A stretch of 62,854 nt of DNA from a virus (lineage: Duplodnaviria; Caudoviricetes): the IMG/VR virus record IMGVR_UViG_3300044634_002660, positions 1 to 62,854 of that record. One strand, given 5' to 3'. The translations under genes and the position numbers were made by a program. This document shows positions 1-62,854 of the stretch, one piece after another. Positions within the stretch are counted from its first letter, which is position 1, and each line of letters opens with the position of its first letter. Under the pieces are notes generated by a model, which was not told the DNA's origin, made no database searches, and saw only the letters and a list, made by a program, of their open reading frames with translations.

Positions 1-521
1 TTCTTTGTTGTGAATGATGGATCAAACAGTCTAACCCTATTATTTGGCTGGATGGCTAGATTGCCATCATCTCTAACAATCACATGACCACACTTGTGCT
101 GTCCCGGATTTGTGCTGAATCCGGTGTTCAGAATATTATCATCTGGAGAGTGCCAGTCAAGTGTGAAAAGGTATTTACCGTTAACAAATTCTCCGCTTCT
201 TGCAACATAGGTCATTCTCATATTCCTCATTGCATAGAACTCAGTAGCGGTTACATGGGATGAGAATGAGTTCCACAGAACAAGGTCATGAATATCCACC
301 TCAGGAACTCCAGGCTTCATGCAGAAAGCAGAAATTGGCATTCTCCACCAAACACCGCCATCCTCCATTATAAAATGGAACAGAGGACTTCTAGATGGGA
401 TAGAGGTCACTCCAAAGATTACGCAGGGGAAGTACTGATCGTGAGAATCTAATTGATTTCTTAGGTAGTTACCACGAACATAGCATTCAATTGATGGGAT
501 ATTTGCATTTAATTCAGGCAT
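1..521 (-). CDS. Conserved phage hypothetical protein (partial, runs off left edge)
   Basis: Not in ORF track. Manual translation from ATG at 521: MPELNANIPSIECYVRGNYLRNQLDSHDQYFPCVIFGV...GQHKCGHVIVRDDGNLAIQPNNRVRLFDPSFTTK, open to the window edge. The HKCxH and QPNNR motifs resemble a family common in aquatic phages. Confidence 0.75.
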   Translation of the reverse strand, partial: MPELNANIPSIECYVRGNYLRNQLDSHDQYFPCVIFGVTSIPSRSPLFHFIMEDGGVWWRMPISAFCMKPGVPEVDIHDLVLWNSFSSHVTATEFYAMRNMRMTYVARSGEFVNGKYLFTLDWHSPDDNILNTGFSTNPGQHKCGHVIVRDDGNLAIQPNNRVRLFDPSFTTK

Positions 522-795
522 TGTCAAACAGTCTATCAATAGCTTTCCACAAAGTAGGCCATTCGTTGCGATGTTTTTTCATAACATGATGATGATACTT
601 TGGAACAACCCCAGCATCTTTTACCGCTCTCTCAATATCGTTAAATATTGATCTATATCTATCGTTTTCCATCTTGGTAATCGCAGCTTCACTAGAGAAC
701 TTCTCTGCTGCTTTCATCCAAGTTTTAACTTGCTTTTCGTATTCCTGAATGCTTGCTTGCATATCACGGATTGTTGATTCATATTCATTTGACAT
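514..795 (-). CDS. Hypothetical coiled-coil protein
   Basis: The track ORF 514..921 runs through the tRNA. The plausible start is ATG 795 (MSNEYESTIRDMQASIQEYEKQ...). Confidence 0.65.
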   Translation of the reverse strand: MSNEYESTIRDMQASIQEYEKQVKTWMKAAEKFSSEAAITKMENDRYRSIFNDIERAVKDAGVVPKYHHHVMKKHRNEWPTLWKAIDRLFDNA

Positions 796-870
796 GGCTC
801 CCAGAGTAGGGCTTGAACCTACGACACGCGGATTAACAGTCCGCTGCTCTGCCAACTGAGCTATCTGGGA
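795..870 (-). tRNA. tRNA-Asn (GTT) with encoded CCA
   Basis: Minus strand reads TCCCAGATAGCTCAGTTGGCAGAGCAGCGGACTGTTAATCCGCGTGTCGTAGGTTCAAGCCCTACTCTGGGAGCCA, a 76-nt cloverleaf with GTT anticodon and GTTCAA T-loop. Confidence 0.97.
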
Positions 871-880
871 ATATATTGTG

Positions 881-889
881 AGTATATCA
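881..889 (-). promoter_or_regulatory. Extended -10 promoter for tRNA-Asn
   Basis: TGATATACT (TGn-TAnnnT) 10 nt upstream of the tRNA 5' end. Confidence 0.55.
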
Positions 890-894
890 GTTTG

Positions 895-998
895 TTGAGC
901 CGGTAAAAGCCAAACCCCCATGCTTTCACATGAGGGTCAGCCGTAACTATAACGGTCCCAAGGTAGCCTGCACTCGCGCAACAGACACCATAGGTGCC
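895..998 (-). ncRNA. Putative small RNA antisense to 23S rRNA domain IV (H69-H70)
   Basis: Plus strand 938-967 matches the conserved 23S sequence CGGCCGTAACTATAACGGTCCTAAGGTAGC at 28/30. A minus-strand TATAAT lies at 1005-1010. There is a 5' hairpin GGCACC-TAT-GGTGTC and a 3' hairpin ACCCTCATG-TGAAAG-CATGGGGGT followed by TTGGCTTTT. Boundaries are approximate. Confidence 0.7.
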
Positions 999-1004
999 AT
1001 AGTT

Positions 1005-1032
1005 ATTATACACTATCGGCTATTGTTGTAAA
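1005..1032 (-). promoter_or_regulatory. Sigma70-type promoter for the putative antisense RNA
   Basis: TTTACA-16 nt-TATAAT on the minus strand; a start 7 nt downstream falls on the first G of the GGCACC hairpin. Confidence 0.6.
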
Positions 1033-1186
1033 AGCCTCCACCTTTAAGTTGAATACCTGGAGGTGAGAATACTTGTTTAATAGCATCTCCACAAATTGGG
1101 CAACAGATAATCTTTTGATCTTCCGTTATCTTTCTTGTTTCTTCGATTTCATGTCCACTAAGGCATTTGTATTGATAAGTTGGCAT
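1013..1186 (-). CDS. FmdB-family zinc-ribbon protein (57 aa)
   Basis: Not in track. MPTYQYKCLSGHEIE...CCPICGDAIKQVFSPPGIQLKGGGFYNNSR has the characteristic MPxYxYxC..H, CPxCG and KGxGFY motifs. Confidence 0.85.
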   Translation of the reverse strand: MPTYQYKCLSGHEIEETRKITEDQKIICCPICGDAIKQVFSPPGIQLKGGGFYNNSR

Positions 1187-1262
1187 TTAATCCTTCATTC
1201 CTAATAAAACAATGAAGACAACTACTCGGTAATATGCTCTATGGATTTTTCTATAGGTACGC

Positions 1263-1874
1263 TTAATCATTTTGCTCCTGAACAAAAATCTGAAATGGCG
1301 ATCCTGTATACGGATCAAACTTTGATGTGATTGAAAGGGCTTTATTTATAGCCGCTTTTGCTTTTTGGATTGGGAGTTGCTTTCCTCCCGTGATTGCCTG
1401 TATAGCACCAAGAGCATACGAAGAACCACTGCCGATTGCATAAACACCAGTACGGTCAGAAGTCCAAGAGTAGTCCCCATCAATTATATATATTACACCA
1501 TTAACAACCACAACAATTGTAGAGTTATGTTCTGCCATATGATTCTTTGTATCATTATCTGGCATGGCGTATCCATGATTCTCAAAACAATTTCTTAATG
1601 ATGGAATAAATTTTTGTGTAATAAAATGATCTAACTTAGCACCACCTTCCGAAAAAGTCGGTGTTGGAGGAACAAAGACATGGTGAAGTATGTTTATAGC
1701 TCGAACATCTCCAGCAGCTCCTAGGAGATATTTACCATTTTGAGCAATTTTTGCTGTTCCTGTTCCAAGCGTTGTGATTTGGAAAGCCATCCCTTGTTCA
1801 TCAAAAGATGAAACCCGTGAATCAGTACCTACTACAGAATAAGTATCTCCCTGAATAGCAACAATTGTAGTCAT
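1263..1874 (-). CDS. Ntn-hydrolase, proteasome beta/HslV-like threonine protease
   Basis: N-terminal M-TTIV (catalytic Thr1), DSR, downstream K, AIGSGS and D-x-x-T-G near the C-terminus. Confidence 0.8.
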   Translation of the reverse strand: MTTIVAIQGDTYSVVGTDSRVSSFDEQGMAFQITTLGTGTAKIAQNGKYLLGAAGDVRAINILHHVFVPPTPTFSEGGAKLDHFITQKFIPSLRNCFENHGYAMPDNDTKNHMAEHNSTIVVVVNGVIYIIDGDYSWTSDRTGVYAIGSGSSYALGAIQAITGGKQLPIQKAKAAINKALSITSKFDPYTGSPFQIFVQEQND

Positions 1875-1891
1875 ACAAATATCCTACACTA

Positions 1892-2491
1892 TTATTTGGT
1901 AGTATTTGCACTCATTGGTAGCAAAAATGTCTGATTTATCCACATGATGCTCAAAACCGAGTAGCCAATGACATCTAACAAATTATCTTTAATAGATTCA
2001 TTTTCTGGATTAAGATTGTTATTAACTAAATTCTCAAGTCTTCCAATTTTATCGTGCATTCTTATAATTAAACCATTAAGTCCAAATCTTGAAATATTAG
2101 ATGGGCCATAATCTTTTTGTTTTTTAATTACAGTTTTATTTACAACATCTCGATATTCATCAAGACTAAACTTCAAGTCTATTTCTTTTGATGCAAGGAT
2201 GGAAAAACTTGATAATGCTACCCAATACTGAGTAATTGTTTTAGCTAATTCATAATCATATTCAACATCATCAAATTTCCATATTTTTTTATCAATCATA
2301 TCGTCAAGAGTTAAGATCATGTTCATTAAATGATTTTTATCAAAATTAAGATTTCCAAATGTTAAAGAGAAACCTTCTGAATATCTTCTATCAAGTTCTA
2401 ATATATCTTCAAATAAAGAATTAACAGTGATAGTGCATGATTGCTCCCAACTACCACAGATTTTTGCATCTTTAATTTTATCCAAAAGCAT
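1892..2491 (-). CDS. DUF1599 / nucleotide-modification-associated domain protein
   Basis: C-terminal KKQKDYG...RMHDKIGRLENL...ESIKDNLLDVIGY is typical of this MazG-like family. Confidence 0.7.
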   Translation of the reverse strand: MLLDKIKDAKICGSWEQSCTITVNSLFEDILELDRRYSEGFSLTFGNLNFDKNHLMNMILTLDDMIDKKIWKFDDVEYDYELAKTITQYWVALSSFSILASKEIDLKFSLDEYRDVVNKTVIKKQKDYGPSNISRFGLNGLIIRMHDKIGRLENLVNNNLNPENESIKDNLLDVIGYSVLSIMWINQTFLLPMSANTTK

Positions 2492-2913
2492 TACTTAGAA
2501 GCTTTTCTTTCTTTTTCTGGATCAATGATTTCAAACATTCCTCTTTCAATTTTTTTGAAATAAGAACGATTATCTCTATGAAAATTATAAACAGTAGGAA
2601 CAGAGATGTTTAGCTCTTCGGCAACTTTAGCAAAATTTATGGTCTTGCCAGTATTTGTTTTTAAGTAATTTTCAATAAGTTTTGTCTTAGATGTTCTCTT
2701 CGATGAATTTCCTGTTTTACCAGTTGTGAAAGAGAAATAAGACATCCATTTTTCAACCGCTTCTTTTGAAACAGCGTAGTAAGAAGAAATCTCAGAAATG
2801 GACTTTCCATCTGCAAACCCAGTGATTACAGAGTAAGCAATCCTTCTTTCTTCTGCATCAATGGATGATGGGATTTTTGTAATATAGTTATCAATTTCAG
2901 CTCTAGTTAGCAT
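2491..2913 (-). CDS. Helix-turn-helix DNA-binding protein
   Basis: Two HTH-like segments (GKSISEISSYYAVSKEAVEKW; INFAKVAEELNISVPTVYNF). Confidence 0.6.
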   Translation of the reverse strand: MLTRAEIDNYITKIPSSIDAEERRIAYSVITGFADGKSISEISSYYAVSKEAVEKWMSYFSFTTGKTGNSSKRTSKTKLIENYLKTNTGKTINFAKVAEELNISVPTVYNFHRDNRSYFKKIERGMFEIIDPEKERKASK

Positions 2914-2977
2914 ATTGGACCTTTCTATTGTCGGAATTGAATCATATCAGGAATTTTCACAAATAATGCACAATTTT

Positions 2978-3050
2978 AAAAAAAGATAAAGATATAGCGC
3001 CTTAGTTCACGATCATAATCTTTCGAAATACAACCGCCCAAGGCGCTATA
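2978..3050 (-). terminator. Long stem-loop followed by U-tract (terminator or structured RNA)
   Basis: Perfect inverted repeat TATAGCGCCTT (2993-3003) / AAGGCGCTATA (3040-3050). The inner stem extends through G-U pairs on the minus strand and is followed by TCTTTATCTTTTTTT. Confidence 0.6.
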
Positions 3051-3058
3051 CCAGATTT

Positions 3059-3250
3059 CTATTTTTTCAAATGCCAATCAATATGATTGTCTAATTTTTC
3101 TCCAACGCTACGAACATCGTCATGAAGGTTCTGAAGAGAGTTATAAACCGTATTGTGGTCATCTTTATTCTCTTTACGAGCCTTCTGTATTAAAGCAACA
3201 AGAACAGAGAAAACCCCTGTTATTATTACTCCAATAATTCCAATATCCAT
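3059..3250 (-). CDS. Small membrane protein (N-terminal TM plus coiled coil)
   Basis: Hydrophobic N-terminus, ends LDNHIDWH; overlaps the upstream stop. Confidence 0.6.
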   Translation of the reverse strand: MDIGIIGVIITGVFSVLVALIQKARKENKDDHNTVYNSLQNLHDDVRSVGEKLDNHIDWHLKK

Positions 3251-3630
3251 CAGTCATTCAACAGGAATTTAGCGATTGCTTCAACTTCCATGTCGAAATC
3301 GCCATACTGAGCTGCATGCTCTTCAAGAATTGCAATCAAGTCTGACTTCTTAACCTCTGGGTCAAGAGCGATCTCTTTTGTAGGGGAGGTCTTTCCTGCA
3401 CCAGATGTTGGTGTGTCTGCAGAACCGGCTGTTGGGATTGATGTAACCTTTTTTTCCGGGTCAAGAGGAACTTCGTTCATCATTGACTTCATAATGTCAG
3501 CTTGCGAGTTATGCCAAGCAGCTGCTTTGATATGATCTTGCATTGATTCAGCAGCTGATTTAGCCATCTCCTCATGCCAAGACTTCATTGAATCATGATC
3601 TTGAATCATTTTATCAATATTGTATTTCAT
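3250..3630 (-). CDS. Hypothetical protein
   Basis: 126-aa ORF with an AGGAG RBS, in tight operon context. Confidence 0.65.
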   Translation of the reverse strand: MKYNIDKMIQDHDSMKSWHEEMAKSAAESMQDHIKAAAWHNSQADIMKSMMNEVPLDPEKKVTSIPTAGSADTPTSGAGKTSPTKEIALDPEVKKSDLIAILEEHAAQYGDFDMEVEAIAKFLLND

Positions 3631-3631
3631 T

Positions 3632-4609
3632 TTATTTCTCCTTATTAAGTAATAAATCTCTAATCATAGAGATAAGAGATGACATTGAATTCTCTTCTTC
3701 GTCATCCTCTTCTTCTTCGTCTTCCATTTCTGGAGACACTAGACCGTCTGGAATTACAGCAAATCTGCACTTCCCTTCGTCTTCTACTTGTTGAGCGATA
3801 ATTTTACAAATACCATCACCCTCGTATAGAACACAATTTCCACATTTAACACCGATGCTTTTTACTTCGTTTTCTTCTGGGCTATCATAACCAGCCCAAA
3901 TACCAGTTTCATCTTCGTTAAACTTACCATAATTTGATGCAATTGTTACCAAAGCATCTGCAAGTGCAGCCTCTTCTTCTGCAAGATCTTCTGCAACCTT
4001 TTCCACATTCTCTTTTGTCACTCTGTAACCTCCACCCCTTCTTTTATATTCACGGACAAGCCATGCGTTTGCGTATGCAGAAGGGTATACATCAAACTTT
4101 GCTTTTGCCTCAGATTTAATCCTGGCATAGAGTTCTGGATTTGTTGGCACATTTGCCTTCTCCATATCCTCTTTATCTGTTGAAACATTGATTGGTTTTT
4201 TACCATCTCTTGTTTCAGTTGTCTCCGCTCTTCTCTTTCGTCTTACAGCAGATTCAATCTGTTCAGGTGTCATTCTTGCTGCTCTTGATGCAGGAACACA
4301 CTTTGGGTACTTACCACTGCTTGCATCACTTCTTCCGCAAGGTTCAAAACCACCACCGGGTTTTGGTCTGGAGATATCAACCCATCTCTCCTTAAACCAT
4401 TCTTTAAGAGATTTTACTGCCTCTTCAACAATTGGCTCAGTAGATTCGTTTTTGTTTTCATACTCGCCAGTAGCAATACCCTGAACAGTTGCTTTCCTTT
4501 TTGCTTCACCCATTGATTCAGCATTTCCTCGCTCATAGATATAGCATTTACCGCTATCTCCCCATTTAAAACCGGGTTGACCGTTATTTGAGCATGGATT
4601 TACAGGCAT
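3632..4609 (-). CDS. Multi-module phage protein (DUF5872-like modules plus Cys cluster)
   Basis: Modules GFKWGDSGKCY; SLKEWFKERWVDI..CGR..YPKCVP; PTNPELYARIKSEAKAKFDVYPSAYANAWLVREYKRRGG; CGNCVLY..C..C. These resemble small modules in other large phages. Confidence 0.6.
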   Translation of the reverse strand: MPVNPCSNNGQPGFKWGDSGKCYIYERGNAESMGEAKRKATVQGIATGEYENKNESTEPIVEEAVKSLKEWFKERWVDISRPKPGGGFEPCGRSDASSGKYPKCVPASRAARMTPEQIESAVRRKRRAETTETRDGKKPINVSTDKEDMEKANVPTNPELYARIKSEAKAKFDVYPSAYANAWLVREYKRRGGGYRVTKENVEKVAEDLAEEEAALADALVTIASNYGKFNEDETGIWAGYDSPEENEVKSIGVKCGNCVLYEGDGICKIIAQQVEDEGKCRFAVIPDGLVSPEMEDEEEEDDEEENSMSSLISMIRDLLLNKEK

Positions 4610-4631
4610 AGTAGAACCATTTTACCATGAT

Positions 4632-4967
4632 TCACTTGTAATAGCTGTATAATTCTTCCCTATTCCATCTCTGAACAGGTATTGAAAGAGAATTGAATTC
4701 TGCATAGGCCTGTTCCGTTGAGTAAACAATTCTAGCGTATGCTTTTCTAGCACCCTCGTCATAAACAGGACAGTCGGGATTGGGATCTAGGTACAAAGCC
4801 TTGTATTGATACATGTCTTCTTCCCAATGAATTGCATTAACCACTTTTAACTTTTGGTAACAGTATGGGCACTCTTTATCTGGATAGGGGAAATTTGGAA
4901 GAACACGACCCATTATCAATCCGGGTATGTCTAAACTGTTCAATCCGGGGATGTTTATATTATTCAT
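4632..4967 (-). CDS. Hypothetical protein
   Basis: 111-aa ORF with CPYC, overlapping the adjacent gene. Confidence 0.6.
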   Translation of the reverse strand: MNNINIPGLNSLDIPGLIMGRVLPNFPYPDKECPYCYQKLKVVNAIHWEEDMYQYKALYLDPNPDCPVYDEGARKAYARIVYSTEQAYAEFNSLSIPVQRWNREELYSYYK

Positions 4968-5202
4968 CTATTTTTGACCTCAGTAGGAAATCAATAATAT
5001 CATCAATATTTTTTCTTGCAATATCGATGCCATCCATTAAGCAAGAAAGCTCTTCAATATTCATTACATAATCATCAGATGGACTTGATATATAAAAAAC
5101 TGGGGCAAATGTATCTTCAAAAGGAACGGTTTTTATTGTTATCTCAAGAGTTTCAAAATCACCGATATCTTCATTGCCAGAATATGGGACTATTCTCGTC
5201 AT
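4960..5202 (-). CDS. Hypothetical protein
   Basis: 80-aa ORF in the tightly packed minus-strand operon. Confidence 0.55.
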   Translation of the reverse strand: MTRIVPYSGNEDIGDFETLEITIKTVPFEDTFAPVFYISSPSDDYVMNIEELSCLMDGIDIARKNIDDIIDFLLRSKIDE

Positions 5203-5581
5203 AATCTACCCCTTCCTCAGTAATTGTTATAACATTATAGTTTAAAACAACTAATTGCTGTGCCAAAACAGTCAACATCTTTGTTTCTTTAGTTATTTTT
5301 GAACCAAAAAAAACAACAACAATGTAATCTTCTTTTTTAATTTTATTAAATAATAAAAAGTTTTTATCTTTAAGAATCTTTGCTCTTTTATTTCCAGAAA
5401 ACGACATATAAACTTTAAGGAAACCAGATGTAGTTGCTGGAGAAACATACACATCAACAATTGACTCTGACAGCTCTTTGCAGAAATCTTTTATGTGCTT
5501 ATGCGGATACCCAGTATCTGATAGGGCTAATACTTTTTTATCTTTAAGATAGGATTTAAAATCAATTTGATTTTGATGCAT
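5171..5581 (-). CDS. Hypothetical protein
   Basis: 136-aa ORF in operon context. Confidence 0.55.
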   Translation of the reverse strand: MHQNQIDFKSYLKDKKVLALSDTGYPHKHIKDFCKELSESIVDVYVSPATTSGFLKVYMSFSGNKRAKILKDKNFLLFNKIKKEDYIVVVFFGSKITKETKMLTVLAQQLVVLNYNVITITEEGVDYDENSPIFWQ

Positions 5582-5723
5582 ATAACGCTGCCGTTATGTT
5601 TAATGCAACAACGATTATTGCTGGTCCAACAAAACCAGGGTCAAAATTCCATCCATACTGAACTCCAAGATTAAGCAAAAGAGTGTTTAGAGAAATCCAA
5701 AAAATAAATAATAAAAATGTCAT
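5562..5723 (-). CDS. Small two-TM membrane protein (53 aa)
   Basis: Not in track. MTFLLFIFWISLNTLLLNLGVQYGWNFDPGFVGPAIIVVALNITAALYASKSN; ATGA overlap with the thyX stop. Confidence 0.55.
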   Translation of the reverse strand: MTFLLFIFWISLNTLLLNLGVQYGWNFDPGFVGPAIIVVALNITAALYASKSN

Positions 5724-6415
5724 ATTGCTACTCTATCAGATTTTACAAAAGATTCATGGGTGATTGGCATTTTCTTCATAAAAATATATTCAATTGCTTT
5801 TGCATATTCATTAATCTCATATTGTGCATTGTTATCGTTACGCAACGAAATAAAATTAATAAGACTCCTTGCATTAACAGTCCAAATAAACTCTGTGTAT
5901 TGAGTTACTGGCAATACACATCGAGCAATCTCTTTTGCTACACCAGCTTCAATAAGTTTATAGTAAGCAGAGTCGGCCTCTAGAATTGACTTTTGGAATA
6001 CAGAATAGAATAAATCTTTAACTTCTGGATCTTCAATTTCCTCAAAAGAATAAGCTCCGGGCTTACCTATCTGCTTTCTAATATTTTTATACGAAGGGGT
6101 ATAGTAATCAATCTGCTCTGGCTGATAGTATCTCATACTCATCTCATTAAAAGATGACCAGCGATGACGCATCCACTCCCTTGCAACAAAAATGGGAGCC
6201 TTTATGCGGAATTTAAAAACGGAATGTTCAAAAGGAGTCGCATGTTTGTTTTTCATAAGATAATTGATCAATCCAACGCCTGATTCATCAATTTCATTTT
6301 TACTGGCTGCGAAGGAAACTTTGGCAGCGTTTATGACATCAAGATCTGAAGCCATGCAGTCTAAAAGTTCTACAAAGCCGAAGTCCAAGATTTCATGAAA
6401 GTGTTCATTACTCAT
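5720..6415 (-). CDS. thyX: Flavin-dependent thymidylate synthase
   Basis: HATPFEH, signature RHRWSSFNEMSMRY, AKEIARCVLP, NARSLINFISLR, AQYEI. Confidence 0.96.
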   Translation of the reverse strand: MSNEHFHEILDFGFVELLDCMASDLDVINAAKVSFAASKNEIDESGVGLINYLMKNKHATPFEHSVFKFRIKAPIFVAREWMRHRWSSFNEMSMRYYQPEQIDYYTPSYKNIRKQIGKPGAYSFEEIEDPEVKDLFYSVFQKSILEADSAYYKLIEAGVAKEIARCVLPVTQYTEFIWTVNARSLINFISLRNDNNAQYEINEYAKAIEYIFMKKMPITHESFVKSDRVAI

Positions 6416-6434
6416 GTCCAGTATGCTATCACTG

Positions 6435-6595
6435 AGAAAAGAAAAATTTTGTATTTTTTGAAATTTTTAGATTTTCTCTGGTATGCTTCGCATCGAAGGA
6501 TGCGCCAGTATACTAAGTACACCAAGTATACTAAGAGATACTTAATAGTATTAAAGTATTAATAGTGTACTAATAACTCACTAATAGTAAGATAT
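6435..6595. repeat. AT-rich divergent intergenic region with short repeats (candidate origin or regulatory region)
   Basis: A/T tracts at 6437-6475; hairpin CGCATC-GAAG-GATGCG at 6489-6504; AGTATACTAAG at 6507 and 6525; repeated TAATAGT/AGTATT words. It sits at the coding-strand switch. Confidence 0.5.
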
Positions 6596-6599
6596 ATAT

Positions 6600-6848
6600 A
6601 TGAAAATAATAGCAATTGTGGAATCTGAGGATTGTGGTCCTTTTGTAATTCTTGACGAAAATGCTATTTCGATAGTTAAATGTTCTGATTTCTATATCGC
6701 TGCAACATATTGCGCGTTTACTGGTAGAGCACTAACCTGTGAAATTTCTGACGAGTGTGCTGAGAAATTAATGGAAAATGGTGTAAAATGTCTAGACTTC
6801 AATGACGAGATAAACTTGTCAAAAGAAATATCTGACAAGAAAGACTAA
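6600..6848 (+). CDS. Hypothetical protein
   Basis: 82-aa ORF, TAAGAT -10 six nt before the ATG. Confidence 0.6.
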   Translation: MKIIAIVESEDCGPFVILDENAISIVKCSDFYIAATYCAFTGRALTCEISDECAEKLMENGVKCLDFNDEINLSKEISDKKD

Positions 6849-6863
6849 CAACAGTAAAATTCT

Positions 6864-7883
6864 ATGAAAAAAATTAGCTGGTTCAGCGTACAAAATACTG
6901 ATGTAAGTGGTGGTCTATGGACTAGCCAAGGCTACGCCAATGCTGCAGTTAGCATGATAACATCTCTACAGCAAAAGAAATTAGCTGTATTTTTTAATAA
7001 TCCAGATATTCCTTTTCATATTAACTTTTGTCAGCCTTATTACTATCAGTTAAATAATGCTTATAATATTGGTTACACCCCTTGGGAATCTACAAAGATA
7101 CCTTCAGGTTGGCAATACAATATGAGTATTTGTAATGAAATATGGACAACTTCAAACTTTGTAAAAGATGTTTATATAAACAATGGTATTAAAAATGATA
7201 TTCATGTAATCCCTCATGGTATATCTGAAGACTTTAAAATAACAGAGAGAGAATTGACTGATACATTCTACTTCCTTCATGTAGGAGGAGATTCTAAAAG
7301 AAAAAACGCTCAACTTGTTGTTGATGCTTTTCTAGAACTTTATGATGGTGATGATAACTATAAGCTTGTTCTTAAATATAATAAATTCTGTTATGCAGAA
7401 TGTTATGTTAACAACCAATTAGTTCCAGCAAACAACCATCCTCAAATTATTGGTATTCCAGATGTATTGTCTAATGATCAAATAGTGCAGTTATACAGTA
7501 AATGTCATTGTCTCGTATATCCAACAAGTGGTGAAGGATTTGGAATGATTCCTTTTGAAGCAATGGCAACTGGACTCCCAACCATTGTCACAAATCTTAC
7601 AGGTTGTGCAGATTTCGCACATTACGGAATACCGCTTTCAGCAGAATACGGTGACGCTACTTTTAATAATCACGAATACAACACCGATACTGGTAAATGG
7701 GCAATCCCTGATTTTGATGAACTTATTGAACATATGAAAAATGTTCCTAATGAATATGATCTTTTCAAACAGGCAGCTGTGCATTCCGCAAAAATTATTC
7801 ATCAAGAGCATTCTTGGCCCGCTGTCGCTGATATGATTATCACACGGTTCAACGAGTTTGAAAAAAATATTACACCTAAGTAA
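6864..7883 (+). CDS. GT-B (GT4-like) glycosyltransferase
   Basis: TPWES, VIPHG, RKN, YPTSGEGFGMIPFEAMATGLPTI (E-x7-E motif). Confidence 0.9.
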   Translation: MKKISWFSVQNTDVSGGLWTSQGYANAAVSMITSLQQKKLAVFFNNPDIPFHINFCQPYYYQLNNAYNIGYTPWESTKIPSGWQYNMSICNEIWTTSNFVKDVYINNGIKNDIHVIPHGISEDFKITERELTDTFYFLHVGGDSKRKNAQLVVDAFLELYDGDDNYKLVLKYNKFCYAECYVNNQLVPANNHPQIIGIPDVLSNDQIVQLYSKCHCLVYPTSGEGFGMIPFEAMATGLPTIVTNLTGCADFAHYGIPLSAEYGDATFNNHEYNTDTGKWAIPDFDELIEHMKNVPNEYDLFKQAAVHSAKIIHQEHSWPAVADMIITRFNEFEKNITPK

Positions 7884-7943
7884 TATCTCTTGAACTTAGT
7901 TATCAGGCTGGTAAAATTGTTACCTGCGTATTAAGGAGTTCAA

Positions 7944-10001
7944 GTGGTAAATAGTACATTAAATGAAAGTCTTTTTTCTTTTAGACTTAGCGATGATTTT
8001 GTTTCATCTTATAAAGAAAAGAAAGCCCCATTCGGTTATAGAGATGCAGCTGGCAATTCTGTTGGAGAAATCACATTTCTCAGAACATATTCAAGAAAGA
8101 AAGCCAATGGAACCAAAGAAACATGGGTTGATGTTTGTGAGCGCGTTATCAACGGCATGTATTCCCTTCAGAAAGACCATTGTAAAAAGAATCGTCTCCC
8201 TTGGAATGGCGTAAAGGCTCAGTCAAGCGCTAAAGAAGCCTTTGATCGTTTGTTCAATCTTAAGTGGACACCACCGGGAAGAGGTCTCTGGATTATGGGA
8301 ACACCTCTTGTAAATCTTCATAAGAACTCTGCTGCTCTTCAGAACTGTGCTTTTGTGTCTACATCTGAAATGTCAAAAGACAATCCAGCAGAGCCTTTTA
8401 CTTTCTTGATGGAGGCCTCAATGCTTGGCATCGGTGTTGGTTTTGATGATAAGGGTTCTGATAAAGATTTTGTTATCTATGAACCAAACAGAACAACGGT
8501 GATTGATGTTATTGCTGATGACCGCGAAAGTTGGGCAAGAGCTACTGGTGATTTGATTAATTCTTATCTTAAGCCATATCAGAATGCTATTGAGTTTGAC
8601 TACAGCCTCATCCGCCCATACGGTTCACCAATTGCTACTTTTGGTGGCACAGCATCAGGCCCAGAGCCTTTGATCAAACTTCATAAAGCAATTAAGAAGA
8701 TGTTTGAAGGTCGTGCTGGTGAAAAACTTACATCAACAGATATTGCTGACATTGGAAATCTTATTGGTGTCTGTGTTGTTTCGGGAAATGTTCGCCGTTC
8801 TGCCGAACTTTTTATTGGTAGAAATACAGAAGAGTTCTTGAATCTTAAAAACGCATCCGTTTATCCAGAAAGAAACTCTTATGACCCAGAAAATCCGGGT
8901 TGGGGTTGGATGAGCAATAACTCAATTGAAACAACAGTTGGGGCTGATATCTCCAACATTGTTGACGGTATTGCTCTTAACGGAGAACCCGGTGTTATTT
9001 GGATGGACATGTCTCGCAAGTATGGTCGTTTAATTGATCCACCAAACAATAAAGACTGGCGTGTTGCTGGATATAATCCGTGTGCAGAGCAGTCGCTTGA
9101 ATCGTATGAGTGTTGTACGCTCGTTGAGACTTATTTAAATCGCCATGATTCTCTTGAGGACTATAAGAGAACTTTAAAGTTCGCTTACCTGTACGCAAAA
9201 ACTGTAACTCTTCTCCCAACACACTGGGAAAAAACAAATGCAATTATGCAGAGAAACCGCCGTATTGGTGCATCAATGTCTGGAATCGCAAACTTTGCTG
9301 ATATTAACGGAATCCCCGTTCTTCGTGAATGGATGGATAGTGGATACGAAACTGTTAAGAGATATGACAATATCTATTCAGAATGGTTTGGCATCCGTGA
9401 ATCAATCAAGATGACAACGGTTAAGCCATCTGGAACAGTATCAATCCTCGCCGGCGAATCACCAGGAGTTCACTGGACACCAGGAGGAAAATACTTCCTT
9501 CGTGCAATTCGTTTTGGAAATGATGACCCAATGCTTCCTCTGTTCAAGATGGCAAACTATAGAGTTGAACCTGCATCTGAATCTCCAGAAACAACCTCTG
9601 TTGTTTTCTTCCCAATTCAGTCTGATTCTGAAAGAGCGGAAAAAGATGTGACCATTTTTGAAAAGATGGCTATCGCTTCTGTTGCACAGCGTTACTGGTC
9701 AGACAACTCTGTCTCTGTAACAATTTCTTTTGATTCAGAAACTGAGCAAAAGCATATCGGAACGGTTCTGCATATGTATGACGGTCAGTTGAAAACTGTT
9801 TCCTTCTTACCTTCTGGAAACTTCACATATCCTCAAATGCCATACACGCAAATAACAGAAGGTGAATACATTAAGGAAACATTAGACCTTTTCCCAATCG
9901 ATTTTGCTGGTGTTTATGCAGGAATGGCAGCTGATGCTGTTGGAGAAGCATATTGCACAACAGATGCGTGTGAAATTAAGTTGATTAAAGATAATATCTA
10001 A
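7944..10001 (+). CDS. nrdJ: Class II (adenosylcobalamin-dependent) ribonucleotide reductase
   Basis: RTYSR, PPGRGLW, LQNCAF, GNVRRSA, NPCAEQSLESYECCTLVE, TTVKPSGTVS, C-terminal CTTDAC; no beta-subunit gene nearby. Confidence 0.93.
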   Translation: MVNSTLNESLFSFRLSDDFVSSYKEKKAPFGYRDAAGNSVGEITFLRTYSRKKANGTKETWVDVCERVINGMYSLQKDHCKKNRLPWNGVKAQSSAKEAFDRLFNLKWTPPGRGLWIMGTPLVNLHKNSAALQNCAFVSTSEMSKDNPAEPFTFLMEASMLGIGVGFDDKGSDKDFVIYEPNRTTVIDVIADDRESWARATGDLINSYLKPYQNAIEFDYSLIRPYGSPIATFGGTASGPEPLIKLHKAIKKMFEGRAGEKLTSTDIADIGNLIGVCVVSGNVRRSAELFIGRNTEEFLNLKNASVYPERNSYDPENPGWGWMSNNSIETTVGADISNIVDGIALNGEPGVIWMDMSRKYGRLIDPPNNKDWRVAGYNPCAEQSLESYECCTLVETYLNRHDSLEDYKRTLKFAYLYAKTVTLLPTHWEKTNAIMQRNRRIGASMSGIANFADINGIPVLREWMDSGYETVKRYDNIYSEWFGIRESIKMTTVKPSGTVSILAGESPGVHWTPGGKYFLRAIRFGNDDPMLPLFKMANYRVEPASESPETTSVVFFPIQSDSERAEKDVTIFEKMAIASVAQRYWSDNSVSVTISFDSETEQKHIGTVLHMYDGQLKTVSFLPSGNFTYPQMPYTQITEGEYIKETLDLFPIDFAGVYAGMAADAVGEAYCTTDACEIKLIKDNI

Positions 10002-10058
10002 TCTTTTTTACCAATTAGTGTAGATAAAATAAAGAAAGTAATGTAGAATTGTACTGAA

Positions 10059-10397
10059 ATGACTTCTGATATGATTAAAAGTAAAAATATCTGGGTGCCA
10101 GAGAGATCTTATGGTGTCTGCCTTTGGATAATGGAAGATGGTCTTCCACTATCAGATGGAGATGGTGTTCTTTGTGCCGAAGGTTTAATGAATGATCCTG
10201 TGATTGAGAAAAAGGTTGCAGAGGCTGCTAGATACTGGACAGGCAGTGATGTCGGAAAGGTGAGTTGGGTTGCTGGTGCAAGAAAAATCTCTGCATCAGA
10301 AAAAGACGATCAAGCAGAAAGACTCTCTAACGGTCTGGTCGCAGATCCCTATGAAGACATCCTTGATGCCTACTTCTCTCATCAGAGGGTTAAATGA
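10059..10397 (+). CDS. Hypothetical protein upstream of portal
   Basis: 112-aa ORF with ATGA overlap with the portal gene. Confidence 0.65.
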   Translation: MTSDMIKSKNIWVPERSYGVCLWIMEDGLPLSDGDGVLCAEGLMNDPVIEKKVAEAARYWTGSDVGKVSWVAGARKISASEKDDQAERLSNGLVADPYEDILDAYFSHQRVK

Positions 10398-12040
10398 ACG
10401 ATAACAGAATGGTTCATGTTGAAAACGAATTGTCTTCTGATGTTGAAATCGAGGACATTGCTTACATCTCTTCAGATTCCTACGAAGAAAGTGTTGACCC
10501 ATTTTCCGTTATTAAAATAGATTCTCTTCCTCCAAAAATGAAGAGAAAAGCTATTTCTCTGAAAAAGAGACATGAGGGCGAGGATGGAACAAAGTCTAAG
10601 TACTTGGACCCAGAGGTTGTTAATGGCTACTCACTTTGGGATATTGTAAATCCTCCTTACGATCTTGATAACTTGGCAAGACTTTACGACCAGAGTGCAA
10701 TTCACAATGCTGCTATTAATGCAAGAGTTATGAACACCGTTGGGCTTGGTTTTGAGTTTGTAGAAACATTAAAGTCAAGAAGAAGAATTGAAAAAGCCCA
10801 AGATGACAAGGCGAAACTTGAAAGAGTTCGTAGAAATCTTCAAGATACAAGGGAAGAGCTTGAGCAACTGTTTGAAGACTTCAATGTTGAAGAAACTTTA
10901 ATTGAAACACTTGTTCGTGTTTGGCAAGATTGTTTAACTGTTGGAAACGGCTACCTTGAGGTTGGTCGAAACAATGCTGGCAAGGTCGGCTATATCGGTC
11001 ATATTCCAGCAACAATGATTAGAGTGAGAAGAAAGCGTGATGGCTATGTTCAGTTGTCAAGAGCTAATAAGATTCAAGCAGTGTTCTTTAGAAACTTCCA
11101 AGATTTAGAAATGGATGACCCAATCAATGCTGATCCAAGCCCAAACGAAATTATTCACTTTAAGATATATTCACCAAACAGCACTTACTACGGAATTCCT
11201 GCAGCAATTTCAGCTGCTGCCGCTATTGTTGGCGATAAGTTCGCAAAAGAATACAATATTGATTACTTTGAGAATAAAGCAATTCCAAGATACGCAATCA
11301 TTCTGAAAGGCGCAAAACTTAGCAACAAGTCAAAAATGGAACTTGTTAACTATTTTAGAAACGAGATTAAGGGCAAGAATCACGGAACATTGGTTGTCCC
11401 CCTTCCTGCTGGAATTGGTAGCGACTCTGATATTAAATTTGAAAAACTTGAAGCCGGTGTGCAAGATGCTTCGTTCGATAAGTATCGTAAATCAAACCGT
11501 GATGAAATCTTGATTGCAAACAGAGTTCCTGCTCCAAAAGTTGGTGTCTATGACAATGCAAACTTGGCTGTTTCAAGAGATGCAGATAAAACATTTAAGA
11601 TTCAGGTTATTGGACCAGATCAAGCTGTTATCGAGAAGAAGATTAATAGACTTCTTTCTGAATTTACAGACCTTCTCCAGTTTAAGCTAAAGAAGATTGA
11701 CCTTCTTGATGAAGATATGGAATCAAGAATTCACGATAGATATCTCAGAACTGAGGTTATTAGTCCAAATGAAGTCAGAGCTAAAATCGGCCTCCCAGAA
11801 AAGTCTGATGGTGATGACATGCTTCCTTTCCCAACAAAGATTAAGAAAGAAGAGTCTGCTGGTGCTCCATTTGGTAATTCAAATGGTTCTGCCGCAAACC
11901 CTCCGCAATCACGATCTGATAGCGGCGCTACGCCAAGCGGTGTTCAGGGTTCTGGAGATCAAAAAGAAAGAGGCCAGAGTCAAGACTCTGGTGACAATGT
12001 GGATACTGTAAAAGTATTCGAAGGAGAAAACAATGAGTGA
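10394..12040 (+). CDS. Portal protein (PBSX/HK97-like)
   Basis: GNGYLEV, EIIHFK..YYGIP, YFENKAIP, RDEILIANRVP, ISPNEVRAKIGL; head gene order. Confidence 0.92.
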   Translation: MNDNRMVHVENELSSDVEIEDIAYISSDSYEESVDPFSVIKIDSLPPKMKRKAISLKKRHEGEDGTKSKYLDPEVVNGYSLWDIVNPPYDLDNLARLYDQSAIHNAAINARVMNTVGLGFEFVETLKSRRRIEKAQDDKAKLERVRRNLQDTREELEQLFEDFNVEETLIETLVRVWQDCLTVGNGYLEVGRNNAGKVGYIGHIPATMIRVRRKRDGYVQLSRANKIQAVFFRNFQDLEMDDPINADPSPNEIIHFKIYSPNSTYYGIPAAISAAAAIVGDKFAKEYNIDYFENKAIPRYAIILKGAKLSNKSKMELVNYFRNEIKGKNHGTLVVPLPAGIGSDSDIKFEKLEAGVQDASFDKYRKSNRDEILIANRVPAPKVGVYDNANLAVSRDADKTFKIQVIGPDQAVIEKKINRLLSEFTDLLQFKLKKIDLLDEDMESRIHDRYLRTEVISPNEVRAKIGLPEKSDGDDMLPFPTKIKKEESAGAPFGNSNGSAANPPQSRSDSGATPSGVQGSGDQKERGQSQDSGDNVDTVKVFEGENNE

Positions 12041-12299
12041 GCAAACTTTGGTTTATTCAGACACTAGCGTTACTAGCGCTGACAGTGTGGTAAGTATTGG
12101 AAGACACACATCTTCTATTAAATTTTATAATGCAAGTAATGCAACAGATGCTGTTGTTGAAGTTAATGGTGGACCATTAAGAGTTTTAATTCCATCTACT
12201 GCTGAAGGCAATGCTGGTTATGTTGAGCTTTACGGAGATTATACAAAATTTCAAGTTATCACAGCTGGTGTAACAATTGCTGTTATGGCTTTTGGTTAA
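12033..12299 (+). CDS. Hypothetical virion-associated protein
   Basis: 88-aa beta-rich ORF between portal and protease. Confidence 0.55.
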   Translation: MSEQTLVYSDTSVTSADSVVSIGRHTSSIKFYNASNATDAVVEVNGGPLRVLIPSTAEGNAGYVELYGDYTKFQVITAGVTIAVMAFG

Positions 12300-12341
12300 A
12301 TATATAACATATAGTGTATAATTTTAGATTACGAGGTCTTT

Positions 12342-13904
12342 ATGGAAAATTTTAATTTATCTTTCCCTATTGATATGATCAAGAAAGAGGAAAGAATCGT
12401 AAGCGGTATCGCAACCGCTGATAATATTGATAAGTCTGGGGATGTTGTTGAGTTCAACGCATCCTTAGAGGCATTTAAAAACTGGGGTGGAAATATCCGT
12501 GAAATGCACCACCCAATCGCTGTCGGTAAAGCTATTAGTTATGAACCAATTGAGATTACATCGGAAGATGGCGAGAAATATAAGGCCATCAAGGTAAGTG
12601 CTTACATTTCAAAAGGTGCTCAGGATACATGGGAAAAGGTTCTTGATGGAACCCTTAAAGCTTTTTCTATTGGCGGTAAAATCATGGAGAAGGCAGAGTC
12701 TACAGAGAAGATGTTTAGAGGTCGCCCTGTAAATGTTATTAAAAAATATACATTAGGTGAACTTAGTCTTGTTGATAATCCGGCAAACGCTTTAGCAATT
12801 GTTGATATTATCAAAATGGATACAGATGGTAATCTCGATTACATTTTAGATACCCTTGAAGATATTAATTTTGAAAAAGCAAAAGCTCCATTGAAAGATC
12901 CAAAAGGTGGTCTTACTGCTGCTGGTCGTGCTCACTTTAAACAAACAGAAGGCGCAAACCTGAAACCCGGAGTTAAAGGTGCCGCAGATACTCCTGAAAA
13001 AATGCGCCGTAAAGGTTCTTTCTTAACAAGATTCTTCACTAATCCATCTGGACCAATGAAGAAACCAAACGGAGATCCAACTCGTTTAGCGCTTTCAGCC
13101 GCTGCTTGGGGTGAGCCTGTACCTCAAAACATGCAAGATGCTGCTGAATTAGCAGCAAAGGGTAGAAGGCTTCTTGAAAGATATCAGAATACAAAAGAGA
13201 AGTCTGTCCATGTTGAAATGGAAAAGGAAGGAGAGGTAACTTCTTCCGGAATGGGTTCTGGAATTAAAAATCCAACACAGGGTAATAGATATATTACACC
13301 TACAATACCAAAAAAGAAAAAGGAGAAAAAAGAAATGAGTTCATATAAAATTGAAGAACTCGTAGAAATCATTAAAACGCAAGATGAAACATTGCAGAAT
13401 GATGTAAACTATGATATGGTCTTAAGCATGAATGAACAAGAAATTAATAGACTTTCGCTTCTTAAGCGACTTGTAAATTGGCTTGTTCCAGATGTTCAAG
13501 AGAATGCTTCAACACAAGTTGAAGTAACTGAAAACACACAGGAGGAAGAAATGGATATTGCAATCCTTAAAGAAGCTCTCGGTGCTGTGGTTGACGAAAA
13601 ACTGGATACCTTCGCTACTTCAATTAAAGAAGAGATCGAAGCATCGGTTCAAGAAAAAATCGACACCATCACAAAGGGTTTTGAAGCAAACACAGTTGAG
13701 CTTCAAGAAAAATTAGAAGCAGCAGAAAAGGCACTTTTGGAGACAGAAGAGCAGGTTAGTAAATTCGCTAACGCTGGTGCTATCAAAAAGAGCGTTGACC
13801 CGGAAGAACAGGATGAGGATGAAACAATCACCAAGTCCGAGTCTATCTGGAACAATGTTTATCTGCCACAGGGCGTTATCAACGCACTTGGTTATAAGTC
13901 ATAA
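12342..13904 (+). CDS. Prohead protease (XkdF/HK97-like) fused to an insert module and a scaffold
   Basis: IDKSGD, REMH, FSIGG, ELSLVDNPAN; central module KDPKGGLTAAGR..F..RF; acidic coiled-coil C-terminus. Confidence 0.88.
   Translation: MENFNLSFPIDMIKKEERIVSGIATADNIDKSGDVVEFNASLEAFKNWGGNIREMHHPIAVGKAISYEPIEITSEDGEKYKAIKVSAYISKGAQDTWEKVLDGTLKAFSIGGKIMEKAESTEKMFRGRPVNVIKKYTLGELSLVDNPANALAIVDIIKMDTDGNLDYILDTLEDINFEKAKAPLKDPKGGLTAAGRAHFKQTEGANLKPGVKGAADTPEKMRRKGSFLTRFFTNPSGPMKKPNGDPTRLALSAAAWGEPVPQNMQDAAELAAKGRRLLERYQNTKEKSVHVEMEKEGEVTSSGMGSGIKNPTQGNRYITPTIPKKKKEKKEMSSYKIEELVEIIKTQDETLQNDVNYDMVLSMNEQEINRLSLLKRLVNWLVPDVQENASTQVEVTENTQEEEMDIAILKEALGAVVDEKLDTFATSIKEEIEASVQEKIDTITKGFEANTVELQEKLEAAEKALLETEEQVSKFANAGAIKKSVDPEEQDEDETITKSESIWNNVYLPQGVINALGYKS
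13392..13420 (+). promoter_or_regulatory. Internal promoter for scaffold and capsid genes
   Basis: TTGCAG-17 nt-TATGGT with TGn extension; in-frame ATG 7 nt downstream (13428) and AGGAGG-ATG at 13551. Confidence 0.55.
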
Positions 13905-13921
13905 GTAGGAGGAAAAAATAT

Positions 13922-14953
13922 ATGGCATCACAAGAAGAAATTCTTTCAAAAGCTGATGAAGTAACAACGGGTGTTGTTGGCAACGATTCTGGTGGTTTAA
14001 TGAAACCAGCTCAGTCAAATCGTTTCCTTGACTTCGTTATTGATCAGTCTGTCCTCATGCAGAACGCAAGAGTCGTTCGCATGCGTACACCACAAATGGA
14101 AATCGATAAGGTTTCCGTTGGCACTCGCTTGCTTTCCAAGGCAACCGAGGCAACAGATGACGGTGCAAATGCAGCCGTTACATTCAGCAAAGTTTCGCTG
14201 AGCACAGTTAAGCTCCGTCTTGACTGGGCAGTATCAACAGAGTCTCTTGAAGACAACATTGAAGGTGCTTCTCTTGAAGATCACATCGCACAGATCATGG
14301 CTCGTCAAACAGCCAACGACCTTGACGATTTGTTCATCAACGGAAATACATCTTCAAACAATGGTCTTATCAAGGCACTTGATGGTTTTATTAAGCTTGC
14401 AAGAGCTAATGGTCGTACAGTCGATGAGGCAGGAACGCAAGTTTCCCGCGCAACATATGACCGTATCCTCCGCAACCTTCCAACGAAGTATCTCCAGCGC
14501 AGAAATGAGTTGAGGTTCTTCACCGGTTCAGGTGTTGTGCAAGACACGATTTACTCACTTGGTAATCCTAACTCAGCAACAGCTGCAACAGCAGGCGCAC
14601 CATCACCAGCATCTACCGTTGGTGATATGGCATTCCTTCAGGGTTCAATGCGTGGTAATGGCGGTGCCGGTTCAACAGGCATCTCCCCATTCGGTATTCC
14701 ACTGATTGAAGTTCCACTCATGCCAGAAGCTGCTGCAGGAGATTACTCAGGCACAAGCGGTTCTCATGGTCATATTGAGTTGACATTCCCGAACAACCGT
14801 GTTATCGGTATCCACCGTGACATTACTGTTTATCGTCAGTTCAAGCCAAAGACCGACACAATCGAGTACACCCAGTACATGAGAGTTGCAAGCAACATTG
14901 AAAATGCTGATTCATATGTAATCGGTAAGAATGTTAAGCTTCGTTCACTGTAA
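13922..14953 (+). CDS. Major capsid protein (HK97 fold)
   Basis: GGLMKPAQSNRF, ESLEDNIEG, DLDDLFING, DGFIK; strong AGGAGG RBS; follows the protease/scaffold gene. Confidence 0.93.
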   Translation: MASQEEILSKADEVTTGVVGNDSGGLMKPAQSNRFLDFVIDQSVLMQNARVVRMRTPQMEIDKVSVGTRLLSKATEATDDGANAAVTFSKVSLSTVKLRLDWAVSTESLEDNIEGASLEDHIAQIMARQTANDLDDLFINGNTSSNNGLIKALDGFIKLARANGRTVDEAGTQVSRATYDRILRNLPTKYLQRRNELRFFTGSGVVQDTIYSLGNPNSATAATAGAPSPASTVGDMAFLQGSMRGNGGAGSTGISPFGIPLIEVPLMPEAAAGDYSGTSGSHGHIELTFPNNRVIGIHRDITVYRQFKPKTDTIEYTQYMRVASNIENADSYVIGKNVKLRSL

Positions 14954-14977
14954 TTAGTAATTAAAAAATTTGTGATT

Positions 14978-15004
14978 GGGAGGGGTGAAATATCCCCTCC
15001 CTTT
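14978..15004 (+). terminator. Rho-independent terminator after the capsid gene
   Basis: GGGAGGGG-TGAAATAT-CCCCTCCC followed by TTT. Confidence 0.75.
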
Positions 15005-15039
15005 CGCATTATACAGATAAGTATGGTATTGTATTAGTT

Positions 15040-15366
15040 ATGACTGACAACATCGTTACATCAAAATCAACAATGGGAGAAGAAGCAAAGCCTGCTAAGA
15101 AGGCTGCTGCAAAAAAAGCCCCTGCAAAACCAAAGGTTAATGCAGAAAATTCTACTGAGGCAAAAGCAACAAAGAATTCAATTGAAATTAATTTAATTGT
15201 ATTTGAGTCTGGTGCTGGCTATAGCTCTCAAAATCTCTTTTTTACAAGAGAAAATCCAATTCAAGAAGTATCAGACGAAGATTTTGCTTTTCTTTTAACA
15301 CTTGAAAACTTTAGAAGAGCTAATCAATTTGAAATTGAAGAATATCTTAATTCCAAGGAGGATTAA
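15040..15366 (+). CDS. Hypothetical protein (Lys/Ala-rich N-terminus)
   Basis: 108-aa ORF with a leaderless promoter TGGTATTGT-7 nt-ATG. Confidence 0.65.
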   Translation: MTDNIVTSKSTMGEEAKPAKKAAAKKAPAKPKVNAENSTEAKATKNSIEINLIVFESGAGYSSQNLFFTRENPIQEVSDEDFAFLLTLENFRRANQFEIEEYLNSKED

Positions 15367-15369
15367 TGT

Positions 15370-15753
15370 ATGGCCGGTAATCTAAGTGATTATCTTGAAA
15401 ATAAAGTTCTTGATCATATTTTAGGAACAACCTCTTACACAATGCCAGCAGATGTCTACTTGGCTTTGTATACGACAACACCAACAGATAGCACTTCTGG
15501 AACAGAGGTCACTGGTGGTTCTTATGCAAGAAAATTAATTACCTTTGGTGCATCTTCATCTGGTGCTGCCACTAATAATACGAATGTTGACTTCACATCG
15601 ATGCCAACCTGTGTTGTTACTGGAATTGCAGTATGTGATGCTTTAACAAGCGGAAACATTCTTGTTTATGGAGGCTTGGCCGCTAGTAAGTCGCTTGCAT
15701 CTGGAGATACTTTAAGAGTTTCATCTGGAGATTTGAGCATTTCAATCAACTAA
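15370..15753 (+). CDS. Virion structural protein
   Basis: SDYLENKVLDH, YLALYT, EVTGGSYAR, DALTSGNIL resemble a widespread small phage structural family. Confidence 0.7.
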   Translation: MAGNLSDYLENKVLDHILGTTSYTMPADVYLALYTTTPTDSTSGTEVTGGSYARKLITFGASSSGAATNNTNVDFTSMPTCVVTGIAVCDALTSGNILVYGGLAASKSLASGDTLRVSSGDLSISIN

Positions 15754-15761
15754 GAGGTTTT

Positions 15762-16106
15762 ATGATTAGAAGAGAATTTGTAGGAAACGCATTGAGAACA
15801 ACATTATCTGCTAATATTTCAAACTCAGCGACTTCTTTTAGCGGTGTAAATGGATCCTCTTTTCCAACAGGAGACAACAATCCTTTTGTAATATCAATCG
15901 GTAGAGGAACTGCTCTTGAAGAAAAAATTCTTTGTTCCTCAAGATCATCAAACACTTTCACTGTATCTGAAAGGGGTTATGATGGAACAACAGCATCAGA
16001 ACATACAATAGGTGAGTTGATTGATCATGTTCTTGACGCTACAGTTATTCAGGATATGAATACTGTTACAAATGACACAAGCATTATTGCTTGGATGGGG
16101 ATTTAA
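15762..16106 (+). CDS. Virion structural protein
   Basis: TTLSANIS..EEKILC..RGYDGT..EH domain, also present within the baseplate protein. Confidence 0.6.
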   Translation: MIRREFVGNALRTTLSANISNSATSFSGVNGSSFPTGDNNPFVISIGRGTALEEKILCSSRSSNTFTVSERGYDGTTASEHTIGELIDHVLDATVIQDMNTVTNDTSIIAWMGI

Positions 16107-16442
16107 ATGGCAAACTTAACACCAAAACTTCTATATCTTGGAGCAGATACCGGAGCTAATGTATATACGGTATCAAGCAATACAGGTAGTTATTCAATTG
16201 TTAAAAATATGAATATTTGCAATGTGACTAGCAGCTCAGCGACATGTAATGTGCATGTTCTTCTATCTGGGGTCTCAGCATCAGCAAACAACAACGCAAT
16301 CCTTAGTTCATTTACGGTAGCACCAAACGAAACAGTTGCTTATGACGGCATCTTTGTATTGCCTGCTAATTCTAAAATTTATATTTCTCAACCAGCAGCT
16401 AGTCTTACTTTTTCAATTAGTGGAGTTGAGTACGCAACTTAA
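16107..16442 (+). CDS. Virion adaptor-like beta protein
   Basis: Paralogous to 21843..22202 (YTV..SIVKNMNICN..VAPNETV..GVE). Confidence 0.6.
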   Translation: MANLTPKLLYLGADTGANVYTVSSNTGSYSIVKNMNICNVTSSSATCNVHVLLSGVSASANNNAILSSFTVAPNETVAYDGIFVLPANSKIYISQPAASLTFSISGVEYAT

Positions 16443-16466
16443 TTCTATATCATATACAATTGCTAT

Positions 16467-17948
16467 GTGAGAAGATTAAGAATTAGAAAAAACTCTTGGA
16501 TTATAGCTCCCGTACTGGTCTTGTCATTATTTTCAAGCCCTGTAAAAGCAGAGACTTTTGAAACCAATGGGGCTAATGATTTCTTTTTTACGCTTGAGTC
16601 AGGTACAACTTTTACAATAAGAACCTTTGCTCAGTCAAGAGGGATTGACAGCATGTTATGGCTCTATGACAGTAATAACCAAGTGCTTGTTGCTAATGAT
16701 GACCATTTCGGTCTAGATTCATATATCTCATACCCAGTCCAAAATACTGGTATTTATCGAATAAGGACTGGTGTTTGCTGTGGTGATCCGAATCGATGGT
16801 ATGGGAGCACTTACACATTTGAATCGAGCAGTGTCCCTACAAATGCACCGGAAACAACAACTACCACCAGCAGTACAACAACCACAACCGTTGCTCCATA
16901 TCTGAATCCTCCCATTGATTTAAGAGTTTCATCCGTTAATGAAAGCAAGGTTTATCTTGAATGGGATCCACCGCTACAATCGAATACCCAAGTTGAGAGA
17001 TATGCAATATTCTGGTCTTGTGACAGTTGGTCAACTGGTTTTGCAATATCCTCAACAGTAACAACTGCAATTGTTGAAAATCTAGATTCTGGTGCAACAT
17101 GTGAATTCCGAGTAAGAGCTGATAATGACTCTTTATCTATTTACTCTTTTTTCTCAGAGACGGTTTCTGGAACTACAACCGCAACTACAACGACAACCAG
17201 CACTACTACAAGCACAAGCACGACTACTACAAGCACGACAACCAGCACGACTACAACAATTCCAGAAACAACAACGACCTCTGTATTCATCTCTCCGTTT
17301 ACGACTACAACAATTTCAGCACCTACCACAACTGTTGCACAAACGACAACTGTTCCTCCGACTACGACACTTCCCCCTGTCACAACCACAACACCACCCG
17401 TAACCACTACAACAACTACTCAACCACCACAGGGTATTGATGAGGAAGTTACTGAGTTATTAAATAACACAGAGGAGTTGTCACAAGAGGAAATTGTTTC
17501 TGCAATTGAAAATATTATAAATGACGGAGTTAGCTCCGAAGAAGCCGCCTCTATTGCAACAAACTCAGCAATTCTTGAGGCGATATCTGCTGAAGATGCA
17601 AAAGAAATTTTTCAAGAAATTTCTATAAGTGAACTGACAGCAGCACAGCAGGATGCTCTTGTTGAAGCATTGACGAATGCTCCAGAGGATGTCAAAGAAA
17701 CATTTGAACAGGAGATTGACATCTTTGGTGAGGGGCTTGATGATTATGTGCCTACAGGCTCTCAAATTGATGTTGAAGCAAGAAGAGCACTGATTGCCGT
17801 AACAACGGTTTTAACAACGATTACAACGGCTCCTATGCCCTCTGGAGGCAGCTCTGCCCCATCGGGTGGAGGAGCAGGAGGAGGACCATCTGGAGGCGGT
17901 GGTTCTGGTAACACAGATCGGGGCGGTAGCCGATCAAGGAGAAAATAA
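16467..17948 (+). CDS. Secreted/surface protein with PPC-like and FN3 domains and a Thr-rich linker
   Basis: Signal peptide ending VKA; DSMLWLYD..ANDD..LDS; FN3 pattern (LEWDPP, LDSGATCEFRVRADN); long poly-Thr tract; acidic helical C-terminal part. Confidence 0.7.
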   Translation: MRRLRIRKNSWIIAPVLVLSLFSSPVKAETFETNGANDFFFTLESGTTFTIRTFAQSRGIDSMLWLYDSNNQVLVANDDHFGLDSYISYPVQNTGIYRIRTGVCCGDPNRWYGSTYTFESSSVPTNAPETTTTTSSTTTTTVAPYLNPPIDLRVSSVNESKVYLEWDPPLQSNTQVERYAIFWSCDSWSTGFAISSTVTTAIVENLDSGATCEFRVRADNDSLSIYSFFSETVSGTTTATTTTTSTTTSTSTTTTSTTTSTTTTIPETTTTSVFISPFTTTTISAPTTTVAQTTTVPPTTTLPPVTTTTPPVTTTTTTQPPQGIDEEVTELLNNTEELSQEEIVSAIENIINDGVSSEEAASIATNSAILEAISAEDAKEIFQEISISELTAAQQDALVEALTNAPEDVKETFEQEIDIFGEGLDDYVPTGSQIDVEARRALIAVTTVLTTITTAPMPSGGSSAPSGGGAGGGPSGGGGSGNTDRGGSRSRRK

Positions 17949-18124
17949 TGTTTAAAAAAATATTAAACGAACTCCATGCACTTGCATGGACATTATCTGG
18001 AGGTGTAATTGTGATAATTACATTATCTGGTCAAACAAGAACATATGGTTTATGGTTAACAGTATCTGCATTTCTTATCCATATGTTGGGTGTTTTAATT
18101 AAAAAGGATGAAAACAATGAGTAA
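17948..18124 (+). CDS. Small two-TM membrane protein (58 aa)
   Basis: Not in track. MFKKILNELHALAWTLSGGVIVIITLSGQTRTYGLWLTVSAFLIHMLGVLIKKDENNE; TAATG coupling. Confidence 0.6.
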   Translation: MFKKILNELHALAWTLSGGVIVIITLSGQTRTYGLWLTVSAFLIHMLGVLIKKDENNE

Positions 18125-18365
18125 TACAAAAAATATCTTACTTCGAATTTTCGCGGTCTTTGGGGCTTCTGGTCTTGGCGTTATCGGCGCAGGTGCAGTT
18201 GCCGGAGTTAGTCTTCCACAGGCTATCTTTATGGCCGGAATTGGGGGAGTTGCAAAGGTCATTGAGGGGCTTGCTAATGCCTTCCTAGATGACGGAAAAC
18301 TCTCTGAAGATGAAATACAAGCAATTTTCAGCAAGGCAAAAACTAAGCCTGATGAAGAAGACTAA
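18108..18365 (+). CDS. Holin-like membrane protein
   Basis: Two hydrophobic helices and a charged tail (DDGKLSEDEI); lies upstream of the endolysin. Confidence 0.5.
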   Translation: MKTMSNTKNILLRIFAVFGASGLGVIGAGAVAGVSLPQAIFMAGIGGVAKVIEGLANAFLDDGKLSEDEIQAIFSKAKTKPDEED

Positions 18366-18408
18366 TGTATAATGTAATCAAGTGATTATTAATCACAAAG
18401 GAGATTGT

Positions 18409-18609
18409 ATGATTAAGATTTCAGAACAAAATAAGGCAATGCTCGCCTCTTACGGAAGAAGCGTTTTAGGAGCTGGTGTAGCAGTTTATGTCTCAACAGG
18501 TGATGTAAAAATGGCTGCAAATGCTCTTTGGGCTGCAGCGCTCCCAGTGCTTCTTCGCTATGTAAATCCAAAAGACCTTGCTTTCGGCAAGACTGAGGCA
18601 GGTAAATAA
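18409..18609 (+). CDS. Holin-like membrane protein
   Basis: AAGGAG-ATG; SYGRS..LPVLLRYVNPKD..FG pattern; TAATG-coupled to the endolysin. Confidence 0.55.
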   Translation: MIKISEQNKAMLASYGRSVLGAGVAVYVSTGDVKMAANALWAAALPVLLRYVNPKDLAFGKTEAGK

Positions 18610-19142
18610 TGCCAAGAAAATATAGCTATTATCCAAGTTTTGATGGGAAAGGCGCACAGCCTGGAACCGAGAAGTTAGTTGAGCTTTGCGGTAAGAGATG
18701 GAAGACATCCAATATGGGAATCTACTCCCCCCGGTTGATGAGAAATTCTAAGACTGCTGGTAAGAAGATCGGTGATCCAGGCATGGAGAAGTTCTTAAGT
18801 GTACACGCAACTGGTGCTGCATGCGACATTGGTTACACAGATCGTAAGGTCGGAGTTGAAATGTGGAACTGGTTTATTAAGTACACTAAAGAGTTAGGTA
18901 TTGAAGAAATTCATGACTATGCATTTGATGCAAATCCTAAAGATAAGAATCAGGGGTATGGTCGCGGTTTTAGGTGCTCAAGAGGCGAAAACGAGGCTGG
19001 GGTAAAAATCTTTACCGAGTCTGATAATGCTGGTAGTTTTGGAGGGAAGTGGTTACATTTAGAGCTTTCTCCAGAAATGGCAAAAGATGCAGCAAAGTTT
19101 GAGGCAGCTTGGAGAGCCTTGCCTAAGCCCGGTGCGGCTTAA
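18609..19142 (+). CDS. Endolysin, M15-like Zn peptidase
   Basis: SVHATGAACD (SxHxxGxAxD) and WLHLE motifs, next to holin-like genes. Confidence 0.7.
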   Translation: MPRKYSYYPSFDGKGAQPGTEKLVELCGKRWKTSNMGIYSPRLMRNSKTAGKKIGDPGMEKFLSVHATGAACDIGYTDRKVGVEMWNWFIKYTKELGIEEIHDYAFDANPKDKNQGYGRGFRCSRGENEAGVKIFTESDNAGSFGGKWLHLELSPEMAKDAAKFEAAWRALPKPGAA

Positions 19143-19154
19143 TTAGGAGCTAGA

Positions 19155-19235
19155 ATGAGTAGAAGTAAAATATGCAATTGTGGTTGCGAATGTGTTGATC
19201 AATGCGATTGTGGTTGCGAGGAGTGCGACTGTTAA
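19155..19235 (+). CDS. Metallothionein-like Cys-rich peptide (26 aa)
   Basis: Not in track. AGGAG RBS, then MSRSKICNCGCECVDQCDCGCEECDC (9 Cys); fills the gap between two genes. Confidence 0.7.
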   Translation: MSRSKICNCGCECVDQCDCGCEECDC

Positions 19236-19238
19236 CAA

Positions 19239-19574
19239 ATGGCCGGTGCTAGAGATATAACAATTTATAAAGGTGATTCTTATACCCATGAAGTTCGTAT
19301 TAAAAACAGTGCGAATACGGCTATAAACATTACTGGCAGAACATATAGGGTTCAGATGCGTCAATCAAAAGCATCGAGCTCTATTTTGCTTACATTTAAT
19401 ACAGCTATTACAAATGCTGCAAATGGAATTGTTACTTTCACTCTTCAACCAAGCGATACTTCAAACATTAGTGTTGGTACATATTATTATGACTTTGAAG
19501 AAACAAATGGTTCATATGTGACAACACTAATGGGAGGCAAGCTGGTAATTACAGGAGAAGTAAGTCGTGGCTGA
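19239..19574 (+). CDS. BppU N-terminal-like structural protein
   Basis: ITIYKGDS..AINITG..GIVTFTL..GTYYYDFE pattern. Confidence 0.6.
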   Translation: MAGARDITIYKGDSYTHEVRIKNSANTAINITGRTYRVQMRQSKASSSILLTFNTAITNAANGIVTFTLQPSDTSNISVGTYYYDFEETNGSYVTTLMGGKLVITGEVSRG

Positions 19575-19842
19575 TATAACAACTTTACAAGTAAATACTG
19601 GTGATATAAGTAATGTTATCGTTGGAAACAGCGATGTTACTGCTTTAAGCGTTCAGAATGGTGATGTGACGACAATTGTTGGCGCACCAGCAACAGTAAC
19701 ACTTGAAAGGATTTTAACATTATCAGATGCATCGCCATCTGACATAGCAAGGACTGCGAATAGCGGTGTTCTTGAGATTGCAAGCAGAGCGGATCATGTC
19801 CACTCAATTGCAAACACGCTATTAGACGGAGGAAATTATTAA
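19567..19842 (+). CDS. Short fibre-related protein
   Basis: ASRADHVH motif and C-terminal LDGGNY. Confidence 0.55.
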   Translation: MADITTLQVNTGDISNVIVGNSDVTALSVQNGDVTTIVGAPATVTLERILTLSDASPSDIARTANSGVLEIASRADHVHSIANTLLDGGNY

Positions 19843-21065
19843 TGGCAAATACAATTAGAATTAAGAGAAGGGCATCAGGCAATGCTGGCGCTCCGGGTTC
19901 GCTCGAAAATGCAGAACTTGCATATAACGAGGTAGATGATGTCCTTTACTACGGTAAAGGAACAGGAGGTGCAGGTGGAACTGCTACAACAGTGCAAGCA
20001 ATCGCTGGTACTGGAGCATATGTGTCACTTTCGGGTGCTCAAACAATTACAGGAAACAAAGATTTCACTGGAACAGTAGTTGTTCCAACACCAACAGCAA
20101 ACACACATGCTGCTACAAAACTTTATGTTGATCAGGCAGTTGGTGCAGTTTCAGGTTCTTTCACCTTAGCTGGAGATGGTGGTTCAAGCCAAACAGTTAC
20201 TCTTGGAGATACTTTAACAATCTCTGGTGGAACAGGTTTGACATCAACCGCTGGCACAACTGACACAGTTACGATTAATCTTGATAGCACAGCAGTAACT
20301 GCTGGCTCGTATGGCAATGCTAATACAATTGCTACTTTCACAGTTGATGCTCAAGGTCGGTTGACTGCTGCTGGTAACAGCGCTGTTTCAATCACAGGCT
20401 CTCAGATTAGCGACTTAGGAACCGCTGCTGTAACATCAGTTACTGGTACATCCAATGAAGTTACTGTTTCTGGTACAGGAACTGGTCCTTGGACTGGTGC
20501 TGTGACAATTGGCCTCCCAGACGATGTGACAATCGGTAACACCCTCACTGTCACTGGAGATCTTGTAGTTAATGGAAATACGACAACCCTTAACACTTCA
20601 ACATTGACAGTAGAGGATAAGAATATTGTTCTTGCAAATGTTGCTACCCCAACAGACACAACTGCTGATGGTGCTGGCATTTCTGTTCTGGGTGCAACAA
20701 CCAAGACCTTTAACTGGGTTGATGCAACTGATGCATGGACTTCCTCAGAAGATCTTAACCTTCTTGCAGGAAAAGTCTTCGAAATTGGTGGAACTTCAGT
20801 TCTTTCAAACACAACATTGGGTTCAGGAATCATAAACTCAAGTTTGACATCAGTTGGAACCATTGCGACTGGTGTGTGGAATGGTACAGCAATTGCTTCG
20901 ACATCTGGCGGTACCGGCCTTACATCTTATACAACTGGTGATTTAATTTATTCCTCATCTGGAAATACACTTTCTAAGTTGGGGATTGGAACAACTGGAC
21001 AATTCTTAAAGGTTGTTGCAGGCGTACCTTCATGGTCTGATACAGTAGATGGCGGTACTTTCTAA
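19842..21065 (+). CDS. Fibre protein
   Basis: MANTIRIKR..APGSLENAELAY N-terminus, HAATKLYVD, TVDAQGRLTAAG, VTGDLVVNG, C-terminal DGGTF. Confidence 0.75.
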   Translation: MANTIRIKRRASGNAGAPGSLENAELAYNEVDDVLYYGKGTGGAGGTATTVQAIAGTGAYVSLSGAQTITGNKDFTGTVVVPTPTANTHAATKLYVDQAVGAVSGSFTLAGDGGSSQTVTLGDTLTISGGTGLTSTAGTTDTVTINLDSTAVTAGSYGNANTIATFTVDAQGRLTAAGNSAVSITGSQISDLGTAAVTSVTGTSNEVTVSGTGTGPWTGAVTIGLPDDVTIGNTLTVTGDLVVNGNTTTLNTSTLTVEDKNIVLANVATPTDTTADGAGISVLGATTKTFNWVDATDAWTSSEDLNLLAGKVFEIGGTSVLSNTTLGSGIINSSLTSVGTIATGVWNGTAIASTSGGTGLTSYTTGDLIYSSSGNTLSKLGIGTTGQFLKVVAGVPSWSDTVDGGTF

Positions 21066-21078
21066 TTAGGAGGAAGTA

Positions 21079-21843
21079 ATGGCTAATACCATTAAGATTA
21101 AAAACTCAGGAACAGCCTCTGCGGTACCTTCTACGCTTGAACATGGCGAACTAGGTCTTAATTACGCTGACGGTAAACTTTATTACAAGAATGGCTCAAA
21201 TACCATTGTTGAATTTAGCTCTGTCGGTATTAGTTCTACAGCACTTGATGATCTTACTGATGCTGTAATCACAGCTCCAGAAGAATTTCAATCTCTTGTT
21301 TATGATGGAACTAATTGGGTTAATAAACATTCCTCTGTGGTCTCATATGTTAGAAACGCAGAGTCTACAACATTAACCACAGGAACTGTTGTTTATCTCT
21401 TTGGAGCAACAGGTGATCATGCAACTGTAAAAAGAGCAGACAATGACTCTGACGATACATCCTCCAAAACGGTTGGTTTGGTTGCTGCTAGTATCGCTGC
21501 ATCTGAGAATGGCCCAGTGGTCACTCGCGGATATGTCGATGGTATTGACCTTTCTGTTGGATACTCTGCTGGCGATGTTCTCTGGCTTGGAGAAGACGGG
21601 GCATTTACAAAAACAAAACCATCTGCGCCAGAACACCTTGTCTTTGTTGGCGTTGTTGTTCGTGCAACAAATAACGGAATTGTCTATGTCGCAACGCAGA
21701 ATGGTTATGAAATAGATGAACTTCATGATGTTTCCATTACAACCCCAGCATCAGGACAGGTTTTAGAATATAATGGTAGTTTATGGGTAAATAAAAATAC
21801 TGTTCGTGACAATATGATCAGATTCTATATGGAGGTTATATAA
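21079..21843 (+). CDS. Fibre protein
   Basis: Same N-terminal module (MANTIKIK..PSTLEHGELGLNYADGKLYY) and LDDLTD/LxYxGxxWVN repeats. Confidence 0.7.
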   Translation: MANTIKIKNSGTASAVPSTLEHGELGLNYADGKLYYKNGSNTIVEFSSVGISSTALDDLTDAVITAPEEFQSLVYDGTNWVNKHSSVVSYVRNAESTTLTTGTVVYLFGATGDHATVKRADNDSDDTSSKTVGLVAASIAASENGPVVTRGYVDGIDLSVGYSAGDVLWLGEDGAFTKTKPSAPEHLVFVGVVVRATNNGIVYVATQNGYEIDELHDVSITTPASGQVLEYNGSLWVNKNTVRDNMIRFYMEVI

Positions 21844-22202
21844 TGCCAATTAGTCAAAAAAGGTTGGCTGGACCAACACAGATTTCAACGGTTAGTTCTG
21901 TTGCATATACTGTTCCTATTAATACAACTACAATTGTTAAACAAATTATTTTAACAAACACAACAAGTTCTTCAAGAACTGCAACAATTAGACTAAAGCC
22001 TCTCAATGTATCTGAGGCTAATACCCATGATATACTGAGCAATGTGACGGTTAGCCCTAATGAAACCGTTTCTTTTAATTGCTCTATGGTTTTAATTAAT
22101 AACGGAAATATCGCAAACAATACGAATAGCGATCAGATTACATTTTTATGCTCTGCCAACTCTGCATTGAATGTAACAATCTTTGGAGTTGAGGAGTCAT
22201 AA
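21843..22202 (+). CDS. Virion adaptor-like beta protein
   Basis: Paralogue of 16107..16442. Confidence 0.6.
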   Translation: MPISQKRLAGPTQISTVSSVAYTVPINTTTIVKQIILTNTTSSSRTATIRLKPLNVSEANTHDILSNVTVSPNETVSFNCSMVLINNGNIANNTNSDQITFLCSANSALNVTIFGVEES

Positions 22203-22951
22203 TGGCCGGTATAGAAAGATTTCCTAATGTAAATGTTTTTGATTCATTCGTTGATGCCCCAGACTCGATTTATGGATCTGGCTCTGATGGGACAGTAACA
22301 ATTTCTGCTAATACAACATTGACGACTGATAAGTTTTATTACAATCTTACTGTCAATTCCAATATAGTTTTGAACACCGCTGGTTACAGAGTTTTTGTAA
22401 AGAACCTTTTGACTCTTAATTCAAACTCTGCAATTGGAGTGGGAACAGCTCTCTCTTACACAATGAATACTGGCTTCTCAGGAACTGGAACGATCTCAGG
22501 AGGCGGTGCTACCAACACGGCTGTTACCAATAGTCTTGGCGGTAACAGCGCATCTCAAACTGCAACTCCTCCAACCGTTGCACAAGGAGGCACTGGGGTG
22601 AAACCAGACTTGGCAAACTCGGCAACCCTTACCGGATATTGGTATCAACCAACTCAATCAGTAAAGGGGTATGTCCTTAATGCAAGTAATACAACTCCAT
22701 TATTTCTAAGAGGTGGGGCAGGTGGTTCTGCCGGTGCAGGAGGCGGAGTTTTGATTATTGCATCTCGTTATATCTCCGTAACTGGTACTGCCTTCTTTGA
22801 TGCTGCTGGCCTTACAGGAAGTGGTGGAGGAGGCGGTGGAGTGATAATTGCAATTTCAAGCCATCCATCACTACCTGCTGGAATCACAACTGATGTAACA
22901 GGTGGAACAGGATGTGCTAATGGCACAGTGATATACTCTCAATTGGTTTAG
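22202..22951 (+). CDS. Glycine-rich fibre/adhesin protein
   Basis: YGSGSDG..YNLTV..GYRVFVK domain and GGGGG-IV repeats. Confidence 0.6.
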   Translation: MAGIERFPNVNVFDSFVDAPDSIYGSGSDGTVTISANTTLTTDKFYYNLTVNSNIVLNTAGYRVFVKNLLTLNSNSAIGVGTALSYTMNTGFSGTGTISGGGATNTAVTNSLGGNSASQTATPPTVAQGGTGVKPDLANSATLTGYWYQPTQSVKGYVLNASNTTPLFLRGGAGGSAGAGGGVLIIASRYISVTGTAFFDAAGLTGSGGGGGGVIIAISSHPSLPAGITTDVTGGTGCANGTVIYSQLV

Positions 22952-22952
22952 T

Positions 22953-24983
22953 ATGACAGGTGTAGAAAGATACAGTAGCAAAGCAAAAGTCTCATACAAC
23001 ATTGGTGATATTGGTCCCAGTGGTGGACTTATCTTTGCTACTCCATCAACAGATGGCAATACAACTGGAGAATATTTTGAAGCCGCCCCTTATGGGTGGA
23101 ATAGTGGAGCAGACCCCTCAAGAACTTGGGCAGAATCTGCATATCAAACAACAAATGTTGCAGGCGCTACTGGAACAGTTTTTGGCACTGGTTATGCCAA
23201 TACTTTGGCAATTATTGCTCAAGGAAATACAAACACTGCTACATCAGCAGCAGCACTTGCTCAGTCTTACAGGGGTGGAGGTTTTAGTGATTGGTTCTTA
23301 CCGTCATTTAACGAATTAACTCAGTTAGTTCAGGTACTTTTTGTTGACAATGGCAATATTGCAAATTTAGTAGAAAACACATCAGGAGTTGTTAACTATT
23401 GGAGCTCTACACAGGAGACTAATAATATATATCTTAATGCCCCCGCTAGGGCATTATCATGGATGTATTTTGGAGATGTTGGCCCTGAGAAGTCAGATCT
23501 TTTCTCTGTTAGACCAGTAAGAATGTTCTCAGTTACATCTTCATCATCTGTTCAAAGATCAGGTAATGATTCTGCTTATGGAAGCGGTCAAGATGGAACC
23601 GTTGTGATTGCGTCAAATATCTCTTTAACAAGAGATATGTACTATAGCAATCTTACAATTAATAGTGGTTCTCACTTAAATACAAATGGTTTTAAAGTTT
23701 TTGTAAAGAATAAATTAACAGTAAACGGAAGTATTGGTATAACATCTGCACAATCTGTTTCTACAGGAACTCTTGCTGGTCGTTTAGCCGTCGGTTCGGG
23801 TAATACAAGTGTATCTATTGGAGGTAACTCAGGTGGAAACACTTTTACTGCTTCTCAACTTACAGCATCTGATAGATCAAATCTTGAATTTCTTATTTCG
23901 GGCATAGCGTTTAATTCATCTGGAGTAATCACTTCTATTAAAGGGGGTGCTGCTGGAGTGGCAGGAGCAAACGGAACCGTAACTGCAGGAGGGGCTGGCA
24001 GTCCAGGAACTCTCTCAAGAAATGCCCTAGTTCCTGGCGGTCCTGGAAGCCCCGGAACGGCTCCACCTGCATCTGCTGGAGGCGCTGGAGGCGCTGGAGG
24101 TGCGGTTGTCCTTATTGTTGCTAAGCAAGTCATTGGTTCTGGAGTGATTTTATCTCAAGGACAAAATGCAAATGTCGGGGCAAGTAGTTCAACGGGAAAT
24201 GTTGGCAACACTGCCCCTACTGCAACACTAACTCATTTAGTTGATGGCTCTGCTCATTATAGAACTGGGGATGGTACAACTGGTCCTCACGCATCCGTTA
24301 CTGCACCCAATGTTCCTCATGGCACTCATTTCCCATATACACAAAATAGATTGCATGGTCACACATACCGCCATGTTCATACGGGTAATAACCATCATAC
24401 TAATAACAATGTTTTTGGTGCTTATCATAACAATCATGGAGAGCAAGCTCCTATAACAAATCCTCATCATTATGGAGATTTTAATGATACACCTCATGTT
24501 GACACTTTAACATCAACATACTTTGCAATTAGTGGTATTCCACATAATACCGGTCATAGAAACCATACTGGAATTGCTTTTACATTTACATACACTCACT
24601 ATAGTGGAGCATTTAATTCAACCAATGACACACAACATTTCACACGCCATTGGCCTGCCCAACATGATGGTAAATACCACATTCCTGCGAGTCATGAGCA
24701 TGTAGGCTATCCAAGACATCATGTTGACAATAACCATTCTCACTTCAGAGCCAGAAACGCAGGAACGGTTTCAACACAGGGCAGCAACCCCTATCCAGGC
24801 GGGGCAGGTGGGGCAGCAGGTTCTTCAACAGCAGGTTCTTCTGGCATAACCGGTGGTGGTGGTGGTATAATTGTTATTACAGATTTAATCGCTAATACAG
24901 TAACAACATCAACAGTTGGTGGTACTGTGTCTGGTGGTGGAACAGGTCAATCAGGAACTGTTCTTACAATATTAAATCAATAG
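22953..24983 (+). CDS. Glycine-rich adhesin with a DUF1566/Lcl-like domain and a His-rich insert
   Basis: IGDIGPSGG..SDWFLPSFNEL..YWSST..VRPVRMF domain; paralogous Gly-rich domain; about 30 His in ~175 aa. Confidence 0.65.
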   Translation: MTGVERYSSKAKVSYNIGDIGPSGGLIFATPSTDGNTTGEYFEAAPYGWNSGADPSRTWAESAYQTTNVAGATGTVFGTGYANTLAIIAQGNTNTATSAAALAQSYRGGGFSDWFLPSFNELTQLVQVLFVDNGNIANLVENTSGVVNYWSSTQETNNIYLNAPARALSWMYFGDVGPEKSDLFSVRPVRMFSVTSSSSVQRSGNDSAYGSGQDGTVVIASNISLTRDMYYSNLTINSGSHLNTNGFKVFVKNKLTVNGSIGITSAQSVSTGTLAGRLAVGSGNTSVSIGGNSGGNTFTASQLTASDRSNLEFLISGIAFNSSGVITSIKGGAAGVAGANGTVTAGGAGSPGTLSRNALVPGGPGSPGTAPPASAGGAGGAGGAVVLIVAKQVIGSGVILSQGQNANVGASSSTGNVGNTAPTATLTHLVDGSAHYRTGDGTTGPHASVTAPNVPHGTHFPYTQNRLHGHTYRHVHTGNNHHTNNNVFGAYHNNHGEQAPITNPHHYGDFNDTPHVDTLTSTYFAISGIPHNTGHRNHTGIAFTFTYTHYSGAFNSTNDTQHFTRHWPAQHDGKYHIPASHEHVGYPRHHVDNNHSHFRARNAGTVSTQGSNPYPGGAGGAAGSSTAGSSGITGGGGGIIVITDLIANTVTTSTVGGTVSGGGTGQSGTVLTILNQ

Positions 24984-24990
24984 AGGTTTT

Positions 24991-25221
24991 ATGGAATTCA
25001 CACTTTCAAATGAAAAGAAAATAGAGATGGCTCAGCATGCGTTGAGCACACTCGAAATGCATTACTATCGGGAAATCATTATGCTAGGGGAAAATCCAGA
25101 GACATTTGTTCTTCCTAACCCATCGGAAATCACCGATCCACTTCAGGCTGCGTCATATGCAAGCGTAATTTCGCTTAGTCAAAAGATTGCAAATATTCAA
25201 GAAATTATTGATTCGATTTAA
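24991..25221 (+). CDS. Hypothetical protein
   Basis: 76-aa ORF with a GAGG RBS. Confidence 0.6.
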   Translation: MEFTLSNEKKIEMAQHALSTLEMHYYREIIMLGENPETFVLPNPSEITDPLQAASYASVISLSQKIANIQEIIDSI

Positions 25222-25225
25222 GAAG

Positions 25226-25627
25226 ATGGATAGGGTCATATATTGTCCATCGGATGATTTTTTAGAAGAAGCATCTACCCTATCTTCAAAAAACTATTTG
25301 CAAATAATTATTGGAGACAACTCTCACACTGAAAGTTTAATTTTCGATAGAGAAAAAGTATCAGTAGTTTCTATACCTGTGTATAGAGGTTATACATTAT
25401 TAGGCAATGTTAAAAAAGGGTTCCATCAAAGTCTTAATTATAAAAATGAATTTATTATTATAAAAAATAAAATTCAGTTATTTGTTAATAACAAAATTAT
25501 TAAACCGATGTATGAAGAATCTCATGTCGCAAAATTTATATTTATTTGCGAAGAAATTGGGGATTATTCATGTAGAATAGTCGTTGATGGAAAAATAGAA
25601 GAGGAGTTTTGTTTTGTTGTCAATTGA
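25226..25627 (+). CDS. Hypothetical protein
   Basis: Track ORF 25187..25627; the likely start is ATG 25226. Confidence 0.5.
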   Translation: MDRVIYCPSDDFLEEASTLSSKNYLQIIIGDNSHTESLIFDREKVSVVSIPVYRGYTLLGNVKKGFHQSLNYKNEFIIIKNKIQLFVNNKIIKPMYEESHVAKFIFICEEIGDYSCRIVVDGKIEEEFCFVVN

Positions 25628-26213
25628 GAAAGAGGAGAAGGCTCCTTGCATTTGGGTTTACAAAAACGCTTTTGATAGTAAAAATTTTTGCGAATTGGTG
25701 GAGGAAGAAACAGAAAAAGACTGGCCGTATATTGATTGGGTTTACTCTAGCACTGGTGATGACCAAGACAGGCAGACTAGCGAATATAGAACATCTCTTG
25801 AGATGTCAATGAATTTATTCTTTTCTGAAACAATTAATAAAAATTTAAAACATATACAAGATTTATTTTTAAAAGATATTTTTTCTAAAATTGATGAATG
25901 CGTATGGGATTATAGAACATGTTTTGATTTACACCTCAACGCAGATTCTGGTTACGCTCTTTTGAAGTATCTTGATGGAGGGGAATATCATATTCATCAT
26001 GACCACTCTTCTAGCAATGGAAGAGTTTTAAGCCTAGTTGCTTGTCTTGGCGATGATTTTGAAGGAGGAGAGTTGGAGTTCAATAATTTTGATTTGACAA
26101 TTAAACTTGAAAAAAACTCATTGGTTCTATTCCCCTCAAACTTTCCTTATACGCACATTGCTCACCCTGTAAAAAGCGGTGTGAAATACAGTCTGGTAAC
26201 ATGGTATATATGA
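25614..26213 (+). CDS. 2OG-Fe(II) oxygenase (prolyl-hydroxylase-like)
   Basis: LLKY..GEYHIHHD (HxD), RVLS, FEGGELEF, LFPSNFPYTH..PVKSGVKYS. Confidence 0.9.
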   Translation: MLSIEKEEKAPCIWVYKNAFDSKNFCELVEEETEKDWPYIDWVYSSTGDDQDRQTSEYRTSLEMSMNLFFSETINKNLKHIQDLFLKDIFSKIDECVWDYRTCFDLHLNADSGYALLKYLDGGEYHIHHDHSSSNGRVLSLVACLGDDFEGGELEFNNFDLTIKLEKNSLVLFPSNFPYTHIAHPVKSGVKYSLVTWYI

Positions 26214-27250
26214 AAAATATTTCTGAAATCGATCCTTCTTTGTATGTCTCATACTTTCTCACAGAAGAGAGTGGAGATGTCATTCTTAAATTTAATACAT
26301 CAATTGGATTAGTTGATATTGATATAGACGATTACGATACATTTTCAACAGAAGTTGGAACCCTTATTGCTTTTAAAAAGTTTCATTCTGGCATCCATAA
26401 TTATGTGTATTTTGCTGGTTTGGATAAAAAATATTTTCAAAACCTAGCTTATGAATTTTTTCAAGAACATTTTGATAGACAAATAGATGAATTTTTTGTA
26501 GTTTACTCATTTCTAGACTCATCGGTAGTTCCAGCGAGAGATAATCAGTCACTCGCCTACAATTTTATTCCAGATAGTTTTGTAAGATGTGATTACGGAA
26601 TGCTCGGTGTTAAGCCATTTTATTTACTCCCAAACAGACTTTCAATAAAAAGAACGGCAAGTCTTATGGATATTGCAGGGGTCGGTCATCTTTTATGCAC
26701 ATTCACAGATAACACAGAAAACCCTAATAAAGACTCTCAAGGAGCAAACGCAAACGCAAGGACTCTTACCGGTGCTTTAAAAACCATTTATGAATGGTCT
26801 GAGGTATATAAGCCTCCATTTAGTAACCAAGAGCCAATTGCTAAGGCTGCATATGATTTTCTGAATGAGATTGGGATGCCAGAAGATGTTTTAGCCGATA
26901 TTATCAATTCACAGGGGGATATGAAGGTTGCCAGATACCTTAAAGGTGAAACTAGACAGGTGTATGACATAGACGAAAACACACAGACACCAGACTCTTT
27001 GAAAAAATTTATGAATAATAGATGCAAATATTCATATTTATCCAATATAAAGAGCAACCATCAAAATGGTTTTGCAATACCAGATTCTGTTATTGCAAAA
27101 GAAAAAGAAAGTTTTGCTTCAAAAATTTTTGATTTTTGCCTTATTCATGGTATAAACTTTAATAATAATGAAGAGGTAATGAACTATTTTTCACAAAATC
27201 CAAATCAAGAATTAGAAAAATTAATTGCTTTATATAATCAAATTAATTAA
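26201..27250 (+). CDS. Hypothetical protein
   Basis: 349-aa ORF between the oxygenase and the halogenase. Confidence 0.65.
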   Translation: MVYMKNISEIDPSLYVSYFLTEESGDVILKFNTSIGLVDIDIDDYDTFSTEVGTLIAFKKFHSGIHNYVYFAGLDKKYFQNLAYEFFQEHFDRQIDEFFVVYSFLDSSVVPARDNQSLAYNFIPDSFVRCDYGMLGVKPFYLLPNRLSIKRTASLMDIAGVGHLLCTFTDNTENPNKDSQGANANARTLTGALKTIYEWSEVYKPPFSNQEPIAKAAYDFLNEIGMPEDVLADIINSQGDMKVARYLKGETRQVYDIDENTQTPDSLKKFMNNRCKYSYLSNIKSNHQNGFAIPDSVIAKEKESFASKIFDFCLIHGINFNNNEEVMNYFSQNPNQELEKLIALYNQIN

Positions 27251-27271
27251 ACACATATTGGAGTGTATAGA

Positions 27272-28735
27272 ATGAATAAAATAACAATAGTTGGCAGTGG
27301 TACCGCTGGTTTAGTCGGTGCAATAATGTTACGCTCAGCTTTCCCCTTGATAGACATCACAGTGGTTTCGTCATCTCAAGTTGGAATTATTGGTGTCGGT
27401 GAGGGGTCAACAGAACATTGGAGAATGTTTATGGATGCATGCAACATCCCTCTTGGCGAACTTTTAAATGAAACACAAGCAACCCATAAAAACGGTATTA
27501 GATTTGAAAACTGGACAAAACACACCCCTGATTACTTCCACAGTGTAAGTGATGCAAGCACCATTGGTTATTACAATTTTTACGGCTTATACAATGGTCT
27601 TATTGAGAATAATAAAACATTGACTGAAAATATTGCATCAAGAGCAATGATAGAAAACAAAGTTCGTGCTGACAGACCCCATGAATCTGTGAACCAATAT
27701 CATTTTGATACTGCCCTTCTCAACAATTATTTAACAAAATTATGTCAAGAAAGAAATATTTTTTTCATTGATAGCAAAATCGTTAAAACAAATTTAAGTA
27801 TCGAAGATGGTAGTATTAAATCAGTTATACTGGAAAATCAGGAAATTCTTGAGGCGGATTTTTGGATTGATGCATCAGGGATGGCTCGTATTCTTATATC
27901 AGAGGTAAGTGATGCTAAGTGGAAGTCTTTCTCCAATCATCTTCAGATGAATTCGGCAATCCCTTTCCCTACCGAATCTGACCCCTCTGGAGAAATTAGA
28001 CCATACACAAGGGCTAGGGCTATTCAGAACGGATGGGTTTGGGAAATCCCAACTCAGCAAAGAAGAGGTAATGGTTATGTTTATTCCACAAACTTTTGCA
28101 CTGATGATCAAGCAATTGCTGAAGTGTCAGCGTTGCTTGGATTTGAGGTTCAACCAGTAAAGACTATTAAATTTGACCCCGGTCATCTCGAAAAGATGTG
28201 GGTAAAGAACTGCGCTGCAATCGGTCTATCTTCTGCTTTTGTTGAGCCAATTGAAGCATCCTCCATTGGAGGTACAATTCAACAAATGAGGTGTTTGGTG
28301 GAGAATTTGTCCTCGTACAAGATTGGCCACACTGCTGTTCAAAATGAATACAATAAGAAGATGAATATTATGATGCAAAATATTTTATCCATGATTTATC
28401 TTCATTACATGTCTGACAGAAGAGATACTGAAATGTGGATAAACCAAGCGAATACACCAGTTCCAGAATATTTGCAAAACTTACTAGATTTGTGGAGCGA
28501 AAGACCTCCGTTCCATAATGACATACCAACAAGTAATTATGAAATGTTCCATGTTCCGCATTTTTATCATGTAGCCCAAGGTCAAAAGGTTCTGTCTAGA
28601 GATGCCTCTTCGCTTGCTATAAGTAGATTTAACATCAGAGATGCTGTAAAAAACTCTATGTATTCTGCTAAAATAAGACAATCAGATCATGCAAAGGTGG
28701 ACCATGCGAAATCGCTCAAAGAAATACAATTATAA
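27272..28735 (+). CDS. Flavin-dependent (tryptophan halogenase-like) halogenase
   Basis: GSGTAG, IGVGEGS, catalytic Lys in ATHKNGIRF, HFD, WVWEIP (WxWxIP), RRGNGYVY, FVEPIEAS. Confidence 0.9.
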   Translation: MNKITIVGSGTAGLVGAIMLRSAFPLIDITVVSSSQVGIIGVGEGSTEHWRMFMDACNIPLGELLNETQATHKNGIRFENWTKHTPDYFHSVSDASTIGYYNFYGLYNGLIENNKTLTENIASRAMIENKVRADRPHESVNQYHFDTALLNNYLTKLCQERNIFFIDSKIVKTNLSIEDGSIKSVILENQEILEADFWIDASGMARILISEVSDAKWKSFSNHLQMNSAIPFPTESDPSGEIRPYTRARAIQNGWVWEIPTQQRRGNGYVYSTNFCTDDQAIAEVSALLGFEVQPVKTIKFDPGHLEKMWVKNCAAIGLSSAFVEPIEASSIGGTIQQMRCLVENLSSYKIGHTAVQNEYNKKMNIMMQNILSMIYLHYMSDRRDTEMWINQANTPVPEYLQNLLDLWSERPPFHNDIPTSNYEMFHVPHFYHVAQGQKVLSRDASSLAISRFNIRDAVKNSMYSAKIRQSDHAKVDHAKSLKEIQL

Positions 28736-29504
28736 GATTTCAATGTTTAAGGGAGACACCCCCAAGCCAAAAAGGAATGAAGTTGTAATTGTCCCTGATG
28801 ATAATCGTTTATTAGAAATCCCTCCTTACCTTGGGCAAGGGAACTTGCCTTCTTGGTGGAATTCTCTCCCTGTCAAAAGTATGTCTTTAAGAAGATGTAA
28901 TGGGACTTTTGATTATCTTCAATACGGTTTTATTATTCCCATGTGGACAGATGTGACTATTAGACCAGGTGCATCAGGTGTAAAATTTGAATATAAAATG
29001 AGTTCTTTTGGTGATAATTATTCTTTTCATGTAGAGGACTTTCAAGCTGAAAGCGCAAGTGGCTGTCCTGTTGGTGAAAATAGAGCATTGAAAAATTTTA
29101 ATTATCCAAAGCTTGTTTCTCCTTGGAGATTCTTTACACCAAAAGGTGTTTCCTTAATGTCTTTGCCCATTCTTCATGAGCCAAATCCGAACTATACGAT
29201 TATGCCTGGTATTGTCCACACTGATTTCTACCATCAAATTCATGTTGTTATATCTGTATTAACGGATAAAGAATTCACCATCCCCGCTGGGACACCTATT
29301 CAGCATATGGTTCCTATTAAAAGAAATGAAGGCATTGATAAGATTATTTTCGGTAATGAAAGTATGTATAAATTTCACATTGGGAATGGGATGGGTGAGG
29401 GTAGTCTTGTAGTGCCGGACAACAGCCAGACCTATAGAAAACTTAGAATGCAGAACGATGAAGAAGCAGAAAGGAAAAGAAGATGGAATTTTTTCAAAAA
29501 ATAA
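28689..29504 (+). CDS. Hypothetical protein of phage oxygenase islands
   Basis: LRRC..DY..GFIIPMW, KLVSPW..TPKG, PGIVHTD, IPAGTPI..VPIKR resemble a family found beside phage 2OG oxygenases. Confidence 0.6.
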   Translation: MQRWTMRNRSKKYNYKISMFKGDTPKPKRNEVVIVPDDNRLLEIPPYLGQGNLPSWWNSLPVKSMSLRRCNGTFDYLQYGFIIPMWTDVTIRPGASGVKFEYKMSSFGDNYSFHVEDFQAESASGCPVGENRALKNFNYPKLVSPWRFFTPKGVSLMSLPILHEPNPNYTIMPGIVHTDFYHQIHVVISVLTDKEFTIPAGTPIQHMVPIKRNEGIDKIIFGNESMYKFHIGNGMGEGSLVVPDNSQTYRKLRMQNDEEAERKRRWNFFKK

Positions 29505-29773
29505 TTAATGCTGTCAAGACCATGAGTAATCGCTCATACTGGACAAGTGTTAACACAGTAGAGGCTTGGGGCTTTGCTACCAAGATTGCAATTATCTTTC
29601 CGGGTCTTCTTCTCGGCAAGCAATTTTGGTGGTTATATATTTTCGCCATCATTTCCAGCGTTGCTCTTATTTGGACTTCAACACACAAGACCCTTCCAAC
29701 AATCATCCTTTTCAATGTCGCTTGGGTGGTTTTGGCAAGTTTATCGATATTAAAACATTTTTGGTGGTTTTGA
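29483..29773 (+). CDS. Small membrane protein
   Basis: Three hydrophobic helices. Confidence 0.6.
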   Translation: MEFFQKIINAVKTMSNRSYWTSVNTVEAWGFATKIAIIFPGLLLGKQFWWLYIFAIISSVALIWTSTHKTLPTIILFNVAWVVLASLSILKHFWWF

Positions 29774-29814
29774 GATTTACCAACTAAAACCGTATGCTGT
29801 ATAATTAAAGCATA

Positions 29815-30741
29815 ATGGATGAAGTAAAGATCAATACATCTAAAACCCTCACACTAACCCTGCCAAGTGACCCAACATCAAATCTAGTGTCAGTATCTCT
29901 GTACCATGAGTTCGGTGATTTGGTGTCAGGACCGACCAGCGCAACCAGAACGGGCGCAGGTGTTTATACAATCACCTATGGGCAACAATCTTCGGGTATC
30001 TATATTTTAAATTCAAGTGGCAAGTATCGTGCTGATTTCACATATACGGTTTCTGGCACATCTTATACGCAATCTCAAATATTTAGCGTTTACGCCCCCT
30101 ATGTGACATATGAGGAATTCTTTGAGGAGTATCCAGAACTTGAGGAAACTTTTGGTTCCAAGTTTGATAAATCCGAGAGGCAAGTCCGTAATATTGTTAA
30201 CACATTTACCGGCCAATCTTTTGACCCTTACTACAATAAGACAATTTTTATGCATGGATCAAATTCGGAAAATCTCCACTTACCTCTCCCATTGTTTAAT
30301 CTTAAAAAAGTTGTTACTGATGTCGGAACGACAATGGAAGAAGTCATTCATGATGTTGATAACAATATTACAAATATTGAAAAAGTTAGATCTCAACCAT
30401 TTAATTTTGAATCGACGTATTTCCTTCGCTGGAAGAAGTCGCTTCTTGACACAATCAATGTAATGCTTTACACAAATAAATTTAAACCTAAAACAACATA
30501 CACTGTGCTTGGCGATTATGGCTGGCAGTATGTACCAGAGAATGTCAAACAAGCCTCTATTTTAATTATTGCAGATATGTTGAATGATGACTCTACATAC
30601 AGAAGACATGGCTTTTATGCGGTTGATCTTGACATTGTTAAACTTCAAACAAAACAATCCTTTTATGAATCAACAGGAAATATTGATGCAGACACTCTTC
30701 TTATGGACTACACATTATTTATCATGGACTATGTTGGATAA
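29815..30741 (+). CDS. Head-tail adaptor protein
   Basis: VNTFTGQSF, GDYGWQYVPENVKQA, STGNIDADTLL; start of the neck operon. Confidence 0.7.
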   Translation: MDEVKINTSKTLTLTLPSDPTSNLVSVSLYHEFGDLVSGPTSATRTGAGVYTITYGQQSSGIYILNSSGKYRADFTYTVSGTSYTQSQIFSVYAPYVTYEEFFEEYPELEETFGSKFDKSERQVRNIVNTFTGQSFDPYYNKTIFMHGSNSENLHLPLPLFNLKKVVTDVGTTMEEVIHDVDNNITNIEKVRSQPFNFESTYFLRWKKSLLDTINVMLYTNKFKPKTTYTVLGDYGWQYVPENVKQASILIIADMLNDDSTYRRHGFYAVDLDIVKLQTKQSFYESTGNIDADTLLMDYTLFIMDYVG

Positions 30742-31133
30742 TGGCTTCAGTAGGCTATTTGAGATATCCTCACACAGTTGAGGTTCATGAGAAGACTACT
30801 GCCGAGAATGCAGCTGGTCAAAAGTATTATACCTTCACATTAGATAAGAAAATACCCGCAATTGTTAACTCTCCAGAAGATCAATATTCTGCTGGCACGA
30901 AGATAAGGGTTGCTCCGTATCAAGAGTTTATCCCTGTTTTGCAAATGATTGTTCCCGGTGAATATGCAAGCACTGTTGTGAGTTCTTCAAGAATTTTAAA
31001 TATAAAAGATAGATATGGCAATGTTCTTGAAACTGGTCCATATGAGATTATAACCATTCAAGCAAAGTATGGATGGAACGGTAAAAAACACCATCTTCTA
31101 GCAAGTCTAAGATTAGTTGTGGAGCAGGCATGA
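30741..31133 (+). CDS. Head closure/stopper protein
   Basis: Position, size and the ENAAGQ/HH pattern. Confidence 0.55.
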   Translation: MASVGYLRYPHTVEVHEKTTAENAAGQKYYTFTLDKKIPAIVNSPEDQYSAGTKIRVAPYQEFIPVLQMIVPGEYASTVVSSSRILNIKDRYGNVLETGPYEIITIQAKYGWNGKKHHLLASLRLVVEQA

Positions 31134-31465
31134 TTGGTTTAAAAATTAATCATAATCTTAGTTCAGTTGTTGACTACATCAACAGTATGGAAAATAACAT
31201 TCAAATGACTGTTTCTAATTCTGTACAAGAAGCAAGGGGTATTCTCGCACAAGAACTTCCGGCATTATTCGGTGGAGGAAATGACGACATTGTAATAGAT
31301 TTTCAATATCATCATGGCTCATACACATTGATAGTTGAAGGTATAAACCAATATCAAGCGTATCATCAAACAGGAATGGATATCGATAGTCTTGTAACAT
31401 ACATGGAAAATAGAATTGTTGACATTGTGCAAGACGGGTTGAATAGGAGCGGTTATGGCAATTAG
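31130..31465 (+). CDS. Neck protein (putative)
   Basis: Position in the neck operon. Confidence 0.45.
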   Translation: MIGLKINHNLSSVVDYINSMENNIQMTVSNSVQEARGILAQELPALFGGGNDDIVIDFQYHHGSYTLIVEGINQYQAYHQTGMDIDSLVTYMENRIVDIVQDGLNRSGYGN

Positions 31466-31871
31466 TGTTTATGATGTAAATACATATTTAAAAAATGATA
31501 CACAGATCCAAACTATTGCTGGAAAGACCATGAGTTTCTTTCCAGTTGTTTCAACAGACGGGGAGCCTGCTCCTTTTGTTGTTTACTTTTATAATCCAAT
31601 GGTTTCAAATGTTGAGACATATTGGGAAAGATATGACTACATTAAATATTCAATTTTTGACACAGATGTTGATAGGCTTTTTAAGATTTCTGAGAGATTT
31701 ATTGACCTGCTCAGTATTGGAGATGGTGTTGCTAAACAGAATGGGATAACCAGCACTACAGTGAGAATCCTATCATCACAACAAACTGGGTCTAGCCTAT
31801 TAGCCCCTTTGGAAATAAATGGCTGGTATAGGATGAATTTAGACTTCAGAATCTGTGTTGTGGTAAAATAA
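31455..31871 (+). CDS. Tail terminator protein (putative)
   Basis: PAPFVVY motif, size and position before the major tail gene. Confidence 0.6.
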   Translation: MAISVYDVNTYLKNDTQIQTIAGKTMSFFPVVSTDGEPAPFVVYFYNPMVSNVETYWERYDYIKYSIFDTDVDRLFKISERFIDLLSIGDGVAKQNGITSTTVRILSSQQTGSSLLAPLEINGWYRMNLDFRICVVVK

Positions 31872-31890
31872 CTGTGGTAGTATAGTAAAT

Positions 31891-32085
31891 ATGAAATATA
31901 CTACAATTACATATGTGGGGAAAACTCCCGGCTATGTGGTGAGAATATCAAATAGAACTTATGACTTTGAGTGGAATAAGGGTCTTGGAATCGGAAGAAG
32001 ACAAGATGAAATTCACCCAGACCATATGAAAAAGATCGCTAAATGGCGTGACAAAAGAGGAAAAAGGATTTTTATCCTCGAATAA
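31891..32085 (+). CDS. Hypothetical protein
   Basis: 64-aa ORF with a leaderless promoter TGGTAGTAT-7 nt-ATG. Confidence 0.6.
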   Translation: MKYTTITYVGKTPGYVVRISNRTYDFEWNKGLGIGRRQDEIHPDHMKKIAKWRDKRGKRIFILE

Positions 32086-32102
32086 TTTAGGAGGAAAACT
32101 AA

Positions 32103-32681
32103 ATGGCAGTTAATGTCTCAAATATCGTAGTCGGTGAGGCTACAATCAAGCTTGGCGATTCCGCCAACGCAACAACAATTTCCGCAATGGATGGCTTTGC
32201 TGATCTTGGCGCTACACAAAATGGCGTTGAAATCTCATGGGAGCCAGACATGGTTGATATTGAAATCGACCAGTATGGCGATGCAGCAAGAATCGTTCAG
32301 TCGAAGGTGAAGGTTATGGTTAAGACAACTATGGCTGAAGCAACATTGAACAACCTTGCAATTGCATGGAACTATGACCAGAATACTGGTGGTTCTTCAA
32401 TCATTGCAAACAATGACGGTGCAAGCACCACAACCTTTAAGTTCGGCGCACAGTCTGTGTTCCCATACGAAAAGGGTCTTGTTGTTCAAGGTACCGCTCC
32501 TGGCTCAGCAGCTGGTTCAATTAAGACAAGAAAGTTCTACACCAAGAGAGCAATCTCGATGGAGGCATCAAATGTCACCATGAAGAGAGCAGAGGCATCG
32601 GTGTTCGCCGTTGGTTTCCGCATTCTTCCAAAGACAGAAGACACTGGTTACGAGTACGGCAAGATCATCGATCAGGCATAA
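32103..32681 (+). CDS. Major tail (tube) protein
   Basis: NIVVGEA, DLGATQNGV, DQ, TTMAEATLNNL, YGKIID; AGGAGG RBS. Confidence 0.85.
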   Translation: MAVNVSNIVVGEATIKLGDSANATTISAMDGFADLGATQNGVEISWEPDMVDIEIDQYGDAARIVQSKVKVMVKTTMAEATLNNLAIAWNYDQNTGGSSIIANNDGASTTTFKFGAQSVFPYEKGLVVQGTAPGSAAGSIKTRKFYTKRAISMEASNVTMKRAEASVFAVGFRILPKTEDTGYEYGKIIDQA

Positions 32682-32705
32682 TTCTTAAAACTTAATTATC
32701 TCGGT

Positions 32706-32749
32706 AAAATCCCTGGGCTTATGTGATAAACTTAAAGCCTAGGGATTTT
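32706..32749 (+). terminator. Stem-loop after the major tail gene, with a -10-like loop
   Basis: AAAATCCCTGGGCTT / AAGCCTAGGGATTTT stem; the loop contains TGATAAACT. Confidence 0.6.
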
Positions 32750-32786
32750 GCTTATCCCCGATTAGATACTAAGGAGTATATAAAAA

Positions 32787-33092
32787 ATGGCAACTGATAA
32801 AAACAAAGATCTTTTCTTGGGAACAGAGATTATTTTCGCTGATGGAAAGAAGAGAACGATTAGACCTTTGACAATTCGTAACTTAAGAAAGTTTATGAAG
32901 ATTGTAAAGGATCTTAAGACTGAGGATAATCTCAATGATGACGACATCGATGTGATGGTTGAAGCAGCTTCAATTGCACTTCTCGCTGTTGATCCAGAGT
33001 TAGCAGAAGATAAAGATAAGTTGGAAGACGCTCTTGACCTTCGTTGTTTCGGTGAGCTTATGGCCGCCGCAATGGGTTCAGACCCTTCCTAA
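32787..33092 (+). CDS. Tail assembly chaperone (G-like)
   Basis: Lies between the major tail and tape measure genes; IRPLTIRNLRKFM; ends GAC CCT TCC TAA. Confidence 0.8.
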   Translation: MATDKNKDLFLGTEIIFADGKKRTIRPLTIRNLRKFMKIVKDLKTEDNLNDDDIDVMVEAASIALLAVDPELAEDKDKLEDALDLRCFGELMAAAMGSDPS

Positions 33093-33406
33093 CAGATGAG
33101 GGTGGAACTGGTGAGCCTCTCGCTTGGGAGGACATTCCACTTCTCAAATACGAATCTGAGATATTCGTAAAAACCGGTGCTTGGAAAAACATTTTTGAAC
33201 TGGAGTCTAGTCTCACCCTAGACGAAATGTTCTTGTTGTATAGAGCCTGTGCTAATGATACAAATATGACAATGAAAGTTATGGCTGCTTCACAGGGCGC
33301 AGATATTGATTTCAATGATGACTGGTATGATCCAGCTCCACCAGAAGTTCTTAGTCAGAATGACTTGAGGGGCATACCAATCGGATTGATGATTGAAGAA
33401 ATATAG
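33086..33406 (+). CDS. Tail assembly chaperone frameshift extension (T-like, -1 frame)
   Basis: Not in track. 106 open codons in the -1 frame: FLTDEGGTGEPLAWEDIPLLKYESEIFVKTGAWKNIFELESSLTLDEMF...IGLMIEEI, with no start codon of its own at the 5' end. Confidence 0.75.
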   Translation, partial: FLTDEGGTGEPLAWEDIPLLKYESEIFVKTGAWKNIFELESSLTLDEMFLLYRACANDTNMTMKVMAASQGADIDFNDDWYDPAPPEVLSQNDLRGIPIGLMIEEI

Positions 33407-33452
33407 TATTGCTTTATTTACAAGCGTATGAAATAATGTTAAAGAGATAATT

Positions 33453-36400
33453 ATGGCTGAAAGAAATGGTAGAGTAGAGATAACTGCTGAGATTGATCAA
33501 CGACTTCAATCTGCCCTATCTCAAATGTCTTCTAGTCTTCGCAGTACTATTGAAGTAACAAACGCTGTAAATAGATCAACAGACTTGACAAAATCGACAA
33601 TGCGCGGTTTGAGTCAGGCTCTTTCCGTAACAAGCGGCTCTACTAATGAATATAATAGATCTGTAACTGAAGCTGTTAAGAATCAAGCAATCTTAGCAAG
33701 TCACTTTGGCAAAACAAAAGAAGCCATAGCCAGCCTTAATAAAATCATGGCCAACAGCCGGGGGACTAATGTAACTTCTCAGGATATTGCTGTTCAAAGA
33801 GCTTTCATTAATCAGTTGCAGTCTCAACTGGGTATTCAAAAAGAATTACAGAAGTATTCAAATACTCAATCTTTAATGGCACAAAGCAATGCCTTAAACT
33901 CTTTGGCTACAAAGTACTCTTATGCTGGAAACCGCTTGTCAATGGGGTTGACACTTCCCTTAGTCGGTTTCTTTAGAACAGCATTCTCCAACTATAGAAG
34001 ACTAGAAATAGAAACTGTTCGCACAACAAAACTTCTGGGTGACTCTTATACCGATGCTGGCGCTCAGGTAAAAACTCTTGGAAAAGAACTTGATGCTATA
34101 TCTCTCAAGTATGGTGTTGCTAGAGATCTTGTTCAGGGGCTTGCTGGCGACTATGCTGAATTGGGAATTACAGATATCAAGGCTCTTTCTGGATTAACAG
34201 ATTTAACAGCAGCAACTGAAAAACTTGGTAATGTTGATATCACTGAGGCTTCAAACTTCATCAAGTCTATTTATCAAACAGTTAATCGTGTTAAAAGAGA
34301 TGAGGCTGCAAGGGCTGGTCGTGCAATTAGCTTCAAAGATCCAGCAGAGGAGGCTCTCTTCTATGCTGATTCTATTGCTCAAGTTCGTGGTCAGTTGGCG
34401 ATGTTCAACCTTTTGGAAAACAAAACCTCTTTGGCACTTCAAGACATTGCGAAAGCATTCCCTGAATTAACAGCAGCATCAACCTCTTTTGGTCTTTCAA
34501 TGACTGAAGCATCAGCTCTTATTATTCCGATGGTTGCTTCTGGTTTCCAAGTAGGTGCTTCAGCAAACTCTGTGAAAGTTTCTTTGCAGAGATTAGTTGC
34601 TATGACAAAGAAGAACCAAGAAGCAATTAAAGAACTCAAATTAACTCAAGCAGATTTCAACTTTGAGGCTGGAGTTGGCATTGAAACAATTCAAAAACTA
34701 TCTGATGGTTATGAAAGTTTGAAAAGGACAAGAGGTGATGAAGGAGCGTTGAGATTCTTCTCCGATCTTTTCGGTGTTCGTCAGGGTCCAAGAATGGAAG
34801 TCGCCCTCCAGAACCTGAGTCAGTTCCAAAGTCAAATCAGCAAAGCTGGAACTATTGAAGATCAGTTAACAACGCAATTAGAAAACTATGTAAGACAAAG
34901 AGCCGGACAAGCTGGCTTGGGTGAAAAATATAGCAAAATGGAATTGACAAAATATTCTGACTTGTCAAAAGTTATTCGTCTTTCTCAGAATGCGGATAAA
35001 GAAGTTGCTTCTGCATTCACATCAGCAAGAGCAGACTTTGGTAATTATCTTGTTTCAGAAAGCAAGAGAGGACAAGACCTTCTCGGCAAGGTGACAACAG
35101 AAACTGGTAGAGCATTATTTGCTGCTGCTTCAGGTGGTGGCAAAGGTTCTCAAGCAGAGGCTACATTTAACTTAGAACTTGAGAAAGCCTTGGATACGGC
35201 TGACAGAAGATACAAAACATCAAGAGAATCCATCAAAGCGCTTGGTCGTGAAATGGTTCCTGTATTTGACTCAATCTTAAAAGTGGTTGTTCCATTATTA
35301 GAAAAATTTGCAAAATTTGTTGGAGGTATTCCATCTGGCTTTAAAGCATTCTTGACAATTGGCGGTCTAGTTCTAGCAATGCTTGGACCAATAATGAAGA
35401 TTCGTGGTGCATTTGCACAACTTCATTCAAGCGTTCTCTCTTTCAAAGCATCAGGGGGGATATTTAAAAATCTTAAATCATCAATTCATCCAATCTCTGC
35501 AGAACTTCTTGCGTCTTCTGATGCATTTTTGAGATTTAAAAATAAATTAACTCAGGTTGGAAATCAATTCTTTTTCAAGGGAACAATTAAAGAGTTAAAG
35601 CAAATGGAGAAATTGATTGCTGCTCAATCTTCAGGTAGAACAAGAGTATCAGATCGTCTTGAGAAAAAGTTGAAATTAAAAGAAACAGCAGATTATTCAG
35701 GTTTATATGAAGAAACATCAAACCAACTTAAAAATGTATTTGATGAATCTCTTGATGGATACTTAAAACCATATAGCGGAATTAAGCCAGATATTACTGG
35801 AACAATTATTGATGGTAGAGTCGTTGGCTTAGAAATGGGTAATGCTTTTGTTTCTGTTTTAACAAGTTTAGGTTTTGATCCTAGAGCCTTTACAAGAGTA
35901 GCGTCTACTGCTGGATCAGCAACGACTACAACTACTCCTGCTGGAGATGTTGTTGTTGTTCCACCAAACATAAAGAGAACGGGTAGCAGGACACCTCCTC
36001 CCGATGATGACGGTCCAGATGGACCTCCATCTGGTGGTAGTCCAGCAGGTGGTAGTCCAACAGGGGGCGCTCCAGCAGGTGGTGGTGCTGCACAAAGAGG
36101 GCCGAGAGTTCGTAATGCAATGTCTGGTCTTGAACAGGTTTGGGGCGCATTGCAGGGAACAATGGATTTTGTTAATAGTGCAACAAAGTCTCAACTTCAA
36201 GATTTTGCTAAATCATTAAATATTACAAAAGTTTCCGGATTTACTGTAAAGAGTCCTAAGTTGAAAGTTGCACAACTTAGAAGAGCAATCATTGAAGCCA
36301 TATCTGCTCCTAGTCAGGTTATTGCTAAGGCTGCTGAGGAAATTCAAACTACTGTTGAGCAAGTTAAAGAGACTGTTAACAACAACGCACCTCCAGCAAA

Positions 36401-39400
36401 AGATACATCAAAAACAAAGAAAGCCTCTGCAAAAGCGACGGAAAATGTTGCTGAAGCGCAGGCTGATGTTGATACAACTGCTGTTGTCGAGCAGGGTAAA
36501 GAAGATGAAAAGACAGCAAAAGAAACAAAACCAAAAACTGGTAGAAAACCTACAGTAAAGAAAAAATCAGAAGAAGCAGTCGATAATACTGCTGAAGCGC
36601 AATCTACTGCAGATGCTGCCACTGTTGTTGAACAAGGCAAAGAAGACAAAAAGGTTGTTGAACAGACAAAGCCAAAAACTGGTAGAAAAGCTCCAGTAAA
36701 GAAGGCTTCTGATAAAGCAGTAGACAATGTTGCTGCTGAACAAGCAAAAGCTGATGCAAAGGCGGCTGAGCAGCAGGGCAAGGCTGATGCCGCAGTAGTT
36801 CGTTCTGGTCCAAGAACAATTAAAGCAAGACTTAAAAGAAAGCCATTCCTTAAAGTTGATAAGAATCTTGAAGGAACTATTGGAGCCTTTAGTCATTTAA
36901 CTTCAACAATTAATGAAATGGTTGCCAACGCACAGCAAGTTAAAAAAGTTTCTGTTGAAGAAGCAATTGCAAAATTAAATTTAGGTATTAAAGGTTCTAA
37001 AAAACTTCGTTTTACTCCTAAAGACTTTACTCGTCTTGCTGAATTGATGGGTGTAATCCTTCCTCAAGCTTTTTATGAAATTCAAGAGTTTACAAATAAA
37101 GCCGGGAAGCCACTACAGATTCAGGCAGATAGTCTTCAAAATATAATTAATGCTATTGCAAAAATTGTTCCAGCATCTGAATCCCTTCCAGAGCTCGCTG
37201 GTAAAAAAGTTTTAAAAATTGAACAAGATTTGAATAGAGCATTTATTGCTCTTGAAAAACAAGGTGGAACAAAAGCTTTTAATATTGGTAATATTGTTGG
37301 AACATTGCGTCATACATTGAATGAAGCAATAAACATGATGATTCCAAAAGAAAACTTAAAAGAAGGTGTCGTTGTTCCATTAGAGGAGTTAACTTACAGT
37401 GACCTTGGAACTGGTGGAAGAAGAAGTCGTGGTCGAAAAGTAAAAGCAAAACCACTTGACTATGATAGTTATGTAGATTCTGCAATACAATTTACAAAAA
37501 CTTCTACAGGTACAGAATTTTGGCGGAAATTAAGAAAAAATTTACAACTTAGAACAGGTAAATCACTGTTTGAAAAGTCGATGACCGAAGAATCATTGAA
37601 TCAATCATATGGTCCAGCAACTGGTGAAGTAACTGAAGGAAATGTAAGAGTTGCAAGAGCATTATCTTTTGGCAGAGCAAAGAGTAGAGGTGCGAGAGCG
37701 CTATTCAGAAGAGAAATAGACTTTGCTAGTTCATTAGATAAACTTACAGAAGAAGCATACAATGCTCATCGTGCAAAAATTGAAAAAGGAATTGCCGATG
37801 CAAGAGCTCGTATGGAAGTTATTAAAAAAATGTTTAGTGCGGGTATGGACACTGACCCGGATAAAACAAAATTATTTTCTATAGATGAATTAAAAGCTGC
37901 ATTAGCGGATTTTGAAAGAGAAATGCGCGAGGCTAATCTTAATGAGGATATTAACGAAGTAATTGAAAAACTTAAAGGTCAATCGGAAATTATTTCTAAA
38001 AATAGAAATAGACCAGGCAAACTTGTGTCTGGTGAAGATGCTATTTTTGATATTTCAAAGAGGTTAGATGAAAACCTCGCAAAAGCTGAAGCATCTTTAA
38101 AGGCAGAGTGGGGAGATGCCGCCCCAGAGGGAGCAAGAAAATCAGCAATTAGAGCGGCCTTTAGGCAAACAGCAAGCGATTTGCAATATGCTTACATGGA
38201 GCAATTAGCATTATTCCAAAAGCAAGTCACCAAAGAAACTCCAGAAGTTGCAAGAAATCTTGCTATTGCAGATGAGAATGTTGAAATTGCAAGAGGCAAA
38301 CTTAAAGATGTAAAAGGTCTTAAGGTTGGCTCTGAAGAAGGAAAGGAATATTTCAAAGGTCGTAAAAAAGCTGATGTTGTTAAGGGTCTTGAGAAAGAAT
38401 TAAGTTTATTAGAAGAACAAAGACATGCAATTAAACTTCAACATGATGAATTAGTTAGAAGAAATCAGGCTGAGCAAGAAAATATTAGGAATCTTGAAAA
38501 AGTAAGAGATGCACAACTTGCTATTCTACAATCAAGAAGGGTCGATATTGGTCTTCAGCCAATTACAATATCTGGTCCAGCAATCGAAGATACTTCTCCA
38601 TCAAGCAGCGAAAGAGCAGAGGCTTATTGGAAATCAAGATCAGAGTCCATGTCGAAAGCTCTCAACCAAGAAGATGCAGACAAAAGAGCTCCTGATGCAA
38701 TTTCCACAACGGTAGTTAATGCTATTACTCAAGTTTCTCAAGAGATTCTTGATGCAGAGCAAGTCGTAAAGGCAGCAAGAGAAAGATTAGATGAACTTAT
38801 TGGTCTTAGAACAGATATTTCAATGTCTGAACCGGGAAAGCCTTTTGCTGAAAAAGCACAAGCAAGAGTTAAAGAAGCTGTTAAAAATCTTAAAGTTAAA
38901 GCCGCTAATATTGATAAAGAAATCGTTAAACAAGAAAAAACTCTTGAAGAAGCAAAGACTGAATTAGCAAAAGTTAGTGAAAGAAGTCGTGCTGGTGGTG
39001 GAGGTCGAACTGGTTCTGTAAACCTCGGAATGCCAATGGCCGGTGGTTTTGGTGATCCAATGTCAACAGACCTTTCTCCAAGAGGAGGAAGAAGATCTCC
39101 TCTTGACATGATGACACCAAGAAACATCATGAGCATGATTCCTTCCGGTGGAGATTTAACTCCTGACCTTAGCGGTGTTATTGAAACTCTGTTTAAACAA
39201 ATTTCTCAAGCTATCGGAGCACCTGCTGAGGTTATGGCGGGGGTTCTTAAAGATATTGATGACAGAGCAAAGAGAGTTTCAACAATTGTAAATACTTCTC
39301 TTGATCAATTTGATAATGAACTTGTTAATAAACTTATTACTCAAATTCAAGGCCTTCTCGGAGATAGTGAATTAACTGTTGAAAATATTTATAATGCAAT

Positions 39401-42400
39401 TCTTGGTGCAAGAAACCAAATTTATGGAATGGTTCCAAAAGAGATTAAAGGTAATGTAATAAGTGGTAAAGCAACTGCTGAGCAAGTTACTGGTCTTGTT
39501 GAGGCTTTAAATCTTTACAATGTTTCAAAAGAAGAACTTCTTAAACTTGATGCAAGAACATTGAGAAAGATTGCTGAAAAGATGAAACTTGAAGGTAGAG
39601 CAAAGGCAAGTGAAGATGTTCTTGCCGGTCTTATCCATAATGCAATATTTAATCTTGATAAAGAAACAATTAAGGCAATTGATCTTGTTGCTCTTATGCC
39701 TGTTGTTGAAGCAGGAGCAACTGTCAAGACTGCTGGCAAAACTGTTCCAAAACCAGCTGCTCAGAAGAAAGTTAAAGAAGCGGTTATTAAACTTGAGGAT
39801 ACTGTTGAGGAAGTGATTGTGACAACTGAGCAGGTCATTGAGACAACGGCAAAAACAGTTGATGCTGTATTCGTCAAAATACAGAAGTCTATTCCAGTCG
39901 CTGTTCGCGTTGGGCAATCCGTCTTAGACCGTAGGGCTACAGGAATCGGAAGCGGTTGGAAGGCATCTGACGATCCAGTTTCTCCACCAATTGCTCCGAA
40001 CTTACCACGCACTCCGGGGCCATTCCCTCCACCAAGATTTGGCTACGGAGGAACAGATTCTCAAGATAAATTCCTTCTTAGCCTTGTTAAAATCATAGAT
40101 GCTTCTGTTTCTGCTGGTAAAGCAGTTGGTTCTCTATACCTGTCGGTCATGAGGGCTGGAACAATGATGCTTCCATTTGGCAAGACTGTATGGAACATTG
40201 GTTCAGGATTCGTTTCCTTAACACAAAGCGCAATTGCTCTTTATAAGAGCTCTAAGGAGGCTGGAACGGGTCTTCAGGGCGTTGGGAAGACTCTTAAAGA
40301 GATTGCGAAAGCAAAGATATTTGGTGGAACATATACAAATGCACAAGGTAAGCAAGTCGAATCAGCTGGTGTTCTTGGTCGATTGAGCGGAACTGCTGGT
40401 TCGATAAAGCAAGCATTCTCTGGTGCAGCAGGTAGTGGTATTCAAGGTCTCATCAATACGGCAACAATGGGTATGGGGCAATTTGGATTTGTTGCTGGCA
40501 ATGTTCTTCAGAACCTGACTTCTGCACTCCAAACAATCCCGTATGTTGGAGGTCCAGTAGTTGGCATTCTTGGTGCAATTGCTGGCTCAATTTATCTTCT
40601 CATTAAGTCATCAACCATTTGGAAAGGAACAAACGAAGAAGCCTTTAAAAACTTTAAAGATGCTTGGCAAAATATTAAAGACATCTTGTCTGCAATCGCA
40701 GGCCCGTTTGAAGACTTCATCGGAACGCTTCTTGGAGCTCCAGAGGCTGGTGCAAACGCAACTGATTCGGCAAAAAGCAAGCTCCTTGCATTCTCAAATT
40801 TCATTCTCAACCTTTCTAATAGAATTGAATCTTTTGTAAAAGACTACATTGTTCCAGCAATTAGAAGATCACTAGAAATTGTTGTTTATATATTTAATGC
40901 AATTAAACCATTTGCCTCAGCAACTGTTGGATTGGTTGTTGCAATCTTTAATCAGATAACAAATAGACAAGCAAATATGGTTAAAAAAGCAGGAGATCTT
41001 TTCAAGCAAGGAACTCAAGAAGCAAGCGCTGGAAACTTTAGAATGGTTGATAATGCAATCAGAAATGTTAAAAGTGTTGAAGATGCTTGGGCAACATTTA
41101 AAAATTCTTTTAAAAATGTTTGGGAAGCAATTACTAATATTGTTCAATATTATTTATCAATAATTTATCTTAGAGCATATATGTTCTTAAATCTTGCAAT
41201 GGCAGAGATTCTTCAATCATTGGTTAGTCTTTTCTTTGAAGCCGGTCAGCAAATGGGTGAGGCTATTCAGAATGGTATGTTTTCAAAAATCAAAGGACCA
41301 CTTAAAGTTCTTAGCTATCTTAGCCCAGTAGCTAGAGGATTAGGCCCTCTAGGCTCCCTTATAGGGATGGCAAGTAGTGGTGCTCAAGGAGTATCCAATA
41401 ATTTCTTTGATAAGACACAAACAGATATCACAAGTAAGTTTAATAAGATGATTAAAGCCATTGAAAGCAGCGGTCAAGGTAAAGCAGCTTTTGATAAACT
41501 TCTTAATTCCTTAATGCCAAAAGGCGCTGGAAGTGGACTGTTCAAGTCGTTTAGAGATTTACTTACTAAAGTATTTAAAGACCCAACTGCTGCAAATGCT
41601 GCTGCTGACAATTTCAAGGATGCTGTAAATAGTGCTTTATCAAACCTTAAGCAAACCTTCTTTAATGCCGCATTAAGCGGTTTAAGCGATGCTGTTTCAA
41701 AAATCAAGAGTGAAGTCTCCGATATTCTTGAGACTCAAAAAGAAGAGTACCTTAAGGCTTATGATGATCAAATTGCTGCTATTGACGCAATGGTTGAGGC
41801 TGAGCAAAGACTTACCGCAACAGAAGAATATGAAGCTGACAAGAGACAGAGAATCAAGGATAGAGAACTTCAAAGACAGAACTATCAGAAGAATCGTACT
41901 TTGGCAATCTATGAGGGAAGAATTGATGATGCACGACAACTTGACCTTGAAGAGCAAAAAAACATTTCAGATTTCAATAAAGAAAATGCCGATGCAGAAA
42001 CTGCAAGGAATAGAGATCTTCAAGGTAACGCAAGAGCAGATGCAAAAGCAGTTATTGAAAAGCAAAGGTTGGAGGCTTCTAAATTATTTGATCAGGCAAT
42101 TAAGGATTTCAACGAGTATGTCGAAACTGTCGGTAAGAATGGAACATTAACAGAAGCTCAATTAACAGAGCAATGGAAAAAAATCTCTGAAGAAGCAGAA
42201 AAAACCTCAAAGGGATTGTATGACACATTCAAAACTTCATTTGAAGCTCTTCCGGGAGCAATATCCGCTGTTACCAATTCTGCTGGTGGTCTATTTAACA
42301 TTCCATACGACAAATTAATTGAAGAAACAAAGAAGCAATTTGGTATTGGAAATGAAAATGCAGACTCAATACTTGGCTTAACAAGATCGATGCTCACAGG

Positions 42401-45400
42401 TCAGGGTTCTGCAATATCCAGTGCTTTCGACACAAGTGGTCCAATTACAAAATCTTATTCTGAAGGTCTTGAGAAGTTAAAGACTTATATTGCAACTAAA
42501 AATTCTGGAGAGGGAGAGGATAGCCTTAAGGGCATCTTCAAGAAGATTATTGCTGACGCTAACGAAGCAGCAAGGCAAGAAGTTCTCAAGGGGCAGACTG
42601 GTATTGGAAGTGCATTTGACCAGTTGGTTGGGAAAATGGATGCATCTCTTAGAAAGCTTGCGATAAAGGATATTGTCGCAGCTCAACTTAAAGAAGCGAT
42701 TGATCTTGTTAATAATACGACAATCCCTGCTCCTCGAATTCAAAACAGAACCGATGCAAGTGGTAATAGTGGATTTGGCGCTGGTGGACAGAGAGTGCCA
42801 GCAGGCAGTAATCAACCAACTCCCGGATTTGATCCTAGGTCAGTGTTTGGTCTTACAAGTGGTCAAGACACTACATCACAGGGTCAGTGGTGGTCAAGAT
42901 TTAGACTGAATAACAAATCTCCTTGGAATGCTTGGAATAAATTTGCAGCAGACAAACTTCCTATGTATCAGAACTTCCAGTTAAAGAATCCACAAAGATG
43001 GGAACTTAAGTTCCTTCCAAAGTCGATTGCTGTTGATCCTAATACAGTTATTGGTGGCACAAACTTCGGCCCAGTTCGTTTTAATGGTGGAGCTATCCCG
43101 TATGGAAATGGTGGTCCAACAGAAGGTCCAATGCATCAAGGCATCCCCGCAATCCTTCATGGCGGTGAGTATGTTGTTCGGAAGTCTGCTGTTGATAAGT
43201 ATGGCACCGGAATGCTTCAAAAAATCAACCAAGGAACATTTGGGAAGAAAGGCGGTTTCTTTACTGGTGGAAGAGTTCGTGGAAGCAGCTTGGATGTTCC
43301 TGGTCTTAATATGGGAACAGATCCTAAATTTAATACAACAAGAGATGTAATTCGTAAACAATATACTAGTTTTTATGAAGGACTAGAGAAATTGGCCCCT
43401 AGTAGAGATAGAGCTCTTTATGAATGGCAAGTTTCAATGGGTGGTCTTAATTACAATTATATGAGAGAGATTTGGAGAAAAGAATCAAAAGATTGGGCTA
43501 ATAAAGGTGAATACGCTGGTGGTGGTCTTGGGATTGAATATGACAACTGGAAAAAATGGGGAGGTTTGGAATTCTCAGATTTCCCATATAATGCAAATCC
43601 ATATCAACAAATGGCTGTTTATAACAGAATGTTTGCTCTTGGTTATAAAGGAAAATATGGCGTAAAAGAAAAAGCCTTTAGTGCGGCTCAAAGAATTAAA
43701 GATACTTATGGTGGTAAATTGGCTGCTTTCCATTTTGGTTCAAAACAACTTTATGACAATGATGCATTTGTAAATAAAAATACTCCATCAAATAAAGATA
43801 AAACAAACAACTCTATTATTGTTTCTGAAAAGGATGGCATTGGGTACACACCAACAGGTAGTGCCGGATTCCGCAACTTCATTCCAATCTCTAGATTGAG
43901 AGATAGAAGAGGTAAAAGATTTGTAGACGCAAGATCTTCTTCCTACAAGCCATTCTCTTTGTTTAATGGTGGTTCAATGCCTCAATTCAAAAAGGGAGGC
44001 CCAGTCCGTTTAAGTTGTGGTATTTGTGGAAAAGGGTTTGCAAACGGAGGTCTGTTAAGAGCTCATCAACACACAGGTCATTTCAATGGTGGTTTGCTAC
44101 CAAGTTATAAAGTTGGTGGAACTGTAAAACCTGCTGCAGTAACTTTAGATGAATCGATTTATGGTCCAGAGCCAACAATTGATGAAAAAATGATTAAATA
44201 CATTTCTTGGTATAATAAAGACACAACGCCATATGATGCTCTATTCGATGTAAGACTAGGCGTTTCTGAGAGAACCGATCTTGGTCTTGTTAAAGGTATG
44301 GGAGATATTGGAACTTTAAGTAAATTCTATGAGAATGAAAAATATCCAAAAGGAACTATTGGTATTGGAAATATTTCCGATAAGAAAAATAAATACAATC
44401 GTGCAATCCTTACTTTAAAGAAAAACGCTCCTAAAAATGCAATTGATTATTTTAAAAAACTTATTTATTCTGAAATACAACGAGCAAAGAAAGTTCAAAA
44501 ATATCAAGAATACTATTTATCACAAGAAGAGAAATTTGCTTCTGATTATGCGCCATCTCCAAGTAAAGCTTTTGTAAACATACGAGGATTTGACTTCCAA
44601 CCTTATGAATATGACTGGCAAACAACAAGTATTGAGATGATGGCGAATCAACTTAAACAAGGAAACCTTAATAAAATTAAACCATTGAAAGCTTTTTATC
44701 AAAATTGGGATTCTAGTAAAGTTAAAAAGATTATTGGTATTGATCCTATAAAAGAAGGGTTCTATACAGCAATGAATTCCGTCTCCAAAGTAATAGGATT
44801 TGATGATTTTTCTATTGCTGATTCAAAAAATGCATTTCAAGATGCTAGAAAATATTTTAATAATAATAAAAATGTATTGGCTTTAAATGCACAGCCTTTT
44901 CCTCCTGGAGAACTTCCTGAAGGAAGTACTATAGGAGGAAGAGCTTCTGTATTCATGCCAGAAAAAATTGGAGGATCATCGTCTATATCAGCAATAGATT
45001 ATAATCCTAAAGTACTTGATTACTACCTAGATCACTATAAGAGAGGGGATATTGATAAATCTACTCTCAAGATACAACAACATATGAAACCTGATGCTTG
45101 GAAGAGAATATTTCTTCATGAATTTGGTCATTCTATTAATCTAGGTCACCTTGATGAAGGCTACAGGTCATACAGAAGCGGAGAAGAATTACCAAAAGGC
45201 TTTAGTTCACCATTTGATAGAAATGAATCCATTATGTCTTATGCATATGTAAATCAAGATGATACCCCCGCAAGATTTGGTATTGGAGACATTGCATATA
45301 TTCAAAGACTGCAAGATATTATTTTTAAAGGTAAAAAGCCAAAAACCCCAAAGGCAACGGTTCCATCAACAACGACAACTACTCCATCAAGACCTACTAC

Positions 45401-48400
45401 TACAACGACAACTCCTTCAAGACCTACAACAACGACAACTGTTCCATCAAAACCTACTACGACTACAACTGTTCCAAAGGCTCCTACTACAACTGTTCCT
45501 CCAAAAACGACTACAACAACTGTTCCACCTACAACGACAACAGTTCCTACTGTTCCTTGTCCTACAATCCCTGGTGTAACACCAATACCTAATCCAACAA
45601 TACCAAATCCTGGTACTACAACAACTATTCCTAAAATACCTGGGGTTACTCTTCCTAATGGCACAACAACAACATCAATTCCTGGTATTGACAATACAAA
45701 ATGTAAAGTAATACCAATTAGAGTTTGGGATAACGATAAAAATCCAGGATTTACAGAGGATAGTTTTGCTGGAATGACTTGGCCAATGGCAAGAGATTCT
45801 CAATCTGGATGGAGAAAATGGTTTAGAGAAAGAAAAACTATTGGATCAAAATGGACTTACTGGAAAGTTGTAAATCCTAAAGAAAAGGCAAAGCTTGCAA
45901 AGAAGCAAGTTAAGAATCCTGAGCTTATTGAGAGTATTCAATATCCGGTTCCTCATGACCCAAATGCTTGGCAGATGGAGAAAGACAAATACCCAGAAAG
46001 ACAACCCAGTAGGGGAGGAAGTAAATCCGGGAAAAATGGCAGAACATGGCGTATTAAATGGGTAAAAACTTGTGAGACTACTCCACCAACAGGAACAACA
46101 TCGTCAACATCAACTACAACAACCATGCCAAATGGAGTTCCATCAACATCTGTTCCTGGAGTTACGACATCTACAACACCAATAAGACCAATACCTAACC
46201 CAACAATACCTCAGCCCTGTTTCCCTCCAGAAATTTATCCAACAGGGTTAAAAGTTCCACAATCTAGAATTGTTGCTATTTATGACAAAGATCCAACATC
46301 AAGATTTGTTGGTGGAATTATGCCATATGCAAATGGAGGTCCAACGGTAGGACCAATGCATAAAGGTATTCCTGCCATTCTTCATGGTGGTGAATATGTT
46401 GTAAGAAAGAGTGCGGTTGACAAATATGGCACCAACATGCTTCAGAATATTAATCAGGGCACATTTGGTAAAAAAGGCGGTTACTTTAAAGGTGGTCTTA
46501 TTCCATCAGGGCTTGAGGTATCTTCCGATAAGAAAAATCTGTCCAGATTGGGATCTCTTAAAATCCCAAGACTTCAACTTAACAGTCCTGTATACGAAGG
46601 TGTAAATGAGGATACATTGAATGCTGGTCTTGGACATCAACCGGGTACACCATTTGGATGGTTGGGTAATACCGTTATTGGTGGACATCGCACTAAAGGC
46701 AATAGCCTATTTAGAAATATTACAAAAATGATTAAAGGCGATAAAATTAATTTAACTAGAGGTAATTCTAGTTATGAATACGAAACCGCTTATTCAAGAA
46801 TTTTAAAACCAAATCAAGTTCAAGAATTAATGGGACAACCTCAAGGTCAAGTTAGTGGTTATAATTCAATATTAAGCCTCTTCTCATGCCATCCTCTTGG
46901 TTCAACAAAACTTAGATACATTCTTATTGCTAAATTAAAAAAGGCTTTTGATGGTAGAAAGGTTTCTAGATACAAGATTGGTGGAGTTGTAAAGGGAGGC
47001 AAGAAATCAAATCCTGCCGGAAATCCACCTCCTCCATACAAGACATGGGAAGAGTATTTTGCTGCAGAGGGACCACTAACGCCATATCAAAAATCTATTA
47101 TGATTCCTAATAGGAATAATAGTAGTAACCTTCAACCTTACGATAAGAAATGGCGCGCTGAAATAAAAAGAAAAAATGAGGCTTTTGATAAAAGTTTTAT
47201 TAATAGATTTGTCAAACCTGTTAGTGAGATTTTTGGTCCTATGGCTGCTATCAAGTTCGGCGCAGAAACAATTACTGGTAAAGACCTAGATGCCGCTGCT
47301 GGTTCTAATAAAAAACAAAACCGTCTTGGTTCTGCTGCCAACACCATTTTGTCGTTAATACCCTCAAAGGTTGTAACAAAACCACTTGGAAAGATTGCAT
47401 CAAAAACTGGTATTTCTGGAATTGCTTCTAGAGTTATTGGAAAGGGTTCTGGTTTAATTGGTAATCAACTTAAAGGTTTCAAATCAAAATTTGCATCAAT
47501 GTTTAAGGGTCTAAAATCTTCAAAGGCAGCGAATAGTGGTGTGATTGAAGATCAAATACCAACACACTGGGGAGCAATTACTCAAGGATTAAAGGAAGGG
47601 GTTATTCCAACAAATAAACAAGCAGTTGATGCTATGCTTGCAAGGCAAGCACTTGAATTATTTGATGAATTAGATTATTTAGTAACTGGTCAAATAAAAG
47701 GTAGTGTCAATAGCCTTGATAAAGCTCGATTCTTAGATCAGTTAATTCTTGATGCAATAAATGATGTCCCTACAACTGCCACTAAAGATTTGAGCGTAGA
47801 AGACAGACTTTTTGGTATAGCTAAAAGTCTTGCTAATCTTTTAAACCCAAAAAAGGGATTAAGCGCTCTTGACCCAAGAATTCTTCCAAAATCAAAAGAA
47901 TTAATTGAATATCAACAATTTGTAAAAGATTTTAATGGAATGCTATTGCGTGAAGTGGAGTTAAGATCTTCAGCTTGGAATAAAGCAAATCCAAATGCAA
48001 CCCGTGAAGAACAAAGTGTAGCATATAAAGATATTCTCGATAACTGGTATGATAAAAATAAAATTCCAGATACTCCACTTTCAACAAATGATATTGCTCC
48101 TAATACAACTAAAAAAATTAAAACACCTAATAAATCTAAAAAAAATAATATCTTTAACCCTTTTAAAAATATCTCACCAAAAAATAAAAAATTTAATGGT
48201 GGAGCTATTCCATACTTTGATGGTGGTAGTACATACGGATCAGAGAGCCAAGGAATTCCTGCAATTCTTCATGGTGGTGAATATGTAATTCGTAAATCTT
48301 CTGTTAATAAATATGGAACAAATATGCTTCAAAATATCAATCAGGGTATTTACAAGAAAGCTGGTCAGTATAAGATTGGTGGATATGTTGATGGAATTAA

Positions 48401-48659
48401 TGTTCCTTCAATCCCTAAGTTCTCAACCCCGATGGCAAACTATGCAAAGATCTCTGCACCAAATGTGTCAACTGGTACAATGCAGTCAGAGTCCACTCAT
48501 AACTATAACTTCTTTGTCGACAACTTTATCGGAGAGACTGAATGGTTTAACTCAATGATGAAAGAATACAATATGAAAGTTGTCCCTGCTAACCAAAAGC
48601 AAGCCGGTCTTGAATCAAGGATTGTTAGAACATATAATGGTATAAACAGAGGAATGTAA
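33453..48659 (+). CDS. Giant tape measure protein (5068 aa) with a C-terminal cargo-domain cassette
   Basis: Follows the chaperones; N-terminal tape-measure core (GNRLSMGLTLPL, GASANSVKVSLQRL, LFGVRQ); long helical region; C-terminal repeats and enzyme domains. Confidence 0.92.
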   Translation: MAERNGRVEITAEIDQRLQSALSQMSSSLRSTIEVTNAVNRSTDLTKSTMRGLSQALSVTSGSTNEYNRSVTEAVKNQAILASHFGKTKEAIASLNKIMANSRGTNVTSQDIAVQRAFINQLQSQLGIQKELQKYSNTQSLMAQSNALNSLATKYSYAGNRLSMGLTLPLVGFFRTAFSNYRRLEIETVRTTKLLGDSYTDAGAQVKTLGKELDAISLKYGVARDLVQGLAGDYAELGITDIKALSGLTDLTAATEKLGNVDITEASNFIKSIYQTVNRVKRDEAARAGRAISFKDPAEEALFYADSIAQVRGQLAMFNLLENKTSLALQDIAKAFPELTAASTSFGLSMTEASALIIPMVASGFQVGASANSVKVSLQRLVAMTKKNQEAIKELKLTQADFNFEAGVGIETIQKLSDGYESLKRTRGDEGALRFFSDLFGVRQGPRMEVALQNLSQFQSQISKAGTIEDQLTTQLENYVRQRAGQAGLGEKYSKMELTKYSDLSKVIRLSQNADKEVASAFTSARADFGNYLVSESKRGQDLLGKVTTETGRALFAAASGGGKGSQAEATFNLELEKALDTADRRYKTSRESIKALGREMVPVFDSILKVVVPLLEKFAKFVGGIPSGFKAFLTIGGLVLAMLGPIMKIRGAFAQLHSSVLSFKASGGIFKNLKSSIHPISAELLASSDAFLRFKNKLTQVGNQFFFKGTIKELKQMEKLIAAQSSGRTRVSDRLEKKLKLKETADYSGLYEETSNQLKNVFDESLDGYLKPYSGIKPDITGTIIDGRVVGLEMGNAFVSVLTSLGFDPRAFTRVASTAGSATTTTTPAGDVVVVPPNIKRTGSRTPPPDDDGPDGPPSGGSPAGGSPTGGAPAGGGAAQRGPRVRNAMSGLEQVWGALQGTMDFVNSATKSQLQDFAKSLNITKVSGFTVKSPKLKVAQLRRAIIEAISAPSQVIAKAAEEIQTTVEQVKETVNNNAPPAKDTSKTKKASAKATENVAEAQADVDTTAVVEQGKEDEKTAKETKPKTGRKPTVKKKSEEAVDNTAEAQSTADAATVVEQGKEDKKVVEQTKPKTGRKAPVKKASDKAVDNVAAEQAKADAKAAEQQGKADAAVVRSGPRTIKARLKRKPFLKVDKNLEGTIGAFSHLTSTINEMVANAQQVKKVSVEEAIAKLNLGIKGSKKLRFTPKDFTRLAELMGVILPQAFYEIQEFTNKAGKPLQIQADSLQNIINAIAKIVPASESLPELAGKKVLKIEQDLNRAFIALEKQGGTKAFNIGNIVGTLRHTLNEAINMMIPKENLKEGVVVPLEELTYSDLGTGGRRSRGRKVKAKPLDYDSYVDSAIQFTKTSTGTEFWRKLRKNLQLRTGKSLFEKSMTEESLNQSYGPATGEVTEGNVRVARALSFGRAKSRGARALFRREIDFASSLDKLTEEAYNAHRAKIEKGIADARARMEVIKKMFSAGMDTDPDKTKLFSIDELKAALADFEREMREANLNEDINEVIEKLKGQSEIISKNRNRPGKLVSGEDAIFDISKRLDENLAKAEASLKAEWGDAAPEGARKSAIRAAFRQTASDLQYAYMEQLALFQKQVTKETPEVARNLAIADENVEIARGKLKDVKGLKVGSEEGKEYFKGRKKADVVKGLEKELSLLEEQRHAIKLQHDELVRRNQAEQENIRNLEKVRDAQLAILQSRRVDIGLQPITISGPAIEDTSPSSSERAEAYWKSRSESMSKALNQEDADKRAPDAISTTVVNAITQVSQEILDAEQVVKAARERLDELIGLRTDISMSEPGKPFAEKAQARVKEAVKNLKVKAANIDKEIVKQEKTLEEAKTELAKVSERSRAGGGGRTGSVNLGMPMAGGFGDPMSTDLSPRGGRRSPLDMMTPRNIMSMIPSGGDLTPDLSGVIETLFKQISQAIGAPAEVMAGVLKDIDDRAKRVSTIVNTSLDQFDNELVNKLITQIQGLLGDSELTVENIYNAILGARNQIYGMVPKEIKGNVISGKATAEQVTGLVEALNLYNVSKEELLKLDARTLRKIAEKMKLEGRAKASEDVLAGLIHNAIFNLDKETIKAIDLVALMPVVEAGATVKTAGKTVPKPAAQKKVKEAVIKLEDTVEEVIVTTEQVIETTAKTVDAVFVKIQKSIPVAVRVGQSVLDRRATGIGSGWKASDDPVSPPIAPNLPRTPGPFPPPRFGYGGTDSQDKFLLSLVKIIDASVSAGKAVGSLYLSVMRAGTMMLPFGKTVWNIGSGFVSLTQSAIALYKSSKEAGTGLQGVGKTLKEIAKAKIFGGTYTNAQGKQVESAGVLGRLSGTAGSIKQAFSGAAGSGIQGLINTATMGMGQFGFVAGNVLQNLTSALQTIPYVGGPVVGILGAIAGSIYLLIKSSTIWKGTNEEAFKNFKDAWQNIKDILSAIAGPFEDFIGTLLGAPEAGANATDSAKSKLLAFSNFILNLSNRIESFVKDYIVPAIRRSLEIVVYIFNAIKPFASATVGLVVAIFNQITNRQANMVKKAGDLFKQGTQEASAGNFRMVDNAIRNVKSVEDAWATFKNSFKNVWEAITNIVQYYLSIIYLRAYMFLNLAMAEILQSLVSLFFEAGQQMGEAIQNGMFSKIKGPLKVLSYLSPVARGLGPLGSLIGMASSGAQGVSNNFFDKTQTDITSKFNKMIKAIESSGQGKAAFDKLLNSLMPKGAGSGLFKSFRDLLTKVFKDPTAANAAADNFKDAVNSALSNLKQTFFNAALSGLSDAVSKIKSEVSDILETQKEEYLKAYDDQIAAIDAMVEAEQRLTATEEYEADKRQRIKDRELQRQNYQKNRTLAIYEGRIDDARQLDLEEQKNISDFNKENADAETARNRDLQGNARADAKAVIEKQRLEASKLFDQAIKDFNEYVETVGKNGTLTEAQLTEQWKKISEEAEKTSKGLYDTFKTSFEALPGAISAVTNSAGGLFNIPYDKLIEETKKQFGIGNENADSILGLTRSMLTGQGSAISSAFDTSGPITKSYSEGLEKLKTYIATKNSGEGEDSLKGIFKKIIADANEAARQEVLKGQTGIGSAFDQLVGKMDASLRKLAIKDIVAAQLKEAIDLVNNTTIPAPRIQNRTDASGNSGFGAGGQRVPAGSNQPTPGFDPRSVFGLTSGQDTTSQGQWWSRFRLNNKSPWNAWNKFAADKLPMYQNFQLKNPQRWELKFLPKSIAVDPNTVIGGTNFGPVRFNGGAIPYGNGGPTEGPMHQGIPAILHGGEYVVRKSAVDKYGTGMLQKINQGTFGKKGGFFTGGRVRGSSLDVPGLNMGTDPKFNTTRDVIRKQYTSFYEGLEKLAPSRDRALYEWQVSMGGLNYNYMREIWRKESKDWANKGEYAGGGLGIEYDNWKKWGGLEFSDFPYNANPYQQMAVYNRMFALGYKGKYGVKEKAFSAAQRIKDTYGGKLAAFHFGSKQLYDNDAFVNKNTPSNKDKTNNSIIVSEKDGIGYTPTGSAGFRNFIPISRLRDRRGKRFVDARSSSYKPFSLFNGGSMPQFKKGGPVRLSCGICGKGFANGGLLRAHQHTGHFNGGLLPSYKVGGTVKPAAVTLDESIYGPEPTIDEKMIKYISWYNKDTTPYDALFDVRLGVSERTDLGLVKGMGDIGTLSKFYENEKYPKGTIGIGNISDKKNKYNRAILTLKKNAPKNAIDYFKKLIYSEIQRAKKVQKYQEYYLSQEEKFASDYAPSPSKAFVNIRGFDFQPYEYDWQTTSIEMMANQLKQGNLNKIKPLKAFYQNWDSSKVKKIIGIDPIKEGFYTAMNSVSKVIGFDDFSIADSKNAFQDARKYFNNNKNVLALNAQPFPPGELPEGSTIGGRASVFMPEKIGGSSSISAIDYNPKVLDYYLDHYKRGDIDKSTLKIQQHMKPDAWKRIFLHEFGHSINLGHLDEGYRSYRSGEELPKGFSSPFDRNESIMSYAYVNQDDTPARFGIGDIAYIQRLQDIIFKGKKPKTPKATVPSTTTTTPSRPTTTTTTPSRPTTTTTVPSKPTTTTTVPKAPTTTVPPKTTTTTVPPTTTTVPTVPCPTIPGVTPIPNPTIPNPGTTTTIPKIPGVTLPNGTTTTSIPGIDNTKCKVIPIRVWDNDKNPGFTEDSFAGMTWPMARDSQSGWRKWFRERKTIGSKWTYWKVVNPKEKAKLAKKQVKNPELIESIQYPVPHDPNAWQMEKDKYPERQPSRGGSKSGKNGRTWRIKWVKTCETTPPTGTTSSTSTTTTMPNGVPSTSVPGVTTSTTPIRPIPNPTIPQPCFPPEIYPTGLKVPQSRIVAIYDKDPTSRFVGGIMPYANGGPTVGPMHKGIPAILHGGEYVVRKSAVDKYGTNMLQNINQGTFGKKGGYFKGGLIPSGLEVSSDKKNLSRLGSLKIPRLQLNSPVYEGVNEDTLNAGLGHQPGTPFGWLGNTVIGGHRTKGNSLFRNITKMIKGDKINLTRGNSSYEYETAYSRILKPNQVQELMGQPQGQVSGYNSILSLFSCHPLGSTKLRYILIAKLKKAFDGRKVSRYKIGGVVKGGKKSNPAGNPPPPYKTWEEYFAAEGPLTPYQKSIMIPNRNNSSNLQPYDKKWRAEIKRKNEAFDKSFINRFVKPVSEIFGPMAAIKFGAETITGKDLDAAAGSNKKQNRLGSAANTILSLIPSKVVTKPLGKIASKTGISGIASRVIGKGSGLIGNQLKGFKSKFASMFKGLKSSKAANSGVIEDQIPTHWGAITQGLKEGVIPTNKQAVDAMLARQALELFDELDYLVTGQIKGSVNSLDKARFLDQLILDAINDVPTTATKDLSVEDRLFGIAKSLANLLNPKKGLSALDPRILPKSKELIEYQQFVKDFNGMLLREVELRSSAWNKANPNATREEQSVAYKDILDNWYDKNKIPDTPLSTNDIAPNTTKKIKTPNKSKKNNIFNPFKNISPKNKKFNGGAIPYFDGGSTYGSESQGIPAILHGGEYVIRKSSVNKYGTNMLQNINQGIYKKAGQYKIGGYVDGINVPSIPKFSTPMANYAKISAPNVSTGTMQSESTHNYNFFVDNFIGETEWFNSMMKEYNMKVVPANQKQAGLESRIVRTYNGINRGM
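36417..36800 (+). repeat. ~47-aa (141-bp) tandem repeat inside the tape measure gene
   Basis: About 2.7 copies of KK..AVDN.AEAQ...VVEQGKED...TKPKTGRK. Confidence 0.8.
43080..43271 (+). repeat. 64-aa module, copy 1
   Basis: FNGGAIPYGNGGPTEGPMHQGIPAILHGGEYVVRKSAVDKYGTGMLQKINQGTFGKKGGFFTGG. Confidence 0.9.
46305..46496 (+). repeat. 64-aa module, copy 2
   Basis: FVGGIMPYANGGPTVGPMHKGIPAILHGGEYVVRKSAVDKYGTNMLQNINQGTFGKKGGYFKGG. Confidence 0.9.
48192..48383 (+). repeat. 64-aa module, copy 3
   Basis: FNGGAIPYFDGGSTYGSESQGIPAILHGGEYVIRKSSVNKYGTNMLQNINQGIYKKAGQYKIGG. Confidence 0.9.
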
Positions 48660-49057
48660 TGTCAATAATAAGTTTTTTATCATTAAACGGAACAGAGGTT
48701 ACAGAGCAGGGCAGAACAATATCTGACTCTGTAAAAGTCGGGGCATCCGAGGTTGAACTTGATGCTGGAATAACAAAGAGATATATTAAAACGAATAAAA
48801 GAACATTTTCTTTTAAATGGGAATGGCTTCCAACAATCAAAGAAGACACCATTGATAATAGAGAAGCCCGAAACTGGCTTAAGAACTTAGCTCTAACAAC
48901 ACGGGGCAAGGTTCTTATGAATATTCAGTTAAGCCCGGTTGATGCCTCAGAGTCTTTCTATGTTTACATTACTGATTACTCAGAGGATCTTATTAGAAGA
49001 GATGTACAGAGAGCGTGTGACTATTATTCAGCGAGTCTTTCGGTTGAGGAAGCCTAA
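48659..49057 (+). CDS. Distal tail / minor tail protein
   Basis: Immediately after the tape measure gene (TAATG); FSFKWEWLP, YSEDLIRRD. Confidence 0.65.
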   Translation: MSIISFLSLNGTEVTEQGRTISDSVKVGASEVELDAGITKRYIKTNKRTFSFKWEWLPTIKEDTIDNREARNWLKNLALTTRGKVLMNIQLSPVDASESFYVYITDYSEDLIRRDVQRACDYYSASLSVEEA

Positions 49058-49821
49058 TGTCAGAAGAAAATCCAATCTATAGGATAAATGATCTTTTAAG
49101 CGGGGTTGTCTTTAATGAAATTCCTCTTATAGTTGAAGCATCTTCGTCATTAACTATTGAAACTGAATTATCAGTAACAACACTTAGAATTACATTTGTA
49201 TCTGAGTCTTTTTCTGGAGATTTAACAGTTAATTCCTCTGCGTTAAGAATACAGTTTGCATCAGCAAATCTTGATGGAATTGCAAACATTACATTAATTA
49301 CACCAGTCAAAACAGTAATTTTGGGATTAACAAATCTTCCAATTAATAGTAATCTTTTAATTTCTGACTTAATACGTTTTACCCCATCTTCAAGATATCC
49401 GGGATCACTTGTTCCTCTTGTTATTCTTGACAACAATGCTTTAACAGATCAAGGTCGTAAATTTAGTGACAGCATAAAGCAAGTCTTTGTTGAGAAATCA
49501 AATTGGAATAATTCTAAGTCTAGATATTATAAAAGAAATAATGCTGGAAAGATAACATTCAAAATGTCATGGGAATGGCTTCCCTCAACCAGAGACTCCA
49601 CTATTGATAAAAGAGAAGCTAGAGACTATATTAAGAAATTAGCTATGGATCCTGATGTTCATGTCTTAAAGGTTGTTACATATGGAGCGGATCCTGAAGA
49701 TATTTTCTCTGAAACAGCGTATAATGTATTTATAACTTCTTACTCAGAAGATCTTGTCCGTAGAGATTTGACTTCTGATGTTTATTTTTGGAAGTGCGAT
49801 TTGGAATTAGAGGAGGTTTAA
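49057..49821 (+). CDS. Minor tail protein, C-terminal half paralogous to the preceding gene
   Basis: TDQGR, WEWLP, TIDKREAR, YSEDLVRRD shared with 48659..49057. Confidence 0.65.
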   Translation: MSEENPIYRINDLLSGVVFNEIPLIVEASSSLTIETELSVTTLRITFVSESFSGDLTVNSSALRIQFASANLDGIANITLITPVKTVILGLTNLPINSNLLISDLIRFTPSSRYPGSLVPLVILDNNALTDQGRKFSDSIKQVFVEKSNWNNSKSRYYKRNNAGKITFKMSWEWLPSTRDSTIDKREARDYIKKLAMDPDVHVLKVVTYGADPEDIFSETAYNVFITSYSEDLVRRDLTSDVYFWKCDLELEEV

Positions 49822-52800
49822 TGATTACACAAGATGTCTATGGGAAACCATTATCCGATTCGTTTCAAACCGCTACCAATTCATACGCTCAAAAGGTAAA
49901 ACCAAAGGTTGTTATCACCTTTCTAGATAGTCGCCATGTAGACAATCTTGTTGTAACGAGTAGTGATTCCTATACATCAAACTCAAGAGGAACACTGGCC
50001 CAGCAAATGGCCGGCACTTCAATGCTTAGCGGTTACTTTTTTACACCTCAGCAATCAATGAATGGAACACAGAGGCAAGGATTTCCTTGGGCTATTGCTG
50101 GAGATATTGACCAGAACGGCAAGACGATATGTGCTGATGGAAACTTTTATGCTATGCCAAGCGACCTTGAAGATAATTATAAGTATGGATGGAGATCAAA
50201 TGCTGTATCAACAGCAACATTGCATTCTGTTTCTGGATATGAATTTACAACACCAATTTGGATAAACTATAGCTTTACTCAAAGAAAAGTTAATAAGGTA
50301 AAGGTTGTAACATCAGAATTTGGTGGTAAAATAAGTTACTATAAACTTGAAATTGCTAACAATGCTTTGTCAACATTTCATACCGTGTTTGCTTCAATTG
50401 GTAAAGATGAATACTATAGAGAGCATATAATTCCATCAAATATATCTACAGATGTTGCTACAATTAAAATAACTATATATAGCACACAGACAAAATCAGA
50501 TCGTGCAAGGCTTATTGAGGTCATTCCTTTATACGAAGTTGATGTAACAGACTATGTTGTAAGCCATTCTGTTCAAAGACAAGGTGAACTTTGGGAGAAT
50601 TCAATTCCAATTGCAGGAAGTGGTTCTTCAAGTGCATCGATTGTATTGGATAATACAACAAAAGATTTTAGCCCATTTGACCCTACATCTTTATATGGAA
50701 AATATATGAAAAAAGATTTGAAAGTTAAACTTTCAAATGGTTGGAGGATTGTAAAAACAGACGATATTTTGGTCAATGCTGTTTTAACTTCTTCCATGAC
50801 AACATCAAGCAATACACTATCTGTTAATGATGCAGCTGGTTTTTTAAATGGCAATGCTACAAACCAATTTACATTAATAGTTGATAAAGGAACTCCTAAT
50901 GAAGAGGTTGTTTTGTGTTCAACAAGAACGGATAAGACAGTAACTATCCTTGACCGAGGCTATGACGGAACCTATGCTGCCAACCATAGCGCTGGTTCTT
51001 CTGTGATTTTTGACCCATACGAATACATTAACTTAGGGGAGTTTTACATAGACGAATGGTCTGGAAGTAGCGGAATGGATCTCACAATAAAATGCTTGGA
51101 CAAAACAAAATTTTTAACTGAAAAGCAAATCACTAAGGGTTTCTATGTTCAGAACTCAACAGTCGGTCAGGCAGTTAAGAATATGCTTATGCAGACAAAT
51201 ATCTCGCAAAATGAATTATCACAACTTGTTCCGTATTCTGATTTCTTGCAACAAAATGCGGTTGCGTCATACTCATTTAAAGAAGATTTGACAGACAAGA
51301 CTGGTACACCAATTGTTCCGGGGACTGGATTGAGAGTCCGGTATTGGCAAATTGCAAGTAACAAACTTAACGAATTAAAAGACATTAAGGCTGACGCTTT
51401 AGACATTCAACTATCTGCATATGACAAAGCAATGAAAGCAAAGAGTTTTGTCCCTCAAAGCAATACACAATTTACAAGTGGCGACTTCGCTGTTGATCTG
51501 CAGAATGTCAAGTTTAGCACAGGACTTGGAACGGCAGAGTCTCCAACCGTTGATGTTAAAGAGTATTTTAACGGTGTCATTGATGGCTACTGGATTCCTG
51601 CAACTGCCGGTAATATGTCTTTTGAAATAGCAGTAACAGAAGGTGGTGTTCGTGCGTACCTTGATGACAATCTTGTTCTTAGTAAATGGACAACAGCAAC
51701 AGGAACTGTTACATCATACGACTATCTTGGTGGATATTTAGATGTTGATGACGGTGTTCCCTATAAACTTAGAATTGAGTTCTTTCATGGTCGTGGTTCT
51801 GAAACATTCGATATCGCCCTGTATACCAAATATGAAAGTTCTTCTGCAACAAAGCTTGCAAGATCACAGACGACAACTGTGGTAGCAGAAGAGTCTATTG
51901 GTAAAAGAAATTCTATCTTTACAAGAGGAGTTAAGAATAGAAATCATTACAGGAATAATGGAATTTATGTAAGTGATCCTGTTCTTAAACAACCATCCGG
52001 TCTGGTTTCAGAACCTTTAAATAAAGCTGTATACCTTGATGGCTCATCTTATATTAGAATACCTTATGATCAATCCTTGAATTTAGCCAACTCATCAAGT
52101 ACAAGTTATACAGATGAATGGTCAATTGAATTATACGCAAAATTTCCTAACACATTTAATAGCGATGGTGAATATTTAAGCAACTGGAGCAATGCTTCTT
52201 CAACATCTGGTTTTGAATTTTTTAATACATCATCAAGTCATGGATTTAAAATTATAAAACATAATGGAACAGTAAAAACTGCTTCATCAAATACAGCTTT
52301 GTCAACAACATCCTATACACATATTGTAGTTACACATAAAGATGGTGATGCTAAATATTATGTAAATGGAGTTCTTGCGGGTAATGTTGATGGTGTTGGA
52401 GCACAAGCTAGTTGGGTTAACGACATAACAATTGGCGGAAGGGGTGCTAGTTTCTCCGCAGGCGCTGAGGTTGCACCATCTACTATTCGTAGTTTTTATA
52501 TTGATGAGTTCGCAATGTATAACAAAGCCCTTACCGCAGAGACTATTAAGGACAGATACATCACGACTCAGATTAAGCCAATAACATCATTCCCTCATCT
52601 TTATGGTAATGACCAAAGTGCAAAACAAATTATTGATGCAATTGCCTTGGGTGATTTTGGAAGATTTTTTGTGGATGAAAATGACAAGTTTCAGTATTAT
52701 CATTACTATAGATTCTTTGAGCCAACTATTACACAGCATTCGGTAAGTCAAAAAACAATATCAGATAGCACTCATATTCAAAGCGGTGAGTATAATGTGC

Positions 52801-53711
52801 AGTTACAAGTAAATAAGATAACAGTTAATGTTACAGATCAATCACCTTTGACATCTGGAAGACAAGGGCTTTGGTCTCCACCTGACAATTCTTCTTTGGG
52901 GGTTGTGACTTTGAAAGGAAATATCAGCTCAACATCAACAACAATCCCTGTTAATACAACAAACAATCCACCATTCCCAACGAGCGGTTATGTGCAGATT
53001 GATAATGAAATTATCAAGTATTCATCTATTGATGACAATAATTTTATCTTGAACACATCGGATGATAGAGCTCAGTTTGATACAACCGCTATAGAGCATT
53101 ATATAAATACACCTGTTAGAGAAGCTCGTTATTATCAGATTAAGTATGATAATGCACCAGCATTTGATGTGTATAAGCCATATGTTAGCGCAATACAGGA
53201 TACTGTTCCACCAAAAATTGTTATGTCAAGATATATAGCAAATGCATACACAGCTGAACTCATATTGTCAGCATCCACATCGGTTGTAAGCGGGAACATT
53301 GCCTATATTCAAGGAACAAATCCTAAAACTGAAGAGCAAGATTTTACATCAATCTCTGGAGTCCCTGTTAAAAAACAAGAAGGAGCTAACCAAATCAAAT
53401 CTCAAAGTGCAACTTTGTCTGAAGACATTAAAAGATACGGTCTTAAAGAAGTTGTTATTGATAATCAATATATCTATACAGCATCTAAGGCACAAGAGAT
53501 TGCTGATTTTTTAATTTCAAAATTTAAAGAACCAATTCCAGTTTTAAATATTACATCAATGGCAATACCAACTCTTCAAATTGGTGATAAAATTACAATA
53601 TCATCGCTAAGAAGTCTTGATATTATCAATACTGATTACTGGGTTGTATCTCACAACCTAAGTGTCGGAGATACGCTAGAGCACTCTATTACATTAAGGA
53701 AGGTTTCGTAA
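49821..53711 (+). CDS. Baseplate hub/central tail protein with PA14-like and LamG-like domains
   Basis: GGAGG-ATG at 49821; LGEFYIDEW; GVRAYLDD..YKLRIEFF (PA14-like); THIVVT..YYVNG..IDEFAMYNKAL (LamG); PTLQIGDKI C-terminus. Confidence 0.75.
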   Translation: MITQDVYGKPLSDSFQTATNSYAQKVKPKVVITFLDSRHVDNLVVTSSDSYTSNSRGTLAQQMAGTSMLSGYFFTPQQSMNGTQRQGFPWAIAGDIDQNGKTICADGNFYAMPSDLEDNYKYGWRSNAVSTATLHSVSGYEFTTPIWINYSFTQRKVNKVKVVTSEFGGKISYYKLEIANNALSTFHTVFASIGKDEYYREHIIPSNISTDVATIKITIYSTQTKSDRARLIEVIPLYEVDVTDYVVSHSVQRQGELWENSIPIAGSGSSSASIVLDNTTKDFSPFDPTSLYGKYMKKDLKVKLSNGWRIVKTDDILVNAVLTSSMTTSSNTLSVNDAAGFLNGNATNQFTLIVDKGTPNEEVVLCSTRTDKTVTILDRGYDGTYAANHSAGSSVIFDPYEYINLGEFYIDEWSGSSGMDLTIKCLDKTKFLTEKQITKGFYVQNSTVGQAVKNMLMQTNISQNELSQLVPYSDFLQQNAVASYSFKEDLTDKTGTPIVPGTGLRVRYWQIASNKLNELKDIKADALDIQLSAYDKAMKAKSFVPQSNTQFTSGDFAVDLQNVKFSTGLGTAESPTVDVKEYFNGVIDGYWIPATAGNMSFEIAVTEGGVRAYLDDNLVLSKWTTATGTVTSYDYLGGYLDVDDGVPYKLRIEFFHGRGSETFDIALYTKYESSSATKLARSQTTTVVAEESIGKRNSIFTRGVKNRNHYRNNGIYVSDPVLKQPSGLVSEPLNKAVYLDGSSYIRIPYDQSLNLANSSSTSYTDEWSIELYAKFPNTFNSDGEYLSNWSNASSTSGFEFFNTSSSHGFKIIKHNGTVKTASSNTALSTTSYTHIVVTHKDGDAKYYVNGVLAGNVDGVGAQASWVNDITIGGRGASFSAGAEVAPSTIRSFYIDEFAMYNKALTAETIKDRYITTQIKPITSFPHLYGNDQSAKQIIDAIALGDFGRFFVDENDKFQYYHYYRFFEPTITQHSVSQKTISDSTHIQSGEYNVQLQVNKITVNVTDQSPLTSGRQGLWSPPDNSSLGVVTLKGNISSTSTTIPVNTTNNPPFPTSGYVQIDNEIIKYSSIDDNNFILNTSDDRAQFDTTAIEHYINTPVREARYYQIKYDNAPAFDVYKPYVSAIQDTVPPKIVMSRYIANAYTAELILSASTSVVSGNIAYIQGTNPKTEEQDFTSISGVPVKKQEGANQIKSQSATLSEDIKRYGLKEVVIDNQYIYTASKAQEIADFLISKFKEPIPVLNITSMAIPTLQIGDKITISSLRSLDIINTDYWVVSHNLSVGDTLEHSITLRKVS

Positions 53712-55084
53712 TGACATCAGAATTTTCTGTTACATTCTCTGGAGCTGGCGGTCACAACCATGACGGCATAAGCTCCTCTAGGATTGACACAACATCGTAT
53801 TCAATATTTGATTTTAGGACAGGTATTATTGGGAATAATCCATCAAGAACATCCTTGCAACAAACAAATAAGATATCTTTTGATAACTACATTATTGACT
53901 TGCTAAATACAAAAGAGTTTTCACCTACATTAATTAAAATCAAACCAAACTCTCTTGCAGGTAAAATCTTAGTTCAAGGAACTTTAACAACAGATAAATT
54001 AGAAACTAACATGGTGCTTGTAAAACAGCAAATTCAAAGTGATAATTTCAATGGAGTTATTGATAGTAATCAAAACATAACAAACGATGGGACAACGGGT
54101 TGGGCAATATCTTCATCTGGTCAATCTGTATTTAATGATGTCACCGTTAGAGGAACTATTATTGCTAATTCAGGAAATATTGGTGGAATTGTTATATCAA
54201 ATTCAGCAATATACTCATCTGATTTTGATGGAAGTAACGGCTTTGCACTGTATTCAAACGGCTTTGCAGACTTCAATGAAGTTTCTGTGAGGGGCGAGAT
54301 TCTTGCAAATTCCGGAAATATCGGTGGAATTCTTATCTCCAGTTCAGCAATATACTCGTCTGATTTTGACGGGAGCAACGGCTTTGCACTCTATTCAAAC
54401 GGATTTGCAGATTTTAATGAAGTCTCTGTAAGGGGTGAAATCTTTGCAACTTCTGGAAGTATCGATGATAACTTTCAAATTGGTGCAAATTTAATTATTG
54501 GAAATAATTTAAATATTGGAAATAATGTCCGAATTAACGGGGCTGCTGCTGATGGAGCAACTTCTGTTTTAAAAATTAGAGCTGATGCCCAAACAATACC
54601 CCCAGGTAATAGTGTATCTAATGTTGGAGATCCAGGCAGAATACCATTAAGAGTTACAAGTTTTTTAGATAATCTTGCTTTCTCTGTTAGATATGATGGA
54701 AGATGCGACTTAGGAGCTACATCGTTTGTAGACGGCAGTATTATCCAAACATCAGATATTAGGTATAAAAAAAATATTCAAAATTCACAATTGGGACTTG
54801 ATTTTATTAAAAAATTAAAACCTGTTTCATTTTACTGGGATAATATTGAAGGAAATGACTCTTTAAATATTAATCAAGGTTTTATTGCACAAGATATTCG
54901 GATGATAAAAAACTCTTTTGAAGAAGAATTTGGTGGATGGTTTTTAACAGATGAAAATAATCCTGAATCAAAGCAAGGTTTGGACTATGTTCAATTTATA
55001 CCTCCAGTGGTTAAGGCAATTCAGGAACTATCTGAAAGAAATGAGCAATTAGAAGCTAGATTGCAAGCTTTAGAGGGTGTATAA
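53711..55084 (+). CDS. Tail fibre with C-terminal intramolecular chaperone (peptidase S74) domain
   Basis: TSDIRYKKNI..GLDFIKKLKPVSF..GFIAQD..LDY..VKAIQEL plus terminal coiled coil. Confidence 0.88.
   Translation: MTSEFSVTFSGAGGHNHDGISSSRIDTTSYSIFDFRTGIIGNNPSRTSLQQTNKISFDNYIIDLLNTKEFSPTLIKIKPNSLAGKILVQGTLTTDKLETNMVLVKQQIQSDNFNGVIDSNQNITNDGTTGWAISSSGQSVFNDVTVRGTIIANSGNIGGIVISNSAIYSSDFDGSNGFALYSNGFADFNEVSVRGEILANSGNIGGILISSSAIYSSDFDGSNGFALYSNGFADFNEVSVRGEIFATSGSIDDNFQIGANLIIGNNLNIGNNVRINGAAADGATSVLKIRADAQTIPPGNSVSNVGDPGRIPLRVTSFLDNLAFSVRYDGRCDLGATSFVDGSIIQTSDIRYKKNIQNSQLGLDFIKKLKPVSFYWDNIEGNDSLNINQGFIAQDIRMIKNSFEEEFGGWFLTDENNPESKQGLDYVQFIPPVVKAIQELSERNEQLEARLQALEGV
54131..54456 (+). repeat. 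47-aa (141-bp) tandem repeat in the tail fibre
   Basis: FN(D/E)V.VRG.I.ANSGNIGGI.IS.SAIYSSDFDGSNGFALYSNGFAD twice plus a partial third copy. Confidence 0.85.
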
Positions 55085-55091
55085 TAGATAA

Positions 55092-55745
55092 ATGGCTTAT
55101 GAGAATTACACAACAGTTGCTTGGACAAACGGAACTCCCATTACAGCGGATCGTCTTCAGCAAATGTCAATTAACACAGAGCAAGTTAAAGACGCTACTG
55201 ATGATAATCCAAGAGGTGTTATTAAGAGAAAAATTGGTGACAATGTAACCGTTGCTGCTACAACTTTTAATACACAAACAACAATTGTTGAATTAAAAAA
55301 TGAAGCAGGAGCGGCAAATAATTCCATCACACTTCCTGGAAATAGATTTGTAAAAGCATCTTTTAATTTTGCTGGCATTAGTTTAGGGGGTTCTGGTGGT
55401 GAAGATTCAACATTTGTAATAAGATTAATACAGGGAACAGAGAACTCAGCAATATATACTTGGACCATATCACCACCTGTTGGTGTTTTTTTAAATAATG
55501 CAAGCGCTAACGCTCCGGCTTTTGGAACAGTTGCAATTGGCGATTTTGATACAAGATCACCGCAATTTGGCGGAGGAACTTATACTCATCTTTTTGATTC
55601 AAGTACTGGTCTCAAAGAAGTGGATGGAACAGGTATTTTTAAAATCACAATAGAAAGAGATGCAGGTGTATCAACTGCCAATCTTCCGGCCTTCACCGTT
55701 TTCAGTCCTCATTTTTGGATTGAAGACGCAGGCGGAACTGCTTAA
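55092..55745 (+). CDS. Minor tail protein
   Basis: WTNGTPITADRL N-terminus typical of tail-associated proteins. Confidence 0.55.
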   Translation: MAYENYTTVAWTNGTPITADRLQQMSINTEQVKDATDDNPRGVIKRKIGDNVTVAATTFNTQTTIVELKNEAGAANNSITLPGNRFVKASFNFAGISLGGSGGEDSTFVIRLIQGTENSAIYTWTISPPVGVFLNNASANAPAFGTVAIGDFDTRSPQFGGGTYTHLFDSSTGLKEVDGTGIFKITIERDAGVSTANLPAFTVFSPHFWIEDAGGTA

Positions 55746-55747
55746 GC

Positions 55748-56188
55748 ATGTCAAAAAGACCTCTTGCATCTAAAAGAGACGATGTTGAATGGTCGGACAG
55801 AATAGCTTTGGGTGAAAGCAACCCAAATTACAATGGTGGGAAATACATTGATGATAAAGGATATGTTCGTTTATTAAGGCCAGATCATCCAGCAAATATT
55901 AAAGGTTACATCTACGAACACAGAGCTTTGTTTGAGGAGTATCTTGGTCGCTATCTAAACAGCTGGGAAAGCATTCATCATATTAATGAAGTTAAATCAG
56001 ACAATAGGTTGGAGAATTTATTCCTTTGTTCAATACAAGAACATAGCGCTGTTCATCGTGAAGGAAAAAGACCATCCGAAGAACATCGAAATAAACTTCG
56101 TCAGAATATGAACAATAGACCAAAACCCGTTAGGAAGCCTCTGAAAAAGAGGACAACTATCGTTAGAAAATATAATTCAACAGATTGA
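55748..56188 (+). CDS. HNH endonuclease
   Basis: YEHR..E..LGR.L...E.IHHINEVKSDNRLENL..EH..H. Confidence 0.88.
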   Translation: MSKRPLASKRDDVEWSDRIALGESNPNYNGGKYIDDKGYVRLLRPDHPANIKGYIYEHRALFEEYLGRYLNSWESIHHINEVKSDNRLENLFLCSIQEHSAVHREGKRPSEEHRNKLRQNMNNRPKPVRKPLKKRTTIVRKYNSTD

Positions 56189-56223
56189 GTTTTTTCACCA
56201 ATAACTGGTGTACAATTATCCCT

Positions 56224-57426
56224 ATGAAAATTTGCGCTGCAGAAAACTGTGACCAGACATTCGAACCTAACACTGCAAACCAGCGTTACGCCGATTCGTC
56301 TTGTCGTAAAAGCATAGACTCACTAGGTCTATGCAAATTTAGAAAAGAAAATGGAATCATTGATATGCCAATTGATGTTAAAACAGGTAAGACTGTTAAC
56401 TCAGAGTCGGAATTAAAGATTGGTTACACCAAACTTTTACAAGAGTATGAAAAACTTAAGACAAAAGAGGTTCATCTTGCCGATGCTGTATACAAAGCGG
56501 TTAAGGAGGAGATTGACAAAGGTAAATTATACTCAACACCAAAAGTTCCTACACCAAAAAAAGATACAAGAAAGTCATCCGAAGAGATTGCTGTCGCAGT
56601 CTTGGCAGACTGGCAATTAGGCAAGGTAACTCCTGACTATAACTCAGCTGTCTGTGAGGAGAGAATTAATCAGTACGCTGATAAAGTAATTCATCTTACA
56701 GAGATTCAGAGACAAGATCACCCAGTCCGTGAACTTAGAATTTGGTGTCTTGGAGACATTGTTGAAGGTGAGTTAATCTTTCCTGGTCAAGAGTTCCTTA
56801 TTGATAGCGGTTTATACCGTCAGGTAACTGTTGATGGTCCACGAATTATGAAGAACTTTATCAACAAGATGCTTGAGAATTTTGAAACAATTACATTCAC
56901 AGGTGTTATTGGAAATCACGGTTCTATTGGAGGTAAGTCAAGGCGTAATCATGATCCTGAGACAAATGCTGACAGAATGCTTTACCGCATTGTTCAGTTA
57001 ATGTTTGAAAATAATCCAAGAATTAAATTCAATATTCCGGATGGTCGTGGAGATCGCTACTGGTATGCAATTGATGAAGTTGGCAAGTATAAGTCATTAC
57101 TTATTCATGGAGATCAGTTTGGAAGCCTCTCCTCATTTTACTCCTTCCAGAAGAAAGTGTACGGATGGAAGATTGGCGGTATTGAAAGAAAAGATAAAGA
57201 TGACAACCTCGTTGATGCTTTTGATGATGTGTACTTTGGACACTTCCATACGCCAACAAAGATGACATTTAATACAGTTCAATGCCGTATCTCAGGAAGT
57301 CCTGAATCAACCAACACATATGCCATTGAGGTTCTTGGCGCTGTTGGTCGTGCCTCACAGCCATTGATGTTTGTTCACCCAATGAAAGGCATTGTTACTG
57401 CAGAGTATAACTGCTGGCTTGATTGA
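56224..57426 (+). CDS. Calcineurin-like metallophosphoesterase with N-terminal Cys motif
   Basis: ADWQLG, LGDIVEG, GNHG, HGD, GHFH; start ATG 56224 follows TACAAT by 7 nt. Confidence 0.82.
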   Translation: MKICAAENCDQTFEPNTANQRYADSSCRKSIDSLGLCKFRKENGIIDMPIDVKTGKTVNSESELKIGYTKLLQEYEKLKTKEVHLADAVYKAVKEEIDKGKLYSTPKVPTPKKDTRKSSEEIAVAVLADWQLGKVTPDYNSAVCEERINQYADKVIHLTEIQRQDHPVRELRIWCLGDIVEGELIFPGQEFLIDSGLYRQVTVDGPRIMKNFINKMLENFETITFTGVIGNHGSIGGKSRRNHDPETNADRMLYRIVQLMFENNPRIKFNIPDGRGDRYWYAIDEVGKYKSLLIHGDQFGSLSSFYSFQKKVYGWKIGGIERKDKDDNLVDAFDDVYFGHFHTPTKMTFNTVQCRISGSPESTNTYAIEVLGAVGRASQPLMFVHPMKGIVTAEYNCWLD

Positions 57427-57427
57427 T

Positions 57428-57622
57428 ATGAAAACTGTAAGACTAAAGTGTGCTCATTGTGGTGGACCAAAGTTTATCGGTGAGAAGTATTACACAAACG
57501 GTACTTATTATGTAGATGTAACCTGCGTTACTTGTTCAGACACAAAAGATATTAAGGTTGAAGACCTTGATCGCTTTTTGTCAAAACTCGCTAAGTTAAG
57601 GGGCAGAGATGGTAAGAGGTAA
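57428..57622 (+). CDS. Small zinc-ribbon protein
   Basis: CAHCGG...CVTC. Confidence 0.6.
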   Translation: MKTVRLKCAHCGGPKFIGEKYYTNGTYYVDVTCVTCSDTKDIKVEDLDRFLSKLAKLRGRDGKR

Positions 57623-58055
57623 ATTAATTACAAATAAATTTTACACATATGCAAATAATATTGTAAAGCTTAAAAAAATTAATAAAAAACAAAATAAAAT
57701 CTTTGTTGAAAGACTTGATAACTCAGAAATAATTGAGCTTCCATATGAACAGCACGAATTGATTTTATATAGAATCTACACTGTTGGTGAAGTTGCTAAG
57801 ATTGTGGAGAAAAGACCTGATACAATTCGCAAGTACGAGAAGCGTTCATTGATACCAGAGGCAAATAAATTTGGCGAAAAGTACAATGGATACTCTTCAT
57901 GGCGATACTATAATGAAGAAGATGTCTATCTCATGGTAGAGTTCTTCAACACAAGAATTCCTGGAAGACCAGTGAATAAAGAAATAAAAAGAAACATAAA
58001 AACTCTTGAACAAAAAGTTCAAATGATTATAAAGGAAGAAAATGTCAGAAAATAA
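57609..58055 (+). CDS. MerR-type HTH DNA-binding protein
   Basis: YTVGEVAKIVEKRPDTIRKYEKRSLIP...WRYYNEEDV. Confidence 0.8.
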   Translation: MVRGKLITNKFYTYANNIVKLKKINKKQNKIFVERLDNSEIIELPYEQHELILYRIYTVGEVAKIVEKRPDTIRKYEKRSLIPEANKFGEKYNGYSSWRYYNEEDVYLMVEFFNTRIPGRPVNKEIKRNIKTLEQKVQMIIKEENVRK

Positions 58056-58245
58056 CAATGAAGTAGAAATTTGGGCATCAGTTGGTATTACCAAGAATCT
58101 TGGTAATTACGAGTCTTTAAGACTTGATGCCGGTGCTAAATGCAAGGCCTCATCTTTAGATGATGATGCTGCTTGGAAAAAGCTTTGGGATTCAATTGAT
58201 GAACAGATTGAAGCAAAGCTCCAAGAATTAGATGATGCAAAGTAG
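58042..58245 (+). CDS. Conserved phage hypothetical protein
   Basis: GITKNLGNYESLRLD motif. Confidence 0.65.
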   Translation: MSENNNEVEIWASVGITKNLGNYESLRLDAGAKCKASSLDDDAAWKKLWDSIDEQIEAKLQELDDAK

Positions 58246-58528
58246 TTGGAAAGAAAAAGCTCTCTGTTACAATCATCCAGAACTCAGCATTTGGTTTTCT
58301 TATAAAAAAGAAGATGTGGACAGGGCGCAAAGCATTTGTAAAAAGTGCCCTGTCCGTGTTGAATGTTTCATGAGTATGTGGAATACTGGAGACTTCTACG
58401 GTATAAATGGTGGAGTAAGTGAGTTTGAATACCTATCTATGACATGGAAGGAGGCAACCAATGAAAAACAAAGTAACAGGACAAGAGCTGATAGAGTGCT
58501 TAAAGGAATCTTGCAGGGACTCAGGTAA
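58232..58528 (+). CDS. whiB: WhiB-family transcription factor
   Basis: WKEKALC...WF...AQSICKKCPVRVEC...GINGG (four Cys and a GxWGG-like turn). Confidence 0.8.
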   Translation: MMQSSWKEKALCYNHPELSIWFSYKKEDVDRAQSICKKCPVRVECFMSMWNTGDFYGINGGVSEFEYLSMTWKEATNEKQSNRTRADRVLKGILQGLR

Positions 58529-58772
58529 GTTATTTATCCCTGACTCTCCAAGACAAGAGGCTGTTGCAGACTCTCTCGCAGAGCACTATGATAGTGAAAT
58601 CATCATTGAAACAATAAAGTATTTTGTCAAATCAAGAACAGGTCCGTTTTTGATATTTGACTTTGCAATTGAATCAAAGAAACTTACAGACAAAATAAAA
58701 CAAGAAAAAGAATCCAAAGAAAAATTCATGAGAATCGTAAAAGATACTCAAAACAGAATGGCTAGTGAATGA
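58461..58772 (+). CDS. Hypothetical protein
   Basis: 103-aa ORF with a GGAGG RBS, coupled to the helicase. Confidence 0.6.
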   Translation: MKNKVTGQELIECLKESCRDSGKLFIPDSPRQEAVADSLAEHYDSEIIIETIKYFVKSRTGPFLIFDFAIESKKLTDKIKQEKESKEKFMRIVKDTQNRMASE

Positions 58773-59986
58773 ACTACGAAGTTAGATTGCTGAATTCTCT
58801 TATTCAGTCAAACGATTATGTAACAGCAGTAAATGAAGGCGTTGAAAATGTCTTCATGGAATATAGGGATGTGTGGAACTTCATTGTTTCTCACTATGAT
58901 GAACACAAAAAGGTTCCATCAAAAGAAACAGTAAAGCAACATCATCCGGAGTTTGAGTTTTATGCAACTCCAGAACCAATTAAATATTATATTGAAGAAG
59001 CAAAGAAAGGATCTTTGTCTTATCAAACAAGAGTTCTTGTGTCAAAGACAAACGGTTTACTTAGTGAGGCTGGTCCTAAAGAAGCGTTAGCTTACTTGAT
59101 GGAAAATACATCAGCTCTTTATAAGTATTCAAGCAATCTTAAGGATACAGACTTAGTTGGTGAGTGGAAGGATAGAGCCTCTGATCTTCGTGAAAGATCA
59201 CAGAAAGGTTTTGGTGAACTCCAAGGAATCCCAAGTGGAATTAAAGTTATTGATAAACAGTTTGGTGGATGGCAACCCGGAGACTTTGTTGTTCTATTGG
59301 GATGGACAGGCGTTGGCAAGTCATTCATTGCAAGGTTGTTTGCAGTTAATGCTTGGAAAGCAGGATACCGACCTCTTATTATTTCTCTTGAAATGAATAA
59401 ACAACAAGAGGGTCAGCGCCTAGACACTTTGCTTAACAACGGAGAGGGACATTTTACAAATACCGATCTTGTTCGTGCAAACCCAAGTATCGTTGATAGT
59501 TATGACGAATGGGCTTCAAGCACCTTTGAGGGCAAGCACCCAATGTATCTTGTGACATCAGAGGGTCTTGAGACTGCTGACCAGAACATGGTTCAAGCAA
59601 AGATTGACCAGTATCGCCCTGATATTGTTATTCTTGATTATCACGGTCTATTTGACGATGCTTCCGGTGCCAGAAATGAAACTGAGAAAGCAAAGAATCT
59701 TTCAAAGGCTTTCAAGCGTATGGCAGTTAAGAATGGTGTACCCATCATTGATGTTGCTGCTGTAACGATGAATGATGGTCACTCAGAGAGACCGCCTGAA
59801 TTAGAAGAAGTAGCGTGGAGTAAGCAGTTGGCTTATGACGCAGACCTAGTTCTTGCAATTCAGCGCGAATACAATTCAGACTTATTTCAAGTCGTATCAA
59901 GAAAGGTAAGAAGATCCACTCAATTTGGTTTCTTTTTGAGATGGAATTTAGAAACAGGGAAATGGGAAGAAGAATGGGATATTTAA
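58769..59986 (+). CDS. dnaB: DnaB-like replicative helicase
   Basis: GIPSG, Walker A GWTGVGKS, SLEM, ILDY, YDADLVL, KVR. Confidence 0.92.
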   Translation: MNYEVRLLNSLIQSNDYVTAVNEGVENVFMEYRDVWNFIVSHYDEHKKVPSKETVKQHHPEFEFYATPEPIKYYIEEAKKGSLSYQTRVLVSKTNGLLSEAGPKEALAYLMENTSALYKYSSNLKDTDLVGEWKDRASDLRERSQKGFGELQGIPSGIKVIDKQFGGWQPGDFVVLLGWTGVGKSFIARLFAVNAWKAGYRPLIISLEMNKQQEGQRLDTLLNNGEGHFTNTDLVRANPSIVDSYDEWASSTFEGKHPMYLVTSEGLETADQNMVQAKIDQYRPDIVILDYHGLFDDASGARNETEKAKNLSKAFKRMAVKNGVPIIDVAAVTMNDGHSERPPELEEVAWSKQLAYDADLVLAIQREYNSDLFQVVSRKVRRSTQFGFFLRWNLETGKWEEEWDI

Positions 59987-60162
59987 TCGGTAAAAAGTTC
60001 ATCCAAGGTGAGGCTAAAGACATTGAAACAATCGTTAAACTTAGGCCTTGGATTGAAGATGAATGGAAAGCTGTTCATGGAATTTTTAAAAGCACAAACT
60101 TAAAGACAGATTACGATGCCGATAAAAACATCTTCAGATTTAAAATCATTTTCAATATTTAG
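59974..60162 (+). CDS. Hypothetical protein
   Basis: 62-aa ORF between helicase and primase. Confidence 0.5.
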   Translation: MGYLIGKKFIQGEAKDIETIVKLRPWIEDEWKAVHGIFKSTNLKTDYDADKNIFRFKIIFNI

Positions 60163-61057
60163 TATGGAATCACAAATTCGTGAACTTTTTGAGAAAAACA
60201 ATATTAGTATTGAATCTCAGAATGCTCAAGAGTTTAATCTGTACTGTCCTTTTCATAAGAACAGGAATAGCCCAGCATTCTTTATAAATACAAAGACTGG
60301 TCTATGGCAATGCTTTAACCCATCATGCGGAAAGAAAGGTAACTTTCGTCAGTTATACAAACAGATAACTGGCAAGCCGTATGGTAAGGATATAAAGCTA
60401 GACCCTGTATCTTTGAAGAAAGAGATTGACAATGGTTTTCGTAAACAACCCCATATTGAAGAGTTAGAAATCTCTGATATTGAGATTGACTACGACAATG
60501 ACGAAGATCTCTTGAGTGTTAAAACATTGATTGATAGAGGTCTTACAGCAGAAACGCTGTTGCACTTTGAAGTCGGTTACTCAAGAGTAAAAGAAAGGGT
60601 CGTTATTCCAGTAAGAGATCAGCAGTACAAGCTGGTTGGCTTTATTGGAAGAGCAACAAAAGCAGAACAAGAACCTCGATATCTTTATAATAAAGGTTTC
60701 AAGAGGGCTGACATTCTTTTTAATATACAGAATGCAAAGAAATATGATTCTTGCATAATTGTAGAAGGAAGTATTGATGCCATGAAGGTTCATCAGGCTG
60801 GTTTCCCAAATGTTATATCAACATTAGGAGCACAGTTGTCTGCTAACCAAATAAAAATCATCAAGCGGTGCTTTGATAAAATCATCATATTTTCGGATGA
60901 TGATGATGCAGGAAAGGCAATGCGAGATGATATAATAAAGCTCTGCTGTGGTAAAGAGATTTACACGGTAGAAAACACTACGGGTTGCAAAGACCCTGGT
61001 GAAATGACAAGTATGCAAATACAAGAAATAATCAACAATAAAATAAACACACTATAG
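60116..61057 (+). CDS. dnaG: DnaG-like primase
   Basis: CPFH..CF..C zinc finger, GFIGR, PRYL, VEGSIDAM, DDDDAG (TOPRIM), KDPGE; start may be ATG 60164. Confidence 0.92.
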   Translation: MPIKTSSDLKSFSIFSMESQIRELFEKNNISIESQNAQEFNLYCPFHKNRNSPAFFINTKTGLWQCFNPSCGKKGNFRQLYKQITGKPYGKDIKLDPVSLKKEIDNGFRKQPHIEELEISDIEIDYDNDEDLLSVKTLIDRGLTAETLLHFEVGYSRVKERVVIPVRDQQYKLVGFIGRATKAEQEPRYLYNKGFKRADILFNIQNAKKYDSCIIVEGSIDAMKVHQAGFPNVISTLGAQLSANQIKIIKRCFDKIIIFSDDDDAGKAMRDDIIKLCCGKEIYTVENTTGCKDPGEMTSMQIQEIINNKINTL

Positions 61058-61065
61058 GAGAAATC

Positions 61066-61713
61066 ATGTTTGAAACAATTAAAACACTTAAAGATCTGGA
61101 AAAGAATGTAGTTCCAGCACAAAACACACAAAAGAGCGGAGTGAAGAAATACTTCACCGTAGCATCAGGCGAGTCCTACCGTATTCGCTTTCGTCAGGAG
61201 CTTACAGAAGATGCTAAGTACTTTGACGAAGAGAATGGTACTGGATTAACAATCCCTGTTGTAACTTCACCAATCAACTGGAAGTGGAGAGCAGCATCAA
61301 CTGCCGGTATTGCCAAGTTTAACTACCGTTGCTGGGCAACAGAGCAGTCTGTTCACGACAAGGCATGGCGACCAAAGCCTCACTTGGTAATCAACATTGC
61401 TGTTGAGGTTGAGCCGGGTGTATGGGAACCGCGTGTTATTGACACTACCTTTAACCAGCGCCATGTTGGACTTATCCTTATTGAATACGCAAAGGAATTT
61501 GGAACAATTACTGACCGTTACTATAAGATCTCTCGTACAGGTTCGGGTCCATCAGATACTAACTACAACTTAATCCCTCTTGAGTCTACAGAGATGCCTG
61601 AGAACATTAAGTCTTTGCCAATGCATGACCTTAATACTCTCTATATGACACTCTCATATGATAAGCAAGAGAAGTTCTTTACTACAGGAGAGGTAGCCAA
61701 GGATTCTTGGTGA
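61066..61713 (+). CDS. Single-stranded DNA-binding protein (gp32-like, putative)
   Basis: Follows the primase; YRIRF, ITDRYYKISRTGSGPSDTNYNLIP. Confidence 0.6.
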   Translation: MFETIKTLKDLEKNVVPAQNTQKSGVKKYFTVASGESYRIRFRQELTEDAKYFDEENGTGLTIPVVTSPINWKWRAASTAGIAKFNYRCWATEQSVHDKAWRPKPHLVINIAVEVEPGVWEPRVIDTTFNQRHVGLILIEYAKEFGTITDRYYKISRTGSGPSDTNYNLIPLESTEMPENIKSLPMHDLNTLYMTLSYDKQEKFFTTGEVAKDSW

Positions 61714-61726
61714 TGTAAAGATGGTG

Positions 61727-61757
61727 AAGGGGGGTCTGTGTAAAAGCAGACCCCTTT
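61727..61757 (+). terminator. Rho-independent terminator
   Basis: GGGGTCTG-TGTAAAAG-CAGACCCC followed by TTT. Confidence 0.7.
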
Positions 61758-61771
61758 AATCATGTAACGGT

Positions 61772-62287
61772 ATGAATAATAAATCAATCGTATTAGACCT
61801 TGACGGTGTAATATCAGATATCTCCCAGTCAATTGACAAAAGGCTTCCAGAGCCAAAAGACTATTCTGATTGGTTAATAACAGACTCCAATAGTGAAGAA
61901 GCTATGGCTATCTTTAATGATCCATTGTTTTGGAAGAACATGAAGCCATACGAGGATGCGTGGCACCAAATTAACTATTGGTTTGAAAGTGGCATTGATG
62001 TCCACATCGTAACCGCAAGGCGATGCAAGGCCGCTATGGAACAGACAGAGCCTTGGTTGGACTTATGGCGTATTAGTACGACAAAGCCAATCTTTACAAA
62101 CATTCATGAAAAGCATAAGGTGATTCATGGATTAAATCCACAATTTGTGGTGGAGGATAACCCGAACGAGGTTCGGATTCTTTTAAATGAGGGTATCAAT
62201 GCTTTTCTGCGTAAGCAGTGGTACAATCAAAAGCACTGGGATGAACTCCCGACAATAGACACGCTTTACGACTTAGATTGGAATTAA
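61772..62287 (+). CDS. HAD-superfamily 5'(3')-deoxyribonucleotidase-like protein
   Basis: DLDGVI, IVTAR, K, VEDN, WYN. Confidence 0.8.
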   Translation: MNNKSIVLDLDGVISDISQSIDKRLPEPKDYSDWLITDSNSEEAMAIFNDPLFWKNMKPYEDAWHQINYWFESGIDVHIVTARRCKAAMEQTEPWLDLWRISTTKPIFTNIHEKHKVIHGLNPQFVVEDNPNEVRILLNEGINAFLRKQWYNQKHWDELPTIDTLYDLDWN

Positions 62288-62288
62288 A

Positions 62289-62854
62289 ATGGATTTCGTG
62301 CATCTGCACTGCCATTCAGAGTATTCACTACTTGATGGAATGAGTACGCCACAAGAGATTGCAAACATCTCTAGTATTAACGGACAGTACGCTGCTGCTA
62401 TTACTGATCATGGCACAATGGGTGGAGTTTTGAAGTTTCAAGATGCCTGTGACAAAGAGGGCGTAAAGCCCTTGTTCGGTGTTGAGGCTTACTTCGTACC
62501 ATCGATTGATACTGACCAACAAACAAAGTATGAGCGGTTTCACCTCATCTTGTTGGCAAAGAATAATGTTGGCCTTAATAAACTTTTTAAAATGTCACAA
62601 CTTGGTTGGACTAAGAACTTTTATTATAAACCACGCATTGACTTCGAATTGCTGGAGCAAATGGTGGACAATGACATCATTGCATTGTCGGGCTGTATGG
62701 GTGGTGCAATCTCCAAGGCGATTGAAGCAGGCAACTATGCGAGAGCAGAGCAGTTGTCCGAGCGCTTTATCAAAATTTTTGGTGATGACTTCTACTATGA
62801 GATTCAGGCATGGAACCCAAAGAAGTTAAATGACGAATTGATTCGCTTGGCAAA
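62289..62854 (+). CDS. dnaE: DNA polymerase III alpha subunit (partial)
   Basis: Not in track because it runs off the edge. MDFVHLHCHSEYSLLDG..AITDHG..GVEAY..HLILLAKN..FYYKPRID..LSGC (PHP domain). Confidence 0.95.
   Translation, partial: MDFVHLHCHSEYSLLDGMSTPQEIANISSINGQYAAAITDHGTMGGVLKFQDACDKEGVKPLFGVEAYFVPSIDTDQQTKYERFHLILLAKNNVGLNKLFKMSQLGWTKNFYYKPRIDFELLEQMVDNDIIALSGCMGGAISKAIEAGNYARAEQLSERFIKIFGDDFYYEIQAWNPKKLNDELIRLA

What the first reader, a model, noticed from the sequence alone, without database searches (positions are those of the whole stretch)
895..1010. Phage small RNA antisense to the 23S rRNA helix 69 / intersubunit-bridge region
Seen: plus-strand 938-967 (CAGCCGTAACTATAACGGTCCCAAGGTAGC) matches the near-universal 23S segment C1905-C1934 (E. 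coli numbering; H69 plus H70) at 28/30. It continues directly with CTGCAC (968-973), equal to 1962-1967, so it skips the H71 region. After 2 nt comes GCGCAA (976-981), matching 1973-1978. A weaker extra block CCGGTAAA (900-907) matches the sequence just 5' of H69. The locus is on a minus-strand arm, has its own minus-strand TATAAT promoter, and carries 5' and 3' hairpins, so the transcript would be complementary to the rRNA. All three in-block substitutions (a939 vs G1906, c959 vs U1926, c979 vs U1976) become G-U wobbles in an antisense duplex, while a939 would break the H69 closing pair in a sense mimic. Established: H69 forms bridge B2a and acts in subunit joining, termination and recycling. 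Inference: a phage anti-rRNA RNA that binds free or assembling 50S to shut off or reprogram translation, shields the site from a host defence nuclease, or guides an enzyme. I know of no described phage system like it. The rRNA reference sequence was recalled from memory.
Basis: partly seen in the sequence, partly recalled or inferred. Interest (0 to 1): 0.95.

Follow-up and report, generated by a model that had tools for sequence, protein, structure and literature searches.

The report
Phage small RNA antisense to 23S
This uncultured phage carries a roughly 94-base RNA gene whose middle is the complement of helix 69 of bacterial 23S ribosomal RNA, the part that joins the two ribosome halves; many unrelated phages keep the same complement, so they probably act on host ribosomal RNA with an RNA, which is untested.

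Summary
Against a real 23S rRNA, window 938-967 matches positions 1905-1934 at 28/30, 968-973 matches 1962-67 at 6/6, and 976-981 matches 1973-78 at 5/6. It is the only rRNA-like stretch in the window.

The element is a gene on the minus strand:
- A promoter TTTACA-16-TATAAT lies at 1032-1005 and a hairpin plus U-run terminator at 938-905.
- Both are kept in 20 distinct relatives, with compensatory changes in the terminator.

The RNA (about 998-905) is therefore antisense to 23S.

In phage contigs fetched through neighbouring protein genes, the 16-nt core (anti-1914-1929) appeared 61 times on the gene strand. It appeared 4 times on the other strand, all mismatched coding hits. Core changes were four wobble-keeping transitions, one mismatch and one single-base bulge.

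The exact complement occurs in at least 120 IMG/VR contigs. Of the 80 fetched, 0 are rRNA genes. Terminator-like sites follow it on the antisense strand in 37 of 61 cases, against 2 of 61 on the sense strand.

I found no matching Rfam family and no paper. Earlier notes of this scan report the same class on other DNA. Expression, binding to 23S and any effect are all untested. The idea that C1926 marks the host is not supported.

The parts
1005..1032 (-). Sigma-70-type promoter: -35 TTTACA (1032-1027), 16-nt spacer, -10 TATAAT (1010-1005). The -35 overlaps the 3' end of the upstream Zn-ribbon ORF.
   Evidence: 11 of 12 consensus matches. The -10 is TATAAT in 19 of 21 family members, always 6 nt before the conserved GACAC/GGCAC start.
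905..998 (-). Predicted small RNA of about 94 nt. The 5' end is inferred from the promoter spacing and the 3' end from the terminator U-run. Neither end has been mapped.
   Evidence: There are 21 homologous sequences of 92-111 nt with the same layout.
938..967 (-). Thirty contiguous nucleotides complementary to 23S rRNA 1905-1934 (H69 and the start of H70): 28 Watson-Crick pairs plus G-U at 1926 and U-G at 1906.
947..962 (-). The 16-nt core CUUGGGACCGUUAUAG, complementary to 23S 1914-1929. This is the part shared by all scaffold families of this phage RNA class.
943..954 (-). CGUUAUAGUUAC, the complement of the H69 apical loop and its closing pair (1910-1921). AUAGUU is predicted unpaired (mean probability >= 0.9) across the family and is the likely docking site.
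968..981 (-). UUGCGC-GA-GUGCAG: two 6-nt blocks complementary to 23S 1973-78 and 1962-67, skipping H71. They are also predicted to pair with the RNA's own 5' arm.
   Evidence: part of the best duplex; intramolecular pairing. Kept in 18 of 21 members and replaced in L139, L141 and L142.
982..998 (-). 5' arm (GGCACCUAUGGUGUCUG). Its C-rich stretch is predicted to pair with the GGG of the core and so mask the 5' half of the antisense stretch.
   Evidence: One pair position varies as U-A (6), U-G (2) and C-G (2) among 11 sequences.
905..938 (-). Intrinsic terminator: an 11-pair stem (938-913) followed by UUUGGCUUUU.
   Evidence: Compensatory changes occur in relatives (pairs 67-90, 72-85, 75-82).
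795..870 (-). tRNA-Asn (GTT), 34 nt downstream of the terminator on the same strand. This is a neighbour, not part of the RNA.
1013..1186 (-). A 57-aa Zn-ribbon (FmdB-like) ORF directly upstream. It is a neighbour in 15 loci carrying the element and a possible partner, untested.
   Evidence: It is absent next to the element in L141 and L142.

Best explanation
Window 998-905 (minus strand) encodes a small non-coding RNA of about 94 nt with its own sigma-70-type promoter and intrinsic terminator.

Its central 30 nt are the complement of 23S rRNA 1905-1934, that is helix 69 (bridge B2a) and the start of H70. Two further 6-nt blocks complement 1962-67 and 1973-78.

It belongs to a broad class of phage RNAs built on many unrelated scaffolds. 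All of them carry the same 16-nt complement of 23S 1914-1929.

Proposed mechanism (inferred, not shown):
1. The unpaired AUAGUUAC segment docks on the exposed H69 loop of newly made 23S rRNA or of free 50S subunits.
2. Pairing then spreads into the 3' strand of H69 and into H70. This displaces both the H69 stem and the RNA's own masking helix.
3. H69 can no longer form bridge B2a, or domain IV cannot fold. The subunit is kept out of 70S ribosomes or is marked for decay.

The position opposite U1915 is always A. From memory, mature ribosomes carry m3-pseudouridine there, added on 70S by RlmH, and it cannot pair. If that is right, unmodified or assembling subunits are the likelier target.
For: Shown by calls:
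- Complementarity is verified on a real 23S sequence. It is the only rRNA-like stretch in the 62.8-kb window.
- The best RNAduplex site on the whole 23S is exactly this region, with a 27-nt loop-out of 1935-61. Its energy is -100.4 kcal/mol against -76.5 +/- 3.3 for 40 shuffles.
- Strand: promoter and terminator lie on the minus strand and are conserved in 21 of 21 family members, with compensatory terminator pairs.
- Samples not selected by the core (loci fetched through the HslV-like and phrog_3704-like neighbour genes): 61 hits within Hamming distance 3 of the perfect complement on the gene strand, against 4 on the other strand. Those 4 are in coding sequence and carry mismatches. With pairing rules, the second set alone gives 35 against 0.
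- Core substitutions: A>G opposite U1926, C>U opposite G1922, A>G opposite U1917 and C>U opposite G1929 all keep pairing. One U>C opposite A1928 does not. There is one 1-nt bulge type and no transversions.
- Further wobble-type sites in the flanks lie opposite 1906, 1910, 1930, 1931, 1933 and 1939. The window's G opposite U1976 is a seventh.
- The exact complement occurs in at least 120 IMG/VR contigs. Of the 80 fetched, 0 are rRNA genes and 59 are distinct elements.
- Terminator-like sites follow the core on the antisense strand in 37 of 61 distinct elements, against 2 of 61 on the sense strand.
- AUAGUU, complementary to the H69 loop, is predicted unpaired in the family.

From a paper: a synthetic PNA against H69 blocks translation and E. 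coli growth. This is Kulik et al. 2017, as summarised in review PMC12828698. I saw that passage, not the original paper.
Against: - There is no expression evidence. No RNA run holds the phage, and the contigs laid on the window show only foreign tRNA and rRNA at 801-1000.
- Binding and any effect are untested.
- In mature 50S, H69 is a closed 5-bp stem and is modified, so invasion may be slow.
- In generic +/-60-nt folds of 51 elements, the core is no more accessible than its flanks (0.41 against 0.41). The 5' half of the core is predicted to be paired inside the RNA.
- The number of independent substitution events is small. Counting roughly 9 wobble-type sites against 1-2 mismatch sites by hand, and allowing transitions only, my own arithmetic (no call) gives p of about 0.02.
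- The element is absent within 2.5 kb in 46 of 80 more distant HslV-anchored loci. It is also absent from two cultured Streptomyces phages with the nearest capsids, so it is not essential.
- In the perfect-seed set, tRNA orientation is mixed: 15 on the same strand, 9 opposite.
Confidence: 0.6

Rival explanations
1. The pairing with 23S is the same, but the purpose is rRNA destruction. The 20-30-bp RNA duplex on nascent or free 23S would be cut by RNase III or another nuclease. This would start ribosome decay, stop new 50S synthesis, and free ribonucleotides for phage DNA synthesis.
For: - The contiguous duplex in this family is 30 bp, which from my own knowledge is long enough for RNase III.
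- An antisense RNA paired to a 23S precursor is an RNase III substrate in H. pylori (PMC6582327, passages seen).
- The window phage encodes a ribonucleotide reductase.
- Earlier scan notes place other members behind nrdA (e1-6043810, e1-5829760). I did not check those notes.
Against: - The commonest family has only a 16-nt seed, which is short for RNase III.
- No nuclease gene is linked to the element.
- Nothing here separates this reading from simple blocking.
Confidence: 0.15
2. The pairing is the same, but the RNA protects or guides. It would cover H69/H70 against a host defence nuclease or toxin, or bring a phage protein (for example the adjacent Zn-ribbon protein) to the 50S subunit.
For: - The Zn-ribbon ORF is directly upstream in 15 loci carrying the element, and the RNA's -35 overlaps its end.
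- From memory, toxins that cut 23S in H70 exist (MazF-mt6 type).
Against: - Other scaffold families have no shared neighbouring gene.
- L141 and L142 lack the Zn-ribbon next to the element.
- No C/D or H/ACA guide features are present (and direct reading).
- An RNA that shields H69 would itself stop 70S formation.
Confidence: 0.1
3. This is an ordinary base-pairing small RNA that regulates host or phage mRNAs through the same seed, and the match to 23S is incidental.
For: - The layout (promoter, seed, terminator with U tail) is that of trans-acting sRNAs.
- The window-type 16-mer occurs in bacterial coding sequences that encode YNGPK.
Against: - Those coding hits (67 of 69) are fewer than a uniform-chance estimate for 596 Gb, about 277 by my own arithmetic, and are scattered over unrelated taxa.
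- Phages of Vibrio and uncultured phages of very different make-up keep the same 16 nt. That calls for a universal target.
- The window family extends the match to 30 nt of 23S.
Confidence: 0.07
4. A plus-strand transcript mimics H69 as a decoy for an H69-binding factor or enzyme. Alternatively, the stretch is a captured rRNA fragment or a DNA-level site such as a homing endonuclease or recombination target.
For: - The plus strand reads as 23S sense.
- From memory, the core overlaps the I-CeuI recognition sequence in 23S rDNA.
- A real 23S fragment does sit in one phage record, Paenibacillus phage Pd_22F.
Against: - The 5' strand of the H69 stem is missing or broken in most relatives.
- Substitutions are of the type that break sense-strand pairs but keep antisense pairing.
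- Promoter and terminator lie on the other strand.
- Conservation across many scaffolds argues against a relic.
- No endonuclease gene is consistently adjacent.
Confidence: 0.04

Closest known systems
Trans-acting base-pairing small RNAs of bacteria and phages (seed plus Rho-independent terminator; for example the phage sRNA of bioRxiv 10.1101/2024.10.31.621285, search listing and abstract only; RybB/OmrA type recalled from memory)
   Same: It is a small gene with its own promoter, a conserved pairing stretch and a terminator hairpin with a U tail.
   Different: The conserved stretch complements the functional core of 23S rRNA, not an mRNA. The complementarity is 16-30 nt or more rather than 7-12. 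The same seed recurs on unrelated scaffolds in unrelated phages.
cis-antisense RNA to the 23S-5S precursor of Helicobacter pylori, processed with RNase III (PMC6582327, passages read)
   Same: An RNA pairs with a 23S rRNA transcript, and the duplex is an RNase III substrate.
   Different: That RNA is host-encoded, cis-encoded and pairs with the precursor leader as part of maturation. This one is viral, trans-encoded and aimed at mature-sequence H69.
Synthetic antisense PNA against helix 69 (Kulik et al. 2017 Biochimie, known to me only through review PMC12828698, passage read)
   Same: The target is the same, and it shows that an H69-directed antisense oligomer can block translation and growth.
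   Different: It is man-made and short with a non-natural backbone. It says nothing about whether a natural RNA can invade H69.
Loop-presenting antisense RNAs (CopA/CopT, RNA I/RNA II; recalled from memory)
   Same: An unpaired stretch complementary to a target hairpin loop could dock first and then extend.
   Different: Those control plasmid replication through an mRNA or primer. Here the target loop would be in rRNA, and kissing is only inferred.
C/D-box and H/ACA guide RNAs of archaea and eukaryotes
   Same: They are RNAs with 10-20 nt complementary to functional rRNA regions.
   Different: No box C/D or ACA/hinge architecture is present, and the Rfam scores are far below threshold. No such guides are known in bacteria or phages (my own knowledge).
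Ribosome-binding small RNAs such as the Haloferax Val-tRNA fragment (PMC11009984, abstract only)
   Same: A small RNA acts directly on a ribosomal subunit.
   Different: That one binds the 30S decoding site and is derived from the host.

Membership tests
Trans-acting base-pairing sRNA (seed plus terminator type) | Independent transcription unit: promoter and intrinsic terminator on the same strand | tested here: met
   for the window. Conserved in 21 of 21 family members. Across other scaffolds, terminator-like sites follow the core in 37 of 61 elements on the antisense strand against 2 of 61 on the sense strand.
Trans-acting base-pairing sRNA (seed plus terminator type) | A conserved seed that varies only in ways that keep pairing with the target | tested here: met
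   four wobble-keeping sites, one mismatch site, one bulge type and no transversions. The number of events is small.
Trans-acting base-pairing sRNA (seed plus terminator type) | The RNA is made and pairs with its target in vivo, with or without Hfq or another chaperone | not testable with these tools
   No RNA run holds the phage.
C/D-box guide RNA | Box C (RUGAUGA) and box D (CUGA) with the guide directly upstream of box D | tested here: not met
   The Rfam match to TtnuCD16 scores 12 bits against a gathering score of 75. The 94-nt sequence has no RUGAUGA. Its single CUGA is not kept in relatives.
H/ACA guide RNA | Hairpin-hinge-hairpin-ACA with a two-part pseudouridylation pocket | tested here: not met
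   The SNORA84 match scores 13.5 bits against a gathering score of 45. The complementarity is continuous across U1911, U1915 and U1917 rather than two-part.
Any Rfam 15 family | Reaches the family's gathering score | tested here: not met
   The window gives only a tRNA. Seventeen loci with other scaffold types give only tRNAs.
Sense-strand H69 mimic or decoy | An H69 hairpin (1906-1910 paired with 1920-1924) kept on the transcribed strand | tested here: not met
   The 5' stem strand is absent in most relatives. The window's A at 1906 breaks the closing pair in the sense reading. The transcription signals lie on the other strand.
Captured rRNA gene fragment | Flanks continue as 23S sequence, with no selection on the strand | tested here: not met
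   Of 80 perfect-core loci, 0 have 23S-like flanks. The window's match ends at 1905 and 1934 and skips 1935-61. A true fragment looks different (Pd_22F).

The most novel reading that the evidence does not exclude
Tailed phages of many lineages use small RNAs as sequence-specific effectors against the host ribosome itself. A 16-30-nt antisense stretch docks on helix 69 of nascent or free 50S subunits. This blocks bridge B2a or domain IV folding, so the phage controls how many new host ribosomes enter service, or feeds rRNA into nucleotide salvage. This would be the first natural trans-acting RNA aimed at the functional core of bacterial rRNA.
Probability: 0.5. Interest if true: 0.93.

Novelty: categorically new. 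Interest (0 to 1): 0.86.

Why it matters
If these RNAs do pair with 23S rRNA, phages would have an RNA-based way to act directly on ribosomes, alongside the known protein-based ways of taking over the host. It would also add a new target class for natural antisense RNA.

Helix 69 is universal and is already a proven target for a synthetic antisense oligomer. Nature's own solutions (docking stretch, masked extension, tolerated wobbles) could therefore guide the design of antisense antibacterials and of tools to stall 50S assembly.

The class can be tested now, because cultured Vibrio phages (PWH3a-P1, qdvp001, vB_VpaM_R16F) carry one copy each.

Tried and rejected
- **Expression.** The look-up of sequencing runs on window 1-6000 listed no RNA holder. 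Laying runs X1-X4 (contigs only) gave depth only at 801-1000 and 3601-3800, from foreign tRNA/rRNA and a low-complexity stretch. This says nothing about expression.
- **Generic accessibility.** I folded +/-60-nt windows around 51 distinct elements. The core's mean unpaired probability (0.41) equals that of the flanks (0.41), so there is no signal.
- **Crude masking test.** A 6-nt partner for the CUURGG half was found within 60 nt in 25 of 51 elements. Shuffled flanks gave 25.5, so the test has no power. The masking helix rests only on family A.
- **Metagenome scan.** Only 5 of the 80 loci kept were the element and 75 were chance matches.
- **Host-marker idea.** The C1926-type 16-mer occurs in a 23S-like context in 2 of 69 genome hits (L093, L105). 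By inspection of the flanks, the other 67 look like coding sequence. In a sample of the phylum of G002 (an Actinomycetota MAG by its record title), 86 of 301 genomes matched the 27-nt 23S pattern, and every listed match reads T at 1926. One of the 86, G090, is flagged unpublished, and the result stands without it.
- **Extended -10.** I first read TGTATAAT as an extended -10. The scan shows no TG at the right spacing but a good -35 instead.
- **Guide-RNA and Rfam readings.** C/D and H/ACA guides and all Rfam families were rejected.
- **CCGGTAAA block.** It is a real 8/8 match to 1894-1901, but it lies in or after the terminator tail and is not conserved.
- **Nearest cultured capsid relatives.** Streptomyces phages Sham and Faust lack the 12-nt core pattern.
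- **Literature.** Five searches found no paper on a phage RNA complementary to 23S rRNA or H69. Supplements are closed and subscription journals are not covered, so a description could exist there.

Full report
**What is at the locus.**

The window is an IMG/VR viral contig of 62,854 bases, estimated about 60% complete. It encodes a ribonucleotide reductase, portal, protease and major capsid protein. The capsid is about 49% identical to those of Streptomyces phages.

The finding lies in a minus-strand arm. It sits in the 142-nt gap between a 57-aa Zn-ribbon ORF (1186-1013) and tRNA-Asn (870-795).

**Checking the observation.**

I used a real Salmonella 23S (L010, renumbered to E. coli positions) as reference.
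- Window 938-967 equals positions 1905-1934 at 28/30.
- Window 968-973 equals 1962-67 at 6/6.
- Window 976-981 equals 1973-78 at 5/6.
- Window 900-907 equals 1894-1901 at 8/8.

blastn against 50,697 phage-collection records found 27/28 identity in 20 records that hold 23S rRNA sequence. It found 23/24 in 7 Vibrio phage records where nothing is annotated.

Searching the whole window against 16S plus 23S gives this one outlier (E = 9e-7). The other 16 hits are 12-14-mers at chance level.

**Which strand is the gene.**

The consensus scan finds a minus-strand promoter TTTACA-16-TATAAT (1032-1005; 11/12). It also finds a minus-strand terminator with a stem at 938-913 and a U tail.

To get relatives without selecting on the core, I fetched 80 IMG/VR loci through the neighbouring HslV-like gene.
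- Thirty of the 34 closest loci carry the element at the same place.
- The four that lack it include three contigs that end just after the anchor gene (L117, L123, L140).
- None of the 46 more distant loci has it within 2.5 kb.

The 20 distinct relatives plus the window all share the same layout:
- a -10 hexamer (TATAAT in 19 of 21) exactly 6 nt before a conserved GACAC/GGCAC start;
- the antisense stretch;
- a terminator hairpin of one of two types, with compensatory changes, followed by a U-run.

All 20 tRNA genes found in 10 of the 41 loci that carry the window-type core lie on the RNA's strand. The transcript, predicted as 998-905 and about 94 nt, is therefore antisense to 23S.

**Is the complementarity under selection?**

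A second core-independent sample came from 80 loci anchored on a phrog_3704-like gene that recurs near such elements. Allowing at most one non-pairing position in 16, it gave 35 hits on the gene strand and 0 on the other.

With a plain Hamming cut-off (3 or fewer from the perfect complement), the two anchored sets gave 61 hits on the gene strand. Some contigs occur in both sets. The other strand gave 4 hits, all one coding sequence with transversions.

The core variants seen were:
- the perfect complement (14 loci);
- A>G opposite U1926 (23 loci, including the window type);
- that change plus C>U opposite G1922 (1 locus);
- A>G opposite U1917 (1 locus);
- C>U opposite G1929 (1 locus);
- a type with a 1-nt bulge plus two wobbles (15 loci);
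- a type with U>C opposite A1928, a true mismatch, plus two wobbles (6 loci).

No transversion occurs in the core. The flanks add wobble-type sites opposite 1906, 1910, 1930, 1931, 1933 and 1939. The window's G opposite U1976 is another.

These same DNA changes would be pair-breaking on the sense strand. So the pattern supports both the strand and pairing to a 23S-like sequence. The number of independent events is small. My hand estimate, not from any call, is p of about 0.02 if only transitions are allowed.

**How widespread the class is.**

The window-type 16-mer occurs in 37 IMG/VR contigs, in at least six unrelated flank contexts.

Of the 80 fetched, none has 23S-like flanks, 59 are distinct, and one lies inside an ORF longer than 200 aa. 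Most are RNA genes of about 60 nt, with the seed at the predicted 5' end followed by a terminator.

Terminator-like sites follow the core on the antisense strand in 37 of 61 distinct elements, against 2 of 61 on the sense strand. The nearest downstream ORF is on the same strand in 67 cases and the opposite strand in 6. tRNA orientation in this set is mixed, at 15 against 9.

Three complete or near-complete Vibrio phage genomes have exactly one copy each. Two Streptomyces phages have none.

By contrast, in 596 Gb of bacterial and archaeal genomes the window-type 16-mer gave 69 hits. By inspection of the flanks, 67 of these lie in what looks like coding sequence.

**Fold.**

Single-sequence and alignment folds of family A agree on the following:
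- a 5' arm that pairs with the anti-1962-78 and anti-1930-34 segments;
- a short C-rich stretch that pairs with the GGG of the core;
- a terminator;
- between them an unpaired AUAGUU(AC), with mean unpaired probability at least 0.9. This is the complement of the H69 loop.

The C-rich-to-GGG helix varies coherently: CCC/GGG, CCUC/GAGG, CCUC/GGGG, CCCAAG/CUUGGG and CCUA/UGGG. One position is U-A in 6, U-G in 2 and C-G in 2 of 11 sequences. This offers a reason for the G opposite U1926: it makes a G-C pair inside the RNA.

Two broader tests of masking and accessibility gave no signal.

The blocks opposite 1962-67 and 1973-78 are part of the best RNAduplex solution on the whole 23S. That solution spans 1870-1995 with 1935-61 looped out, at -100.4 against -76.5 +/- 3.3 kcal/mol for 40 shuffles. 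However, they also pair inside the RNA, and L139, L141 and L142 replace them with a hairpin and a second CCGUUAUA-like copy. I therefore treat their pairing with 23S as possible but not established.

**Host-variant idea.**

The C1926-type sequence is not a lineage feature of 23S. Only 2 of 69 genome hits are in a 23S-like context. All matches in 86 of 301 sampled genomes of an actinobacterial phylum read T there. One of these, G090, is flagged unpublished, and the result does not depend on it.

**What it most likely does.**

- Shown: a conserved minus-strand RNA gene, and conserved, wobble-tolerant complementarity to 23S 1914-1929, extended to 1905-1934 in this window.
- Inferred: the unpaired stretch docks on the H69 loop of nascent or free 50S and pairing spreads. 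H69 then cannot form bridge B2a, or domain IV misfolds.
- Recalled, not tested: m3-pseudouridine at 1915 is added on 70S ribosomes and cannot pair. That would favour new, unmodified subunits as targets.
- From a paper: a PNA against H69 inhibits translation and growth (review PMC12828698, passage). An antisense RNA paired to a 23S precursor is cut by RNase III in H. pylori (PMC6582327, passages).

The rival readings are rRNA decay for nucleotide salvage, shielding or guiding, mRNA targets, a sense-strand mimic, and a relic or DNA site. They are listed with their evidence in the rival explanations.

**Novelty.**

No Rfam family matches. Five full-text searches found no description. Supplements and subscription journals were out of reach.

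Earlier notes of this scan report the same class in many other genomes. I treated them as leads and re-derived the main points from my own calls.

**Verdict.**

The reading as an antisense RNA gene is supported. The function is plausible but untested.

Noticed in passing
window 3-539 (-), and L005, L009, L016, L021, L023, L029, L033, L041: A highly conserved protein of about 210-260 aa (phrog_3704, labelled 'ferredoxin'; no Pfam hit) lies within 1-3 kb of anti-H69 elements of several unrelated scaffold types. Of 80 loci anchored on it, the core was found on the gene strand 35 times. It may simply mark the tRNA region, or it may be linked to the element.
   Followed up: partly
window 1013-1186 (-): A 57-aa Zn-ribbon (PF09723, FmdB-like) ORF ends inside the RNA's -35 region. 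It is next to the element in 15 loci but missing beside it in L141 and L142. It is a possible RNA-binding partner.
   Followed up: partly
L001, L002, L006 (Vibrio phages); L014, L015, L028 and relatives: On the RNA strand these scaffolds carry a second short motif, (G/U)CGCUACC, complementary to 23S about 1929-1935. It lies downstream of the main core, so it is in permuted order relative to 23S. In the Vibrio phages it sits in a hairpin loop.
   Followed up: partly
L139:3297-3392, L141:4477-4570, L142:3221-3331: These family-A relatives replace the anti-1962-78 segment with a GGCGC...GUGCC hairpin. They also carry a second CCGUUAUA/CCGCUAUA copy just before the core, which makes a tandem complement of the H69 loop.
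   Followed up: no
L093 (Omnitrophota MAG contig), around 3373-3388: A 23S-like sequence reads C at position 1926 and then departs from 23S right after 1929. This may be an intervening sequence or intron at the H69/H70 junction.
   Followed up: no
window 33453-48659 (+): A single ORF of 5,068 aa sits in the structural arm.
   Followed up: no
window 1263-1874 (-) and 1892-2491 (-): An HslV/proteasome-like peptidase (PF00227, phrog_1040) and a DUF1599 protein lie upstream of the RNA gene in the same arm. The HslV-like gene is conserved in 125 IMG/VR stretches.
   Followed up: partly
L302, L317, L322, L327, L348 (metagenome contigs): A repeated element of about 120 nt has long inverted arms (…CAACGCCGTAGGTGTTGCGC…). 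It happens to contain the 16-mer used in the metagenome scan and is unrelated to the finding.
   Followed up: no
L003 (Paenibacillus phage Pd_22F, MZ092003.1 about 82.9-83.4 kb): This phage record holds several hundred bases of genuine 23S rRNA sequence next to a serine recombinase gene. It may be a captured fragment or an assembly chimera.
   Followed up: no

Follow-up and report, generated by a model that had tools for sequence, protein, structure and literature searches.

Repeated modules bracketing putative enzyme cargo in the giant tape measure protein of an uncultured lake-water phage

A 5,068-residue open reading frame in an uncultured lake-water phage is, as judged from its sequence, the tape measure protein (TMP) of a siphovirus, and the evidence supports reading its C-terminal third as a modular, polymorphic cassette region that carries cargo. 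The window, that is, the whole stretch of DNA analysed, comprises 62,854 nucleotides (IMG/VR record IMGVR_UViG_3300044634_002660). TMPs with one lytic motif are already known, and the present protein is a variant of such enzyme-bearing TMPs in which repeated modules bracket several cargoes. On balance, and with slightly better than even confidence, we favor a polymorphic cargo-carrying TMP whose units would be stored in the distal tail lumen, separated at the modules and directed against the cell wall. The original prediction had described a polymorphic polyprotein in which the repeats serve as processing signals and recombination anchors. Its modular and polymorphic part stands, processing can be argued by analogy only, and the recombination anchors are weakly supported. 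No account of TMPs with modules repeated at the C-terminus emerged from a literature search that covered few subscription journals.

The tape measure gene and its 64-residue module

The TMP gene (33453..48659, + strand, stop codon included) is a single open frame. Residues 219-441 (nt 34107-34775, + strand), within the core, match the Pfam family PhageMin_Tail PF10145 with E 2.4e-11 and 44.3 bits (cut-off 33.2), and the N-terminus matches four PHROG tape-measure families (5448, 28, 10030 and 1533). The gene order is that expected for a TMP, with a match to major-tail PHROGs upstream at 32103-32681. Further tail genes follow on the same strand at 48659..55084. Immediately downstream lie a 132-aa and a 254-aa ORF, neither with a family match, followed by a 1,307-aa minor tail protein (49788-53711; phrog_10359, E 1.2e-22) and a 457-aa fibre/spike protein (53711-55084) with tail spike or fibre matches to phrog_4636 and phrog_1980. 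Laminin_G_3 and PA14 domains also occur among these genes. The TMP core (aa 1-3209; 33453..43079, + strand) is collinear with the cores of four close relatives, P0003-P0006, at 71-84% identity. It contains hydrophobic stretches at aa 626-650, 2362-2387, 2480-2498 and 2577-2595, and a search of the core with the module HMM gave zero matches. At the ~0.15 nm per residue taken by the original prediction, 5,068 residues would be expected to give a tail of ~760 nm.

A 64-aa module had been predicted to occur three times in the C-terminal region, and it does so, each time on the + strand: M1 at 43080..43271 (aa 3210-3273), M2 at 46305..46496 (aa 4285-4348) and the terminal copy M3 at 48192..48383 (aa 4914-4977). 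A C-terminal tail of 91 aa (48384..48656, + strand), 91-95% identical in P0003-P0006, completes the protein. With M2 as the reference, the other two copies are 84% and 67% identical in protein. At the DNA level the three copies share 66-78% identity, with exact runs of 10-23 nt as the longest. Assemblers can be misled by repeats, and since the window was assembled from a metagenome, a chimera created by the assembler could in principle account for the triplication or for the long frame; we give this explanation a negligible chance, because the copies have diverged to this extent and because contigs bridge each module. In four further lake-water runs, contigs that match with zero differences cover all 30 of the 30 bins. 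Single contigs from independent lake-metagenome runs span each module into its unique flanks: M1 in contigs of runs X5, X6 and X7; M2 in X7 record 21 (44838-47559), X5 record 5 and X9 record 30; and M3 in X6 record 16 and X9 record 32. Moreover, four related proteins on other contigs share the three-module layout. The triplication is real and not a misassembly.

The module copies are separated by a dS of 1.1-1.4 and a dN/dS of 0.11-0.24. The preponderance of synonymous differences indicates that selection acts at the protein level rather than on the identity of the DNA, and by this measure all three copies are under purifying selection. Among five related TMPs, copies at the same position are 92-100% (M1), 84-98% (M2) and 83-89% (M3) identical, and copies at different positions are 64-89% identical. 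M1, which is 92-98% identical to the M1 of P0003-P0006, is more conserved than the TMP core at 71-84%. An alignment of 632 copies defines a core of P-A-x-h-h-x-x-G-E-[FY]-V, in which P-A and G-E are 96-100% conserved. The histidine position of the LHGGE word is occupied by T in 67%, H in 16% and S in 13% of these copies; since it is poorly conserved in the wider family, the histidine is not a general catalytic residue. A preference for K/R ahead of the first aromatic residue is weak, and the module alignments contain no conserved residue marking a cut site. Pfam holds no model for the module; PF09718 covers only residues 627-701 of lambda gpH. AlphaFold2, given M1 with its flanks and 36 sequences, reached a pLDDT of 53.7, with ~70 for a short helix-turn-helix alone, and does not predict independent folding of the module. 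For three copies of the module, a complex prediction scored 0.01 and 0.12, where the mark is 0.42, and this gives no verdict either way.

The glycine-rich words listed in the original prediction (FNGG, YGNGG, FFTGG, FKKGG, FANGG, YKVGG, YANGG, YFKGG, YKIGG twice and YFDGG) are all present. Words of the form [FY]x(1-2)GG number 19 in aa 3210-5068, where 2.9 are expected (as many in 0 of 2,000 shuffles), and with the three modules removed there are still 7 against 1.8 expected (6 of 2,000 shuffles). No enrichment is seen in the 3,209-aa core, with 4 against 2.2 expected (181 of 1,000 shuffles). The flanks of the modules are glycine-rich. Across 22 proteins there are 27 instances of a "half-module" double motif that stands alone, whereas a single shuffle of all proteins yields one.

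Cargo between the modules

The segment that follows M1 (aa 3274-3503; 43272..43961, + strand) ends at an FNGG word and is a candidate Rpf-like (Transglycosylase-like) domain. Its match to Pfam PF06737 is sub-threshold (E 0.0021, 19.1 bits, under the 27-bit cut-off). With an iterated profile, 22 of 182 TMPs are joined to it; two of them, P0009 and P0020, are recorded with PF06737. In the 18 of these 22 for which a distance was obtained, the domain lies 2-96 aa past the preceding module, and in P0001, P0003 and P0004 it begins at the residue right after M1. A PDB sequence search with this segment returned chance-like ribosomal matches only. A mini-cassette recognized by pattern comes next (43962..44132, + strand), in the order FNGG..FKKGG, a putative C2H2 finger, and FNGG..YKVGG. 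The finger (nt 44016-44081, aa 3522-3543) has the spacing C-x2-C-x12-H-x4-H and matches zf-C2H2 PF00096 with E 0.009 and 16.9 bits (cut-off 25.2). It recurs with identical flanks in P0041, which brings the total to 2 of 182 proteins; the finger cassette travels there with its FNGG flanks.

Between 44133 and 45377 (+ strand), about 220 aa without an assignment precede a metzincin-like catalytic region, which is suggested by motifs and weak PDB matches. The word HEFGHSINLGH (nt 45117-45149) has the three histidines and the glutamate of HExxHxxGxxH at the correct spacing, with Asn in place of Gly. A putative Met-turn, SIMSY (nt 45228-45242), lies 27 aa past the third histidine, where it lines up with the region of the Met-turn in serralysin protease C. 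PDB matches to this protease, though weak (E 0.68-1.8), align both the Met-turn and the zinc site. In the Atlas, the nearest clusters belong to the M10, astacin and reprolysin families, with scores of 0.90-0.93, and in P0003 the homologous region scores above the cut-off of Pfam Reprolysin_4 (24.9 bits, cut-off 22). No Pfam metallopeptidase family matches in the window at E <= 0.1, and an AlphaFold2 model of aa 3561-3975 made without an alignment was unusable (pLDDT 32.8). The original prediction named the Rpf-like domain, the finger and the metzincin. Each has gained sub-threshold or indirect support, while all three lie below Pfam cut-offs in the window itself.

The predicted Thr/Pro stalk proved to be two linkers, assigned by composition, on either side of a Trp-rich segment (45378..46304, + strand). 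The linkers (aa 3976-4089 and 4216-4284) have T+P+S fractions of 0.65 and 0.52, respectively, and the Trp-rich segment occupies aa 4090-4215. DNA repeat family D1 is located in this interval, for which Pfam, PDB sequence and NCBIfam searches gave no family match.

The best-supported cargo is the predicted sortase, which follows M2 (aa 4349-4512; 46497..46988, + strand). It matches Pfam PF04203 with E 2e-21 and 76.5 bits (cut-off 26.6) and TIGR01076 with 70.3 bits (cut-off 39.35). Assignment to one of the sortase classes A-F was not reached; the best class model, that of class E, scores 76.4 of the 160 bits required. The domain matches 56 solved sortase sequences, the best being 8t28 (2.5e-11), and a PDB sequence search of the whole C-terminal region found nothing besides sortases. 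The catalytic His, Cys (in a TLxTC-like motif) and Arg align with those of 8t28, 2w1k and 5utt, the three motifs lying at aa 4410-4416, 4476-4483 and 4486-4491. Relative to P0005, the sortase is an insertion bounded exactly by duplicated Y-x-x-G-G words, YFKGG and YKIGG. The TMP C-terminal region and 40 listed ORFs contain no LPXTG-type sorting signal, only chance-like pentapeptides, so that no substrate for the sortase is evident among the phage ORFs. Neither the 37 homologous giant TMPs (0 of 37) nor the other giant proteins searched carry a sortase as cargo, and a search of titles and abstract openings found no paper on a sortase inside a TMP.

The remaining segment (aa 4513-4913; 46989..48191, + strand) is cargo without a family assignment. 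Over the first 175 aa it shows 61% identity with the beginning of P0005 cargo B. The original prediction called it "TG-like", which we tested as the pre-toxin TG family PF14449 as its likely meaning. This label is not supported, as at E <= 10 Pfam PT-TG does not match anywhere in the window. NCBIfam gave no match to the segment, and its best Atlas lead, at 0.86 under the tool mark of 0.9, is a viral cluster in which 57% of the members carry PT-TG. This lead, and the variability of the C-terminal cargo while the virion protein that bears it is conserved, speak for a polymorphic toxin carrier, whose cargo of toxins or anti-defence effectors would enter the host cytoplasm as MuF-type toxins do. 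We hold this explanation to be very improbable, given that PT-TG does not match, that no toxin family was matched in Pfam or NCBIfam, and that the recognizable cargo in the window and in 12 relatives is all of extracytoplasmic, wall-active types. Judged by family, the recognizable cargo would act on the envelope. Polymorphic toxins reportedly include the MuF-type toxins of temperate phages as well as bacterial systems, and are said to resemble the present arrangement in that a conserved virion or trafficking part bears variable C-terminal domains that are exchanged by recombination. They are said to differ in that they are toxins accompanied by immunity genes and in that the carrier is a head or secreted protein; in the window, by contrast, the recognizable cargo consists of wall-active enzymes, with several per chain.

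Variation of the cargo among relatives

Cargo that varies between conserved repeats was an expectation of the original prediction, and this is what the homologues display. The module matches all 37 homologous giant TMPs and the 91-aa tail matches 34 of them, whereas the cargo segments match between 0 and 13: 13 for the Rpf-like domain, 2 for the metzincin, and none for the sortase, the linkers or the Trp-rich segment. Even relatives with similar cores carry largely unrelated cargo. The number of modules per protein ranges from 1 to 5 in this set and from 1 to 10 in a wider search. In single-module relatives, the core passes straight into the one module, which a tail of the 91-aa type directly abuts; from this layout, aa ~3261-4913 of the window protein are inserted material. 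A Pfam scan of 12 multi-module TMPs, which covered relatives other than P0004, P0005 and P0006 (> 5,000 aa), recovered Transglycosylas, Peptidase_M23, SLT_3, NLPC_P60, Reprolysin_4/5 and Acid_phosphat_B, each in one member.

A search with the module profile returned 8,014 cluster representatives. Its top-ranked proteins have up to ten copies and up to 7,872 aa, in a copy-number table that is biased because ranking by total score favors multi-copy proteins. Within the largest proteins, the segments between modules almost never resemble one another. In a phage collection, a 24-kb DNA search gave no match and a 1,969-aa protein query gave one weak match. The module alone gave 8 weak matches, of which five are annotated TMP genes of Gordonia and Vibrio phages; the others are one hypothetical protein and two unannotated Ralstonia records.

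The modules might be nothing but recombination scars, that is, DNA homology anchors for cargo swaps during co-infection, with internal copies that are functionless as protein. Differing cargo between conserved modules fits this explanation, as do contigs of other phages that share the core sequence of M2 and then diverge at nt 46402-46408. We nevertheless consider it improbable, because the mostly synonymous differences among copies imply selection on the protein, exact matches between paralogues extend for 10-23 nt at most, and half of the homology breakpoints, along with both strain-level ones, fall inside cargo. Among 35 breakpoints of collinear homology, 18 lie within 10 aa of a module or motif on both sides and 17 lie inside cargo, far from motifs; the 35 events are not mutually independent, and module edges are expected as breakpoints simply because modules are conserved. 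Both co-occurring strain-level variants in lake contigs diverge inside cargo, at nt 44787 and 47935. The role of recombination anchor that had been predicted for the repeats is therefore weakly supported, by the breakpoints near motifs and against those inside cargo. Within one genome, the paralogous copies are too diverged to recombine.

Processing, delivery and known counterparts

Residues 729-775 of lambda gpH match the module profile (E 1e-7, 18 bits, in a one-sequence search), and this sequence match establishes that stretch as a homologue of the module. According to PMC12617516, gpH is cut in a glycine-rich region, at a site that is not mapped, into gpH* and a ~14-kDa gpHC that is retained in the tip; the module-like stretch begins just after this region. 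Both proteins are TMPs in which the module-like stretch after a glycine-rich region, the cut region of gpH, leads to a short C-terminal part, which in gpH binds the tip (PMC12617516), and M3 plus the tail (155 aa) shares the layout of gpHC. They differ in that gpH has one copy and no enzyme, whereas the window protein has three copies with ~1,580 aa of cargo between them. By analogy with gpH 818-849 and the C-terminus of T5 pb2, as described in PMC12617516 and PMC10038345, the 91-aa tail may dock the TMP in the tail tip.

In T5, PMC10038345 places the cut in pb2 between a hydrophobic stretch and a muralytic peptidase; the fragment remains in the tip, and its expulsion into the periplasm is proposed. 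The likeness to the window protein lies in a TMP whose C-terminal piece bears a metallopeptidase, in pb2 a muralytic one that is cut off in assembly and retained in the tip, from which, as is proposed, it leaves first in order to digest peptidoglycan. The differences are a single small cargo of 92 aa, a Gram-negative host and a lack of homology to the module (best E 0.36 in pb2), so that the two known TMP cleavages do not share the module element. The prediction that the repeats are processing signals gains from the analogy with the lambda cut region and loses from the lack of a module in pb2. By this analogy, cleavage may occur at the modules.

In a different explanation, the TMP stays an unprocessed single chain, in which the modules and [FY]xxGG words act as hinges or as chain or tube contacts during single-file threading, and the chain is ejected whole with its enzymes tethered. 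We regard this as doubtful, though well worth weighing. It accords with the glycine-rich flanks, with a module that is not predicted to fold alone and with a T5 cleavage site that is not homologous; also, the lambda and T5 TMPs are the only ones known to be cleaved, according to PMC12617516. Nor does natural gene splitting mark the modules, as 0 of 81 modules in 80 viral loci have a stop codon in the ~500 aa upstream. Against a whole chain stand the position of the homologous lambda segment, which adjoins the gpH cut region (PMC12617516), and the conservation of a ~35-aa core, which goes beyond the need of a plain hinge.

The cargo-carrying TMP that we favor could have arisen as follows. An ordinary TMP ending would consist of one ~64-aa module with [FY]xxGG flanks and a tail of ~90 aa. 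The module would have been duplicated, and unrelated domains would now lie between the copies. The first unit would comprise M1 with the Rpf-like transglycosylase, the zinc-finger mini-cassette, the metzincin, the Thr/Pro linkers and the Trp-rich segment; the second, M2 with the sortase and the ~400-aa segment without an assignment; and the third, M3 with the tail. The modules and their glycine-rich flanks would act as junctions at the protein level, where units are either cleaved, as in lambda gpH, or kept flexible and independent. As these junctions are conserved between phages, we propose that whole cargo units can be exchanged. Residing in the distal tail lumen, the cargo units would leave first at infection, like the peptidase-bearing C-terminal fragment of T5 pb2, and their target would be the wall of a Gram-positive and probably actinobacterial host. 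Hints as to the host come from the lake water, from a proteasome-like gene and from the cargo of Rpf-like and sortase type.

A broader and rather unlikely proposal is that gpHC-type modules are a general cargo adaptor of long-tailed phages, which would provide for storage in the lumen, release at the glycine-rich flank and injection before the DNA. If so, multi-module TMPs, with up to ten modules and 7,872 aa, would be virion-borne polyprotein injection systems, with a logic like that of polymorphic toxins or of cargo loading in contractile injection systems, and the sortase would be the first case in which a phage, acting from outside, rewires wall anchoring in its host.

The post-cut element of lambda occurs here 1-10 times; purifying selection maintains its internal copies, and the segments that it sets apart are unrelated, with recognizable enzymes among them. 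The locus and its relatives hence amount to a natural experiment on the role of gpHC and on the mechanism and purpose of the cut, which are open according to PMC12617516. Two predictions are that fragments would start at modules and that mutation of the P-A...G-E core in lambda would cause loss of cleavage. The 8,014 module-bearing cluster representatives suggest that phage tails are a large reservoir of wall-active enzymes, one that apparently has not been described.

Mycobacteriophage TMPs, for example that of TM4, reportedly carry Rpf-like and other lytic motifs. They are said to share with the window protein an Rpf-type transglycosylase segment embedded in an actinobacterial-phage TMP, and to differ in having single short motifs in the measuring part and no series of module-delimited units; we know of no sortase reported in them. 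The tail-associated lysin (Tal) of the lactococcal phage TP901-1 has a glycine-rich motif ahead of its lytic domain that, according to PMC11409707, is a proteolytic processing site. The junction is similar in placement, but Tal is a hub/fibre protein and not a TMP, and its motif is a plain glycine run without an aromatic residue or a conserved core. By eye, G-G followed by an aromatic residue can be seen after the cut site of T5 pb2, which we do not count as evidence.

The module in three copies

A single open frame at 33453-48659 (+) encodes 5,068 residues and occupies 24% of the window, a viral contig of 62,854 nt that CheckV estimates to be ~60% complete. The product is a siphovirus tape measure protein (TMP). 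Its N-terminus matches Pfam PhageMin_Tail above the cut-off as well as four PHROG tape-measure families, a major-tail-like gene lies upstream, and downstream come the genes for a 1,307-aa minor tail protein and for a fibre or spike. This TMP has its usual ending in duplicated form, with variable units placed in between, of which some can be recognised as enzymes. As originally predicted, a 64-aa module containing GIPAILHGGEYV is present three times, beginning at nt 43080, 46305, and 48192 (M1, M2, and M3, at aa 3210, 4285, and 4914). The protein identity of the other two copies to the middle one is 84% and 67%. A different duplication lies in the TMP core, where two tandem 141-nt repeats (36416-36697; DNA repeat family D3), 71% identical, encode an Ala/Lys/Glu-rich duplicated stretch.

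The triplication is unlikely to be an assembly artefact. The region 42800-48800 is present in 24 metagenome runs from 23 studies (four of the runs are possibly its source), all but two labelled lake water. Contigs from four other runs match the region in every bin without a single difference, and they bridge each module into its unique flanks.

Between copies, the module DNA is 66-78% identical, the longest exact matches measure 10-23 nt, dS is 1.1-1.4 and dN/dS 0.11-0.24, so that synonymous changes predominate. Across the window TMP and its four closest relatives (P0003-P0006), copies at the same position are 92-100% (M1), 84-98% (M2), and 83-89% (M3) identical, and modules at different positions are 64-89% identical. 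The modules are thus position-specific in the five TMPs, and the triplication therefore predates these phages, each copy having been retained. Every module copy is kept by selection on the protein. Recombination at the DNA level was another proposed role. Loose contig ends at 46402-46408, within the M2 core, run into modules of other phages, and distinct phages of one lake therefore have near-identical module-core DNA. With selection acting on the encoded protein, it is unlikely that the modules are recombination anchors of the DNA only.

No Pfam model exists for the module, and PHROG tape-measure families take it in. Among 632 distinct copies, the core P-A-x-L-x-x-G-E-[FY]-V and a later Asn are 81-100% conserved, and the His of the window's subfamily is not. 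Structure predictions for M1 with its flanks and for aa 3561-3975, and a complex prediction with three module copies, gave nothing usable.

All the listed [FY]xxGG and FxGG words occur in the window TMP. From M1 to the TMP end there are 19 words versus 2.9 expected (0/2,000 shuffles), and 7 versus 1.8 remain when the three modules are left out (6/2,000 shuffles); the TMP core (aa 1-3209) is not enriched, with 4 versus 2.2 expected. The module itself is built of two [FY]xxGG words, a conserved core, and one more word. In 182 proteins there are 86 occurrences of the double word by itself, here called a half-module. Full modules account for 59 of these, and the other 27 stand alone in 22 proteins, compared with 1 in one shuffle of all proteins. 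The words also coincide with points where homology ends. The homology of P0003 and P0004 to the window TMP stops exactly at the FNGG closing the Rpf-like domain, and with P0005 as the reference the sortase is extra sequence inserted between YFKGG and YKIGG. When the five proteins are compared collinearly, 35 breakpoints emerge in total, which are mutually non-independent. On both sides, 18 of them fall within 10 aa of a word, mostly at module edges, but the other 17 lie inside cargo, the material between modules, with the nearest word 28 to 472 aa away on at least one side. Words thus coincide with many of the boundaries but not with all of them, and the idea that they delimit the domains holds in part.

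Cargo between the modules

The related set comprises nine viral loci and 37 distinct giant proteins, the latter found in a search limited to lengths of 2,787-8,869 aa. In four of the loci (L006, L008, L009, and L012) the core leads directly into a single module and the tail (in the window TMP, the last 91 aa), which makes window aa ~3261-4913 an insertion. A fifth locus, L005, has two modules with different cargo in between. A refined profile finds one module in 11, two in 18, three in seven, and five in two of 38 proteins, the window included. P0003-P0006 have three modules each, and their cores are 71-84% and their tails 91-95% identical to those of the window TMP, with cargo mostly unrelated to it. 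Cargo thus varies between conserved repeats, as had been expected. The modules find a match in 37/37 homologues and the tail in 34/37, compared with 13/37 for the Rpf-like segment, 5/37 for the finger segment (mostly via its flanks), 4/37 for the first part of cargo B (in P0005, its start matches the start of window aa 4513-4913), 2/37 for the metzincin, and 0/37 for the sortase, both linkers, the Trp-rich segment, and the part preceding the metzincin. Variation is also seen within the lake. Loose contig ends at 44787 and 47935 occur in three runs each (X5, X7, and X9), whose contigs match window 44787-47935 perfectly with unlike sequence before and after. The contigs represent variants of one TMP that occur together and differ in cargo outside the shared middle; beyond 47935 the sequence is similar to cargo B of P0003.

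The segment at aa 4349-4512 is firmly predicted to be a sortase, in agreement with the original assignment. It matches Pfam at E 2e-21 and TIGR01076 at 70.3 bits (cut-off 39.35), and in its matches to 56 solved sortase sequences the catalytic His, Cys, and Arg align. All sortase class models score below their cut-offs, class E coming closest. This is the sole sortase among the giant proteins searched and has no close relative, its nearest neighbours being three short sortases of 36-39% identity. A scan of the phage ORFs for a sortase substrate motif found none. A literature search of incomplete coverage found no description of a sortase within a TMP.

Three other assignments stand in part. The Rpf-like segment (aa 3274-3503) scores 19.1 bits, below the Pfam cut-off of 27, but its iterated profile joins 22 of 182 TMPs, two of them recorded with PF06737. 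It lies 2-96 aa past the preceding module in 18 of the 22 (the other four have no computed distance), and begins at the residue right after M1 in P0001, P0003, and P0004. The proposed metzincin (about aa 3780-3975) has HEFGHSINLGH and a SIMSY Met-turn, a weak alignment to serralysin protease C (E 0.68-1.8), Atlas neighbours in M10, astacin, and reprolysin clusters (0.90-0.93), and a homologue in P0003 that passes Reprolysin_4, but the Pfam scan gave no match of its own in the window TMP. The putative C2H2 finger fits the classical pattern with a sub-threshold Pfam score. It is flanked by two of the stand-alone half-modules, and one further TMP, P0041, has a homologous finger in the same FNGG setting. 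As this shared unit lies away from a full module there, the finger unit moves as a cassette. In P0041 it is at aa ~970-1020, ~450 aa upstream of the first full module.

The predicted Thr/Pro stalk is evident as Thr/Pro linkers. The TMP has seven cysteines, of which two are in the finger and one is the sortase catalytic Cys; the remaining four (aa 4036, 4084, 4207, and 4256) lie within or next to the Thr/Pro linkers that surround the Trp-rich segment (45378-46304). The Trp-rich aa 4090-4215, a separate stretch of ~220 aa preceding the metzincin, and aa 4513-4913 are without assignment. For the last, described earlier as TG-like, the best Atlas lead is 0.86 to a cluster with PT-TG, and Pfam PT-TG gives no match in the window at E <= 10, so that the label was not borne out.

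Comparison with lambda and T5

TMPs with one lytic motif and the cleavage of the lambda and T5 TMPs are already known. In a one-sequence search, residues 729-775 of gpH, the lambda TMP, match the module profile (E 1e-7, 18 bits), and this part immediately follows the glycine-rich stretch of gpH. The portion of the lambda work drawn on here (PMC12617516) places the cleaved form gpH* at residues ~1-710 and has the C-terminal fragment gpHC held in the tip via residues 818-849, with ~690-817 unresolved; it gives the cleavage site and catalyst as unknown, and lambda and T5 as the only TMPs known to be cut. The T5 TMP, pb2, is cut after R1127, and its peptidase-bearing fragment remains in the tip, with expulsion into the periplasm proposed, according to part of the T5 report (PMC10038345). 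For Tal of TP901-1, another report describes processing at a glycine-rich motif that precedes the lytic domain (PMC11409707).

By analogy with lambda and T5, the tail of the window TMP would dock in the tail tip, cargo would occupy the distal lumen and be the first to leave, and units might come apart where the modules have their glycine-rich flanks. We lean slightly towards this scheme as a whole. Cleavage at the module flanks is its weakest step and, taken alone, doubtful. The T5 protein gave no match to the module profile. The scheme's main competitor, a chain that stays uncut and has the modules as structural joints, is possible but improbable in our judgement. Delivery to the cytoplasm had also been suggested; cargo acting as cytoplasmic toxins is unlikely. 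A literature search with incomplete coverage found no description of a gpHC-type module repeated as punctuation between unrelated cargo.

Breadth of the family and genome setting

A search with a profile built from eight modules gave 8,014 cluster representatives when cut at E <= 0.001, and 2,163 when cut at 1e-10. Copy numbers were obtained for 144 new proteins among the best 150 of the 8,014, and are not frequencies because total-score ranking favours multi-copy proteins: one to three copies were found in 6, 14, and 11 proteins, four to six in 59, 29, and 11, and seven to ten in 9, 3, 1, and 1. Lengths in this set range from 151 to 7,872 aa, and the median inter-module gap is ~530 aa. Many of the largest proteins carry modules along the entire chain, the first at aa ~450-600, and their inter-module segments have almost no mutual similarity. 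PhageMin_Tail was found in 11 of 12 scanned multi-module proteins, and Transglycosylas, Peptidase_M23, SLT_3, NLPC_P60, Reprolysin_4/5, Acid_phosphat_B, and a few others in one each. A sample with less copy-number bias, 80 viral loci collected by one core pattern, contains 81 modules; 63 are terminal, the stop codon following 59-116 aa later, and 18 are internal. No stop codon lies upstream of any of the 81 in the ~500 aa taken.

Two tape-measure-like proteins, P0100 (7,872 aa) and P0121 (7,794 aa), have 9 and 10 modules, with intervals of roughly 100 to 1,300 aa from one to the next, and the segments between them show almost no mutual similarity. A third giant protein, P0040, has six modules in tandem contact at aa 3209-3546 and a seventh close to its C-terminus.

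The 1,307-aa minor tail protein (49788-53711, +) has PA14 and Laminin_G_3 domains, which are lectin-like and suggest carbohydrate binding on the host surface. A 490-aa ORF amid the structural genes (27263-28735, +) matches PHROG 2928, annotated 'tryptophan halogenase' (E 1e-99). A 203-aa ORF (1263-1874, -) weakly matches a proteasome-subunit family (PF00227, 26.4 bits, cut-off 22.4), which may hint at an actinobacterial host. Nucleotide-metabolism and glycosylation genes lie at 5720-10001, namely ThyX (5720-6415, -), a GT4 glycosyltransferase (6864-7883), and a class II-type ribonucleotide reductase (7944-10001), and a tRNA-Asn is at 795-870.

Follow-up and report, generated by a model that had tools for sequence, protein, structure and literature searches.

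What is a sortase domain doing inside the tape measure protein (TMP) of a tailed phage, and is the fusion real? The locus that raises this question lies in a 62,854-nucleotide (nt) stretch of DNA from a virus of the Caudoviricetes (IMG/VR record IMGVR_UViG_3300044634_002660, positions 1 to 62,854). This whole stretch, hereafter the window, represents ~60% of the genome according to CheckV and carries one tRNA (tRNA-Asn). An initial annotation made from its letters had described an intact sortase fused inside a TMP. Our reading, to which we assign a probability of roughly one half, is that a captured bacterial sortase forms a swappable payload module in the giant TMP of a siphophage and is predicted to be active in the host wall.

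The gene that encodes the domain and the tail genes around it are as follows.

32103..32681, + strand: major tail protein (Ig-domain type), 5' of the TMP gene
32787..33092, + strand: probable tail assembly chaperone
33453..48659, + strand: TMP gene, 5068 aa, a single uninterrupted open reading frame (ORF)
34107..34775, + strand: PhageMin_Tail (PF10145) core of the TMP, aa 219-441
48659..55084, + strand: downstream tail genes (132-aa ORF, 254-aa ORF, 1307-aa minor tail protein, and 457-aa fibre)

By its PF10145 core (E 2.4e-11; 44.3 bits versus a cut-off of 33.2), its place in the gene order, and its C-terminal motif, the 5068-aa ORF is identified as a TMP, and the sortase is fused in frame within it, as had been proposed. 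A tblastn search with aa 151-816 matched annotated TMPs in 70 Streptomyces and Gordonia phage records. The gene follows a major tail protein and a putative chaperone and precedes the minor tail genes, an order identical to that of Streptomyces phage Gilson. More specifically, the major tail protein (phrog_2175, E 6e-25; phrog_476, major tail protein, E 6e-7) occupies the position of Gilson gene 37 ("protein with Ig domain"), and the next ORF, which matches a family of unknown function (phrog_10504, E 5.5e-13) and is assigned a probable chaperone role from its position, takes the place of the Gilson chaperone genes 38/39 right before the TMP. Downstream, the 1307-aa minor tail protein carries PA14 and LamG domains and the 457-aa fibre an S74 chaperone domain; in Gilson, the TMP gene is likewise followed by a minor tail protein of 133 aa and, next, by a large one.

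The sortase itself and its catalytic codons were located at the following positions.

46557..46937, + strand: sortase catalytic domain (PF04203), supported by Pfam, NCBIfam, AlphaFold2 (AF2), and Foldseek
46686..46688, + strand: catalytic His codon (His4412), "cat", invariant H63 of the alignment described below
46887..46889, + strand: catalytic Cys codon (Cys4479), "tgc", in LSLFSCHP, invariant C130
46914..46916, + strand: catalytic Arg codon (Arg4488), "aga", invariant R139

The peptide quoted in the initial annotation proved to be the frame-1 translation of 46548-46940, and family membership (MEROPS C60) was judged by PF04203 and TIGR01076. The Pfam Sortase match covered profile positions 1-124 of 125 (E 5.3e-23; 81.6 bits versus a cut-off of 26.6), and a genome-wide scan located it at 46557-46937, free of stops and in an open frame of 5075 aa; the NCBIfam model TIGR01076 (sortase_fam) scored 69.8 bits versus a cut-off of 39.35. 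A phmmer search of PDB sequences returned 61 matches at E<=1, of which the 60 listed are named as sortase types, the top one among them being a class C sortase (8t28_A, E 8.8e-13). Consistently, the AF2 model of the domain (pLDDT 85.8, pTM 0.81) adopted the eight-stranded beta-barrel fold of sortases, and Foldseek retrieved 139 PDB matches at E<=0.001, with sortases throughout the matches listed (TMq 0.72-0.77 upon superposition, E down to 7e-13). Both the profile and the structural check that the annotation had called for are in agreement with it.

In a 64-sequence alignment, H63, R64, C130, and R139 of the query were invariant, and the catalytic triad, read directly from the DNA, is intact at the three codons originally named. 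Among the columns conserved in at least 90% of the 63 other sortases, 21 of 22 keep the same residue here; the exception is a T to S change at the first position of the Cys-strand motif (TLxTC-type), which reads LSLFSC, and overall identity to the 63 sequences is just 29-40%. Two further departures were noted. The loop before the Cys strand contains a 7-residue insertion, modelled with low confidence (pLDDT <50 at residues 117-119), and the conserved GHWPGT appears here as GHQPGT. Because of these two features, substrate recognition may be altered or lost.

As for the sortase class, the domain scored highest with the NCBIfam class E model (NF033747, 75.9 bits versus a cut-off of 160), followed by class C (pilus; NF033745, 68.1 versus 160), SrtD (NF058671, 59.3 versus 140), and class D (NF033746, 58.0 versus 165). 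No class cut-off (140-165 bits) was reached; these are set for whole proteins, so that a bare domain is penalised, and specificity is not transferable from a known class. The earlier label "class D/E-like" is nonetheless a fair one, given that class E ranks first. The top PDB match of a subfamily profile was 4d70_A (E 3.8e-27), whose database name is merely "sortase family protein" and which we take to be a class D/E-type relative. In class C sortases, the N-terminal lid contains a DP[WFY] motif, which is absent throughout the 5068-aa protein. Class E enzymes are said, in work from 2016 by Kattke et al., to owe their LAxTG specificity to a conserved Tyr in the beta3/beta4 loop.

The domain is placed in a modular C-terminal region, in which a TMP C-terminal motif occurs three times (R1 to R3).

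43065..43337, + strand: R1, first copy of the motif (..GIPAILHGGEYVVRKSAVDKYG..), at which the conserved N-terminal core ends
43338..46292, + strand: cassette A, a variable payload between R1 and R2, in which relatives diverge
43497-43637, + strand: weak lysozyme/Rpf-like stretch in cassette A (PF06737, E 4.6e-4, below threshold)
44016-44081, + strand: C2H2-like zinc finger in cassette A (zf-C2H2, E 0.002, below threshold)
45117-45242, + strand: metzincin-like HEFGHSINLGH...SIMSY in cassette A (Reprolysin_5, E 0.053, below threshold)
about 45400-46290, + strand: Thr/Pro-rich linker in cassette A
46293..46511, + strand: R2, second copy of the motif
46512..46958, + strand: sortase insertion, aa 4354-4502, in frame, with no counterpart in the relatives examined
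46959..48176, + strand: rest of cassette B, 406 aa, the first 184 aa in common with the related TMP P0005 (60% identity)
48177..48656, + strand: R3 and the conserved TMP C-terminus, 74-89% identical to four relatives (phrog_3547, TMP, E 6e-10)

Judged from this layout, the sortase is an in-frame insertion of ~150 aa in a variable payload region bounded by the three motif copies. The whole C-terminal payload amounts to about 1800 aa. R1 and the TMP C-terminus both hit the C-terminal portion of TMP profiles in PHROG, five in all (for R1, phrog_3547 at E 2e-8, and also 10030, 23013, 37649, and 24), and the DNA of R2 is 77% identical to R1 and 68% to R3. A short motif, [FY]x(1-2)GGx[IVLMF], is likewise concentrated here, with 13 of its 14 occurrences in aa 3210-4973 and copies on both sides of the sortase (aa 4344 and 4507). 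The other payload is less well defined: the lysozyme-like stretch after R1 gave an AF2 model too poor to use (pLDDT 35.8, 5-sequence input), a PDB sequence search with the metzincin stretch gave zero matches, and the rest of cassette B matched no Pfam, NCBIfam, or PHROG family, an Atlas search providing leads only (scores <=0.85; PT-TG family at 0.81).

Comparison with relatives locates the insertion precisely. The TMP core (aa 1-3400) is 69-81% identical to that of related giant TMPs, the C-terminus is conserved as noted, and the content between the R copies is unrelated; one related TMP passes the Reprolysin_4 cut-off of Pfam, and P0005 has a precomputed Reprolysin_5 (PF13688) match. In P0005, R2 runs straight into the post-sortase segment (query 4503-4686 versus subject 3954-4153). 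By blastp, a counterpart of the sortase was absent from all four related giant TMPs, and it was also absent from all 65 related IMG/VR loci that share the TMP C-terminus, which indicates that the sortase is dispensable for this kind of tail. The architecture thereby revealed in a widespread lake-water phage group, in which every payload cassette of a giant TMP ends with its own copy of the TMP C-terminal motif, offers a concrete system for how tails gain and swap enzymatic payloads.

A fusion beside a repeated motif calls for independent assembly support, and the annotation had itself named missing read support as grounds for dismissal. A 959-nt Logan contig from an independent lake-water run covers 46095-47053 with 0 mismatches and 0 gaps, reaching 268 nt 5' of the R2 core and 95 nt beyond the insertion, and contigs from three further runs tile both junctions (sequencing runs X16-X24, with a word share <0.5, and X12-X15 are excluded from this support). 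The R2 core (46363-46408) is a point at which other Logan contigs branch or stop and different sequences split off. An apparent contig joint that "goes back 1638" was considered as a rearrangement and rejected, R3 resembling R2. Strain variants of the protein (P0003 and P0193) carry an identical sortase cassette and differ by 9 substitutions, which all fall within aa 411-2621; the cassette of an 844-aa fragment is identical as well. The exact protein is also encoded on a contig of 107.8 kb. Exact contigs over the junctions and variants with the same cassette together demonstrate that the fusion is not an assembly artefact.

The statement that no sortase was known in a virion protein agrees, within the limits of each search, with what we found in phage, protein, and literature collections. 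By tblastn, 11 of 50,697 INPHARED records matched, all unannotated, none with at least 80% query coverage, and with a best identity of 33%; the two examined are both UNVERIFIED, and their sortases occupy ORFs of their own (365 aa and 244 aa). Scans of IMG/VR with the domain alone (38 pattern matches) or with alignment A2 (17) and of JGI metagenomes with the domain alone (365) yielded 0 confirmed cases, bearing in mind that such scans detect only matches to a few peptide patterns and that records of the window's own genome were excluded. A word-based search among proteins of 2787-8869 aa returned the window's own protein and four relatives sharing just the repeat, and among proteins of 271-2000 aa 0 of 255 candidates scored, which is weak evidence. 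The best 150 of 6579 representative matches included one protein longer than 650 aa (P0097), which is not a TMP, and a fold search of BFVD yielded no match at E<=0.001. In the accessible part of a review of phage barrier-breaching enzymes (PMC6116005), the word "sortase" has 0 occurrences. Within these limits, no TMP-sortase fusion was found outside this lineage.

The origin of the domain can be approached through composition. The insertion (46512..46958) has a GC content of 0.347 and a GC3 of 0.195, equal to its flanks, whereas 80 of 80 related cellular sortase loci lie on contigs with a GC content of 0.50-0.75; together with the 21 retained columns, this compositional amelioration points to long residence under purifying selection. 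At several loci, the nearest cellular sortase sits directly 5' of an Lnt gene on a high-GC contig. We consider the source to be probably an actinobacterial, housekeeping-type enzyme of the class D/E-like kind. Similarly, the host is most likely actinobacterial, as suggested by these nearest cellular sortases and by the major capsid protein and portal, which are 49.7% and 45% identical to those of Streptomyces phages of about 128 kb. The phage has a GC content (0.34-0.41) well away from the Streptomyces value, a scan of 20 small ORFs revealed neither WhiB nor any other actinophage marker, the single tRNA (tRNA-Asn) was uninformative about the host, and an Atlas search returned mixed Bacillota and Actinomycetota taxa.

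Candidate substrates were sought by regular expression in every ORF of 50 aa or longer, over six frames of the window. In line with the initial annotation, neither LPxTG nor LAxTG occurred, and no motif was followed by a hydrophobic and basic C-terminal tail. Since the window holds ~60% of the genome, a substrate may lie elsewhere, in the rest of the phage genome or in the host. VPGTG and IPATA do occur in the 1307-aa tail protein, 700-793 aa from its stop. Among the neighbours of the 80 cellular relatives, no sorting-signal protein was found; 19 neighbour ORFs of two types end in a hydrophobic and basic tail, and the 6 sampled were ABC-2 permeases (3/3) and Lnt (3/3). In place of a signal peptide or membrane anchor, the phage sortase is preceded by 4350 aa of TMP, including R2, and by eye there is neither a clear Shine-Dalgarno sequence before the TTG at 46548 nor a convincing internal start.

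We propose that the sortase was captured long ago from a bacterial housekeeping-type enzyme of the class D/E-like group. A canonical TMP of ~3200 aa would end at R1, and two cassettes, closed by R2 and R3, would have been added; the sortase (~150 aa) would have been placed directly after R2, with loss of its ancestral signal peptide or membrane anchor. Because the C-terminal end of a TMP occupies the tail tip and is the first part to exit, each virion would bring about three copies of the domain into the host wall as infection begins. The domain is then most likely an active transpeptidase or protease in an actinobacterial cell wall. Cys4479 may attack a sorting-signal-like peptide bond of a host envelope or wall-linked protein, and the acyl-enzyme could then be resolved by water or by an amine of the wall or lipid II, the outcome being either local clearing of the entry site or tethering of the ejected TMP. 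In Gilson, a cultured relative, the corresponding position holds an M23 peptidoglycan peptidase. Counting against this proposal, a folded beta-barrel is hard to fit in the lumen of the tail tube. If the proposal holds, the means by which phages cross Gram-positive-type walls would extend to protein-level transpeptidation or sorting-signal cleavage, carried out by a sortase in the protein at the head of DNA ejection. An anchor-free, compositionally unusual sortase with a modified specificity loop is also a candidate protein-ligation tool; if the domain is inactive, the finding shrinks to an unusual, harmless domain capture.

A bolder version of this idea, which we hold to be possible yet doubtful, is that the phage injects a working transpeptidase that covalently fastens its DNA-ejection conduit to the envelope of the host or, in reverse, trims wall-anchored proteins from the site of entry. 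For fastening, a thioacyl link to a host sorting-signal protein or to a phage tail motif would be transferred to an amine of peptidoglycan or lipid II. If true, it would stand as the first cell-wall enzyme of a virion to form or exchange peptide bonds rather than hydrolyse the wall, and as a naturally anchor-free sortase, possibly of new specificity. The three functions originally suggested, namely channel anchoring, stripping of host sorted proteins or pili, and ligation of Gly-Gly fragments, remain speculation, and a superinfection block with ~3 enzyme copies per virion appears the least plausible among them.

Other explanations would turn the enzyme on the phage itself or deny it any catalysis. 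A sortase that cleaves the TMP polyprotein in cis or trans at its module boundaries, or that joins the TMP to other tail parts as class C sortases polymerise pilins, at assembly or after ejection, would fit the [FY]x(1-2)GGx[IVLMF] copies that bound the modules and flank the domain, the more so because a Gly-Gly amino terminus is the classical nucleophile of SrtA-type sortases, and VPGTG and IPATA in the 1307-aa tail protein might serve as signals. We nevertheless judge it unlikely: the same R motifs and GG linkers are present in all four sortase-less relatives, so that any processing at these sites would be independent of the sortase; the two peptides match a rough chance estimate (2-3 for the loose pattern over the coding length); and the TMP contains no LPxTG or LAxTG, nor was a pilin-type context found. 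It is similarly improbable that the domain is a non-catalytic module that binds a peptide of the wall, lipid II, or a sorted protein of the host for adhesion or positioning. GHQPGT and the loop insertion could signal changed chemistry, and the accessible part of PhaLP 2.0 (PMC13237592) suggests a CBD-like role for rare sortase annotations, but the catalytic and near-invariant residues are kept in 21 of 22 columns, and a pure binder would have no reason to keep the His/Cys/Arg triad after complete compositional amelioration.

That the sortase is a neutral passenger of recent accidental capture, or a chimera assembled across the repeated R motif, strikes us as very improbable. The restriction of the fusion to one lineage and the breaking of De Bruijn contigs at the R2 core would both be expected in that case, whereas the mismatch-free independent contig passes through the R2 core and the insertion, two strain variants have the same cassette, and no run of identical bases shared by the R copies exceeds 23; the junction-spanning contig already refutes the chimera. 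A recent capture is further at odds with a GC3 like that of the phage and unlike that of high-GC cellular sortase contigs, with the open frame, and with the conserved residues. There is also scarcely any likelihood that the domain, freed from late TMP, remodels the host surface from inside the infected cell, for example to exclude other phages: nothing beyond the presence of the enzyme speaks for it, the domain sits in a cytoplasmically made structural protein with no signal peptide or anchor, unlike its nearest relatives, and by eye neither a convincing internal start nor a Shine-Dalgarno sequence precedes it. Delivery of a sortase payload by the TMP thus remains our preferred reading.

How does this protein compare with known systems? 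Cellular class E/D sortases (PDB 5cuw [SrtE1], 5go5, 9iok, 5utt, and 4d70) belong to the same family and share the His-Cys-Arg triad and the beta-barrel. The nearest cellular enzymes (160-225 aa, 36-45% identical) have the motifs GNxVIGGHRT and LFSCHP in common with the phage domain, but carry an N-terminal signal- or anchor-like hydrophobic segment (by eye) that it lacks, and differ from it by the 7-residue insertion and the GHWPGT motif. Moreover, the phage domain is embedded ~4350 aa into a structural protein and followed by 566 aa, whereas the proteins at all 80 cellular loci end 0-3 aa past the domain. Two sortase-like, phage-attributed PHROG families of unknown function (phrog_23668 and phrog_22228) are matched weakly (phrog_23668, E 8.6e-5); unlike the TMP, their profiles (228 and 206 positions) are of stand-alone size, with no tail context recorded. 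In its accessible part, PhaLP 2.0 (PMC13237592) counts "sortase" among rare miscellaneous domains of predicted metagenomic lysins that "resemble potential CBDs", its authors suspecting annotation or gene-calling artefacts for such domains, and neither the two PHROG families nor the sortase-annotated lysins predicted there are TMPs. The metagenomic protein P0097 (1439 aa), named "LPXTG-site transpeptidase (sortase) family protein" at its source, also joins a sortase from this subfamily (34% identity, E 7e-14) to a non-enzymatic polypeptide of very large size; there, the sortase lies at the extreme C-terminus after long repeats, and the partner is repeat-rich and surface-protein-like, not a TMP, with no known phage context.

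The closest parallel is the TMP of Gilson, which has a Peptidase_M23 domain (E 9e-26) ~90 aa from its end, right before its own copy of the C-terminal motif. Both TMPs thus carry an envelope-acting enzyme domain near the C-terminus, in phages with the same gene order and related capsid and portal proteins. The present TMP is 2.4 times longer (5068 versus 2100 aa); its C-terminal motif occurs three times, and it has two payload cassettes where Gilson has one. To our knowledge, every virion-associated enzyme so far described as acting on the envelope is a hydrolase or a lyase. Among TMPs, that of mycobacteriophage TM4 reportedly has an Rpf-like motif (Piuri and Hatfull, in 2006), and Pb2 of T5 is said to be a TMP with an embedded cell-wall hydrolase domain (Boulanger, in 2008). 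Enzyme-bearing TMPs are already known, and a sortase as TMP payload is new among the collections searched: Gilson-type TMP domains are peptidoglycan hydrolases, whereas sortase chemistry is that of a cysteine transpeptidase acting on protein sorting signals.

Translation of positions 46548-46940 in frame 1 yields the peptide quoted in the initial annotation, and this region lies within a single unbroken open reading frame (ORF) of 5068 aa (33453-48659) that encodes the tape measure protein (TMP). The Pfam Sortase profile (PF04203) matched almost over its full length (profile positions 1-124 of 125; E 5.3e-23; 81.6 bits versus a cut-off of 26.6), and in a scan of the whole record the matching stretch spans 46557-46937 and is free of stop codons. 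Likewise, the score exceeded the cut-off of the general sortase model of NCBIfam, TIGR01076 (69.8 versus 39.35 bits). None of the NCBIfam class models was reached (class E, 75.9, and class C, 68.1, versus 160; class D, 58.0 versus 165; SrtD, 59.3 versus 140; class GN, 28.1 versus 158), so that "class D/E-like," as the domain had been described, is fair as a label, whereas class membership is not established. Searching PDB sequences by means of phmmer returned 61 entries at E<=1 (best E 8.8e-13), and the 60 listed all have sortase-type names.

An exhaustive HMMER search covering 1.84 billion representatives supplied 63 matches, which we aligned with the window domain. Four residues, H63, R64, C130, and R139, are invariant in this alignment, and for three of them the codons read in the DNA lie where the initial annotation had placed its His/Cys/Arg triad:

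46686, plus strand: His codon (cat), H63 of the alignment, His4412
46887, plus strand: Cys codon (tgc), C130 of the alignment, Cys4479
46914, plus strand: Arg codon (aga), R139 of the alignment, Arg4488

An AlphaFold2 model built from the same 64-sequence alignment (pLDDT 85.8, pTM 0.81) gave 139 Foldseek matches in the PDB at E<=0.001, and those listed are all sortases (classes A, C, E, and F) with query-normalised TM-scores of 0.64-0.77. By profile, triad, and fold, the domain is therefore a member of the sortase family; it has no membrane anchor, and no cognate substrate for it was found in the window. The window reads GHQPGT where relatives read GHWPGT, with an additional one-residue deletion, and a 7-residue insertion, over which AlphaFold2 confidence falls, immediately precedes the Cys strand on its N-terminal side. 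These changes may be relevant to specificity.

The carrier is a TMP, as judged by domain content, gene position, and C-terminal motif. PF10145 (PhageMin_Tail) matched its N-terminal part (E 2.4e-11), and tblastn with aa 151-816 revealed ~24% identity to the annotated TMPs of 70 phage records (Streptomyces and Gordonia). Upstream of the gene lie an Ig-type major tail protein and then a small chaperone-like gene; downstream are a 132-aa ORF, a 254-aa ORF, a 1307-aa minor tail protein, and a fibre, the same order as in the cultured Streptomyces phage Gilson (Stanwilliamsviridae). The minor tail protein (49788-53711) has PA14 and concanavalin/LamG-like carbohydrate-binding domains, and the fibre (53711-55084) has an intramolecular S74 chaperone domain. 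Between the head and tail genes are a 2OG-Fe(II) oxygenase domain protein (25614-26213) and a full-length FAD-dependent tryptophan halogenase (27263-28735; PF04820, E 2.6e-102). Elsewhere, we observed a 203-aa ORF on the minus strand (1263-1874) with a proteasome-subunit domain (PF00227, E 6e-6, 26.4 bits versus a cut-off of 22.4), an HNH endonuclease gene between the tail fibre and replication genes (55748-56188), and, at the window's right edge, a PHP domain (62289-62852) with which a DNA polymerase III alpha-like gene may begin.

Using the sortase region as query, we recovered four related giant TMPs (4754-5350 aa), which matched through the flanking repeat alone (15-16% of the query covered). 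This repeat is a motif of ~70-90 aa (..GGPTxGPMHQGIPAILHGGEYVVRKSAVDKYGTxMLQxINQG..) present in three copies, R1 to R3, in each of the five giant TMPs. As five TMP PHROG profiles matched it with their C-terminal portions (e.g., phrog_3547, E 2e-8 and 6e-10), the repeat is the usual TMP C-terminal motif, here in triplicate. The three copies bound two variable cassettes, A (between R1 and R2) and B (R2 to R3), and the four relatives follow the same plan with other cassette contents:

43065-43337, plus strand: R1, first motif copy
43497-43637, plus strand: transglycosylase/Rpf-like stretch adjoining R1 (PF06737, E 4.6e-4, below cut-off)
44016-44081, plus strand: single C2H2-type zinc finger, CGICGKGF...HQHTGH (zf-C2H2, E 0.002, below cut-off)
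45117-45242, plus strand: metzincin-like stretch, HEFGHSINLGH with SIMSY 27 residues on (Reprolysin_5, E 0.053, sub-threshold)
46293-46511, plus strand: R2, second motif copy
48177-48420, within 48177-48656, plus strand: R3, third motif copy

Every Pfam match in cassette A is sub-threshold. Its Rpf-like stretch is conserved across the five giant TMPs, among which a Glu and Trp/Gly positions do not vary, and an AlphaFold2 model of this Rpf/lysozyme-like region, from an alignment of 5 sequences only, had a pLDDT of 35.8. Among PDB sequences, a designed zinc-finger protein also matched the finger (E 3.3e-5). HEFGHSINLGH and the SIMSY Met-turn together form what we take to be a metzincin-like zinc-protease signature; in the last 2000 aa of the TMP ORFs from five relatives, the related locus L003 alone exceeded the Pfam cut-off for Reprolysin_4, and PF13688 is listed in the protein collection for P0005, one of the four giant TMPs.

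Blastp against these four proteins revealed 69-81% identity over the core (aa 1-3400) and 74-89% over the last 153-203 aa, while content between the R copies varies from phage to phage. The R copies share 68-77% identity in DNA, with a longest identical run of 23 bases; their conservation resides in the protein motif. More specifically, aa 4354-4502 have no counterpart in any of the four relatives, and in P0005 the R2 copy joins directly to the post-sortase sequence (query 4503-4686 versus subject 3954-4153, 60% identity), indicative of a clean in-frame insertion of ~150 aa. A linker motif, [FY]x(1-2)GGx[IVLMF], stands on both sides of the sortase (YFKGGLI, aa 4344; YKIGGVV, aa 4507) and occurs 14 times in the TMP, 13 of them at module boundaries within aa 3210-4973 (window 43080-48380); it may be a recombination joint, a protease site, or a structural turn. 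Through the conserved TMP C-terminus we found 65 related IMG/VR loci, and a sortase HMM run on all their six-frame ORFs matched none, the window alone being positive; TMP sequence upstream of the stop reached at least 720 aa, the distance of the sortase in the window, in 46 of the 65, and at least 2700 aa in 26. TMP size ranges widely among loci sharing this C-terminus, from complete ORFs of 1883-1940 aa in six (L040, L042, L045, L051, L054, and L033) to at least 18 (including L003, L012, L017, L025-L028, and L047) in which the frame is still open ~3460 aa on, where the retrieved flanking sequence ends.

We judge the in-frame fusion to be genuine, with a probability of roughly 95%. Sequence from 46100-47400 was present in Logan contigs (24 rows, 23 coded studies, labeled lake water metagenome in 22 and metagenome in 2); half or more of the sampled words occur in 15 rows, and 7 are flagged as possible sources. 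We aligned contigs of four unflagged runs, X8-X11, on 45500-48000. One 959-nt contig of X8 spans 46095-47053 with no other letters and no gaps; it starts in unique sequence before R2, continues across R2 and the entire sortase, and ends 95 nt beyond the insertion, thus crossing both junctions. Consistently, X11 supplied a 526-nt contig (46461-46986), X9 a 481-nt contig (46379-46859), and X10 three contigs that tile the junction region, with no substitutions or indels reported in any of the four runs. Contig ends cluster at 46363-46408, the most conserved repeat core, where other sequences diverge; such breaks are expected of a repeat in k-mer assemblies, and this is the single site where chimeras could form. 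The X8 contig passes through it. The 90% cluster of the window TMP has four members:

the window's own sequence, on 3 contigs, the longest of 107,800 bases
a variant with 9 substitutions, all within aa 411-2621
a truncated copy of 4705 aa, also with 9 differing positions
a fragment of 844 aa, identical across the cassette

The insertion has a GC content of 0.347 (GC3 0.195), and its flanks 0.344-0.358 (GC3 0.19), versus 0.50-0.75 in all 80 loci of the nearest cellular sortases, which argues against both a bacterial chimera and recent capture.

Among the 1.84 billion representatives, the exhaustive search gave 6579 matches at E<=1e-3; of these, 367 reach E<=1e-10 and none reaches E<=1e-30. The best is 45% identical, and the top matches are 160-225 aa long and start with hydrophobic leaders. 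Several matches of 435-623 aa have two sortase domains each. With a 9-sequence alignment as query, a metagenome scan yielded 163 confirmed relatives; 80 loci among them (33-42% identity) were kept. As a stop follows 0-3 aa after the domain in 80 of 80 (stop-to-stop frames of 154-633 aa), these are ordinary stand-alone sortases. P0097, a metagenomic 1439-aa protein that is cellular by its source's name, has a same-subfamily sortase at its end after ~1280 aa of repeat-rich sequence. In several cellular loci the sortase is directly followed by a gene for Lnt (apolipoprotein N-acyltransferase), and several contain an ABC-2 permease (each in 3 of 3 tested). The pairing of sortase and Lnt in high-GC DNA is in keeping with Actinomycetota, as is kinship of the capsid (49.7% identity to the Gilson phage group, E 5e-100), portal (~45%, E ~1e-128), and TMP with Streptomyces phages, and the host was probably actinobacterial.

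The C-terminus of a siphophage TMP is located at the tail tip, the protein is expelled first upon infection, and hydrolase domains borne by TMPs aid wall crossing. The sortase module, in ~three copies, would thus be delivered to the wall/membrane interface, where Cys4479, His4412, and Arg4488 could attack a sorting-signal-like bond. Were water to resolve the acyl-enzyme, wall-linked or precursor proteins would be cleaved at the site of entry; were an amine of the wall or of lipid II to do so, covalent tethering would follow. At 21 of 22 columns with at least 90% agreement among the 63 other sortases, the window residue is identical (the exception being T to S), while overall identity is just 29-40%; together with full amelioration, this sequence pattern indicates that the active site has probably been under long purifying selection. 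The chances that the domain is catalytically active in infection appear evenly balanced, and a role in covalent tethering or other transpeptidation seems unlikely. What the initial annotation observed is confirmed, and its interpretation is partly supported; the functions it proposed, in which a virion-delivered transpeptidase anchors the injection channel to peptidoglycan, removes host sorted proteins or pili, or ligates Gly-Gly-starting fragments of the polyprotein, are speculative. A motif scan agreed with the annotation in finding no LPxTG or LAxTG signal in the window, a linear IMG/VR record of ~60% CheckV completeness.

Action on the TMP itself, by self-processing or cross-linking, would accord with GG linkers on both sides of the domain; it is weakened because relatives free of the sortase share the same R and GG boundaries. 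A further rival explanation, likewise unlikely, regards the domain as a binding-only module, and another, improbable, as a neutral passenger or artefact. Against these stand the conserved active-site columns and the X8 contig, respectively. Intracellular surface remodelling by the sortase is also improbable; its domain lacks a membrane anchor and lies in the TMP payload region.

The domain had been flagged as having no known parallel in a virion protein, and our searches agree. In INPHARED, 11 of 50,697 records matched weakly, all unannotated, and the 2 inspected are stand-alone ORFs in UNVERIFIED records. No TMP-sortase fusion was found there, in IMG/VR outside the window's own record, or in the protein collections, in scans partly limited to a few patterns or shared words; BFVD gave no match to the sortase fold at E<=0.001, and literature on sortases, phage virion enzymes, and freshwater actinophage TMPs, covered mostly by title and abstract, contained none. 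The closest printed mention among the sources found is in PhaLP 2.0 (PMC13237592), which notes rare "sortase" annotations in predicted metagenomic lysins and suspects cell-wall-binding-like domains or artefacts. Two function-unknown PHROG families matched the domain weakly (E 8.6e-5 and 0.009), so that phages may encode sortase-like proteins that stand alone.

Our data demonstrate that the C-terminal payload region of this TMP includes an intact sortase catalytic domain that has no membrane anchor. Enzyme-bearing TMPs are known; what sets this one apart is sortase chemistry, for which the material searched contained no virion report. In the 2100-aa TMP of Gilson, Peptidase_M23 (aa 1914-2010, E 9e-26) adjoins the C-terminal motif, so that in this cultured relative the slot just upstream of that motif is taken by an enzyme that degrades the wall.
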